A DNA stretch of 32,000 nucleotides, taken from Candidatus Lokiarchaeum ossiferum (GTDB lineage Archaea > Asgardarchaeota > Lokiarchaeia > Sigyniarchaeales > Promethearchaeaceae). Where the stretch lies: contig CP104013.1 in assembly GCA_025839675.1 (NCBI GenBank), positions 1,410,001-1,442,000 of the forward strand, read 5' to 3'. Position numbers and translations under genes: made by a program. Below, one piece after another: positions 1-32,000 of the stretch (position 1 is its first letter; every line of letters begins with the position of its first letter). Under the pieces are notes generated by a model that was not told where the DNA came from, ran no database searches, and saw only the letters and a list, made by a program, of their open reading frames with translations.

Positions 1-172
1 TCCATAAATTATGTAAGTAAAGGTCATATTGATATATAAATATGTTACAATAGTACGATAGATTTTTGATGGAAGCATAATTTGTACTAAGTTCATACCT
101 TTCACCCCATAAGAAAATTACTAAAAAAAAACCAATTAACTAAAAAAGAGAAAATTTGAGGAATAAAAGAAA

Positions 173-1456
173 TTATTCATATCGAATTGAATCAATTGGA
201 GATAATCTAGCAGCTTTACGTGCTGGGATAAATCCAAAGAAAACTGAAATACAAAGTCCAAATAAAACAGTTTTAATAATCATTAGAAATGAAAAGATAG
301 GAGAAAATTGGATATCAAGGGGAGAACTATTATTTTCATTACCACTAAGCTGCATATATGCAGAATCCCTATGATTGATGAAATTCGTTGCACCAAATGC
401 GAATAAAATTCCAAGGGCTACACCCAAGATTGAACCTAAAAACCCAATTAATAAAGATTCAAATAGAAAAATACCAAAAATCTCTCGATCTTTAGTACCG
501 AGAGCTTTTAAAATCCCAATTTCATGAGTTCTCTCCAGAACGGAAATCGTCATAACATTCATAATTCCAATTCCAGCAACAAGTAATGAGATTCCCCCAA
601 TCGCAGCAAGAAACAAAGTAATTATTGTTGTTGCAGTATCTATAGTTCCACGCATTTCTTGTAAAGTTATAATGCCGACGTTTTCGCCAAATATTTCTTT
701 GATTTCCAATGAAACAGTAGAAATAGTTTCATTGGAATCATCAGTGAGCTTAACTAAAATCATAGAACATTCATCAGTTTTGAAAAGTTTTTCAGCAAAA
801 TGAATGTCCATATAAATTGCATCATCAGAGGGAGCACCAAAAGTATCATATGTTCCGATAAATTCTAAGACTCCACTAATTTGTTGTGAAGAACTATAAA
901 TTTTTGTTGAGGAAGATGTCCGTTCAGCCCATTGTAACGTCAAATTATCACCAATATTTCCGATCGAACTTTCATTCCCCCAAGGAAAAAAGAAATCATG
1001 ACCCAAAATAATAGAATCATTCAGCGTTTCAAGTCCAGACCCATTTCTGAATTTAAAAGTATTAGGATAAAGCTGAGAATATTTTTCAAAATCAATCCCA
1101 TATACAACCGTCAACACATCTGTGCCATTTAAAGACAAATAAACCTGTTTTTGAAGCACCGCCACAGCAGTTTCTACTAAAGTAAGATTTTCAACCAATG
1201 AAGAATCGTTGATGTATAGGGAGACTTCAAAATCGGTTCGAGACATAATCGAAGTTTGCTTTGCTATAGTTATGGTATCTGTGGAAAATCCTTTATCAAA
1301 TTCATCATTTATGGTTTGTTCCAAACCTTCACCTAAAGCGAGTAAGGAAATAATAGCCGCAATACCAACCACAACACCTATAGTAGTAAACATAGCTCTT
1401 TTTTTACGGCTAATTAATGTAATTCCAGAATATCCAAGGATATCACGAATTTTCAT
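173..1456 (-). CDS. ABC transporter permease, FtsX/MacB type
   Basis: 427-aa ORF. It has an N-terminal TM helix (AMFTTIGVVVGIAAIISLLALG), a large extracytoplasmic domain and a C-terminal FtsX-like TM bundle (IGILKALGTKDREIFGIFLFESLLIG). Its start overlaps the stop of the upstream ATPase gene by 4 nt (ATGA on the minus strand). Confidence 0.85.
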   Translation of the reverse strand: MKIRDILGYSGITLISRKKRAMFTTIGVVVGIAAIISLLALGEGLEQTINDEFDKGFSTDTITIAKQTSIMSRTDFEVSLYINDSSLVENLTLVETAVAVLQKQVYLSLNGTDVLTVVYGIDFEKYSQLYPNTFKFRNGSGLETLNDSIILGHDFFFPWGNESSIGNIGDNLTLQWAERTSSSTKIYSSSQQISGVLEFIGTYDTFGAPSDDAIYMDIHFAEKLFKTDECSMILVKLTDDSNETISTVSLEIKEIFGENVGIITLQEMRGTIDTATTIITLFLAAIGGISLLVAGIGIMNVMTISVLERTHEIGILKALGTKDREIFGIFLFESLLIGFLGSILGVALGILFAFGATNFINHRDSAYMQLSGNENNSSPLDIQFSPIFSFLMIIKTVLFGLCISVFFGFIPARKAARLSPIDSIRYE

Positions 1457-2142
1457 GTCATCTTCTCTCCATTTTGAGTATCATCTATTATTTGCCCATC
1501 TACAAGATGTAAAATTCGTTCACATTTTTGAGCAATTTCTTGATCATGAGTAACCATTATGGTTGTAATACCTTTTGCGTCATGAATTTTGCGAATTAAA
1601 CTCATTAGTTCATCCCGAGTTGTAGTATCGACATTTCCTGTTGGTTCGTCTAACAATAAAAAAAAAGGTTCTTGACCAAGGGCTCGTGCAATAGCAACGC
1701 GTTGTTGTTCGCCTCCACTTAATTCATTATTTTTATGCTTCACCCGATCTGAAAGCCCTACAAAAGATAATAATTCTAAAGCCTTTTGTTTACGTATCCG
1801 ATGAGAAAAATCACCTTGAACTGTCATAGCAAGTTCAACATTTTGGAGTGCTGTGAAACGAGGAACTAAATTTAAATTTTGAAATACAAATCCTATCCTT
1901 TGTCGTAATTTCGCTAATTCATTCCTCCTCATAATTGAAACCGGAATATTATTTATGAAAATTTCGCCTTCAGTTGGGAGGTCTAGGGCACCAATAAGAT
2001 GAAGAAGAGTTGATTTTCCACTCCCAGAGGGCCCTAAAATTGCGATGAATTCGCCTTCCATGACATTGATCGAAATATTGACCAAGGCATTTACAGACAC
2101 AGAATTAAGATCATAAGTTTTAGAGACATCTTGTAACCGCAA
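1453..2142 (-). CDS. ABC transporter ATP-binding protein (MacB/LolD-like)
   Basis: 229-aa ORF with Walker A GPSGSGKST, ABC signature LSGGEQQRVAIARAL and Walker B LLLDEPTGNVD. The apparent start is TTG at 2142, because an in-frame stop lies just upstream. It appears translationally coupled to the permease. Confidence 0.92.
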   Translation of the reverse strand: MRLQDVSKTYDLNSVSVNALVNISINVMEGEFIAILGPSGSGKSTLLHLIGALDLPTEGEIFINNIPVSIMRRNELAKLRQRIGFVFQNLNLVPRFTALQNVELAMTVQGDFSHRIRKQKALELLSFVGLSDRVKHKNNELSGGEQQRVAIARALGQEPFFLLLDEPTGNVDTTTRDELMSLIRKIHDAKGITTIMVTHDQEIAQKCERILHLVDGQIIDDTQNGEKMT

Positions 2143-2209
2143 TATACTTTTATTTTCCAGTTTTTAAAACCTTCGATTGTGTTTGATTATAAAGAAAAAA
2201 GACAAATAA

Positions 2210-3415
2210 TTAGATAATTTTTTCCATAGGGTGTTCCCATTTATTCAATTCGTTATCAAAGCCTAGATCTCCGACATCTTTATTCATGGATTTAATAACG
2301 GCATATTTTTGATATACCACTCCACTTGCCCAAATTATTGCGAACCACGCCAAAGTTGTTCCGATATAAGGAATGAACATCCTTCCTCTTAATGGACGGG
2401 CATAAATAAATTCAAAAAGGGCGGGTAAGATCCATTTATATCCATAATGCCATTTTTTGCATGCAAGGGCAAGCAAAATTATATACCCAAAATCCAGTAA
2501 AATTGAGAATAGAAATCCTACACCATGATAAAACCAAGTATCTACGATGTCTAGGGTTGTACATACAACACCTAAGAAAAATAAATAAAGAAACTCAGAT
2601 GACCATTTTGGTTCTATCCATCCAGGTGCTTTTTGATTTGATTTTTGCTCTTTATTTTTTTTTACCCAAATAATTAACCCCACAAAAAGACCAATTAGGA
2701 CATTAAAAATAACTAAAACATATCTATTCCGCGAAATCTCATAGGAAGTGTCGGTTAATAATATTTGGCACCAGTGTCCATCAATTATCACATCAGCTTG
2801 CTCCAAAGCACCACTTGTGGTGTCAAAGATGAAGGATCCATGCTTTTGATGGGTTGAACTATCATAGAGAGTTGCTTCAAAACTTGCTTGAGCTCCTGAA
2901 AGATTTCGATGCTGAGCTAAAACAGGATAAAAAACGAACTTATCTATCACTTCATATTGATACAGAGTGGAAGAATTCCCAAAGAATCCGGTGGGATCCA
3001 TAACTTCATAGAGATCGCCTTCACTTACACCCGCAAATACTACGACATTCGGAACATACACCCACCAAGGCGAATATATATTTTCCATTTTGGTATTATT
3101 TTGATAAACCCACCCTTCTGGGCTCATCCAAAAAGTGCCAATAACATTTGAATCCAATGTAATTGTGACTTGTGTGTGGGTGGTATTGATTTTACTCCCA
3201 TCCAAACGTAGGTGTAAAATATCTTGACTTGTGTAATTGAAAATCTCAAATTCCACGTACTGATCCCCATCAAAGAAATAAGCTTCTCGAAAATTAATTT
3301 TATTCTCCAATCGTTGGGATATCGGACTTAAAATTAAAGCAAATAGATAACATGAATAAACTAATACTACCAAAAATGTTCGTTTTTTCCAAGATAAACC
3401 CATTAAATATAACAT
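2210..3415 (-). CDS. Membrane protein of unknown function (N-terminal anchor, ~220-aa extracytoplasmic domain, C-terminal multi-TM domain)
   Basis: 401-aa ORF, co-directional with and 67 nt upstream of the ABC genes. Hydrophobic segments lie at the N-terminus and from about residue 230 onward. I recognise no family motif. Confidence 0.6.
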   Translation of the reverse strand: MLYLMGLSWKKRTFLVVLVYSCYLFALILSPISQRLENKINFREAYFFDGDQYVEFEIFNYTSQDILHLRLDGSKINTTHTQVTITLDSNVIGTFWMSPEGWVYQNNTKMENIYSPWWVYVPNVVVFAGVSEGDLYEVMDPTGFFGNSSTLYQYEVIDKFVFYPVLAQHRNLSGAQASFEATLYDSSTHQKHGSFIFDTTSGALEQADVIIDGHWCQILLTDTSYEISRNRYVLVIFNVLIGLFVGLIIWVKKNKEQKSNQKAPGWIEPKWSSEFLYLFFLGVVCTTLDIVDTWFYHGVGFLFSILLDFGYIILLALACKKWHYGYKWILPALFEFIYARPLRGRMFIPYIGTTLAWFAIIWASGVVYQKYAVIKSMNKDVGDLGFDNELNKWEHPMEKII

Positions 3416-3613
3416 TCAGTATAATGCTTAAAAGTTTTAGAATAGAAGTTCTAATACATTTTATAAAATAGTATAGACCCCATTCTCAGATTGTTTTAAA
3501 AATGAAAATACAATATTTGAAAAAATGAATTGAAAATTCGAAAAAAGTGAGCTTCTATTTTTAGACATTATACTTTTCAAGAGATTAAAAAACGATTATT
3601 CATTTTTTGTGAC

Positions 3614-5140
3614 ATGGAAGATTTTTGTTATGGAATAGATCATCTTACACCTGAAATAGCTCTTCAAATAGCTCGTAATGAAATAAGAGGTATATTAGCA
3701 GATAAAGCGAAAGAAAAAGTGCTTCACTGCTATAATGCAGTTCAAAAAATAGCACAAGGTGAACGACCAGTGTATTCTATCAATACAGGTTTTGGTAGTT
3801 TGTGTACCACCAAAATATCCAAAGAAGATGCAGGAACCCTTCAAGAAAATTTATTGAAATCTCATAGTGTTGGAATGGGAGATCCTATTGACGCAGAAAT
3901 TGCCAAACTTATGCTCATCCTTAAAGTACATGCGTTATGTCAAGGTTTCAGTGGTACTTCTTTAAAACTTATTGAACGTATTATTTGGCATATTGACAAT
4001 AATTATATCCCCAAAGTTCCAGAACAAGGTTCTGTCGGTGCCTCCGGAGATTTATGTCCTTTATCACATTTATTTATCCCTTTAATTGGTTTGGGAGAAG
4101 TTACCAATGATAATGGAAAAACATATATTCCAACGCAAACAGTTTTAACACAATATAACCTTACCCATTTTGCCTTAGGAGCCAAAGAAGGCTTAGCTTT
4201 AATCAACGGAACTCAATTTATGGCAGCTCATGGAATTAAAATTATCGAACGTTTACAAAACTGCCAAGATCATGCAGAAATAATTGCTGCTTTGAGTTTG
4301 GAAGGATATATGGGATCAAAATCACCCTTCGATAAGCGGCTCCATCAAGTTCGACCTCATCCAGGGGCACGGATTTCGGCAAAACGAATGTGGGCATTAT
4401 TAGAAAATTCTGAAATTCAAGTGGCCCATAAAGATTGTACTCGTGTGCAAGATCCATACAGTTTTCGGTGTATTCCCCAGATACATGGCGCAAGTCGTGA
4501 TGCTTTAGTCCATCTTAAAGAAATTATCACCCGTGAAATTAATTCAGTAACGGATAACCCTAATGTTTTTACGGAGGGAGATGAATCTATTGCAATTTCT
4601 GGAGGAGGTTTTCATGGAGAACCGATTGCACTTCCGATGGATTATGCCGGTTTAGCTGCGTCAGAATTAGGAAATATTGCAGATCGTCGAATTTATCTTC
4701 TTATGGGAGAAAAAGGTGAATATGGACTTCCTTTATATCTCATAAAGGGTTCCGGATTGAATTCTGGATTTATGATTACCCAGTACTGCTCAGCAGCATT
4801 AGTTAGTGAGAATAAATCTCTGTGTTATCCCGCGAGTGCAGATAGCATCCCCACAAGCAACGGAGTAGAGGATTTAGTCTCGATGGGATCGATTAGTGCC
4901 CGAAAAACTTTGAGGATCATCGATAATTTAGAAAAAATTCAAGGTGTGGAATTATTCTGCGCATGTCAAGCAATTGATTTTCGTAGACCCCTTAAATCCA
5001 GTCCAACTTTAGAAAAATGTTATCAATATGTCCGATCCAAGATACCTCATATTGCTGATGACGAAGTATTATCTGGATATATGAATTCTGCCACCAAAAT
5101 TATCCGTAGCAAGAAATTACTTACTTTTTTTAATATCTAA
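3614..5140 (+). CDS. hutH: Histidine ammonia-lyase
   Basis: 508-aa ORF. It carries the MIO-forming Ala-Ser-Gly motif in SVGASGDLCPLSHL, plus NTGFG and other conserved HAL/PAL family blocks along its whole length. Confidence 0.93.
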   Translation: MEDFCYGIDHLTPEIALQIARNEIRGILADKAKEKVLHCYNAVQKIAQGERPVYSINTGFGSLCTTKISKEDAGTLQENLLKSHSVGMGDPIDAEIAKLMLILKVHALCQGFSGTSLKLIERIIWHIDNNYIPKVPEQGSVGASGDLCPLSHLFIPLIGLGEVTNDNGKTYIPTQTVLTQYNLTHFALGAKEGLALINGTQFMAAHGIKIIERLQNCQDHAEIIAALSLEGYMGSKSPFDKRLHQVRPHPGARISAKRMWALLENSEIQVAHKDCTRVQDPYSFRCIPQIHGASRDALVHLKEIITREINSVTDNPNVFTEGDESIAISGGGFHGEPIALPMDYAGLAASELGNIADRRIYLLMGEKGEYGLPLYLIKGSGLNSGFMITQYCSAALVSENKSLCYPASADSIPTSNGVEDLVSMGSISARKTLRIIDNLEKIQGVELFCACQAIDFRRPLKSSPTLEKCYQYVRSKIPHIADDEVLSGYMNSATKIIRSKKLLTFFNI

Positions 5141-5160
5141 AAAACCTTAGGTAAAATGAA

Positions 5161-6420
5161 ATGACTCAAAAAACTTTGATTGGTCCATTTAAGCAAATAT
5201 TGACCATGCAAAATCTCCCTGTAAAGGGATCGATTAAAGATGAAGCTTTAGAAATCATTGAAAATGGAGCAATCTTAATAGAAGATGAAAAAATCCATAG
5301 TCTTTTGACTGAGGAACAATTCCAAACAGAACGAAAGAATTACAAAAAAAAACGTGGAGATAACATATTCTTTGAAATCACAAAGGATTCAATCTTAATT
5401 CCCGGGTTCATTGATTCACATACACATATGTGCTACGCTGGATCGCGAGCTGATGATTACGCTCGAAGAATAGCAGGTGAATCGTATCTTGAAATTGCAA
5501 AAAAAGGAGGAGGTATTTTAAGCACCGTTAAATGCACACGGGAAGCGACTAATAAGGAACTAATGCAATTATTGTTTGAACGCGGTTTGCATCATTTAAA
5601 ACGGGGAATTACAACATGTGAAGTCAAAAGTGGATATGGTCTTGATCTAGAAAATGAATTAAAGATGTTAAGAGTAATCAAACAAGCAAAGGAATCCAGA
5701 TATCTTATCCCCGATTTAGTATCTACGTGTTTAGCAGCTCATGTGAAACCGAAGGAATTTGAATCCCATGAAGACTATTTAGATTTTATTGTAAAAGAAA
5801 TCTTACCCAAAATTATAGAAGAGGGGCTTAGTAAACGTGTTGATATTTTCATTGAAGAAGGAGCTTTTGATTCCGAAATGTCATTAAAATTCTTAGAGCA
5901 AGCCAAAGCCTTAGGATTTGAAATTACTGTCCATGCAGATCAATTTTCAACAGGAGGCGCAAAAGTAGCTGCAAAAGTAGGGGCAATAAGTGCAGACCAT
6001 TTGGAAGCCAGTCAAGAAGAGGATATCATCGCAATGAAAGAAGGAAATGTAATTGCCACAGTCTTACCCGGAGCTTCAATGGGATTAGGTGTTGGATATG
6101 CTCCCGCCAGAAAAATTTTGGATAATGGTCTTTGTTTAGTAATTGCTTCCGATTGGAATCCCGGCTCAGCACCTATGGGAGATTTATTGATTCAAGCAGC
6201 AGTCCTAGGTGCCAATCAAAAATTGTCAATTGCAGAAACACTTTCAGCGATTACGAATCGTGCTGCTCTAGCATTGAATTTGAATGATCGTGGAGAACTT
6301 TCAGAAGGAAAACTCGCAGATATGCTAGCATTTCCATGTTCAAAATATCAAGAAATATTCTACAATCAAGGAATTTTACGCCCGAGTTTAATTTGGAAAC
6401 AAGGAACCCGGATAATTTAA
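5161..6420 (+). CDS. hutI: Imidazolonepropionase
   Basis: 419-aa ORF with the amidohydrolase metal motif GFIDSHTHMCYAGSR, plus VHADQ and ASDWNPGS blocks typical of HutI. It starts 20 nt after the hutH stop. Confidence 0.92.
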   Translation: MTQKTLIGPFKQILTMQNLPVKGSIKDEALEIIENGAILIEDEKIHSLLTEEQFQTERKNYKKKRGDNIFFEITKDSILIPGFIDSHTHMCYAGSRADDYARRIAGESYLEIAKKGGGILSTVKCTREATNKELMQLLFERGLHHLKRGITTCEVKSGYGLDLENELKMLRVIKQAKESRYLIPDLVSTCLAAHVKPKEFESHEDYLDFIVKEILPKIIEEGLSKRVDIFIEEGAFDSEMSLKFLEQAKALGFEITVHADQFSTGGAKVAAKVGAISADHLEASQEEDIIAMKEGNVIATVLPGASMGLGVGYAPARKILDNGLCLVIASDWNPGSAPMGDLLIQAAVLGANQKLSIAETLSAITNRAALALNLNDRGELSEGKLADMLAFPCSKYQEIFYNQGILRPSLIWKQGTRII

Positions 6421-6438
6421 AAAAAAGAGGGAATAATA

Positions 6439-8109
6439 ATGAAACAAGATATTGAGATAGCGCGAGCAGCAGAATCTAGACCCATCACCGAAATTGCTGC
6501 GAAGATGGGAATCCCCGAAGAAGCTTTAGAACCTTATGGGAAGGACAAGGCTAAAATTAGCTTAGATTTCTGTTTTAAATGCCAGAAGAAGCACAAACCA
6601 GGCAAACTCATTCTAGTCACCGCCACTAGCCCGACACCTGCTGGAGAAGGTAAAACCACAACCGCTATTGGATTAACCGAAGCATTAAATCGATTGAACA
6701 AGCAAGCTGCGGTATGCATTCGTGAACCTTCATTAGGTCCTGTTTTTGGAATCAAAGGAGGGGCAGCGGGAGGAGGATATTCACAAGTAATCCCTATGGA
6801 AGATATAAATCTCCATTTCACTGGAGATCTCCATGCAATATCATCTGCTCACAATATGTTAGCCGCAATTTTGAACAATGCTATTTATCGCCATAAAATT
6901 GATTTAGATCCAAAACGAATTTTGTGGAATCGTGTATTGGATGTAAATGATCGAGCTCTAAGGAATATCATTGTAGGATTAGGAGGACATACTGATGGAG
7001 TGTCGCATCAAAGTAGCTTTGATATAACTGCAGCATCTGAAATCATGGCAATTTTATGCCTTTCTAACAATATATCAGAGTTAAAAGAGAAAATTGGAAA
7101 TATTCTCTTAGGTTTTGATTATGCCGGTAACCCCGTCTATGTGCATGATTTAGGAGTAGAAGGATCAATCACCGTGCTACTTAAAGATGCAATTAAACCA
7201 AACTTAGTTCAAACCATGGAAAATAATCCTGCCTTTGTGCATGGAGGACCTTTTGCAAATATTGCCCAAGGATATAATACGATTATTGCCACCCAGATGG
7301 CTTTACATTCTAATGATTTCGTTGTGACCGAAGCAGGATTTGGATCCGATTTGGGGGCAGAAAAATTCTTTGATCTCGTATGCCCTTATGGAGGATTCAC
7401 ACCAGATTTAACGGTGATGGTTACTACCATCCGTGCGTTGAAAATGCATGGCGGACAATCACTAGATCGAATCACTTTGAAGAATACCGAAACTTTGGAA
7501 AAAGGATTGGTCAACTTAGGACGCCATTTAGAGAATACACGCAAATTTGGAGTCGACTGCGTTGTCGCTTTAAATAAAATCTCTTCGGATACAGACGATG
7601 AATTGCGGTTAGTTATCGATTATTGTAAAGAATTAGGTTTTGATGTGGCTCTATCCGAAGTATGGGAAAAGGGAGGAGAAGGTGGCGAAGAATTGGGGAA
7701 ATTAGTATTAAGCCATATAGAACAAAAAAATACAAGCTACCATAAATTATATGACTGGAATCAGTCGGTAGAAGAAAAAGTCAGGATTATTGCCAAGGAG
7801 ATATATCGGGCAGATGATGTTGAATTTCTGGAAGAGGCGATAGAAGATATCAAGTTTATTAATAAACTAAATTTAAGTAAACTCCCCATTTGCATTGCAA
7901 AAACACAAAAATCTTTCTCTGATAACCCTACACTAATGGGTGCACCAACCGGATTTACATTGAAGGTAAGCCGAGTATTAATTGCATCAGGAGCCGGATT
8001 TTTGATTCCAATTACAGGAAAAATGTTACGAATGCCCGGATTACCATTAAATCCTGCAGCCGAATCCATTGACATTGATTACGATGGTGATGTAGTCGGA
8101 CTATTCTGA
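6439..8109 (+). CDS. fhs: Formate--tetrahydrofolate ligase
   Basis: 556-aa ORF with the FTHFS nucleotide-binding signature TSPTPAGEGKTTTAIGL and family-typical blocks (VHGGPFANIAQG, VTEAGFGSDLGAEKF). It starts 18 nt after the hutI stop. Confidence 0.95.
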   Translation: MKQDIEIARAAESRPITEIAAKMGIPEEALEPYGKDKAKISLDFCFKCQKKHKPGKLILVTATSPTPAGEGKTTTAIGLTEALNRLNKQAAVCIREPSLGPVFGIKGGAAGGGYSQVIPMEDINLHFTGDLHAISSAHNMLAAILNNAIYRHKIDLDPKRILWNRVLDVNDRALRNIIVGLGGHTDGVSHQSSFDITAASEIMAILCLSNNISELKEKIGNILLGFDYAGNPVYVHDLGVEGSITVLLKDAIKPNLVQTMENNPAFVHGGPFANIAQGYNTIIATQMALHSNDFVVTEAGFGSDLGAEKFFDLVCPYGGFTPDLTVMVTTIRALKMHGGQSLDRITLKNTETLEKGLVNLGRHLENTRKFGVDCVVALNKISSDTDDELRLVIDYCKELGFDVALSEVWEKGGEGGEELGKLVLSHIEQKNTSYHKLYDWNQSVEEKVRIIAKEIYRADDVEFLEEAIEDIKFINKLNLSKLPICIAKTQKSFSDNPTLMGAPTGFTLKVSRVLIASGAGFLIPITGKMLRMPGLPLNPAAESIDIDYDGDVVGLF

Positions 8110-8117
8110 TAAAATAA

Positions 8118-8149
8118 TTTTATTTTTTTCATGATTTTTCATTTTTTTT
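8118..8149 (+). terminator. Oligo-T termination tract after fhs
   Basis: T7 (8123-8129), T5 (8135-8139) and T8 (8142-8149) lie within 40 nt of the fhs stop. Archaeal RNA polymerase terminates at oligo-T runs. Confidence 0.4.
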
Positions 8150-8232
8150 CTTGATTATTCTGGTATTTCAACATTGAGAAGAGAATATCTCGACATTTTT
8201 ATAGAAAAACAAATAAAAATACTTGATCTATT

Positions 8233-9033
8233 ATGCAACGACATCGATATTCCTTTTTTGGACAAAAAGTTGGACTATTATTGGATTCATCGGAATGGAC
8301 CGATGCCAGTTTATATCTCCGCTTTTTAAAAAAACGACCTGAAGGGTATTGGGAAAAACCCTCAAAAAAGGAAGGCAAAAATATCAAGCTTAATCTTCTT
8401 GAAATGATAGCAATACTTGAATTATTATCTGACAACCAAACAACATCAAAAAAATGGAGTACAGTGCATCGATTTGGGCAAGAACAAACCCCTATTACCT
8501 TTGAAAAACGCAATGACGCCTTAACAATTTCAGTACCAGGATATCAAAAATACATGAAATTTCCAGAAACGAAACTGCTCACTGATCTCCTTCAACATAT
8601 TTATAACGAAAAAATTATTTACGCCACCAAAAGTGAAATGGTGAAATCTACTAGTAATCCCCATATGGAAGAGATCAAAGCACCATCACGAGAATCTATC
8701 CCCATTCAAGAGAATAAGATATATTCAAACACTGCATCCACTAACTTCTTTGATCAAAAAATGAAATCATCTAAACTTGAATTTAATTCATCAACATCTC
8801 AAGATCCAAACGCTTGGATTTCGACTTTGGAACAGAAAAATGATTGTTATTTAGTGCCCGGAGAAATTCAAACCCGAAGTGAAAAAGCGATCGCCTTTCA
8901 GATAGCAGGACATAAATCGACTTGGGTACCCCTTTCCTGCATTAGTCAAGTCATAGATCAAGATAATTTAAAGGGATTGTGGATAAAACAATGGTTCATA
9001 AATAAAAAAGTGGAAGAGATTTTTGCGAATTAA
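8233..9033 (+). CDS. Hypothetical protein; the N-terminal ~130 aa may be a tandem beta-beta-beta-beta-alpha (Whirly/PUR-like) nucleic-acid-binding fold
   Basis: 266-aa ORF, preferred over the overlapping 104-aa minus-strand ORF. The fold suggestion comes only from by-eye pattern similarity (see findings). Confidence 0.6.
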   Translation: MQRHRYSFFGQKVGLLLDSSEWTDASLYLRFLKKRPEGYWEKPSKKEGKNIKLNLLEMIAILELLSDNQTTSKKWSTVHRFGQEQTPITFEKRNDALTISVPGYQKYMKFPETKLLTDLLQHIYNEKIIYATKSEMVKSTSNPHMEEIKAPSRESIPIQENKIYSNTASTNFFDQKMKSSKLEFNSSTSQDPNAWISTLEQKNDCYLVPGEIQTRSEKAIAFQIAGHKSTWVPLSCISQVIDQDNLKGLWIKQWFINKKVEEIFAN

Positions 9034-9060
9034 ATTAATGATAGAAATCGAGAGGAAAGG

Positions 9061-9074
9061 AAAAAAGAAAAAAA
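9061..9074 (-). terminator. Oligo-T tract (minus strand) after the protease gene
   Basis: The plus strand reads aaaaaagaaaaaaa, which is TTTTTTTCTTTTTT on the minus strand. It starts 19 nt downstream of the stop at 9093. Confidence 0.35.
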
Positions 9075-9092
9075 TGATTGATTTCGCTAATT

Positions 9093-11162
9093 TTAATTAC
9101 GTAGAATTGAAAATTGATAGTCAGCGAGACCTTCGGTGCAGCTCACAATCATTAAAGTATGATCACCAGTTGCATAATTTGCTAAGTCTATAGCTTCGAG
9201 GGTTTCTTCCGACAAGTCATCAAGAACTAATGTCATGATATTGGAATATAATTCGACTCCATCAACAATATCAACTTTAATCAAGGTTACAATGAAATCA
9301 GTATTGGGTTTAGCAGGAGCGGTAAAAATGACAAGATCATCAGCATCATCAATAATTACTCCATTTATTGCAATATTATCTACATACCACCCTTCTTCTT
9401 CAGTCCCCCAATCAGTCATATAACGGAAGGCTAGCATAACTTCACCGGAATATGCGGAAAGATCGAATTTCATAGTGATCCATCCATCACTTTCACCATC
9501 CAAACCAGGTAGTTCTTCTTTGATTGCGGGATAGCCGTCAGGATGAATTTCATCAGTAGTATAATCATTTGCTAACGAAGTCCAAGTTTCACCGCCATCA
9601 GTCGAAATTTGTACAAAACCAAAATCCCATTCATGTTCGATGATGTACATAGTCTCAAAATTCAACACCGGATCTACAAATCCAGTAAGATCAAATTCAG
9701 CAGTCAATGCCAAATCATATTCTGGAATAGAAGATGTGGAATACCATTCTAGATCACCGTCACCATCTTGATCCACTTGAATCCATGTTGGTTTATCTGC
9801 TACATCATCCCCATTAAATTCAAATGAAGGAAGGAATGATTCTTTCAAATTATTGAATTTTATATAGTCAGAACCATAGGATCCTAATCGAGTGAACCCA
9901 GTTCTGTCATTTAAATAAGATTTAGTTTCTCCAAAATCAGATCCGAAATAATCGGTAACTGATGGTTGCATAACATTATAAATTCGTGCAGGATTTTCTT
10001 CAAAGTAAGCTCCGATGTCTATAAATATATAATTATATTTTTCATTTCCTGCATAATCAGAATGAAGTAAATTCGCGATCCTCCAGTCATGGTAAATTTC
10101 AGTAAAGGTTTCAGTATAGCCAAAATGGTTTAGGGCATTATTTAAACCTAAGATTCCAGGAATACCAGTTTTAACAAAATAACTCAGAAACTCGGCTCCA
10201 TAATGATCACCTAAATAGATCGACCATAATAAAGAACATCCATAGTCAGCTAATATATTAATATCCCCTTGATCACCCCATTCAGTTAATGAATTATCTG
10301 GTGTGGCCAAATAGGCTTCAATATCACCCCATGAAACTCCATACCCACATAAAGGTTCAGCATACATTGAGCATCCTTCATTCATGAAGGTATCATCATC
10401 AGGATTCCAGTCATCATGAATTAAATGTTGGTATTCATGAGCTACGGTTCCCATGTACATTTCAGCTCGATTATCCCAATCTGCACTATCAATTGAAATA
10501 ATGTTGCGATCAAACGCATCTTCAAAGACTCCCCAATAAAATCCAACAATGTAATAAGGATAGCTATCATCATAGTAGGCTTCATCCCTTATATTTGAGA
10601 TTAAAATAACATCACGCCCAGCGGGATCTACATAGGACTCATTAAGTTCAGCAAGTGTTCCATCATGAAATTCTGGAACTCCAAAATAGCTTGAAACTTT
10701 AGGATAGATATTTCCTTCAAATTCATCCATCATATAATCTACATGATCATCGGTGATAATTGGAGTATCCCTATTATCTGGAAAACTCATATCAACTTGG
10801 ACCCAAATTTCAGTGTGTTCACCAATGGCTCGCAGTTCAAACGCGTCTACAAAAATTCCGTCAGGCACATCAGCACTATAATCATCCAAACAATACCAAT
10901 TTACAATAGCTCCAATAGGATAATAATCTTCACCATCTAGGGTAGAAATTGCGTCAGCCACATTTATTTCCGGACTTGACACAGAAGGAAGATCAGACAT
11001 TTTTGTCTCCCGGAGACGTGGTCCAATATCCATAGGTTGTTTCATGATTGTTTCATCAATAGTTGTCGCAGATGAGGTCATCGTTAGTGCCAAGATAAAC
11101 GAACCTATAAACAACATAGGTAATATCAAGCACATCATAACTTTTCTTTTCATTTTTATCAC
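9093..11162 (-). CDS. Secreted zinc metalloprotease (MA-clan gluzincin; InhA/M6- or M30-like)
   Basis: 689-aa ORF with an N-terminal signal-like segment (KVMMCLILPMLFIGSFILALTMTSSA). The HExxH motif with a downstream Glu lies in VAHEYQHLIHDDWNPDDDTFMNEGCSMYAE. There is an Asp-box-like STDGGETW in the C-terminal beta-rich region. The exact MEROPS family is not resolvable by eye. Confidence 0.75.
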   Translation of the reverse strand: MIKMKRKVMMCLILPMLFIGSFILALTMTSSATTIDETIMKQPMDIGPRLRETKMSDLPSVSSPEINVADAISTLDGEDYYPIGAIVNWYCLDDYSADVPDGIFVDAFELRAIGEHTEIWVQVDMSFPDNRDTPIITDDHVDYMMDEFEGNIYPKVSSYFGVPEFHDGTLAELNESYVDPAGRDVILISNIRDEAYYDDSYPYYIVGFYWGVFEDAFDRNIISIDSADWDNRAEMYMGTVAHEYQHLIHDDWNPDDDTFMNEGCSMYAEPLCGYGVSWGDIEAYLATPDNSLTEWGDQGDINILADYGCSLLWSIYLGDHYGAEFLSYFVKTGIPGILGLNNALNHFGYTETFTEIYHDWRIANLLHSDYAGNEKYNYIFIDIGAYFEENPARIYNVMQPSVTDYFGSDFGETKSYLNDRTGFTRLGSYGSDYIKFNNLKESFLPSFEFNGDDVADKPTWIQVDQDGDGDLEWYSTSSIPEYDLALTAEFDLTGFVDPVLNFETMYIIEHEWDFGFVQISTDGGETWTSLANDYTTDEIHPDGYPAIKEELPGLDGESDGWITMKFDLSAYSGEVMLAFRYMTDWGTEEEGWYVDNIAINGVIIDDADDLVIFTAPAKPNTDFIVTLIKVDIVDGVELYSNIMTLVLDDLSEETLEAIDLANYATGDHTLMIVSCTEGLADYQFSILRN

Positions 11163-11371
11163 TAATTTCCTAAATCAATTGTTATTAATGTTTCACACAA
11201 CTGACGATTCTAGCATATCTCCGTCAATAATATTTAAAAAGTGTCGGATACTTTTCCCCATTACAAACGCGAAAATCAAAAGAATCACCCGTATCAACTT
11301 GTTTTTAGAAATTTAATTTTAAAATTAGGAAAAAACATTATAAATTTGACATTTAGTAAACTTCTGTCAAA

Positions 11372-12742
11372 TTATGCTAAAAAACCGGAGTAATCAAGAT
11401 AGAATTTCAATGCAGTATATGTGAATATTAATCCAGCAATTAGTAATCCCATAGCTATAATGGGGCCAATATACATCTTCATAATTTCAGATTTCGTAGG
11501 AGCGATTTCCACTAAACCAGATGATTCCGAAATACCTTGAACAAGAGCCTTATCCCCTTCGATAATGTGTTTTGGAGGCTGGGTTGCAATTGCCACCTCC
11601 CGCTTTTTCACATCAGCAGCCGTCCCTAGTAAAGTGATGGCAAATCCCATAAAAGATATAGAGATACTTAGTTTTGATCGTTCTTGATTTAAACCAATGA
11701 CAATGAATTGTTCTTTATCATCAGTTTTGGTATTGACCATTTGAGAAAACTCAAATAAATCATTTTCTAGTTTTGTGGTTAAATTTTGAATCTCTTTATC
11801 GGACGATTGCCAAGCCAATTCAATTTCTTGTAATGATGCATTCCACTGATTATACAATAGTGATCGTAACATATATTCATCGTTACTAATAGTTTCCGTT
11901 CGAGAATCGTGTTCTTCCCAAATGGAGGCCCATCGGGCTTCAAAATATAATTCAGCCATGTTCCATAGCTTTGAAATATTAAATTGAAGAATATAGAAAT
12001 TTCCAAATAATTCTTCAGAGTGATCGGTATAAGTCTTATTGATAATATCAAAAGTATGAGGATACGTGAAATCTAAAGCACTTGGAAATACATCTGTTAA
12101 ATTTTGTTGTTCTATGATTCCCACAGTTAAATTCTCATAGTTTGAACTATTAGTATAAAAGATTTCTCTAACTTGTGGTGTGGTTCGAATTTCACTAAAT
12201 TTGTAAAGGGAATTGGCATAGAATAAACTATCATAAATTTCCCTTCGGAGAGTGGCGTTAGCTTCGGTTATATTCATATTATTTGCACTAACCATTTCTT
12301 GTAAATATATATCCAATGATCGCACTTCAACTTCTAAAATCTGACGATATTGGCTACTTATATAGTCACAATCACCAATCATTTCCACTACATAATCATT
12401 CATTTTATCATATTCATCAATTTCTTCCGAAAGAATTTGTTCCGAATAATCCATTGCATCCTTAGTTTCATCGCTTATCCGATCCTCTTCCTTACTCAAC
12501 CAAGTTGCCATATTACTTTCTAAAGTCCGAATTTCTTGGGCATTACTGGTCACCAAATCATCAATTTCATTCATATTTGAAATCCGTTTTTGAGAAATAT
12601 TGAGTTGATCGATAGTGCGTAATTGATATATAGCAGTTTGATTTTCTTCCAATTCATTTGCCATCACGCTGTTCAATGCAGATATACCAGGAAGTATAGC
12701 GGAGGAAATAACCATAATTAATATTTTGTTTACCGATTTCAT
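11372..12742 (-). CDS. Membrane protein with a large helical extracytoplasmic domain (unknown function, sensor-like topology)
   Basis: 456-aa ORF with an N-terminal signal/anchor (ILIMVISSAILPGISALNSVMA) and a helix-prone E/N/Q-rich region of about 330 aa with many N-x-S/T sequons. Two C-terminal TM segments follow (ISISFMGFAITLLGTAA and YIGPIIAMGLLIAGLIFTYTAL). Confidence 0.6.
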   Translation of the reverse strand: MKSVNKILIMVISSAILPGISALNSVMANELEENQTAIYQLRTIDQLNISQKRISNMNEIDDLVTSNAQEIRTLESNMATWLSKEEDRISDETKDAMDYSEQILSEEIDEYDKMNDYVVEMIGDCDYISSQYRQILEVEVRSLDIYLQEMVSANNMNITEANATLRREIYDSLFYANSLYKFSEIRTTPQVREIFYTNSSNYENLTVGIIEQQNLTDVFPSALDFTYPHTFDIINKTYTDHSEELFGNFYILQFNISKLWNMAELYFEARWASIWEEHDSRTETISNDEYMLRSLLYNQWNASLQEIELAWQSSDKEIQNLTTKLENDLFEFSQMVNTKTDDKEQFIVIGLNQERSKLSISISFMGFAITLLGTAADVKKREVAIATQPPKHIIEGDKALVQGISESSGLVEIAPTKSEIMKMYIGPIIAMGLLIAGLIFTYTALKFYLDYSGFLA

Positions 12743-12985
12743 ATTCTAACCATCATTACAACTTTGTATATGAATCTATAAATTTGAAACCTAAAGGAAT
12801 TGTGACTATCTTTCTAGATCTTCGATGCAACAAAACTCCAAAAATTAAGAAATAAAAGCAAAACGTAGAATTAAAGCATTTAAAAACTCTTAAATTCCAG
12901 AATTTTACAACTAGAAAATGACTAGGAACTATAAAACTTATTACTAATTTTCACTCAGACAAATTATTTTAAGCCCATATAATCA

Positions 12986-13708
12986 TCAAATAGGCAAGTA
13001 AATGCTGAATTCTGCACCCATTCCTTCTTGAGAATCGATGTATATATACCCATCATGTTTTTGAATGATTTCATAGGCAGTAGCTAATCCTAATCCATTC
13101 CCATCTGCTTTTGTAGTGAAATATGGCGTAAAAATATCATTCAATATAGATTCGGGAATACCTGGCCCATTATCTTTGAATGTTAACTTTATCCAACGCG
13201 TTATGTTAGATTTGGCATTGTGAGGTTTAAAATTATTTAATTCTCTAATTGAAACTTTGATGATACCTGATTCAGTGATTGCTTGACGTGCATTTAGTAC
13301 GATATTTTGAACGACTTGACTAATCTGGTTTGGATCACATGAAATCTCCGAAATTTTTTGAGGAATTGAGTAAATAACCTTAATTCTGGATCCTGATAGA
13401 ATAAAATTTGTTGAATCTAAAACGATGTCTTCAATTGAGGCATTTTTCTTGATTGGATCACCTCCCTTTGAAAACTGCAAGAGTTGATTTGTTAATGTTG
13501 AAGCTTTATTGGCCGCGAATAAAGCATTTTCGAGATCATTTTTCAAATCTGAAGGTTGATCTAAATCAAGGAGATTCATTGACAAAGTTCCTGTAATCAT
13601 TGTCAGAATATTATTTAAATCGTGGGCAATTCCACCAACCAGCAGTGAAAGGGATTTATCCGATATATCCCGACTATTATGACATTCAGAAACCATGGGA
13701 TTCAACAT
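12986..13708 (-). CDS. Histidine kinase catalytic core (HisKA + HATPase_c) with no sensor or TM domain
   Basis: 240-aa ORF with H-box GGIAHDLNNILTMI, N-box VVQNIVLNARQA, G1 box FKDNGPGIP and G2 box GNGLGLA. An SD-like AAGGAGAG lies 7-14 nt upstream of the ATG, so the short N-terminus looks genuine. Confidence 0.88.
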   Translation of the reverse strand: MLNPMVSECHNSRDISDKSLSLLVGGIAHDLNNILTMITGTLSMNLLDLDQPSDLKNDLENALFAANKASTLTNQLLQFSKGGDPIKKNASIEDIVLDSTNFILSGSRIKVIYSIPQKISEISCDPNQISQVVQNIVLNARQAITESGIIKVSIRELNNFKPHNAKSNITRWIKLTFKDNGPGIPESILNDIFTPYFTTKADGNGLGLATAYEIIQKHDGYIYIDSQEGMGAEFSIYLPI

Positions 13709-14060
13709 AACCTTCTCTCCTTACTAAAAAAAAAAAATTTTGATTTTTGGGGGAAAAAAAAGGAAAATTAGATTTCTAACAGGTGTGTTATTTGTTTCTT
13801 CCTTGACTAAAAATATATTCCACCAACTATTTATTTATTTGGAATTTTCTTTCATACCAACTTCATTGTTTTTTATTCTATCTAAAGCATTATAATGAAT
13901 ATTTTAGAGGTCTTTCATACTCTATATTATTTTTTACAAAATAATCATTATTATTGAAGTGAATTGGGGCCATTGATTGGTATATTAATTTCTTAATTTA
14001 ATTTAATTAATTCAAAATTGAATTTTTTGTCTGGCATATTATGCAAATTTTTCCAATTTA

Positions 14061-14068
14061 TTTATAAA
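14061..14068 (+). promoter_or_regulatory. Candidate archaeal TATA box for the repeat-protein gene
   Basis: TTTATAAA lies 53 nt upstream of the ATG at 14121, and an SD-like AAGGT lies at 14107-14111. AT-rich context makes chance matches likely. Confidence 0.25.
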
Positions 14069-14120
14069 GATTTAAATTATTCTCCTTCTCTAGATCAATA
14101 ATCATTTAAGGTTGTTTATT

Positions 14121-14729
14121 ATGATGCAAAAAAAAAACAATATGATAAATCTATGTGCTCTCATTTCAATTGGAATTTTGGCATATTTCACCGTTTTGGC
14201 AGGGAAAATCTTATTTTTGAATTCAATCGAAGAAAATACGAACTTATCAACTATTATTATAGATTCTCAATTGAAACACGAAACTTTATTACACGATTTT
14301 ATAACCATGTTTAATAAAGAAACAGAAAGACCGGGAACACCTCAATTCATCCAGGATTTCATAAATATGTTTAATAAAGATAAAGAAGGACCGGGAACAC
14401 CTCAGTTCATCCGGGATTTCATAACTATGTTTAATAAAGATAAAGAAGGACCGGGAACACCTCAATTCATCCAAGATTTCATAACCATGTTCAATAAAGA
14501 TAAAGAAGGACCGGGAACACCTCAGTTCATCCGGGATTTCATAACTATGTTTAATAAAGATAAAGAAGGACCGGGAACACCTCAATTCATCCAAGATTTC
14601 ATAACCATGTTCAATAAAGATAAAGAAGGACCGGGAACACCTCAATTCATCCACGATTTTATAACCATGTTTAATAAAGGTAAAGAAGGACCGGGAACAC
14701 CTCAATTCATAAAACTAATAGTTTCTTAA
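14121..14729 (+). CDS. Signal-anchored tandem-repeat protein (7 x 20-aa module [H/Q/R]DFI[T/N]MFNK[D/E/G][K/T]E[G/R]PGTPQFI)
   Basis: The ORF is open from TTG 14112; I prefer ATG 14121, which has AAGGT 9-13 nt upstream. The N-terminus is KK followed by a hydrophobic segment (MINLCALISIGILAYFTVLAGKILFL). The rest is almost entirely seven in-frame copies of a 60-nt unit, and an oligo-T run follows the stop. Confidence 0.8.
   Translation: MMQKKNNMINLCALISIGILAYFTVLAGKILFLNSIEENTNLSTIIIDSQLKHETLLHDFITMFNKETERPGTPQFIQDFINMFNKDKEGPGTPQFIRDFITMFNKDKEGPGTPQFIQDFITMFNKDKEGPGTPQFIRDFITMFNKDKEGPGTPQFIQDFITMFNKDKEGPGTPQFIHDFITMFNKGKEGPGTPQFIKLIVS
14292..14711. repeat. Tandem repeat, period exactly 60 bp, about 7 copies; 14401-14520 is identical to 14521-14640
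   Basis: Read directly from the sequence: successive 60-nt blocks align without indels. Blocks 14401-14460 and 14521-14580 are identical, as are 14461-14520 and 14581-14640. Confidence 0.97.
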
Positions 14730-14737
14730 TTATATCA

Positions 14738-14747
14738 TTTTTTTTTT
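14738..14747 (+). terminator. Oligo-T (T10) tract after the repeat-protein gene
   Basis: A T10 run starts 9 nt after the stop codon at 14727-14729. Confidence 0.45.
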
Positions 14748-14808
14748 ATGGGAAAAATATTTAGGAATACAAATAGTTAAACAAAATAGAATTATTGGTT
14801 TGAGATCA

Positions 14809-15942
14809 ATGATAAAACGACCAAAATTACGAAATTTGAAACAAGAAGAACTTAAAATACTTATGGAATTTCAGGAAAACCCATTTATCACTTTTGAGGA
14901 ATTGGCTCAGAAGACTAAAATATCAAAATCAGTGGTCTTTAGGACGATTAAGAAATTCGAAGATCCTTCCTTAAAACCAGCATATCTAACAATTGTAGCT
15001 ATTCCCAATTTAAGGGCTTTGAATTTTGAAAACTTTGAAGTATTTGTAGAAGCAGAACAAACCCACCAAATAAAGTCAATTATTACATTATGTGAAGAAC
15101 ATCCTTATATTTGGTACTATGCTCGCTGTTATGGAAAAATAAATGGATTTTCAATCCAATATCGTACACCCAAGGGAACGAGGCACCAAATTCAAGAACT
15201 TCTTGATATTCTAAAAACAAAAAATCTTATTCAGAATTATTATGTATTAAATTTTGAAGAAAATGTAATTTATACCCACCCTCAAGTAAAAAATTGGGAT
15301 ATGGAAACATTATCTTGGAATTTTGACTGGAATGAATGGTTTTTAAAAAAAATAGAAAAAATCCCAATTCAACAGCAGCAAAAAAATAGAGAAAAACGAC
15401 TATTAACTAATTTAAAGCAGATAGATTTACTCATATTAAAAGAATTATTAAGAAATTCCCGAAGAAAGAATATAGAAATGATTCAATGTATGAAAACGAA
15501 TGGTTGGGAAATTTCTCAACAGCAATTTAGTAAAAAAGCTAATTATTTAAAAGAAGTCTTTATTCTTGACTATAGAGCCGAAATTCATCCCGAAACATTA
15601 GATATTCTGACTCCTGTTTTGCTATGGGGAAGAGGTGAACAAGAAGAAATCCTAAAATTGGCAGTGAAAATAAAACAATTTCCAATCCCTTTTATTTCAA
15701 CTTTTAAATATAACAAGACGTTAGTTTATTGGTATTTGCACCTATCTACATTTCAGTTAGCAGAATTATTATTAAACTTACGACCAATTTTAAGTGAAAT
15801 ACACTTTTTCTTTATTGATTTCCCACATTCTGAAAAATTTTCCTTGGAAACATCCAATTTTAATGAAAATCAGCATGATTGGATTCAAACGGACCAGTTT
15901 ATAATTTATGATGTGTTGGAAAAAATATTAAAATCTCGCTAA
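14809..15942 (+). CDS. Putative transcriptional regulator with two Lrp/AsnC-like winged-HTH halves
   Basis: The ORF is open from TTG 14800, with the first ATG at 14809. The first wHTH-like segment is EELKILMEFQENPFITFEELAQKTKISKSVVFRTIKKF. A second lies about 200 aa later (IDLLILKELLRNSRRKNIEMIQCM...). Each is followed by a domain of about 100 aa, suggesting internal duplication. Confidence 0.6.
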   Translation: MIKRPKLRNLKQEELKILMEFQENPFITFEELAQKTKISKSVVFRTIKKFEDPSLKPAYLTIVAIPNLRALNFENFEVFVEAEQTHQIKSIITLCEEHPYIWYYARCYGKINGFSIQYRTPKGTRHQIQELLDILKTKNLIQNYYVLNFEENVIYTHPQVKNWDMETLSWNFDWNEWFLKKIEKIPIQQQQKNREKRLLTNLKQIDLLILKELLRNSRRKNIEMIQCMKTNGWEISQQQFSKKANYLKEVFILDYRAEIHPETLDILTPVLLWGRGEQEEILKLAVKIKQFPIPFISTFKYNKTLVYWYLHLSTFQLAELLLNLRPILSEIHFFFIDFPHSEKFSLETSNFNENQHDWIQTDQFIIYDVLEKILKSR

Positions 15943-16105
15943 AGAGTTTTTTCTTATCTAAAAAGGGCATTCCGATTGAAAATTTACGCTTAATTAGAAA
16001 AAATTTCTCAAAACTGCAAAAATGGACAAATTTATAACTTTTTAAGAAGAAATTTTAACTTGTAATTATATTCCATTAACAATATGTTTGGAAAAGAAGG
16101 GAAAA

Positions 16106-16180
16106 TGGTGCGCCCACCGGTGATTGAAACCGGATCTCCGGGTTGGAAACCCGAAATGCTAACCGTTACACTATAGGCGC
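16106..16180 (-). tRNA. tRNA-Gly (anticodon UCC), CCA encoded
   Basis: The minus-strand sequence GCGCCTATAGTGTAACGGTTAGCATTTCGGGTTTCCAACCCGGAGATCCGGTTTCAATCACCGGTGGGCGCACCA was folded by hand. The 7-bp acceptor stem is GCGCCTA/TGGGCGC. The anticodon stem TCGGG/CCCGG carries loop TTTCCAA (anticodon TCC). The T stem CCGGT/ACCGG carries loop TTCAATC. The discriminator is A, followed by CCA. Confidence 0.9.
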
Positions 16181-17008
16181 ACAAATGATTTGTCTAATAA
16201 TAACAAGAAGTTAAGTGAATAATGAGTTTTAAAATTTTTGATTCTAACTTTGAATTGACATTTTTAACTTATTATATTGTGGATAGAAAGATGCTTATCA
16301 AACTCAAATTACGATGAAGAATCAAAAAAATATGATGGAAACCAACTTTTAAGCTTTTCAAATCAAATCAAAATTCTTTGTTCCAACCATGAAGATATAT
16401 CTTGAAAAAAGAATATTTGCAAATAATCCCATAAAAGAAAACAATCAAATTGGATCGAGTGAAGTTTGGAGGTTATACAATCATATTGCAACCATTTAAG
16501 GGTCTTATTGTGCTCATTGTTTTCAAAAGCCGATTATATTACGCAAAATAATCAGTATATCGCTTTATAAAGAAAGCAAATAAAAAATTCGAAATGAAAA
16601 ACCTCATTCATGAAACAGTTAGATTAAATAAAATAATCTATTCCGGAGATTCAAAGCCCTTCGATATGTTAATCCACAAAATTTTTCAGAACCTAAAATC
16701 TGAGGAGATTTCCTTTCCAATGAAAAATTAATGTTTGATGCCCATCAAGAGCGCCACATTTTTTTGTCTTCACTCAAATATATTTTCCCACACGTATAAG
16801 GAAATAAAAATGGAAATTAAAACCAAAGGTTTCAGTATAAGAAGTAAAAATATATTTAAACATGATAAAGGAAAATATTTCACTGAAATTAGTCCACAAC
16901 TAAGAAAATTTCATTAATCGGCTAAATTATGTCGGTATCGTCACATGACTAGTAATTTATAGGGATCAAAAACAATGTTGGAGTACGGATTATATTAAGG
17001 TCTTAAAA

Positions 17009-18799
17009 ATGAAGAATAAAACAAAGAATATCCTAATTATCGTATCTTTTATTGTGGCTTTTGGATTAGCAAATTTCAATGAGATTCATAGTTTTCAAGA
17101 GAATATATCAGCAAAAATCTCCGATGGAAAAGAACCACAGACATCTACGACTAACAAACCCCGTTCCAGTTATGTGGTAGTGCCATTAACAATTAATGTT
17201 GTGGAAGGTACCAATCTAACTAAGGCAGAAGTAGAAGAACGAGTCAAGAAAATGAATGAGATATATAATTGCGAGGTGGTTATATTCGTGTGGAATGGAA
17301 CAATCAATACAGTGCCTGATCCAGAGGGAAATGGGGATGGAAAAATTGATTATAATGCGACCCACAGGACCAAGGTGAGGAGTGATGCAGCTAAGAAATC
17401 AGGAGGAAAAGGAGTTAGCATTACAGTGACCAATTCCCTAGGTGATAATAATACCAACGGAATGTGTATTGTGGGAGGTGCTCATTCAGCAATTGTAAGG
17501 AAAGGGACAGATGGAACCACTTGGGCACATGAAGTTCAACATGCCCTTGGGCAAAGTCACGGACAATCACAACCCGCAGGGGAAGACTTAGACGGTGATG
17601 GTGATAAAACCGATGATCGCGGTTGGGATATCGACGGCGATGGGAATGTGACCAAAAAAGATCAAGGGTATAATTTATGGGGTCGGAGAAGTGATCGAAC
17701 GGGAAACAATATGACAACTGCAGGCCATGATGCAATTTATGGGAATGCTTCTGCACTCCCAGGAGCAAGAGTTAAAACCCGTCCTGCCAAGCCAGCAACT
17801 ACAAAAACGGACGGAATCACACCCTTGAAAGGAGGAATATCACCGGGTAAACGAAATGAATCATTAACTCCAGAGAAAAAAAGTTCTAATATCATCCAAG
17901 GAGGTTTTTCAGTCAATTATACAGATCCAAAAATGACGTTATGCTTACAACTTGCCGATATGCCAGCAGGGATAGTGAGTTTTAATTTAATTATTGATGC
18001 GGATCCAAATCATGGTAATCCACTTGATGGAGCAGATATCTGGATAGATTTATTTTGTAATATGGGGGTATTTGAATTGACACCTCACACATGGGGTGAA
18101 AGTGATTGGATAGATCTCCCTCCACTACCGTTCCTTCCCAGCCCCGGAATGGATACCATCAATCTGAACAATATCACTGGATCAGGATTGGTTGATTCCT
18201 TTTTTGATGTTTTTGTCGAAGTGGACATTCCCGAGCCTGCTATAGTAGATCCATTAAGATTTAGTGAAGAAACAAAATTTTGGTTCGAGTCTTGGTCTGA
18301 GATGGATTACTCAGATCGGACCGCAAATTCAACAGTAGACATGCGAGATATTCCGGATGAAACAATTACAGTAAGTAATGAACTTACAACAGCAGGAGGT
18401 TATTTAACAGTCAATGGCACAAATTTTAGTCCCGAGTCAACAGTAACTTTATATTTTGATGGGGAATCTATCGGTACCGTGCCTACAGACACTCAAGGAT
18501 TCTTCACCCATGATATTTTAGTTATTCGGGAATTGTCCAAGGAAAATGTTATTCTCACCGCCATGGATGCGCAAGGAAAAGGAGATGGAATTTACATTGA
18601 TATCGAAGGATCAGGAACAAAGACAACAAGTAGCACTGACACAACCTCCAGCAGCTCAACATCAACTCAGTCAGATGATACTGCAGACGTCGAGAGATTA
18701 ATTATTCCAGGATATTCCCTTTTCTGGACTGGTGCAATTTCAATCTTTTCTTGCCTGTTCTTACTGAGAAAACGATCATTTTGGATTCAATTGAAGTAG
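17009..18799 (+). CDS. Cell-surface metzincin-like zinc metalloprotease with calcium-binding-type DxDGDG repeats and a PGF-CTERM-like anchor
   Basis: 596-aa ORF with an N-terminal signal/anchor (NILIIVSFIVAFGLANF). It has an exact HExxHxxGxxH motif (HEVQHALGQSH) and DLDGDGDKTDD / DIDGDGNVTKKD repeats. A Ser/Thr-rich linker (TKTTSSTDTTSSSSTSTQS) is followed by PGYSLFWTGAISIFSCLFLLRKR near the C-terminus. Confidence 0.75.
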   Translation: MKNKTKNILIIVSFIVAFGLANFNEIHSFQENISAKISDGKEPQTSTTNKPRSSYVVVPLTINVVEGTNLTKAEVEERVKKMNEIYNCEVVIFVWNGTINTVPDPEGNGDGKIDYNATHRTKVRSDAAKKSGGKGVSITVTNSLGDNNTNGMCIVGGAHSAIVRKGTDGTTWAHEVQHALGQSHGQSQPAGEDLDGDGDKTDDRGWDIDGDGNVTKKDQGYNLWGRRSDRTGNNMTTAGHDAIYGNASALPGARVKTRPAKPATTKTDGITPLKGGISPGKRNESLTPEKKSSNIIQGGFSVNYTDPKMTLCLQLADMPAGIVSFNLIIDADPNHGNPLDGADIWIDLFCNMGVFELTPHTWGESDWIDLPPLPFLPSPGMDTINLNNITGSGLVDSFFDVFVEVDIPEPAIVDPLRFSEETKFWFESWSEMDYSDRTANSTVDMRDIPDETITVSNELTTAGGYLTVNGTNFSPESTVTLYFDGESIGTVPTDTQGFFTHDILVIRELSKENVILTAMDAQGKGDGIYIDIEGSGTKTTSSTDTTSSSSTSTQSDDTADVERLIIPGYSLFWTGAISIFSCLFLLRKRSFWIQLK

Positions 18800-18815
18800 T
18801 TGACATTATTTCCCA

Positions 18816-18832
18816 TTTTTTGCCTTTTTTTT
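18816..18832 (+). terminator. Oligo-T tracts after the metzincin gene
   Basis: T6 (18816-18821) and T8 (18825-18832) lie within 35 nt of the stop. Confidence 0.4.
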
Positions 18833-18896
18833 GCTGTTTACTTAATCTTCTAATGATCTTCAAGAAGAGTAAAAAAATTCGAATTTAGCCTTTGAA

Positions 18897-19673
18897 TTAA
18901 TAATAGAGAAAATATTGGACAGGAACGAGAGTAAACATGATATAAAGCCCAATTATACATAGATAGAATGAAAAAAAAAATAATATAAACCCCCAATTAT
19001 TTGAATGAATGGAGAAAAGGGATATTTTGCTCTTGGATCTGAGGCGAGGGCAAAAAAAACCAGAGGAAAGATAATAGGCAAGATACTCTTCAGGGAAGAG
19101 CCGAAAAAGGATTTTTTCTTCGAGTTTTGAAAAAACCACAGTTGTAAACAAAATAAGAATAAAGGATGCAAGATCTCCGATGCGAATTCCCCAATCGGAA
19201 GTCCCAAAATAGTGCAGTATTGAAAATTCTGGAGGAACATATAGGGCAAATGGAAAAATCATCAGAAGAATTCCTAAATTCTGCGGATGACGTATGTATT
19301 TATAAATACCTGTCCTTACCAAACCGACTTTTTTCTGTTTTTGAATACTAAAATAGAGTATCGAAAAAACAAAAAGACCGAATCCTATTCCAAATATTAG
19401 AAATTCAAAGAAAATAAATTGATTTGTAAACAAACCGCAATCAAGGTACGCATTTAGCCAAGATACAAACAAATTTGTACCAATCAAACTTGGATCAATA
19501 AAATACCAAGAAATACGCGTGAAATAACCTAAGGAAAAAATTGGAACAAAAATGAGAAACATGGGCCATAAAATACCGCCAAAAATTACAAGATAGGAGC
19601 CAAGTTGGGAAAAAAATTTAGCAATAGGTAAAATTATTCGGATTTTTTTAGAGGAATCAATTTGGGATTTCAT
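18897..19673 (-). CDS. Isoprenylcysteine carboxyl methyltransferase (ICMT/PEMT) family membrane methyltransferase
   Basis: 258-aa polytopic membrane ORF carrying the family motif TGIYKYIRHPQNLGILL (G-x-Y-x-x-x-RHP-x-x-x-G). Confidence 0.65.
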   Translation of the reverse strand: MKSQIDSSKKIRIILPIAKFFSQLGSYLVIFGGILWPMFLIFVPIFSLGYFTRISWYFIDPSLIGTNLFVSWLNAYLDCGLFTNQFIFFEFLIFGIGFGLFVFSILYFSIQKQKKVGLVRTGIYKYIRHPQNLGILLMIFPFALYVPPEFSILHYFGTSDWGIRIGDLASFILILFTTVVFSKLEEKILFRLFPEEYLAYYLSSGFFCPRLRSKSKISLFSIHSNNWGFILFFFSFYLCIIGLYIMFTLVPVQYFLYY

Positions 19674-19803
19674 TTTTTTCCAAGTCCTTTGCTTAGGTAA
19701 AAGAAATCTGGACTTAAAAACATCAATGGAAGAGAATAGTAAATCTTCAAAAATGACCTAAAAAAACTGAACTTTCGATTACTATATAACTTGAAAAGCA
19801 AAT

Positions 19804-20481
19804 TTATTTAAGTATTTTTTTAGATTGCTCATAGAAAGTTAAAACTCTGTTGACTACAACCCAGCTATCATAACCCCGATCTGGAAGAGCGATTTTTTGT
19901 CCAGGAAGATTTGCAATGGTTGCGGAAAAATGTCCTTTTTGAAATCCACCAATTAAAACAACAGAATCTTCTTCTGAAATAGCAATAGCATCTGATATTT
20001 CTTTTAAAGAATAAATTTGACCTGCCGCAGTGAAATGGTAGATATTTTTCTCAGAAAATTTGGCTGTTAACCAATGGGAAAAATTTTCAGTTTCCCGACG
20101 AATGAAGTATGGTTTTTTTTTGGGAATATTCCCCACTTCGAGTAATTGGACCATCAAAGCTTTGAATCGGTGATAATCTCGAGGACACCGCATATCAGAT
20201 GAGACAGAATATAAAGCAGATTTTGTGTGAAAATAAATTTTTATTTCACCAGCGAAATTGGCCGGGCTTCCTAGAGTATCTAAAAGAAAATGATGAAGAA
20301 TATCAGGACGACCCCGTTTTTCGCTATTTTTTAGTTTAGCCAAAAGATGGTGATGCAATGAAGTATCAAGCAAACGAGCAGCATTATTAAACTTTTGTAT
20401 CCATTTCTTCACTATTGGATCTTTATCGTATTCGGATGGTATCATTTCGAGGGCAGTTTCAGTAAGAATCATATGCAACAT
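19804..20481 (-). CDS. nep1: Ribosomal RNA small subunit methyltransferase Nep1 (EMG1 family, SPOUT)
   Basis: 225-aa ORF with the Nep1-typical block KRGRPDILHHFLLDTLGSP and a C-terminal VVLIGGFQKGHF block. Confidence 0.88.
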   Translation of the reverse strand: MLHMILTETALEMIPSEYDKDPIVKKWIQKFNNAARLLDTSLHHHLLAKLKNSEKRGRPDILHHFLLDTLGSPANFAGEIKIYFHTKSALYSVSSDMRCPRDYHRFKALMVQLLEVGNIPKKKPYFIRRETENFSHWLTAKFSEKNIYHFTAAGQIYSLKEISDAIAISEEDSVVLIGGFQKGHFSATIANLPGQKIALPDRGYDSWVVVNRVLTFYEQSKKILK

Positions 20482-20512
20482 GGGGGGAACCTCATAGATT
20501 TAAACAACAGAA

Positions 20513-20941
20513 TTATTTTCGAGATGGTTTAGCGGGAGATGGTCGATTGTCAATAACTTTCCCTTTCACAATGTAGCGAGTAATATGGCCGCACATGTGG
20601 CAAGTTACACTCAAGTAAGAGCCATAATGCTTTTTATGATTCATTCGGAAATGCATATTGTTTCCTGGTGATAGTAATTTTTTGCAAGAATGGCAAATAT
20701 AACGTTTCTTGGATAGGGGAATATTGATTTTCGCACCCATCGCAATTTTTCGGGCGATAAATACATAACGATTTGCAAGCACTGAATTTGTGCTATATAT
20801 GGCATGGGCACGATCTAGCAAATCATTTACTCGTTCCGTGGCAACATCTTGCATCAAAATATGTTGTTTCATCTGTTTTTTTCGTCTTCTTTTTTGATGA
20901 CGAAAACGAAAGGGGGATGAATTTCGAGGATGACCTGTCAT
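20513..20941 (-). CDS. rnp4: RNase P protein component 4 (Rpp21/Rpr2 family)
   Basis: It has an N-terminal helical RYVFIARKIAMGAKINIP block and a zinc ribbon (CHSCKKLL...CHMCGH). The start is uncertain: the basic 23-aa extension from 20941 may or may not be translated, and the alternative ATG is at 20872. Confidence 0.85.
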   Translation of the reverse strand: MTGHPRNSSPFRFRHQKRRRKKQMKQHILMQDVATERVNDLLDRAHAIYSTNSVLANRYVFIARKIAMGAKINIPLSKKRYICHSCKKLLSPGNNMHFRMNHKKHYGSYLSVTCHMCGHITRYIVKGKVIDNRPSPAKPSRK

Positions 20942-20973
20942 AATAGAAAAACACCATGTAAATGTGAAAAAAT

Positions 20974-21651
20974 TTAACTCCGTTTTTTAAATTTTGGAGT
21001 TCTTTTCGAAGAATGACCCGTTCCTGATCGAGATTTTCCTTTTTTAGGACCAAATTTTGAACTATTCGAACGAGCCCCCGATTTTGAAGCAGTTTTTGGG
21101 AATTTTTTATTGTCGCGCAAATTGGGGCGTGGTCGTTTCACTTTCTTTTTGGGTTGCTTGGTTTCAATCGCACCGTAAATTTCTTCACTTTGTTGATCAA
21201 TGCGATGGAGTAAGTTTTCATCATCATAATCAATAAATTCTGGATTCATATCAACGACTTCACCATTTTCATCAAGCACGACGGTTTCTTCTTCACTTTC
21301 TCCATCTGCTTGAGGGGTGATTTCTTCATTATCACCAATTAACTTCCCGTATTTTTTCGGAACATGCAATCCAGTAACTTTCTTCTTTGAAATAATAAAC
21401 GTATGTCCTCGTGCATCTAAAACAACAATTTTCAAGCCTTTCATAACTGCCGCAATGAAATGATCCATTCCATGTTCTGTGACCATATCGGGCATAACCT
21501 TGAGCTTCACGATTTTATTTTTTTTTAAGTGATTCTTAATGTGCTCCAATACACTTGGGGTGACCCCCGTTTTTCCGATAATTACATGGGCACGTTCTTG
21601 CCTAACTTGATGAAAGAGTTCTAATGACATTCTACTATTTTTCTTAGTCAT
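20974..21651 (-). CDS. YhbY/CRM-domain RNA-binding protein with a long acidic-then-basic C-terminal tail
   Basis: The N-terminal ~95 aa match the YhbY/CRS1 pattern (HVIIGKTGVTPSVLEHIKNHLKKNKIVKLKV). Residues from about 100 to 225 are low-complexity: first D/E-rich, then K/R/S-rich. Confidence 0.8.
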   Translation of the reverse strand: MTKKNSRMSLELFHQVRQERAHVIIGKTGVTPSVLEHIKNHLKKNKIVKLKVMPDMVTEHGMDHFIAAVMKGLKIVVLDARGHTFIISKKKVTGLHVPKKYGKLIGDNEEITPQADGESEEETVVLDENGEVVDMNPEFIDYDDENLLHRIDQQSEEIYGAIETKQPKKKVKRPRPNLRDNKKFPKTASKSGARSNSSKFGPKKGKSRSGTGHSSKRTPKFKKRS

Positions 21652-21861
21652 GCATTTTCCTTAAATTTAATGCTTTTTAAAGCAACAATAAATGAATTTC
21701 ATGCCAAAATAGTTTTAATATGAATAAATTGCTAAAATGGCATAGTAGCAAGAGAATCAATAAGGTAATCGAATGAATTTGACAATAACAACGAATAAAG
21801 AAGGAGAAAACAAAGAGCCTCCGAGGTTTGGAAGTAAATCATTATTGAGAAAACTAAGTGC

Positions 21862-22647
21862 TTATTTTTGGCATTTTTCACAAAAATAAGTCGTACGCTG
21901 TGCAATAGGTAGACGGGAAAGAAGAGTATTGCAAATCGGGCAGCATCCATCCTTTTTTCGGAAGGAAATAAAGTAGTCCGATGAGAAGGGTTCCCCGTAT
22001 TCATTACCTTGTTGGACAGCGTGAATCATGATCTTCTTTATTTTTTTTGCTAAACGGATAAGTTCATCAGCGGATAATTCCTTTGTAAGACGATCGGGGC
22101 GAATTTGTGCTTGAAATAAAGCTTCGTCAGCATATAAGTTCCCCACTCCCGCTATAATTTTTTGATCTAATAAAGCAGATTTAATTTTTCGATTTCGCCC
22201 TTGCAATTGTCTTTGAAGTTCTGAGGGGGTAATACTTAATGCATCAGGACCGAATCTTTGTGATTTAATGTATTCATCTATATTGGCTATATATTCCACC
22301 CGTCCAAATTTTCTCTGTGATATATAAGCTAAATAATATCCATTCTTAAAATTAAAGACTAACCGATCATGTTTATGGAGTTTTTCATTAGAGTTACTGT
22401 AGCGAAAATCACCAGTCATCCCAAAATGGAATAAAAGACCCCCTTCACTGGATAGCTTGGCAAACATAAACTTTCCTCTCCGCGAAGTTTGAATAAATTT
22501 CGCTTGTTGACAAAATTGGAGCAGTTTCTCGGCAGAACTACCTTTAAGAATCTTTTCTTCCACGATATTCACTGAAGTGATGGCCTTATTCAAGGCGTGA
22601 ATGTTAAAATATTGTCGAAAAGCTTCTACTTCCGGTAATTCGGGCAT
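21862..22647 (-). CDS. fpg: Formamidopyrimidine-DNA glycosylase / endonuclease VIII family (Fpg/Nei)
   Basis: 261-aa ORF with the catalytic N-terminus MPELPEVE, a central H2TH region (LLDQKIIAGVGNLYADEALF) and a C-terminal zinc finger (CPICNT...FCEKC). Confidence 0.9.
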   Translation of the reverse strand: MPELPEVEAFRQYFNIHALNKAITSVNIVEEKILKGSSAEKLLQFCQQAKFIQTSRRGKFMFAKLSSEGGLLFHFGMTGDFRYSNSNEKLHKHDRLVFNFKNGYYLAYISQRKFGRVEYIANIDEYIKSQRFGPDALSITPSELQRQLQGRNRKIKSALLDQKIIAGVGNLYADEALFQAQIRPDRLTKELSADELIRLAKKIKKIMIHAVQQGNEYGEPFSSDYFISFRKKDGCCPICNTLLSRLPIAQRTTYFCEKCQK

Positions 22648-22981
22648 ATTTTATTCAATTCGGAATAGTTTAAAAGGAGAAAGGTAAGGTTATTTTTTTT
22701 TGATTTGGATTTGTGTAATCTGAACATAATACATCGTTCTAAATATCGTACAGATTACATTTTCAAGATGTTAAAAACAAAAATGAAAAATTAATAACAA
22801 AGAATAAAGCAAATTTACTTAATTCAAATGATTTTCGGGAAATTTAGGAATTCTAAATTTACAACAAAAATCTGAAATCTATTACGAATAAAATACCCAT
22901 TTATGCCAGTAACAATTGATTCTTTCAATTTGCTCGTTTTATCGTAAAAAATACCTCCACAAAGGATTAAATTTAATCTTA

Positions 22982-23644
22982 TCAAGACATCTTCTCAAGT
23001 GGTTGTCTGATAACAGTCTTTAATTTTTCTGGTTTTGTCCTACGAGGATCTGATAAATAAATTTCATGATGATGTCCCCGTAAATGGAAGTTATTTTCTT
23101 TGGCATATTGATGGAGCCGTTTAATAGTAGGAGGTTCTTCATCATAAGGTCCAAAATATAAAATTTGCACCACCTTTCTTTCATCAAAAATTTCCACTCG
23201 GATATCATCAATTAAGGGTGCTTTATCCCTTTTCTTCAAGGCTACTTGTTCACTCGCATATTGGATGTATTTTTCACCGATAAAATCCGGAATTCGGATC
23301 ATCATTGTCCAATTCCATAAACGCTTTTCTTCCATCGTCCATTTTTCCATGTCTTTCATATACCACAATCCTTCCAATGGAGGAACCACATAATCTTGTC
23401 CTTCCGGTTGCTTTTTGTAATACATTTTTAGAGTAAAGGATACCGCATAAAGTGTACTTATGGCGTTCTTGTAATCTTTTGAAATATTAGGATCTCCTTT
23501 ACCATCTATCATAAAAAACTTCATTTTTGGAATTTCCAGAATAGTTGGATGTTTGGACGAGGGTTTGTAGAATTCAGGATATTTTAGTTTATAATCAAAT
23601 TTAGCAGGTGTCATACGATTTATTCCCCTTTTATTGAAAATCAA
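22982..23644 (-). CDS. GyrI-like small-molecule-binding domain protein
   Basis: 220-aa ORF. Its duplicated beta-alpha-beta-beta pattern (FFMIDGKGDP...; VQILYFGPYDEEPPTIKRLHQYAKENNF...HHEIYLSDPRRT) is typical of the GyrI-like/SOUL family. The assignment is by eye only. Confidence 0.5.
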   Translation of the reverse strand: MIFNKRGINRMTPAKFDYKLKYPEFYKPSSKHPTILEIPKMKFFMIDGKGDPNISKDYKNAISTLYAVSFTLKMYYKKQPEGQDYVVPPLEGLWYMKDMEKWTMEEKRLWNWTMMIRIPDFIGEKYIQYASEQVALKKRDKAPLIDDIRVEIFDERKVVQILYFGPYDEEPPTIKRLHQYAKENNFHLRGHHHEIYLSDPRRTKPEKLKTVIRQPLEKMS

Positions 23645-23743
23645 CGGGTAATTATAACAAAATTACAAGAATATTAAAACAAATTGAGTTGGTCTCGGGG
23701 TAAGGTTTTAACATCATGGATCTTTGGACATTAGTGAAGCAAT

Positions 23744-24394
23744 ATGGAAAAATATGATGTAATTCTCTTCGATTTGGATGGAACGTTAACCGATCCTAAG
23801 AAGGGAATAATCAATTCAATCAAATATGCTTTGAAAAAATTAAATATTTCAAATTATGATCCAAAAACTCTTGTCGAATTTATAGGTCCCCCATTAGATG
23901 AATCTTTTGAGTATTATTTCCACATGGATCATGATCAAGCCCTTACAGCAATAAATTATTACCGAGAATATTTTAAAGTCAAAGGTTTATTTGAAAATCA
24001 AATATATCCGGGAATTCCTGAACTGATGAAGCGAATTCATGATCAAAAACGCAAAATTTATGTTGCTACTTCAAAACCAACACAATTTGCTAAGGATATT
24101 TTAAACCATTTCAAAATTGCAGATTATTGTGTGGAAATTGTTGGTTCAAACTTGAATTTGACAAGAGTCAAGAAAGCAGACATTATTGAATACGTGCTAC
24201 AAAAAATACCACAATGTCCGCGAGAAAGAATTGTAATGGTTGGAGATCGTAAATATGATATTATTGGTGCTAAGGATACAAAAATTGATTCAATCGGGGT
24301 AACCTATGGATATGGAAATCTTGAAGAAATTAAACATGCTAATCCAACAATGATTGCACATTCAGTGGCAGAATTATCTCACCTTTTACTTTAG
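23744..24394 (+). CDS. HAD-superfamily hydrolase (phosphoglycolate phosphatase-like subfamily IA)
   Basis: 216-aa ORF with HAD motif I (ILFDLDGTLTD), motif II (ATSK) and motifs III/IV (K...MVGDRKYDIIGA). Confidence 0.85.
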   Translation: MEKYDVILFDLDGTLTDPKKGIINSIKYALKKLNISNYDPKTLVEFIGPPLDESFEYYFHMDHDQALTAINYYREYFKVKGLFENQIYPGIPELMKRIHDQKRKIYVATSKPTQFAKDILNHFKIADYCVEIVGSNLNLTRVKKADIIEYVLQKIPQCPRERIVMVGDRKYDIIGAKDTKIDSIGVTYGYGNLEEIKHANPTMIAHSVAELSHLLL

Positions 24395-24661
24395 AGCAAA
24401 TTTACCTATTTTTTGATGGAAATATTAAAAACAGATTAAAATTGAACGTTAGATTTAAATTGTAGGTCAAATCTACATGTAATTAAGAATAAAGTAACAA
24501 TTCTTCAATTCAATTAAAAAATCAGCAACCAATTTCCAAATCAATCTTCCAAAATCGAAAATTTTTTAATTTTTGTTTGTTTTACATACATGTCGATCAA
24601 TGATCGGTATTTTCGATCGATTGATATGAATTTAGCGCAAGCTAAAGCGAGGTAATGCAAA

Positions 24662-25096
24662 ATTAACATATATGATATCTATCCGCAGGATTTAATTGCC
24701 GCAGTTTCAGAAAAGTTGAAAGAAATTGATACAATTGAAGCCCCGAAAGAAATGATGTTTTGGAAGACTAGCTGGATAAGAGAGTATCCCCCTGTGGATT
24801 ACGAGAATTTCTGGTATATTCGAGCAGCCAGCCTTTTACGAAAATTATACCGAAAACCAATCGGAATTAATCGATTGAAAAAGGTATATGGTGGAAGAAG
24901 TCCAGGATTTGTTCACTATAATCATAGTGCATCTGGTTCTGGTGCAATCATCCGACGTATCTTACAACAATTGGAAAAAGCAGGTTTTGTCAAAAAAACC
25001 GAAAAATCTGGACGAGAATTAACTAATGCAGGACGATCTATCTTAGATAAAACCGCGGCAGAAATTTCCCGAACAGAATCAAAAATAACTGCATAA
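24662..25096 (+). CDS. rps19e: 30S ribosomal protein S19e (start codon unresolved)
   Basis: The S19e pattern runs from INIYDIYPQDLIAAVSEKLKEI through FWYIRAASLLRKLY, GGRS and IIRRILQQLEKAGFV. The first canonical in-frame start (TTG 24716) would delete the conserved N-terminal helix. Similarity extends up to the in-frame TAA at 24653 (see finding). Confidence 0.85.
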   Translation: MNIYDIYPQDLIAAVSEKLKEIDTIEAPKEMMFWKTSWIREYPPVDYENFWYIRAASLLRKLYRKPIGINRLKKVYGGRSPGFVHYNHSASGSGAIIRRILQQLEKAGFVKKTEKSGRELTNAGRSILDKTAAEISRTESKITA

Positions 25097-25123
25097 TAAA
25101 ATCTTTTTCAAAGGTTGATACGA

Positions 25124-25477
25124 ATGAGTGAAGATGAAGAATTGCGAAAGTTACGAGAACAACGAATGATTGAGATGCAACAACAGCAGGCACAACAAGC
25201 TCAACAATCTCAAGCAGCAGCTCAGCAAAATGCAATGCTTCAAGCCCAAAAACAAGCAATACTTGGAAAAATTCTTTCGTCAGAAGCTCGGGCAAGGTTA
25301 GCCAATATCCGATTAGCACGTTCAGATTTTGCAGAAAATCTCGAATTACAGCTGATTCAAGCCTACCAGTCCGGAGCATTAGGAAATCAAATACCCCTTC
25401 CTGATGAAAAATTGAAAGCTTTACTGATTCAACTTCAACAATCTCAGAAAAGAGAACGAAAAATCAAATTTAAATAA
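25124..25477 (+). CDS. DNA-binding protein, PDCD5/MTH1615 family
   Basis: It contains the conserved core ILGKILSSEARARLANIRLARSDFAENLELQLIQAYQSG, preceded by a Q/A-rich stretch. I prefer ATG 25124, which has AGGT 8-11 nt upstream; the ORF is open from TTG 25115. Confidence 0.85.
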   Translation: MSEDEELRKLREQRMIEMQQQQAQQAQQSQAAAQQNAMLQAQKQAILGKILSSEARARLANIRLARSDFAENLELQLIQAYQSGALGNQIPLPDEKLKALLIQLQQSQKRERKIKFK

Positions 25478-25499
25478 ATATAATAATTAAGTGATAAAA

Positions 25500-25658
25500 A
25501 TGGCAAGAAATAAAAGTTTACCAAAAAAGCTTCGCTTAGGCAAAGCCAAGAAGATAAGTGGTAATGTCCCAACATGGGTCGTTCAAAAGACCAAGGGAAA
25601 AGTGCGATGGACACCACACAGCCGTCGACATTGGAGATCTCAACGGATAAAGTCTTAA
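25500..25658 (+). CDS. rpl39e: 50S ribosomal protein L39e
   Basis: This gene is not in the ORF track because it is under 60 aa. Manual translation gives [52 protein letters not shown], the L39e pattern, and it sits in the expected position before L31e. Confidence 0.9.
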
Positions 25659-25677
25659 TCTTAATTGGGTGATTTAA

Positions 25678-26127
25678 ATGGCAAAAAAGAAAGTAATTAC
25701 AAAAAAAATAAAGGTCGCTGAAGAAGAAGTTCAAGCTAAACCTATTAAGAAAGAAGAAACCGAAGATGTTGATGCATTTGATGTTGATGAAGTTCCAGAA
25801 TCTGCGGAAGAAATCAGTGAACTTGAACAAGAAATCAGTGAAGATGAACAAGCAGATTTCGATGAAGAAATTCAAGAAGAACGCTTCTATACAATCCCAT
25901 TAGCCAAAAAAGGATTTGAATTAACACCTCGATGGAAACGCAGTAAAAAAGCAATTAAAGTAGTGCGTGAATTCCTTGAACGACACATGAAACCGGAAGG
26001 AGAAGTGTATATTTCCCAAGATGTTAATGAACGAATCTGGGAAAATGGTATTAAAAATCCTCCACGAAAAGTTCGAGTTCGAGTAACAAAATCTATCGAT
26101 GGCATTGTAAGAGCCTATCTTGCATAA
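25678..26127 (+). CDS. rpl31e: 50S ribosomal protein L31e with an acidic N-terminal extension of about 66 aa
   Basis: The C-terminal ~83 aa match L31e (ERFYTIPL...RSKKAIKVVREFLERHMK...NERIWENGIKNPPRKVRVRV). The N-terminal part is a lysine patch followed by a D/E-rich stretch. Confidence 0.9.
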   Translation: MAKKKVITKKIKVAEEEVQAKPIKKEETEDVDAFDVDEVPESAEEISELEQEISEDEQADFDEEIQEERFYTIPLAKKGFELTPRWKRSKKAIKVVREFLERHMKPEGEVYISQDVNERIWENGIKNPPRKVRVRVTKSIDGIVRAYLA

Positions 26128-26182
26128 ATAAGTTACTTTTTTTTCTACTTTCATATATTAATATTACAAGAGATGATTTTTT

Positions 26183-26857
26183 GTGACAATTATAAAAGAA
26201 AACGTTTTTGGCGGGTCAGAATTAGGAGTATATCTTTCCTTGAACAATCAATATTTCATTCATCCTCCTAAAATCCAGCCAAAATTATTGGATCAGGTAA
26301 AAAAGATCAATTCAGAAATAATAACCATTGAAACTTTTATCGGTGGAGGAGCGATAGTAGGTTCCTTACTTGCAATGAATTCCCATGGAATAATTGTCCC
26401 AGCGACAATACAGGATGATGAACTGGAAATTCTCAAGCAAAATATGAAATCTGATTTTCAAATCACAATTATTGATTCGGAACATAATGCATTTGGAAAT
26501 TTAGTCCTGTGCAACGATCATGGAGCAATAATTTCATCAAGATTAGTTGATGCCCAAGAAGCCATTGCAGCTGCTTTAAAAGTTCCAGTCAAAGTCCTTG
26601 ATTTTGCAGGAACCGATTTAGCAGGAGCTTGTGGTTTAGCAAATAATAAAGGAGTGATTGTACATCCTATGATTACCGAAGAAGATGCAGAAACAATCGC
26701 CGAATTTTTAAAAGTAGAAATTGATGTGAGTACCGTAAATATGGGTATTCCTTATCCAAACGGAGGGGCCTTAGTTAATGATTTTGGCGGTATTTTTGGA
26801 AGAAACTGCACTGGTCCTGAAATTCAACGGATTTCTGAAATATTAGAGTTAGAATAA
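26183..26857 (+). CDS. eif6: Translation initiation factor 6 (aIF6/eIF6)
   Basis: 224-aa ORF with a GTG start. It shows the pentein repeat pattern (FGGSELGVYLSLNNQY..., HGIIVP, AFGNLVLCNDHGAIIS, GLANNKGVIVHP) and conserved synteny after L31e. Confidence 0.9.
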   Translation: MTIIKENVFGGSELGVYLSLNNQYFIHPPKIQPKLLDQVKKINSEIITIETFIGGGAIVGSLLAMNSHGIIVPATIQDDELEILKQNMKSDFQITIIDSEHNAFGNLVLCNDHGAIISSRLVDAQEAIAAALKVPVKVLDFAGTDLAGACGLANNKGVIVHPMITEEDAETIAEFLKVEIDVSTVNMGIPYPNGGALVNDFGGIFGRNCTGPEIQRISEILELE

Positions 26858-27011
26858 AAATCTCAATTATTTTTTAATTTATTATTGAAATCTACCTCAG
26901 ATTTCACAATTCCATAAAAATTTAATGGAAATTCAAATTGAAAATGATAAAAAATTAAAATGATGTAGCGTTATTTTCAACTATAATTTAATTAAAATTA
27001 AGTGAAAAATT

Positions 27012-27248
27012 ATGCCCGAGACTGAAGTTAAAATTTATAAAATTTCCGGTAAATATGTTATGAAGCACCAAAAATTCTCTTTTACCAAACATGTCCGAGC
27101 CTTATCTGAAGATAATGCAATGGAAAAAGTTCTTTCTACTGTCACCGCTTCGAAAATCCTTCGAAGAAAGATTACTATTACAGAATGTAAAGTTATTTCA
27201 GCAGAAGAATGTGATGATCTTTATATTAAAACGTTAGCCACTATGTAA
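27012..27248 (+). CDS. rplX: 50S ribosomal protein LX (L18Ae/eL20 family)
   Basis: 78-aa ORF beginning VKIYKISGKYVMKHQKFSFTKHVRALSEDNAMEKV, which resembles archaeal LX. It occupies the canonical position between aIF6 and prefoldin alpha. Confidence 0.7.
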   Translation: MPETEVKIYKISGKYVMKHQKFSFTKHVRALSEDNAMEKVLSTVTASKILRRKITITECKVISAEECDDLYIKTLATM

Positions 27249-27257
27249 GTGATCATA

Positions 27258-27314
27258 AATTCAATATCGAACGACCTATACCAATCCTGGTGTTGATCCG
27301 ATTGAATTTTTTTT
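27258..27314 (+). terminator. Weak hairpin plus T8 tract after rplX
   Basis: AATTCAAT..CG (27258-27269) can pair with CGATTGAATT (27299-27308), immediately followed by a T8 run (27307-27314). The loop is long, so the T-run is the main signal. Confidence 0.3.
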
Positions 27315-27376
27315 GTGATTCTCTTTTTATATCAAAATACATTTAATAAATTAAAATTTATAGGAAAATTATTTCA

Positions 27377-27823
27377 ATGAGCACCCCAACTAATCCGCCA
27401 TCCCAAAAAGATGTTCAACAATTATTTTATGTGTTTCAAGTTTTAGAAGACCAACAAAAGGGATTAATCGAACAGCTAAAAATGCTAGAAGGTCAAATCC
27501 GTGGAGTTACCCTCTCAAAAATCACTTTAGAAGGATTTTCAGAAATCACTCCTGACCAAGAAGTATTACTTCCCGTAGGTGCAAATGCATATACAAAAGC
27601 AAAACTCATCGACCCCAGTAAAGTGACTGTCTCAATCAGTTCTGATATGTTAATAGAAAAGAATCTGGAAGATGGATTAAATAGTATTTCTAAACTTCTT
27701 GAAAATTACAATAGCATAAAAGAACGACTTAATGGTCAATTGGGGGATGTGGAAGGAAAACTGGCTCAAATCCGACCCCAAATTGAAAATTTGTACCGTA
27801 TGAGTGGAATTGCACCAAAGTAG
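27377..27823 (+). CDS. pfdA: Prefoldin subunit alpha
   Basis: 148-aa ORF with a coiled-coil / beta-hairpin / coiled-coil layout (LLPVGANAYTKAKL central hairpin region). Synteny (LX, pfdA, ftsY) is conserved in archaea. Confidence 0.8.
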   Translation: MSTPTNPPSQKDVQQLFYVFQVLEDQQKGLIEQLKMLEGQIRGVTLSKITLEGFSEITPDQEVLLPVGANAYTKAKLIDPSKVTVSISSDMLIEKNLEDGLNSISKLLENYNSIKERLNGQLGDVEGKLAQIRPQIENLYRMSGIAPK

Positions 27824-27846
27824 TTTTGTGGGAATTGTGGTAAAAA

Positions 27847-28749
27847 ATGTTTAAAAAATTAAGTCATGGCTTATCCAGCATTTTCAAGGTCACTTTATCC
27901 GAAAAAAATATGGATAAAACCATGGAAAAACTCAAATTAACATTATTAAAAAGTGATGTTGCGGTTCAGGCAGCTGAAGAGATCTGTAAAGCGACAGAAA
28001 AACAGCTCACTGGAGAAAAAATCGGAGCTTTTTCTAAAAAAGATACATTACAAAAAGCAATTCAAAATTCGATATATCAAATTTTGAGTGTGGAAAACCA
28101 ATTTGATCTCATAAATACCATCAAAAACCGCCCAAATAAAAGGAAACCATATGTAATTATGGTATTAGGTGTGAATGGTACGGGAAAAACAACCACAATC
28201 GCTAAAATGGTGCATCTCCTAAAGAAAGAAAATATTTCTATGGTTGTAGCAGCAGCAGATACATTTCGTGCGGGTGCAATTGAACAATTAGGAAAACATA
28301 TGAAAAAACTCGATACTCGACTCATCAAACAAGAGTATAGTTCAGATCCAGCTTCGGTCGCATATGATGCCATTGATCATGCTACAGCAAAAAAACTCGA
28401 TACTGTAATTATCGATACAAGTGGTCGTCAAGTGACCAATAAGAATTTGTTAACGGAATTGCAGAAAATTAAACGGGTAAATACCCCCGATTTAACATTA
28501 TTTATTGGAGACTCTCTTGCAGGAAATGATGTTTTAGTCCAAGCAGAAAAGTTTAACGAATCTATTGGGATTGATGCTTCAATTATTACCAAATTGGACG
28601 CAGATTCGAAAGGAGGGGCTGCATTATCGATAGCATATATAACCAAAAAGCCAATAATTTATATCGGAGTCGGCCAAAAATATGAAGATTTAATCCATTT
28701 CGATCCAAAATGGTTTATATCGAAGCTAATGGGAAATACAAAAAATTAA
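27847..28749 (+). CDS. ftsY: Signal recognition particle receptor FtsY
   Basis: 300-aa ORF with the SRP-GTPase NG domain: G1 GVNGTGKTTTIAKM, DTFRAGAIEQL, G3 DTSGR, G4 TKLD and GVGQKYEDL. Confidence 0.93.
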   Translation: MFKKLSHGLSSIFKVTLSEKNMDKTMEKLKLTLLKSDVAVQAAEEICKATEKQLTGEKIGAFSKKDTLQKAIQNSIYQILSVENQFDLINTIKNRPNKRKPYVIMVLGVNGTGKTTTIAKMVHLLKKENISMVVAAADTFRAGAIEQLGKHMKKLDTRLIKQEYSSDPASVAYDAIDHATAKKLDTVIIDTSGRQVTNKNLLTELQKIKRVNTPDLTLFIGDSLAGNDVLVQAEKFNESIGIDASIITKLDADSKGGAALSIAYITKKPIIYIGVGQKYEDLIHFDPKWFISKLMGNTKN

Positions 28750-28821
28750 TTTTGTTGGGAAAGATCAAAAACCGAACAACAATTTTTTTAATAAATAGAA
28801 AATTCAAAAATGTGAATCGTA

Positions 28822-29019
28822 ATGACTGTAGATAAAGATGCCCCTACTTTAAATAAAATTCAGAAATTTTGGTTGAATACCAAACGGATAATCACCATTT
28901 CCACAAAGCCTACTCGAAAAGAATATTTTACCATGATGAAAGTGTGTTTAATTGGGATAGGAATTATCGGCGGTCTTTCTTATATCTTTCAATTGATATT
29001 TAACTTTATTCCATTTTAA
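28822..29019 (+). CDS. secE: Protein translocase subunit SecE / Sec61 gamma
   Basis: 65-aa ORF with the conserved amphipathic region (RIITISTKPTRKEYFTMMKV) followed by a single TM helix (CLIGIGIIGGLSYIFQLIF). Confidence 0.8.
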   Translation: MTVDKDAPTLNKIQKFWLNTKRIITISTKPTRKEYFTMMKVCLIGIGIIGGLSYIFQLIFNFIPF

Positions 29020-29244
29020 CTCACTTCCAGTGTCTTAGAACTTATTTTCATAAACAATTCTTTTTTTGCTAATTTGTCACTAACCATTTCATTCTTTCAA
29101 TGACAATTGGGTTGAGAGTTTGTAAATTTCCTTGCGGAGCGGAGCAGGATATCTCTTTGGAAAAAATCCAAATTTGTTATGGACATCTGATTTTATGAAA
29201 TGACTTTCTGTTTCATTTTAATTAGAAATAGTAAAAGTAAAAGT

Positions 29245-29252
29245 AAAAAAAA
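29245..29252 (-). terminator. Oligo-T (T8, minus strand) after dnaG
   Basis: An A8 run on the plus strand lies 5 nt beyond the dnaG stop (29257-29259). Confidence 0.35.
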
Positions 29253-29256
29253 GAAA

Positions 29257-30660
29257 TTAAAGGAAATCTTTAAAATAAAATAATTCAACTTCAGAATTAC
29301 TTTGAATCTTTAATTGGGGATTGATATTGACCGCTATGATACGTTTAATTCCTTGAGCAATGACTTTATCAACAAAACGTTGGGTGACAACACCGTCAAT
29401 TACAACTGTATTCATATTGGAATCCATTTTATTGAAAATATTAACATTACTCGTTCTCAATATTTCATCATATGTTTCATTCAAACCAATTGCTTCATTG
29501 CTTGAAACTAAAGATTTGATCATAGGTGAGAGTTTTTCTTTAGGTAAATTGAGTAAAGCAGCAGGAATTCGATTATGATCCCGAGAATTTTTTCGATCTC
29601 CTTTTTGAAATCGTCCTCCGTCTCTTCGATTATCAAATTTATCTCGTGAGTTGCGAGGATTTCTATCATGGCTATTGCGATCCCGTGGGGAGCGATCTCG
29701 AGTATGTCGATCTTTGTCAGTACGTTCATTAACGCGATTTGAGGCAGAACGACTAAAAGAAGAGTTTCGTCGTTTATCTTTTGCATCTTTTAAATCTCGT
29801 TCATATCGGGATTTATCATCTTTTGCTTTTCGTTCTTTTAATAAATGTTCAATGGGGCGTTTTTGTTGCAGACACTTAACCAATTCTTTTGGATTAAGTT
29901 CTTCAACTTCATGGTTGTTGGGGGCTCGTGCATAAAATTTAATTTTTGAGACCTGTAATAATTCGTTTAAAATCATATCGCCTCCACGATCACCATCTAA
30001 AAATGCGATGCACTCTTTTTTATGGGTGAGGTCAATAATTGCTTTGGGAACCGAAGTTCCATTGACAGCGACAGTATTTTTTACTCCAATTTTTAATAAT
30101 TGTTGGATATCATTTCTACCTTCGACAATAATAACACGATCTGCTGTATTGATATCAGCTCCAGCAGGTAATCCATTCCATGTAATGATTGATTCTTTTT
30201 GGAGTTCGAGATTGATTTTATCAGAGATATTCTCTTTATCAGCTCTTCCCGCCTTCCAATCTTTCAATAATTCTTTTGCACGTGCTTCAATTTGCTTCAA
30301 CTTAGATTCTCGTAAATCCCTAATCTCAGTTAATACTAAAGAAGCTCGACAAGGTCCTACACGATCTACTGTCTCTAAAGTAGCTGCTAAAATAGCTGTT
30401 TCTGTCCGATCAAGACTTGAAGGGATGATTATATCCCCGGTGGTTACTCCATTTGCTGAAGTAGCATTTACAACAATACGGCCAATTCGTCCGGATTTTT
30501 GCAATTCCCGGAGTTCGAGATCATTTAATAATCCTTCAGTTTGGCCAAAAAGGGCACCAACAACATCTTGCACTTCTACAACACCATGAACACTGAATGT
30601 GGCTGAAATGTTATATTTTGCAGATGTTTGGTCTACCGATTCATTTATTCCTTTTGTCAT
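29257..30660 (-). CDS. dnaG: Archaeal DnaG (TOPRIM primase-like protein / exosome-associated) with an R/D/S/K-rich insertion
   Basis: 467-aa ORF with the TOPRIM motifs VIIVEGRNDIQQL and AFLDGDRGGDMIL. The archaeal DnaG N-terminal block (GALFGQTEGLL) is present. Residues ~275-364 are a low-complexity charged insertion. Confidence 0.9.
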   Translation of the reverse strand: MTKGINESVDQTSAKYNISATFSVHGVVEVQDVVGALFGQTEGLLNDLELRELQKSGRIGRIVVNATSANGVTTGDIIIPSSLDRTETAILAATLETVDRVGPCRASLVLTEIRDLRESKLKQIEARAKELLKDWKAGRADKENISDKINLELQKESIITWNGLPAGADINTADRVIIVEGRNDIQQLLKIGVKNTVAVNGTSVPKAIIDLTHKKECIAFLDGDRGGDMILNELLQVSKIKFYARAPNNHEVEELNPKELVKCLQQKRPIEHLLKERKAKDDKSRYERDLKDAKDKRRNSSFSRSASNRVNERTDKDRHTRDRSPRDRNSHDRNPRNSRDKFDNRRDGGRFQKGDRKNSRDHNRIPAALLNLPKEKLSPMIKSLVSSNEAIGLNETYDEILRTSNVNIFNKMDSNMNTVVIDGVVTQRFVDKVIAQGIKRIIAVNINPQLKIQSNSEVELFYFKDFL

Positions 30661-31536
30661 GAATTTTCACTATATTTTATTTATCAGAAATCTTATGAAA
30701 ATCCCTCATCGAAGATGAAAACAAGAATAACAAATGATTGAGCCAAAACTATCATCCGTCGTTTATAAAATACATATATTACTAATACCTAGTCTTCCAA
30801 GTGCGAAGATATCTTCAGATATTAAGACCTACTGTCCTTCACTTTTCTAATTACTTTTCCCCTTGATCAAATGAAGCAAATTCCAATTTACTTCGATGGA
30901 TTTATCCAATAAAGTCTTGGTTTCCGTTTTTACTTTGGAAATTGAAGTTCTCTTGACCAATGAGCATTGAACTTGATAATGGGTGTTTGGGTTTTATTTA
31001 TTATGAATTTTTTAAACTTTGAATATGATTTGAATGCGGTTTTGAACCAACATTGTGTTATTTTAGTAGTAGCATCGCCACGATTTCCTCGTGGTAAAAT
31101 GCTCGTAAATGCGTTTCCCTCTTGATGTGAAATTATCCTACGTGATTGGTGATAATTTTTATTTATATTTGATTTTTGATTTCACCCCACGGTGTGTGGG
31201 AATGAATGTATTTCTAACTGTTTGTAATATTTGATAGATTGTACTTGTAATTGGTAATAGAACAGTTTAGTAATTTTTTGACATATTTTCCTATTAACAT
31301 CGCAATGAATTCTCGATTTTTATATTCTTACAACTCTCTTTAGAATTGATATTGTTTCAAGAATTTTAAGCGAATTACTTAGTTAGTTTGTGAAGAGGAA
31401 CTTTTCCTCTAAATAAGAATAGGTTTTCGGAGTAAAAAAACATTTCCCTTCAAAAAATATGGTTTTCTCCTTATTTATTAAAAATAAATTAAAAAAATTT
31501 TAATTCAACTTATACAAGAATTATCCAGAGGTTAAT

Positions 31537-32000
31537 ATGGAAAACCTAATTATTTTTGGAGGGAAAGGAGGAGTTGGAAAATCTTCCATTTCCACCGCGA
31601 CTGCAGTACATCTTGCCGATCAATTACAAGATCAAAACGTACTTTTAATTTCATTTGATATTGCACATAATTTATCGGATCTCTTTGACAAACACATTGG
31701 AAATGATGTAACCCAAATTACTAAGAACCTTTTTGCCATTGAGCCCGATCCCGATAAATATACTAAGGCCTATACAGGAGAATTGACCAAGAAAACTCAA
31801 GAATTAATCAATTCATCAAAAATAATTGCCATGATTCCGGATTTAGGCAATATTATTTCTGAAGCTGTAGAAGGAGATAACATTCCTCTCGCCTTGAAAA
31901 ATTCCCTATTCTTCCAAAGTATTATTGATGCAGAGAACCCCATGGAACAAATTGGGGAAAAACAAATGCGATATAAAGGTATTGATCAAACAGATGAGAC
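31537..32000 (+). CDS. ArsA/Get3-family ATPase (5' part; runs off the window)
   Basis: The ATG at 31537 is followed by the deviant Walker A IIFGGKGGVGKSSISTATAVHLA, and the frame is open to the window end. It is absent from the ORF track because no stop falls within the window. Confidence 0.8.
   Translation, partial: MENLIIFGGKGGVGKSSISTATAVHLADQLQDQNVLLISFDIAHNLSDLFDKHIGNDVTQITKNLFAIEPDPDKYTKAYTGELTKKTQELINSSKIIAMIPDLGNIISEAVEGDNIPLALKNSLFFQSIIDAENPMEQIGEKQMRYKGIDQTDE

Follow-up and report, generated by a model that had tools for sequence, protein, structure and literature searches.

The window analysed here is a stretch of 32,000 nt from Candidatus Lokiarchaeum ossiferum (contig CP104013.1, positions 1,410,001 to 1,442,000). 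On either side of a divergent intergenic spacer it carries, on the minus strand, genes for a soluble histidine kinase (12986-13708), a membrane protein (11372-12742) and a secreted metalloprotease (9093-11162), and on the plus strand genes for an exported tandem-repeat protein (14121-14729), a fused double Lrp/AsnC-type protein (14809-15942) and, further to the right, a surface-anchored protein with a metzincin motif (17009-18799). An earlier note on this DNA took the first five of these genes for a candidate peptide production and sensing cassette. Its six reading frames and its account of the gene content agree with our results, while the position and weight that it gave to a palindrome do not; of its interpretation, the co-occurrence of repeat protein, regulator and kinase is supported, and the membership of the other three genes is not.

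The repeat protein (202 aa) was recognized as an ORF with a hydrophobic segment and positional homologues; an alternative TTG start lies at 14112. An N-terminal hydrophobic signal segment (residues 7-36) is followed by a pro-region of ~25 aa, seven units of DFITMFNKDKEGPGTPQFI[QRHK] and a C-terminal tail, KLIVS. TRF reports the corresponding 60-nt tandem array on the plus strand at 14295-14710 (6.9 copies, 92% matches), in line with the repeats described earlier, and the units differ from one another almost exclusively at position 20 and in the linker of the first unit. The L. ossiferum reference has five units and 162 aa, although the two are near-identical strains. Positional homologues occur in eight other lineages. 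Copy number ranges from 1 to 11 across lineages on a fixed unit plan (hydrophobic stretch, K, acidic residue, Gly-rich stretch, P(Q)); the period (17-21 aa) and the linker are conserved, while the hydrophobic stretch varies by species and the copies are homogenised within each gene.

Searches with the repeat protein gave no Pfam family above its own cut-off, no homologue in a word index, and a single true relative in a set of 1.84 billion representatives; neither a further domain nor a known cleavage motif, such as a dibasic site, is present. AF2 returned no confident fold (pLDDT 42), the model consisting of helices of 12-13 residues parted by loops of 7-9 residues. A structural role would also account for the residues that the units conserve, with S/T-P-Q/E forming the N-cap box of a helix and K-[DE]-x-x-G its C-cap. 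Between these caps the helix is significantly amphipathic in six of 11 unit variants (at most 2% of shuffles attain their muH of 0.46-0.59) and borderline in the L027 unit (muH 0.44, reached by 6%); amphipathicity is not significant in the units of Promethearchaeum syntrophicum MK-D1 (L014), of L016 and of the second cassettes described below. Given the cap residues and the amphipathic stretch, an intact helical-repeat protein fits equally well as a precursor of peptides.

The regulator (377 aa, plus strand) was assigned from Pfam, NCBIfam, an AF2 model, PDB profiles and Foldseek. The model (pLDDT 66) contains two copies of an HTH followed by a RAM-like beta-alpha-beta-beta-alpha-beta domain, bearing out the two Lrp/AsnC-like halves proposed from the sequence. 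Pfam matches are to HTH_24 (2.5e-9) and HTH_AsnC (1.6e-6), with MarR as well, and the NCBIfam Lrp model matches residues 193-266. The sequence profile finds full-length Pyrococcus Lrp/AsnC proteins in the PDB (2dbb, E 5e-5, residues 7-142), and the best Foldseek match is NirDL (4ch7), a fused double-Lrp fold (E 2.5e-9; TM-score 0.54 normalised to query length, 13% identity), besides many Lrp/AsnC proteins and AhbA/B. The RAM-type fold is the small-ligand-binding fold of Lrp/AsnC proteins, and we presume that the double-Lrp protein is a ligand-responsive transcription factor and the conserved partner of the repeat protein. Comparison of its domains did not reveal a strongly faster-evolving ligand domain, and Lrp-type regulators commonly adjoin ordinary target genes; both points count against a peptide reading.

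The kinase (240 aa, minus strand) was identified by Pfam, motifs and orthologue position. It matches HisKA (4e-9) and HATPase_c (3e-22) and has a visible H-box (HDLNN), N, G1 (DNGPGI), F and G2 (GNGLGL); we found no hydrophobic segment and no sensor or transmembrane domain in it, so its earlier description as sensor-less holds. Orthologues in L009 and L012 occupy the same divergent position (47-49% identity, 93% coverage), and the L004 orthologue is 75% identical. An orthologous kinase faces the repeat/regulator pair in the window and L006, L004, L009 and L012, and is a conserved module member within Lokiarchaeum-like lineages. In MK-D1 the small kinase is replaced by a stand-alone receiver (Pfam REC, 5e-23) and a PAS-GAF-HisKA kinase, which face the pair. 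The window ORFs that we scanned contain no receiver domain, as had been noted before, and this, like the missing sensor of the kinase, counts against a peptide circuit. Among archaeal two-component systems cytoplasmic kinases and REC-only regulators predominate, and a divergent wHTH gene accompanies some of the REC-only genes (PMC5847659).

The spacer between the arms (13709-14120) is 412 bp long with 77.7% A+T, as reported, and is nearly identical in the L. ossiferum reference; L004 keeps only short blocks of it. The perfect 7+7 palindrome AATTCAAAATTGAATT (AATTCAA and TTGAATT around aa) lies at 14009-14024, 10 nt to the right of the 13999-14014 given earlier. We judge it not meaningful and it carries zero weight for the cassette: composition-matched spacers are expected to hold 1.4 such inverted repeats with a loop of at most 6 nt, at least one occurs in 64% of shuffles, and it is absent from the aligned spacer of L004, where the membrane protein is 84% identical. 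A TATA-like block, TTTATAAAG[A/G]TTTAAATT (14057-14078, plus strand), ~50 nt before the ATG of the repeat gene, is among the longest repeat-gene-proximal spacer blocks conserved between the window and L004, and is the probable promoter of the repeat gene. Nine nucleotides past the repeat gene's stop codon a T10 run (14738-14747, plus strand) resembles an archaeal terminator, with equivalent runs at the matching place in MK-D1 (T12) and L009 (T6). The regulator might therefore be reached by low-level read-through or have its own promoter, and this separation of repeat gene from regulator counts against a peptide circuit. On the minus arm the intergenic gaps (243 and 209 nt) hold T-runs and TATA-like boxes. 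The two arms, which the earlier note called gene strings, are probably not operons.

For the remaining proteins the hydrophobic segments and protease motifs were confirmed. The 456-aa membrane protein (minus strand) has an N-terminal signal/anchor and two C-terminal segments by hydrophobicity (residues 4-27, 358-378 and 420-447). The protease (minus strand) has an N-terminal hydrophobic segment, the motif HEYQH...NEG and an InhA-like MAM domain (1e-23); the 596-aa metzincin-motif protein (plus strand) has HEVQHALGQSH and hydrophobic segments at both termini, and matches no Pfam family. The membrane protein has only four homologues; in L007/L008 the homologue lies between a penicillin amidase and a 266-aa protein, the kinase and protease being absent there. 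The InhA-like protease is duplicated in L004. Neither an HExxH protein nor a membrane-protein homologue lies near the module in L009, L012, L014 or L016. These three genes are Lokiarchaeum-level neighbours, syntenic within that group, and not parts of the conserved module.

What is conserved in Lokiarchaeia (Promethearchaeia) is a cytoplasmic two-component gene divergent from the gene of a Sec-type exported repeat protein, which is followed directly by the double Lrp/AsnC gene. The layout of kinase (minus), repeat protein (plus) and regulator (plus) is found in Lokiarchaeum relatives (L004 and L010) and in two more distant lineages (L009 and L012/L013), in which kinase and regulator are each 47-49% identical to those of the window; MK-D1 keeps the repeat-protein/regulator pair. 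A check of co-occurrence in relatives, suggested earlier, thus succeeds for repeat protein, regulator and kinase, and fails for the protease. Every regulator homologue with upstream DNA available has a signal-peptide tandem-repeat ORF directly upstream (window and L006, L004 and L010, L027/L028, L029, L009, L012/L013, MK-D1 and L016), in a sample that is thin at about eight Lokiarchaeia lineages and in which many contigs break inside the repeat. Ahead of more remote homologues of the regulator (22-35% identity), too, lie genes for signal-peptide proteins, 62-69 aa long and with one or two copies of a [DE]-GGG-x-P motif. The small ORFs at the distant P0014/L025 loci are candidate homologues of the repeat protein only.

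L009 and L012 have the repeat-protein/regulator pair duplicated in tandem, the second pair having a different 17-aa unit and a paralogous regulator (32-33% identical). In the block of synteny between the window and L004/L010, no genes diverge faster than the three of the module: identity is ~50% for the repeat protein, 66% for the regulator and 75% for the kinase, against 78-97% for the rest. Co-divergence of the duplicated pairs and fast evolution of both partners suggest specificity pairing. An oligopeptide importer and a membrane receptor are both missing from the conserved module, which counts against a peptide circuit. The literature that we searched holds no prior description of the module.

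This Asgard trio may be an undescribed peptide-signal or effector circuit. In the mechanism that we tentatively propose, and to which as a whole we give somewhat less than an even chance, the exported array would be a multi-copy precursor, cut after signal-peptide removal in or beside the Gly-rich K-[DE]-x-x-G-x-G-x-P-[QE] linkers, so that a single species-specific peptide of ~15-20 residues, mostly amphipathic, would be released many times over and would act extracellularly as a signal or a membrane-active effector. The double-Lrp protein would be its cognate ligand-gated transcription factor and would control how strongly the conserved TATA promoter drives the array; feedback of the peptide or a fragment on the RAM domains could close a quorum-sensing loop. 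The two-component kinase would supply a second input, via a receiver encoded elsewhere in this genome and next door in MK-D1, and the neighbouring secreted metalloproteases of Lokiarchaeum would be plausible but dispensable processing enzymes. There is a precedent in Rap-Phr systems, where tandemly duplicated pheromone propeptides are cut by extracellular proteases (PMC11343458).

The array may instead stay intact, as an exported amphipathic-helix repeat protein under local control with no peptide signal, a reading that we rate only slightly below the proposed mechanism. Its helices of ~14-16 residues, with Gly/Pro turns, would bind membranes, vesicles, hydrophobic surfaces or a partner cell in an apolipoprotein-, surfactant- or matrix-like manner, and the regulator and two-component genes would merely control it. 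The AF2 helices and loops, the conserved cap residues and hydrophobic moments of 0.44-0.59 in seven of 11 unit variants all agree with this, variable numbers of near-identical units are typical of surface proteins, and the conserved module lacks protease, importer and receptor. Members with one or two units or ~40 mature residues (L016, the L015 group, L025), however, are hardly structural arrays, the MK-D1, L016 and second-cassette units without significant amphipathicity do not fit, the protein has no anchor or other domain, and the co-diverged, fast-evolving pairs suggest specificity. It is extremely improbable that the repeats form a known fold, either leucine-rich repeats of 20 residues as in YopM or an array of EF-hand-like helix-loop-helix units that bind Ca2+, despite phmmer matches to PDB sequences (YopM 1.1e-5, calmodulin 3.2e-5), a Pfam EF-hand_7 match (E 1.1e-4, 22.9 bits) and the loop FNKDKEGPGT, which resembles calmodulin's FDKDGDGT. 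The calmodulin per-domain E-values are just 0.014-0.03 and the Pfam score is below the cut-off of 30; the hydrophobic position 8 of an EF-hand is Pro/Gly here and the Glu at position 12 is lost, and the Asn of a leucine-rich repeat is N in the window only (Y, C, F, V or I in relatives), with AF2 predicting helices instead.

Synteny without function, with the repeat ORF a fast-evolving low-complexity orphan unlinked to regulator or kinase, would accord with its orphan status outside Lokiarchaeia; the sampled lineages are all related, and common descent accounts for part of the similarity in layout. We think this distinctly unlikely: the pair or trio is kept although the flanks differ completely among the window, L009, L012, L014 and L016, the pair is duplicated as one unit, another kind of two-component partner occupies the equivalent position in MK-D1, and unit plan and signal peptide persist at 43-48% regulator identity. 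The full five-gene cassette, in which the protease processes, the 456-aa protein senses the peptide and signals to the soluble kinase, and output runs through the regulator, is decidedly improbable. The five genes do lie side by side in the window, in the L. ossiferum reference and in L004 with L010, and both proteases have export signals, but the modules of L009, L012/L013, L014 and L016 lack both protease and membrane protein, the L007/L008 membrane protein adjoins neither partner, the minus-arm gaps hold their T-runs and TATA-like boxes, and a receiver domain is absent. It is also very improbable that the double-Lrp protein, instead of being a transcription factor, belongs to the AhbA/B-NirDL type, with an Lrp fold recruited for catalysis, and works as an enzyme or as a scaffold that binds peptides. 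Its best full-length structural match is indeed a sirohaem decarboxylase, with AhbA/B also matching, yet at 13% identity this reflects a common fused architecture; Pfam gives HTH_24, AsnC-type HTH and MarR with the sirohaem-decarboxylase family not above threshold, and no haem or d1 biosynthesis genes lie nearby.

Among known systems, the proposed peptide circuit resembles the RRNPP(A) systems of Bacillota and phages (Rap-Phr, PlcR-PapR, Rgg-SHP, AimR-AimP) in its two adjacent genes, for a small Sec-signal propeptide and a cytoplasmic receptor/regulator (PMC11343458; PMC10075063). Some of those propeptides hold several tandem pheromone copies released by extracellular proteases (PMC11343458), and their cassettes also duplicate and co-diverge. 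Here, however, the host is an archaeon, the receptor has a doubled Lrp/AsnC (HTH+RAM) fold and not a TPR fold, up to 11 units of ~20 aa stand against pheromones of 5-10 aa, no link to an Opp importer is seen, the conserved neighbours include a two-component gene, and processing and sensing are putative. As in Agr, ComCDE and plantaricin loci, a putative peptide-precursor gene adjoins a histidine kinase and a transcription regulator and extracellular maturation is proposed; unlike there, the kinase is soluble without a membrane sensor, and both a receiver/LytTR regulator and a processing exporter of AgrB or C39 type are missing from the window. Each half of the regulator has the AsnC-type HTH and RAM of the Pyrococcus proteins PH0061 (2dbb) and FL11/PH1519 (2cyy, 2e1c), which belong to a ligand-responsive group often controlling neighbouring genes, but here a single 377-aa chain, 13-20% identical to solved members, joins two complete modules as a covalent pseudo-dimer. 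The only solved proteins with a fused or paired double Lrp/AsnC architecture are NirDL and AhbA-AhbB (4ch7, 4czd), haem-biosynthesis enzymes whose pathway context and Pfam family the window protein does not share. Finally, although the repeat protein has no dibasic Kex2/furin sites, no homology to them and no implied secretory-pathway convertase, its signal peptide, pro-region, tandem near-identical units, conserved spacers and variable copy number are also those of eukaryotic multi-copy precursors such as yeast alpha-factor MFalpha1, the TRH and FMRFamide prohormones and fungal Kex2-processed repeat proteins.

All genes listed in the earlier note lie in the window where it had placed them, and part of the set recurs in relatives. 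Genomic contexts were retrieved for homologues of the 456-aa membrane protein (11372-12742, minus strand) and of the regulator (14809-15942, plus strand), giving a sample of about eight Lokiarchaeia lineages, many of them on short contigs that end within the repeat. What is conserved is a duplicable pair, an exported repeat protein (14121-14729, plus strand) followed by a fused double Lrp/AsnC protein, the regulator. The note had asked for co-occurrence in relatives, and this holds for the repeat protein, the regulator and the kinase (12986-13708, minus strand), and not for the proteases and the membrane protein. Proteins of the window are 90-100% identical to those of the genome CP163304.1 (membrane protein 99%, regulator 100%).

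Two contigs of a related Lokiarchaeum species (L004 and L010) come from the same sample at the same coverage, with an assembly break inside the repeat; their membrane protein is 84% identical to that of the window. The whole block is syntenic there, with the protease duplicated, and the repeat unit is EVITALYKEENGTGTPQFIR. Against these contigs the three fastest-evolving genes of the block are those for the repeat protein (about 50% identity), the regulator (66%) and the kinase (75%), the others being 78-97% identical. In a JGI contig labelled 'Promethearchaeota archaeon' (L009) and two GenBank MAGs (L012 and L013) the flanking genes are wholly different from those of the window, and the order of kinase and a small ORF on the minus strand, then repeat protein and regulator on the plus strand, is kept. 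The regulator is here 47-48% and the kinase 47-49% identical to the window proteins (93% coverage), and the units are ESIFNIVKQEGGTGSPQSII (11 copies) and TGVFNLIKGDAGTTGPQSLL (three or more). Directly downstream in L009 and L012 lies a second cassette, with a signal-peptide protein of 17-aa units (IGILEKTAGGGGGLPSL or SIGFFEKIAVGGGGLPS, three copies) and a paralogous regulator, 32-33% identical. The small ORF (L009 8398-8580, L012 2812-2985, both minus), between kinase and spacer, is conserved in these two lineages (57-60 aa, ...ITSR[RK]KYEFGWQP) and is absent from the window.

In Promethearchaeum syntrophicum MK-D1 (L014) the regulator (QEE16626.1, 43% identical) is preceded by a 128-aa signal-peptide protein with 3.5 copies of DYLILIQKEDNGGGGPQSVPE; on the divergent side are genes for a stand-alone receiver (QEE16624; Pfam 5e-23), for a protein of 210 aa and for a PAS-GAF-PAS-HisKA-HATPase kinase of 1061 aa. 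The 210-aa protein (L014 7920-8552, minus), between receiver and PAS kinase, has a weak folliculin/longin-like N-terminus (Pfam 5.7e-5) and a C-terminal helix that by eye resembles a HisKA H-box lacking the histidine (IRGEVNTILGFCDLI). In contig L016 a two-unit protein (..IIQKESGGEGGPQSILI) is followed by the regulator and a paralogous regulator, and the units of contigs L027/L028 and L029 are DVIAFLFKESDGTGSPELIQ and DFISMFLKDSEGPGTPQMIR. Of the six Lokiarchaeia lineages with visible upstream DNA, five have a two-component gene as the divergent partner. The distance from the repeat gene to the regulator downstream is 30-104 nt in the Lokiarchaeia loci that show the ends of both genes (window, L009, L012, L014 and L016). 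Upstream of P0014, a distant homologue of the regulator (22% identity), and of its relatives stands a signal-peptide protein of 66-69 aa with the ending ...GDGGGSPGPGMM.SPS.GDGGGSPGPG; upstream of the homologue in L025 (35% identical to P0014) there is a signal-peptide ORF of 62 aa that ends ...EGDPVEGGGFPH. These small ORFs are plausible homologues of the Lokiarchaeal arrays.

Neither an HExxH protein nor a homologue of the 456-aa protein was found near the module in L009, L012, L014 or L016. In L007/L008 the homologue of the 456-aa protein (66-67% identical) has a penicillin amidase gene (Pfam 2e-90) on one side and a homologue of the window's 266-aa protein on the other, with neither kinase nor protease adjacent. 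Because such accessory genes do not travel along, the conserved entity is the two-component gene or genes facing the exported repeat protein and its double-Lrp regulator, and the neighbourhood comparison removes the protease, the membrane protein and the metzincin from the module.

The 456-aa protein itself has hydrophobic segments at residues 4-27, 358-378 and 420-447 and matches no Pfam or NCBIfam family. It adjoins a 266-aa protein without family match (8233-9033, plus) in the window, L004 and L007 (68-80% identity), and the two may form a pair of their own, independent of the module. In L007 the homologue (2-1372, minus; 67% identical) is divergent from the penicillin-amidase-family (Ntn-hydrolase) gene, which takes the place of the kinase; acyl-homoserine-lactone acylases are among the members of that family. 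The secreted protease (9093-11162, minus) has an N-terminal hydrophobic segment, HEYQH at residue 242, ...NEG and an InhA-like MAM domain (InhA-like_MAM, Pfam 1.1e-23), as in Immune inhibitor A (M6)-like proteins; we leave it at 'M6-like', since no catalytic-domain family matched above cut-off. It is tandemly duplicated in L004 (3341-5314 and 5726-7783, plus), the paralogues having 47 and 83% identity to the protein of the window. The 596-aa metzincin-motif protein (17009-18799, plus; HEVQHALGQSH) has hydrophobic segments at both termini. Its C-terminus (Ser/Thr-rich linker, PGY, hydrophobic segment, RKR) resembles a PGF-CTERM/archaeosortase sorting signal, and there is a weak match to a PGS-type Ig-like domain (NCBIfam 2e-8, below cut-off).

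Several other features of the region were recorded. The ORF-free gap 15943-17008, 3' of the regulator, contains a tRNA-Gly(UCC) gene (16106-16180, minus; Rfam 58.8 bits; ARAGORN). A block of 299 nt around this gene is 87% identical in L010, where the gap also holds a GPP34/GOLPH3-like gene (1832-2596) that neither the window nor the L. ossiferum reference has. The gene at 18897-19673 (minus) encodes a multi-pass membrane protein weakly like isoprenylcysteine carboxyl or phospholipid methyltransferases (Pfam ICMT 3.5e-3, PEMT 1.9e-3; NCBIfam 2.6e-4; all below cut-off), and we propose no link to the repeat protein because the latter has no CaaX cysteine. At 3614-8109 (plus) there is a histidine-utilisation-like string of aromatic amino-acid (histidine) ammonia-lyase, amidohydrolase and formate-tetrahydrofolate ligase. 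A MacB/FtsX-type ABC transporter (173-2142) and a 401-aa protein without family match precede it on the opposite strand.

The repeat gene of the window contains a 60-nt array of 6.9 copies with 92% matches. In all members a basic N-terminus leads into a hydrophobic segment about 20 residues long; then come a pro-region of 20-30 residues that is not conserved, 1-11 units, and the end, 4-8 hydrophobic residues past the last P-Q. Signal peptides were assigned from hydropathy and sequence, and plausible signal-peptidase sites with small residues can be seen (e.g. AVSAYA|Y in L009/L012). The cross-species unit plan is [DE]-phi-I-x-phi-phi-x-K-[DE]-x-x-G-x-G-[TS]-P-[QE]-x-[IL]-x, in which the linker K...G.G.P(Q/E) is conserved and the hydrophobic stretch is species-specific. 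In the window, nearly all variation between copies falls on position 20 of the unit (Q/R/H/K) or on the linker of the first unit; the L. ossiferum reference genome has five units against seven in the window. The protein has no other domain. AlphaFold2 gave no confident fold (pLDDT 42), predicting helices of 12-13 residues joined by loops of 7-9, and the helix part is significantly amphipathic in six of the 11 unit variants and borderline in one more. The weak phmmer matches to YopM and calmodulin trace back to a common 20-residue period and to the string F-x-K-D-x-[DE]-G-x-G-T. A YopM/IpaH-type 20-residue LRR was rejected: the Asn position of LxxLxLxxN is N, Y, C, F, V or I across members, and the model predicts helices. 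An EF-hand, defined by a loop of 12 residues, D-x-[DNS]-x-[DNS]-G-x-[ILV]-x-x-x-E, was rejected as well: the Pfam score with EF-hand_7 is 22.9 bits, short of the cut-off of 30, loop position 8 is Pro or Gly, and the Glu of position 12 is missing.

One true match to the repeat protein, P0015 (unit DLITTLCKEENGTGTPQLIQ), came out of an exhaustive HMMER search over 1.84 billion representatives, the other hits being spurious eukaryote-like repeat ORFs; a word-index search for homologues and an exact look-up of the 202-aa product returned nothing. The public short-read contigs L001, L004, L010, L013, L027, L028 and L029 all end inside the repeat gene. Such systematic assembly breaks explain why protein databases miss nearly all of the family, and they make copy numbers from MAGs unreliable. 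A profile search of genome contigs with the regulator alignment returned MK-D1 alone, and a first metagenome scan found no match. The viral-contig scan was also empty, so we see no sign of carriage by mobile elements. In the literature searched we found no description of the module.

The regulator has an AsnC-type HTH (Pfam HTH_24 2.5e-9, HTH_AsnC 1.6e-6) followed by a RAM domain, the architecture of Lrp/AsnC (FFRP) proteins. In its predicted structure (AlphaFold2, pLDDT 66) the order HTH plus beta-alpha-beta-beta-alpha-beta appears twice; the family profile matches whole Pyrococcus Lrp/AsnC proteins (2dbb, E 5e-5, residues 7-142), and more than 25 Lrp/AsnC structures match at E < 1e-3 in Foldseek. 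Lrp/AsnC proteins are single modules of about 150 aa that form dimers or octamers, whereas here two modules share one 377-aa chain, a fusion kept in 12 of 12 aligned homologues. The best full-length Foldseek match is NirDL (4ch7, 2.5e-9), an enzyme and the one solved case of a fused double-Lrp fold. A sirohaem decarboxylase (AhbA/B, NirDL) was rejected: the fold matches, but identity to NirDL is 13%, no sirohaem-decarboxylase Pfam family is hit, and the window neighbourhood holds no haem or d1 biosynthesis genes, so that both the sequence signature and the gene context of NirDL are missing. Per-domain identities differ mildly (HTH1 0.63, RAM1 0.56, HTH2 0.48, RAM2 0.51), and a faster-evolving ligand domain was discounted. 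Anti-phage defence was likewise set aside, PADLOC being empty save for weak wHTH matches (Csa3/CARF) on the regulator.

The kinase consists of HisKA (Pfam 4e-9) and HATPase_c (Pfam 3e-22) and has no hydrophobic segment. The H-box histidine and the N, G1, F and G2 boxes are readable, as expected of the HisKA family, and NCBIfam matches are to the kinase cores of VirA-, AtoS- and CckA-type proteins. As the earlier note had said, no receiver domain occurs among the ORFs scanned in the window.

The 7+7 palindrome in the spacer (13709-14120) lies at 14009-14024, 10 nt from the position first reported (13999-14014). It was dismissed as an operator: 1.4 are expected in this 78% A+T spacer, 64% of shuffles contain at least one, and the nearest different species lacks it in the aligned spacer. 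Kept in that alignment is a TATA-like block, TTTATAAAG[A/G]TTTAAATT (14057-14078), about 50 nt upstream of the repeat-gene ATG. The two arms are unlikely to be operons; the minus-arm gaps of 243 and 209 nt hold T-runs and TATA-like boxes. A T10 run lies directly 3' of the repeat gene, with T12 in the same place in MK-D1 and T6 in L009. These promoter and terminator assignments are putative, being read from sequence. In the spacer and the gap downstream of the regulator Rfam found, as known RNA, a tRNA and nothing else. Footprinting between the L009 and L012 spacers was uninformative because at 88% identity they are too close; the two (L009 8581-9080, L012 2986-3473) share a G+C-richer block (AATTTTCGGGC.AGATGTTC.TGTAGCGC).

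We see two ways to class the module: as a cassette for an exported peptide or effector coupled to a regulator, or as peptide signalling made from unrelated parts. On the reading that we tentatively prefer, the array serves as multi-copy precursor or effector, with the neighbouring protein as its cognate ligand-type regulator. This is suggested by the persistence of the pair where everything else changes, by its duplication and co-divergence, by a copy number free to range from 1 to 11 in a protein without other domains, and by the fast evolution of both partners together with the fact that RAM domains bind small ligands. Against it we count that no importer or membrane receptor is linked to the module. 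Nearly as likely is an intact exported protein of amphipathic-helix repeats under ordinary local regulation, and helix caps flanking an amphipathic helix explain the conserved unit residues equally well.

If the array is the precursor of a signal, the exported propeptide would be cut into species-specific peptides of unit length (e.g. ...TPQFIQDFITMFNK...), and these would be sensed by the cognate fused double Lrp/AsnC receptor, after uptake or via the two-component partner. That this amounts to true archaeal peptide signalling, with RRNPP/Rap-Phr logic in wholly unrelated parts, we consider doubtful; were it so, the smaller [DE]-GGG-x-P peptide/regulator pairs of other archaeal lineages would be simpler relatives. 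The full five-gene system of the earlier note is very improbable. Its genes do stand together in the related Lokiarchaeum species; the proteases and membrane protein are genus-level neighbours.

We know of no established peptide-based cell-cell communication system in Archaea, and to our knowledge little is understood of how Asgard archaea sense or address their neighbours. For these organisms life in syntrophic consortia is obligate, and they send out protrusions toward the cells of their partners. The module is found in both L. ossiferum and P. syntrophicum MK-D1, which we take to be the two cultured Asgard species; if it does signal, it would be the first peptide-based cell-cell signalling system in Archaea, and present in both. 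A compact conserved module of multi-copy array, ligand-type regulator and two-component genes is a concrete and experimentally accessible candidate. Even the conservative reading yields a new family of exported repeat proteins and a new family of fused double-Lrp regulators whose genetic partner is fixed.

The module is not a member of the RRNPP or Agr/Com types. Agr/Com systems use a membrane-embedded sensor kinase, a response regulator with DNA-binding output in the locus and a processing exporter; the module has no such exporter, its kinase is confined to HisKA and HATPase_c, the window gives no Response_reg match, and MK-D1 has a REC-only (receiver-only) protein. The soluble kinase and this REC-only protein do fit known archaeal two-component systems, in which 62% of kinases are cytoplasmic and most response regulators are REC-only, acting via protein-protein contact, some of their genes being divergent from wHTH genes (PMC5847659). 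RRNPP(A) receptors bind peptides through a TPR-type domain, whereas the regulator has the Lrp/AsnC fold and no TPR (Pfam, PDB profile, Foldseek). The mature short RRNPP(A) peptide, once freed by extracellular proteolysis, is re-imported via Opp to bind its receptor; no oligopeptide transporter was found in the window. Shared with RRNPP(A) is a small secreted propeptide gene beside the receptor gene, here the repeat gene with its N-terminal hydrophobic signal segment. By analogy, the closest known logic would be that of RRNPP, in particular of those Rap-Phr systems in which extracellular proteases release the pheromone from propeptides with tandem copies of it (PMC11343458).

Follow-up and report, generated by a model that had tools for sequence, protein, structure and literature searches.

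A small tandem-repeat protein with an export signal and a predicted Lrp-type regulator form a conserved two-gene cassette in Lokiarchaeia

A tandem-repeat gene in Candidatus Lokiarchaeum ossiferum

The window analyzed here, a stretch of 32,000 nucleotides of Candidatus Lokiarchaeum ossiferum DNA, contains an open reading frame (ORF) at 14121..14729 (+) that encodes an exported-type tandem-repeat protein of 202 amino acids, orthologues of like architecture being present in other Lokiarchaeia. The ATG at 14121 is the start also used by NCBI for the orthologue in CP163304.1, and a TTG lying upstream, at 14112, is an alternative start. Hydropathy and charge analysis identifies an export signal (14121..14204, +) composed of MMQKK, with a net charge of +2, and a 23-residue uncharged hydrophobic stretch that ends in VLAG, has a mean Kyte-Doolittle value of 2.18 and, in a hydropathy scan, is the sole transmembrane-like window of the protein. 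Cleavage of this segment is predicted, and VLAG↓K (before K29) is a plausible candidate for the signal-peptidase site; this and all other cleavage sites given below were assigned by eye using the (-3,-1) rule. In the translation, the signal is followed by a non-repetitive 30-amino acid spacer, or pro-region (residues 29-58, KILFLNSIEENTNLSTIIIDSQLKHETLLH; 14205..14294, +), by seven in-frame 60-nucleotide units encoding DFITMFNKDKEGPGTPQFI[Q/R/H/K] (14295..14714, +), and by a C-terminal tail, LIVS, with the stop codon (14715..14729, +); the protein stops nine residues after the start of the last PQ.

The borders of the units were taken from Tandem Repeats Finder (TRF), a unit table and mapping to the units of a related locus, L001. 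TRF reports the repeat at 14295..14710 with a period of 60, 6.9 copies, 92% matches, no indels and a score of 699, and the repeat is far beyond chance. The 20-amino acid unit reads DFITMFNK[D/E/G][K/T]E[G/R]PGTPQFI[Q/R/H/K], and units 3 and 5 are identical. The basic N-terminus, hydrophobic segment, spacer of about 30 residues and seven 20-residue modules described in the initial annotation are thus confirmed by the ORF, TRF and hydropathy analyses. An antisense ORF of 138 amino acids, at 14289..14705, overlaps the repeat gene and is open solely because the unit, read in this frame, contains no stop codon.

Comparison of the upstream sequences of 11 loci, set side by side, reveals a TATA-box-like element, TTTATAAA, at 14061..14068 (+), approximately 52 nucleotides upstream of the ATG. 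The element, which probably acts as a promoter, sits in a motif, TTTATA(T)AAAG[GA]TTTAAATT, whose sequence is conserved ahead of the small gene in both Lokiarchaeum- and Promethearchaeum-type loci. The TATA box is preceded by a near-palindrome, TGGCATATTATGCAA (14032..14046, +), a candidate Lrp-type operator at whose position the strain with five repeat copies carries a perfect palindrome, TTGCATATTATGCAA. This element is a weak lead: Lrp-box-like palindromes gave 2 matches versus 1.13 expected, which is not above chance, and the palindrome is not conserved in other loci. Nine nucleotides past the stop codon is a T10 tract (14738..14747, +), and tracts of 6-11 T lie between the small gene and its downstream partner in nine of ten repeat-family loci. 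Oligo-T tracts terminate archaeal transcription, and by analogy the T10 tract may be the terminator of the small-gene transcript. A scan with bacterial promoter and terminator models, applied here to an archaeal host, returned promoter-like matches at the level of shuffled sequence and no hairpin terminators.

The partner gene and its genomic context

The gene downstream of the T10 tract (14809..15942, +) encodes a 377-amino acid protein in which Pfam, AlphaFold2 (AF2) and Foldseek together delineate two units, each composed of a winged helix-turn-helix (wHTH) and a beta-alpha-beta-beta-alpha-beta arrangement. The protein is 100% identical to an NCBI entry named 'winged helix-turn-helix transcriptional regulator [Candidatus Lokiarchaeum ossiferum]'. 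Pfam matches residues 18-55 to HTH_24 (E 2.5e-9, 37 bits; cut-off 21.9) and to an HTH_AsnC-type domain (E 1.7e-6, 28.2 bits; cut-off 27), and another HTH, more weakly matched, is found at about residues 196-269. With Foldseek, the AF2 model (pLDDT 82, pTM 0.75) matches NirDL (4ch7) over its full length (E 1e-11), and each half matches Lrp/AsnC/FFRP regulators (E 1e-6 to 1e-4); more than 25 Lrp/AsnC structures were matched with a probability of 1.00, and amino-acid complexes are among the FFRP matches. A RAM-type C-terminal domain is supported by the order of secondary-structure elements in the AF2 model and by Foldseek. On the strength of the model, the partner is predicted to be a regulator of the ligand-binding type with a fused tandem Lrp/AsnC fold. 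A TPR/RRNPPA-type receptor was considered and rejected, as AF2 and Foldseek return NirDL and Lrp/AsnC proteins and no TPR proteins.

In 13 of 13 loci examined, the partner gene lies directly downstream of a gene for a small exported protein, on the same strand and after a gap of 22-104 nucleotides. The repeat gene and the partner gene together make up a conserved two-gene cassette of Lokiarchaeia, and the partner represents a new subfamily of fused tandem Lrp-type regulators with a fixed genomic partner.

Transcribed divergently from the cassette is a gene for a 240-amino acid histidine kinase (12986..13708, -) for which Pfam reports HisKA and HATPase_c only, and no sensor or transmembrane domain. 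Orthologous small kinases are found upstream of the cassette in three further loci (L006, L009 and L011), and in Promethearchaeum-type loci a response regulator and a PAS kinase occupy the kinase position; two-component neighbours were not seen in the deeper loci L015, L016 and L018. Judged by this recurrence, the histidine kinase possibly belongs to the same regulatory unit as the cassette. Throughout the loci examined, the small gene is surrounded by genes for a kinase, the regulator and unknown proteins, along with housekeeping genes. None of these loci has Opp genes beside the cassette, neither an oligopeptide importer nor a dedicated protease recurs consistently next to it, and Pfam/NCBIfam analysis of the window neighbours and the gene tables of related loci reveal no adjacent modifying enzyme (ATP-grasp, YcaO, radical SAM, protease/macrocyclase), no immunity gene and no dedicated transporter. 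An InhA-like protease is encoded at 9093..11162, in the Lokiarchaeum ossiferum-type locus only. A neighbour of the L016 cassette (2400..3287, -), read by eye as a secreted caspase-like protease, lacks Pfam support.

A fast-evolving family recovered by synteny

Searches with the whole 202-amino acid protein returned no match in a word-indexed search of 5.8 billion proteins and none in GTDB genomes, JGI metagenomes or IMG/VR. An exhaustive phmmer search of 1.84 billion representatives recovered one true relative, P0001; the 17 other matches (mucin-like proteins, junk eukaryotic ORFs and an OmpA-like protein) lack both K-x7-PQ and the architecture and are spurious alignments of repeat on repeat. 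Exact look-ups revealed that four of five family members are absent from the protein collection, and the near-empty sequence searches result largely from these missing proteins. In every database entry found, the repeat protein is unnamed. Weak Pfam/NCBIfam matches to rve_2, TipAS, EF-hand_7, MepB, PorH and AcrIIA2 are summed over the repeats and contain no individually significant stretch, and a match to the LRR protein YopM (E 1.1e-5) reflects only a shared 20-residue period with P/E/N positions aligned, the units being without the LxxLxLxxNxL consensus of Leu and Asn. AF2 modeling of the repeat protein, built from the single sequence, yielded 12-13-residue helices and 7-8-residue loops but no confident fold (pLDDT 41, pTM 0.19); because of the single-sequence input, this low confidence is weak evidence of disorder.

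These database results, together with a literature search in which no earlier description was found of the family, nor of any pairing between secreted repeat proteins and Lrp regulators in Asgard archaea, support the statement in the initial annotation that no described archaeal family matches. Likewise, the confident fold or known structural repeat family that was raised there as a competing outcome did not emerge: the Pfam and NCBIfam matches are sub-threshold, EF-hand loops agree at one or two of six positions, and YopM matches by period.

The repeat protein belongs to an undescribed, fast-evolving family that extends across Lokiarchaeia, including Lokiarchaeum, Promethearchaeum and uncultured relatives. 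A survey of relatives for the module had been suggested, and besides the window at least ten other Lokiarchaeia loci were found to carry it, in 2-11 copies of a diverged, lineage-specific unit of 17-21 amino acids. Specifically, there are seven copies in the window, five in L. ossiferum CP163304.1, four in P. syntrophicum MK-D1 and in P0001/L006, three in each of P0029, P0030 and L009, at least three in L007, at least four in L010, eleven in L011 and two in L012; DFITMFNKDKEGPGTPQFIQ and IIQKEDNGGGGPQSVPEDYM are examples of units from the repeat proteins of cultured organisms. All main-cassette units share K-x7-P-Q followed by hydrophobic residues, and the small proteins, most of which are 69-128 amino acids long, end 3-8 residues after the last P-Q (PQLIEI, PQTAIIV, PQSILI and others). 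Every member has an export-type N-terminus, with a basic n-region, an uncharged h-region of 19-26 residues and mostly small residues at -3/-1, and some candidate signal-peptidase sites of relatives (AVS↓E, AYA↓Y and LTA↓K) are clearer than VLAG↓K; VIA↓Y and LNA↓L are further good sites.

The only conserved content of the small protein is 1-11 copies of a unit that runs from hydrophobic residues through K, acidic residues, a Gly-rich segment and P-Q to further hydrophobic residues. Units are anionic (net 0 to -3), their borders read I-[QRHK]-D, I-I-E, L-L-T, P-E-D and similar, and no member has a recognisable cleavage motif (dibasic, double-glycine or similar) beside its units. The suggestion that each module forms an amphipathic helix holds for the Lokiarchaeum branch, in which the hydrophobic moment of the units is 1.7-2.1, but not for the Promethearchaeum branch, in which it is 0.2-0.9.

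Among deeper relatives, where identity to the partner falls to 22-32%, the preceding gene again encodes an exported protein, which ends in one or two Gly-rich-Pro motifs (...GEGGGSPTIGL, ...GGDPGRPTIDIVEIDQL, or GDGGGSPGPG twice, each up to the stop codon). In the deepest, L015 and L016, a non-repetitive domain of ~140 amino acids stands before this tail, and homology of these two small proteins to the repeat proteins is suggested by position and a short motif only. Additionally, the pair has been duplicated as a pair: in L009, L010 and L011, a second small repeat gene (FFEKIAVGGGGLPSSIG or ILEKTAGGGGGLPSLIG, in two to three copies) precedes a paralogous partner of 33-35% identity. Position, architecture and motif are kept even between genera in which identity of the partner is no more than 42-49%.

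Selection on the units and variation in copy number

Units within one protein are under purifying selection, the amino-acid identity of the whole unit being kept despite synonymous divergence of up to 40%. Values of pN/pS among units are 0.19 in the window, 0.18 in L001, 0.12 in L011 and 0.10 in L006; in L011, where pS is 0.40, ten distinct DNA units encode five peptide variants. All 20 unit positions, loop included, are held identical within a protein, and replacements among the window copies cluster at unit position 20 and in two edge copies. The window repeat is a translated, selected sequence. Between close lineages, the unit diverges faster than either leader or partner: L011 and L009 are 84% identical in the partner, 77% in the leader and 40% in the unit, and the corresponding values for MK-D1 and L017 are 87, 66 and 52%.

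Copy number shifts between near-identical genomes while the partner stays identical, and all changes are in frame. The difference between the seven copies of the window and the five of CP163304.1 is a clean 120-nucleotide indel, units 4-5 (or 3-4) of the window forming the additional pair relative to the 5-copy allele; across the 174 nucleotides of signal and spacer, the two L. ossiferum alleles differ at one nucleotide. Copy number is three versus at least four in L009 and L010, and three versus two in the second cassette.

Interpretation of the cassette

The explanation that we tentatively favor is that the small gene encodes a multi-copy propeptide, exported by Sec, with an Lrp-type regulator as its counterpart, an arrangement analogous but not homologous to the RRNPPA cassettes of bacteria. 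Several features fit precursor logic: the protein always ends right after a unit, in most members is of propeptide size, is under selection over the whole unit, diverges fast in that unit and has a tight and ancient pairing with a regulator of the ligand-binding type that has been duplicated together with it. From this arrangement we infer export with cleavage, proteolytic processing, a signalling role and a receptor function for the regulator. Specifically, a strong TATA promoter of its own would drive the small gene, and most transcripts would end at the oligo-T tract before the regulator gene. The product would be exported by Sec and lose its signal peptide, and extracellular proteases would cut the unstructured repeats into several copies of the same ~15-20-residue peptide, the copy number of units setting peptide dose. 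The released peptide would serve as a lineage-specific extracellular signal whose level feeds back on transcription via the adjacent Lrp-type regulator, either directly, with re-imported peptide or a fragment of it bound in the RAM-domain cleft, or indirectly, via the neighbouring sensor-less kinase or response regulator. The fuller proposal of an Asgard peptide communication system, in which a pro-pheromone with lineage-specific 15-20-residue peptides is sensed, directly or via two-component proteins, by a fused tandem Lrp-fold receptor-regulator, we consider doubtful. Against the propeptide reading stand the length of the units, which at 17-21 amino acids exceeds that of known RRNPPA pheromones (5-10 amino acids), the lack of a recognisable cleavage motif beside them and of a consistently neighbouring oligopeptide importer or dedicated protease, and the ~140-amino acid non-repetitive domain of L015 and L016, a feature at odds with a propeptide. 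A regulator that merely controls the small gene would be just as likely to lie beside it and to be duplicated with it. The effectors known for the RAM domains of Lrp/AsnC proteins are amino acids and not peptides, and sirohaem (AhbAB/NirDL) is the one larger ligand known for the fold.

The main rival, a serious one that we nonetheless think rather unlikely, is that the protein acts unprocessed, as a secreted or surface repeat protein whose full-length polyvalent array of motifs or amphipathic helices might, for example, bind membranes or lipids, or else a partner cell or matrix, much as proline-punctuated apolipoprotein-type helices do, and that the Lrp-type neighbour is its dedicated regulator. 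Such a protein would account for the helix-loop periodicity of the AF2 model (12-13-residue helix, 7-8-residue loop), the high hydrophobic moment (1.7-2.1) of PQFIQDFITMFNK-type segments in the Lokiarchaeum branch and the lack of a cleavage motif; surface repeat proteins typically vary in copy number, and continued adjacency and joint duplication would be seen for a local regulator and its target as well. It accommodates less readily the Promethearchaeum-type units, which have internal Pro and no conserved amphipathicity (0.2-0.9), and the tiny members (L018 and L012, two units and ~43-60 amino acids when mature), which ill fit a structural or adhesive role. Identity at 20 of 20 positions within a protein is moreover greater than a structural repeat normally needs, and no anchor, cell-wall/sortase-type signal or confident fold was found. 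An improbable alternative is a type II membrane protein with an uncleaved signal anchor and its repeats outside, serving as an accessory sensor or ligand trap for the histidine kinase, the response regulator or the Lrp-type regulator. The long hydrophobic stretch (19-26 uncharged residues) with positive charge N-terminal to it would suit an anchor, the adjoining kinase itself lacks a sensor domain, and two-component genes are found repeatedly on the upstream side of the cassette; yet in most members the hydrophobic stretch is directly followed by a good small-residue (-3,-1) site, a cytoplasmic part of 5-20 residues would scarcely be enough to contact a soluble kinase or regulator, and L015, L016 and L018 were seen to have no two-component neighbours.

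Lower still in our estimation is a multi-core precursor of a modified or antimicrobial peptide, in which a RiPP or else a toxin of archaeocin-like kind would be released in several copies. A leader followed by repeated identical cores does recall multi-core RiPP precursors, and the units are hydrophobic and variable between lineages, but prokaryotic RiPP leaders do not typically have a Sec-type signal, the units show none of the Cys, Ser or Thr patterns typical of known RiPP classes, and the loci examined have neither a modifying enzyme nor an immunity gene or dedicated transporter next to the cassette. The net charge of the units (0 to -3) is unlike that of cationic membrane-active peptides, and on account of these anionic units a likeness to amphibian antimicrobial peptide precursors, put forward in the initial annotation, is not upheld. 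A calcium-binding, EF-hand-like repeat protein, to which weak summed calmodulin matches (E 3e-5 to 1e-3) and a Pfam EF-hand_7 score of 22.9 bits, below the 30-bit cut-off, might point, both driven by the resemblance of F-N-K-D-K-E-G to F-D-K-D-G-D-G, is highly improbable, being effectively refuted by a test of the 12-residue loop (D at position 1, D/N/S at 3 and 5, G at 6, I/V/L at 8, E/D at 12). Each of seven members agrees at one or two of the six canonical positions, with N/C/Y/V/I/Q and not D at position 1, G/T and not I/V/L at position 8, and F/L/S/Y and not E/D at position 12; no single stretch is significant, no calmodulin domain falls below an i-Evalue of 0.01, the register drifts, and the unit period is 20 amino acids versus about 36 per EF-hand. 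Least credible of all is a non-functional lineage-specific expansion or spurious ORF. The scarcity of protein-database matches and the lack of a name throughout would agree with it, but the empty searches are largely explained by the four of five members missing from the collection, and the reading is already contradicted by the preservation of position, architecture and motif across genera with 42-49% identical partners, by pN/pS values of 0.10-0.19, by the conserved TATA motif and by the in-frame changes in copy number.

Implications

Lokiarchaeia live in obligate syntrophic consortia and include cultured models for the archaeal ancestor of eukaryotes. Given this syntrophic life and model status, an exported peptide array with a dedicated regulator would be a candidate for kin or partner sensing. 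Of archaeal cell-cell communication, a 2025 Haloferax study still says that 'little is known' (PMC11760428), and in the literature we found no ribosomally encoded secreted peptide signal with a cognate regulator described in archaea. If the peptide communication proposal is true, no peptide-receptor signalling cassette would have been described in archaea before this one, its receptor would have a fold not previously known to read peptides, and polyprotein-style peptide precursors would exist in the closest prokaryotic relatives of eukaryotes. The cassette is testable, since two members come from cultured organisms (Lokiarchaeum ossiferum and Promethearchaeum syntrophicum MK-D1). Even if the signalling reading is wrong, an unannotated protein family has been defined, a tandem Lrp-type subfamily tied to it has been added, and synteny has been found to recover members that sequence searches and protein catalogues missed.

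Comparison with known systems

Exchangeable apolipoproteins are built of proline-punctuated amphipathic 22-mers. The Lokiarchaeum branch similarly presents tandem short amphipathic helices parted by Pro/Gly breaks in a secreted-type protein; its helices, however, are much shorter, at 12-13 residues, the property is not family-wide, some members are tiny, and no sequence or fold match exists. With Lrp/AsnC (FFRP) and NirDL/AhbAB proteins, the partner has in common a predicted wHTH plus RAM-type domain in each half and a fused, full-length match to NirDL. It differs from Lrp/AsnC proteins, which characteristically have a single unit of ~150 amino acids, in fusing two units, like NirDL, in a 377-amino acid chain, in its identity of 12-20% to solved members and in its own invariant Trp-rich motifs, HPYIWYY and LSWNFxW, and we know of no description of a constant pairing with a small exported repeat protein for Lrp-family proteins.

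The initial annotation had likened the gene to pro-hormone, alpha-factor and ustiloxin precursors, a comparison that stands for the signal peptide-type N-terminus and the tandem identical peptides and fails for processing, there being no dibasic sites and no modifying enzymes nearby. Eukaryotic polyprotein precursors (alpha-factor, neuropeptide/pro-hormone and Kex2-processed fungal precursors, for example ustiloxin) likewise combine a signal peptide, a pro-region and tandem identical short peptides, vary in copy number, have copies kept identical by selection and join a conserved leader to a variable peptide. In contrast, the Lokiarchaeia units have no KR, RR or KK at their borders or other recognisable processing sites, nothing between the units can be told apart from the peptide as a spacer, the proteins are not homologous, and the host is a prokaryote without an ER/Golgi convertase pathway.

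The closest analogy is with the RRNPPA systems, whose propeptides are 50-120 amino acids long, Sec-exported, and carry the mature peptide C-terminally in 1-4 tandem copies (PMC11343458; PMC9765709). The two are not homologous: the Lokiarchaeia partner has a predicted fused tandem Lrp/AsnC fold, not TPR; units of 17-21 amino acids in up to 11 copies stand against pheromones of 5-10 amino acids in 1-4 copies; the small gene lies upstream with its own terminator-like T tract; and the hosts are Lokiarchaeia, where those of RRNPPA systems are Bacillota or their phages. Despite these differences, the cassette shares with Rap-Phr, PlcR-PapR, NprR-NprX and AimR-AimP of Bacillota a small gene beside one for a cytoplasmic regulator of ~300-400 amino acids with an N-terminal HTH, a predicted Sec-type signal on the small product, and a tandem element at its C-terminal end that diverges fast between lineages, and in both, cassettes are duplicated and 'solo' receptors occur (here in L012).

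The repeat gene and its product

The window is archaeal chromosomal DNA of low GC content (about 30-40%) that carries genes for Nep1, RNase P Rpr2, L31e, eIF6, prefoldin, FtsY, tRNA-Gly and formate-THF ligase. Identity to the 6.27-Mb chromosome CP163304.1 (GCA_041410205.1) is about 98%, and the conserved partner gene downstream of the repeat gene encodes a protein 100% identical to an NCBI protein assigned to Candidatus Lokiarchaeum ossiferum. Elsewhere in the window, a 21-nt tandem repeat (25808..25852, 2.1 copies) lies in the N-terminal extension of an L31e-domain ORF (25678..26127), and an aromatic amino-acid ammonia-lyase (HAL-type), an amidohydrolase and formate-tetrahydrofolate ligase follow one another at 3614..8109 (+), a row that looks like a histidine-utilisation-type operon.

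Translation, Tandem Repeats Finder and hydropathy analysis bear out the initial annotation of the ORF at 14121..14729 (+), which had described a basic N-terminus, one hydrophobic segment, a spacer of about 30 aa and seven 20-aa copies. Specifically, the 202-aa product begins with MMQKK, followed by 23 uncharged hydrophobic residues forming its sole TM-like segment and by a 30-aa spacer; a 60-nt repeat at 14295..14710 (6.9 copies, 92% matches, zero indels) then encodes, in frame, seven 20-aa units, DFITMFNK[D/E/G][K/T]E[G/R]PGTPQFI[Q/R/H/K], before LIVS and the stop codon. Among these units pS is 0.25 and pN 0.048, with replacements concentrated in the two outermost copies and, within the unit, at position 20. 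The resulting pN/pS of 0.19, a TATA-like TTTATAAA some 52 nt before the start codon and a T10 tract after the stop codon establish this ORF as a real gene. An antisense 138-aa ORF (14289..14705, -) was rejected as a by-product of the repeat: the unit's lack of stop codons in that frame is the sole reason that it stays open, and neither start context, signal nor conservation argues for it independently. Archaeal Lrp-type operators take the form TTGYAWWWWWTRCAA, which is resembled some 15 nt before the TATA box both in the window (14032..14046, TGGCATATTATGCAA) and in the five-copy L. ossiferum locus (L001, 17595..17609, TTGCATATTATGCAA, a perfect 15-bp palindrome); this candidate operator was likewise set aside, as the match does not exceed chance expectation and other loci do not conserve it.

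In a single-sequence AF2 model (pLDDT 41, pTM 0.19), helices of 12-13 residues alternate with loops of 7-8 residues and no tertiary packing is seen. With regard to the question of solenoid or beads on a string, the model agrees with the latter, weakly so because no alignment was used.

A family recovered by synteny

No credible match to the repeat protein came from word-indexed protein search, Pfam/NCBIfam or three contig scans, and exhaustive phmmer returned one true match, P0001 (E 2.8e-17), the rest being repeat-on-repeat noise. These near-empty results reflect the absence of most of the small family proteins from the collection: by exact look-up among 15 billion proteins, four of five members were missing, including those of L. 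ossiferum and MK-D1. Protein-level searches therefore under-report the family, and members were read from DNA by locating homologues of the downstream 377-aa partner (14809..15942, +) and inspecting the gene upstream. Every locus with a partner homologue has a small gene on the same strand, 22-104 nt upstream of it.

The survey of relatives suggested in the initial annotation thus yielded lineage-specific units in 2-11 copies. The unit of L. ossiferum CP163304.1 (5 copies) is identical to that of the window; those of the other DNA loci are DLITTLCKEENGTGTPQLIQ (L006/P0001; 4 copies), EVITALYKEENGTGTPQFIR (L007; at least 3), GVFNLIKGDAGTTGPQSLLT (L009, 3 copies; L010, with an identical unit, at least 4), SIFNIVKQEGGTGSPQSIIE (L011; 11), IIQKESGGEGGPQSILI (L012; 2) and IIQKEDNGGGGPQSVPEDYMI (P. 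syntrophicum MK-D1; 4), and the proteins P0029 and P0030 carry 3 copies related to the MK-D1 unit. All of these members share a basic N-terminus, a hydrophobic stretch of 19-26 residues, a spacer, an invariant K-x7-P-Q spacing followed by hydrophobic residues, and a C-terminal end 3-8 residues past the last P-Q. The units are anionic (net charge 0 to -3). As proposed initially, the helices are strongly amphipathic in members of the Lokiarchaeum branch (moment 1.7-2.1); in those of the Promethearchaeum branch they are not (0.2-0.9), so that K-x7-P-Q, and not amphipathicity, is the conserved property.

Upstream of deeper partner homologues (32%, 27% and 22% identity) lie exported proteins with a Gly-rich-Pro motif present once or twice at the C-terminus. 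Those at L015 (1167..1673) and L016 (3443..3964) are non-repetitive, about 170 aa long and mutually homologous (E 8e-9), with tails ...GGDPGRPTIDIVEIDQL and ...GEGGGSPTIGL, and have no match in Pfam or PDB; that at L018 (3665..3874, 69 aa) ends in two copies of GDGGGSPGPG. From position and motif only, we infer homology of these three proteins to the repeat family, and their terminal motifs may represent the module in its ancestral, single-copy state.

The partner and the gene neighborhood

The partner is a fused tandem Lrp/AsnC-fold protein rather than a TPR protein, as indicated by a significant Pfam AsnC-type wHTH, a confident AF2 model built from nine sequences (pLDDT 82, pTM 0.75) with two consecutive wHTH plus beta-alpha-beta-beta-alpha-beta units, and Foldseek matches in PDB of the full length to the fused Lrp-fold protein NirDL (E 1e-11) and of each half to more than 25 Lrp/AsnC/FFRP regulators, several with bound amino acids. 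Together, the small exported repeat protein and this regulator form an established, conserved cassette, restricted so far to Lokiarchaeia.

Divergent from the repeat gene is a 240-aa histidine kinase (12986..13708, -) consisting of HisKA and HATPase_c only, without a sensor or membrane domain, with orthologues at the same position in L006, L009 and L011; in the Promethearchaeum branch a response regulator and a PAS kinase take its place. Further upstream, 1.3-5 kb from the repeat gene, are a 456-aa protein of unknown function (11372..12742, -) and an InhA-like (M6-type) metalloprotease with a MAM domain (9093..11162, -). It is conceivable that this protease processes the repeat protein, but it did not turn up beside cassettes of other genera. 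Downstream, a 596-aa protein (17009..18799, +) is unmatched in Pfam and, in NCBIfam, hits a GxPGS Ig-like domain below threshold only; L007 has a conserved counterpart (595 aa) downstream.

Evolution of the unit and the cassette

Nearly identical genomes with identical partner proteins differ in copy number: the window and CP163304.1 (7 versus 5 copies) differ by a clean two-unit, 120-nt indel, and the first cassettes of L009 and L010 have 3 and at least 4 copies. Across the copies of one protein, selection actively maintains the peptide sequence. The array of L011 contains 10 distinct DNA units (pS 0.40) encoding almost one peptide (pN/pS 0.12), and pN/pS is 0.10 in L006 and 0.18 in the five-copy CP163304.1 allele, the pairwise values being non-independent and the L009 and MK-D1 arrays too short to inform. 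When close lineages are compared, the unit has changed faster than leader or partner, with identities of 40%, 77% and 84%, respectively, for L011 versus L009, and of 52%, 66% and 87% for MK-D1 versus L017. A conserved leader joined to a fast-changing, internally uniform peptide is a familiar pattern of secreted peptide precursors.

The small gene and partner have also been duplicated as a pair. Directly downstream of the first cassette, L009 (5788..7322), L010 (2183..3666) and L011 (9811..11396) carry a paralogous cassette comprising a small signal-peptide protein with two or three copies of a 17-aa unit, FFEKIAVGGGGLPSSIG or ILEKTAGGGGGLPSLIG, and a tandem-Lrp paralogue that shares 33-35% identity with the first partner; L009 and L010, otherwise identical here, have 3 and 2 copies. 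In L012, a 'solo' tandem-Lrp paralogue (3028..4083, about 29-31% identity to cassette partners) follows the first cassette, and the 177-nt gap before it contains no small ORF.

Interpretation and comparison with known systems

The likeliest reading, which we hold tentatively, is that the repeat protein is a putative multi-copy propeptide that would be exported by Sec, that its units would be released outside the cell, and that they would serve as a signal, specific to the lineage and coupled to the Lrp-type regulator encoded alongside. The loci examined show no conserved cleavage motif, importer or dedicated protease near the cassette, and to our knowledge the ligands of RAM domains are amino acids, not peptides. 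The main alternative, somewhat less likely in our estimation, is a secreted repeat protein that stays unprocessed and has a local regulator. Smaller probabilities attach to a signal-anchored co-sensor, to a RiPP or archaeocin precursor, to an EF-hand-like protein, suggested by a calmodulin similarity that, like one to YopM, failed tests of defining features, and to a non-functional ORF, against which stands the low pN/pS among the seven window units.

The initial annotation recognized the module from no described archaeal family, and Pfam/NCBIfam models, source-given names and the literature indeed provided no model, name or description for it. If the signalling reading is true, this would be the first peptide-precursor-plus-regulator cassette in archaea, and since two host organisms are in culture, that reading is testable. 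The RRNPPA propeptides of Bacillota are 50-120 aa long and Sec-exported, with a C-terminal pheromone in 1-4 tandem copies (PMC11343458; PMC9765709). The likeness to RRNPPA cassettes lies in the proposed mode of action, an exported propeptide with an adjacent regulator; the Lokiarchaeia cassette falls outside that family, because its partner has an Lrp/AsnC and not a TPR fold. Architecturally, it extends the peptide-precursor-plus-regulator theme to another receptor-type fold and another domain of life.
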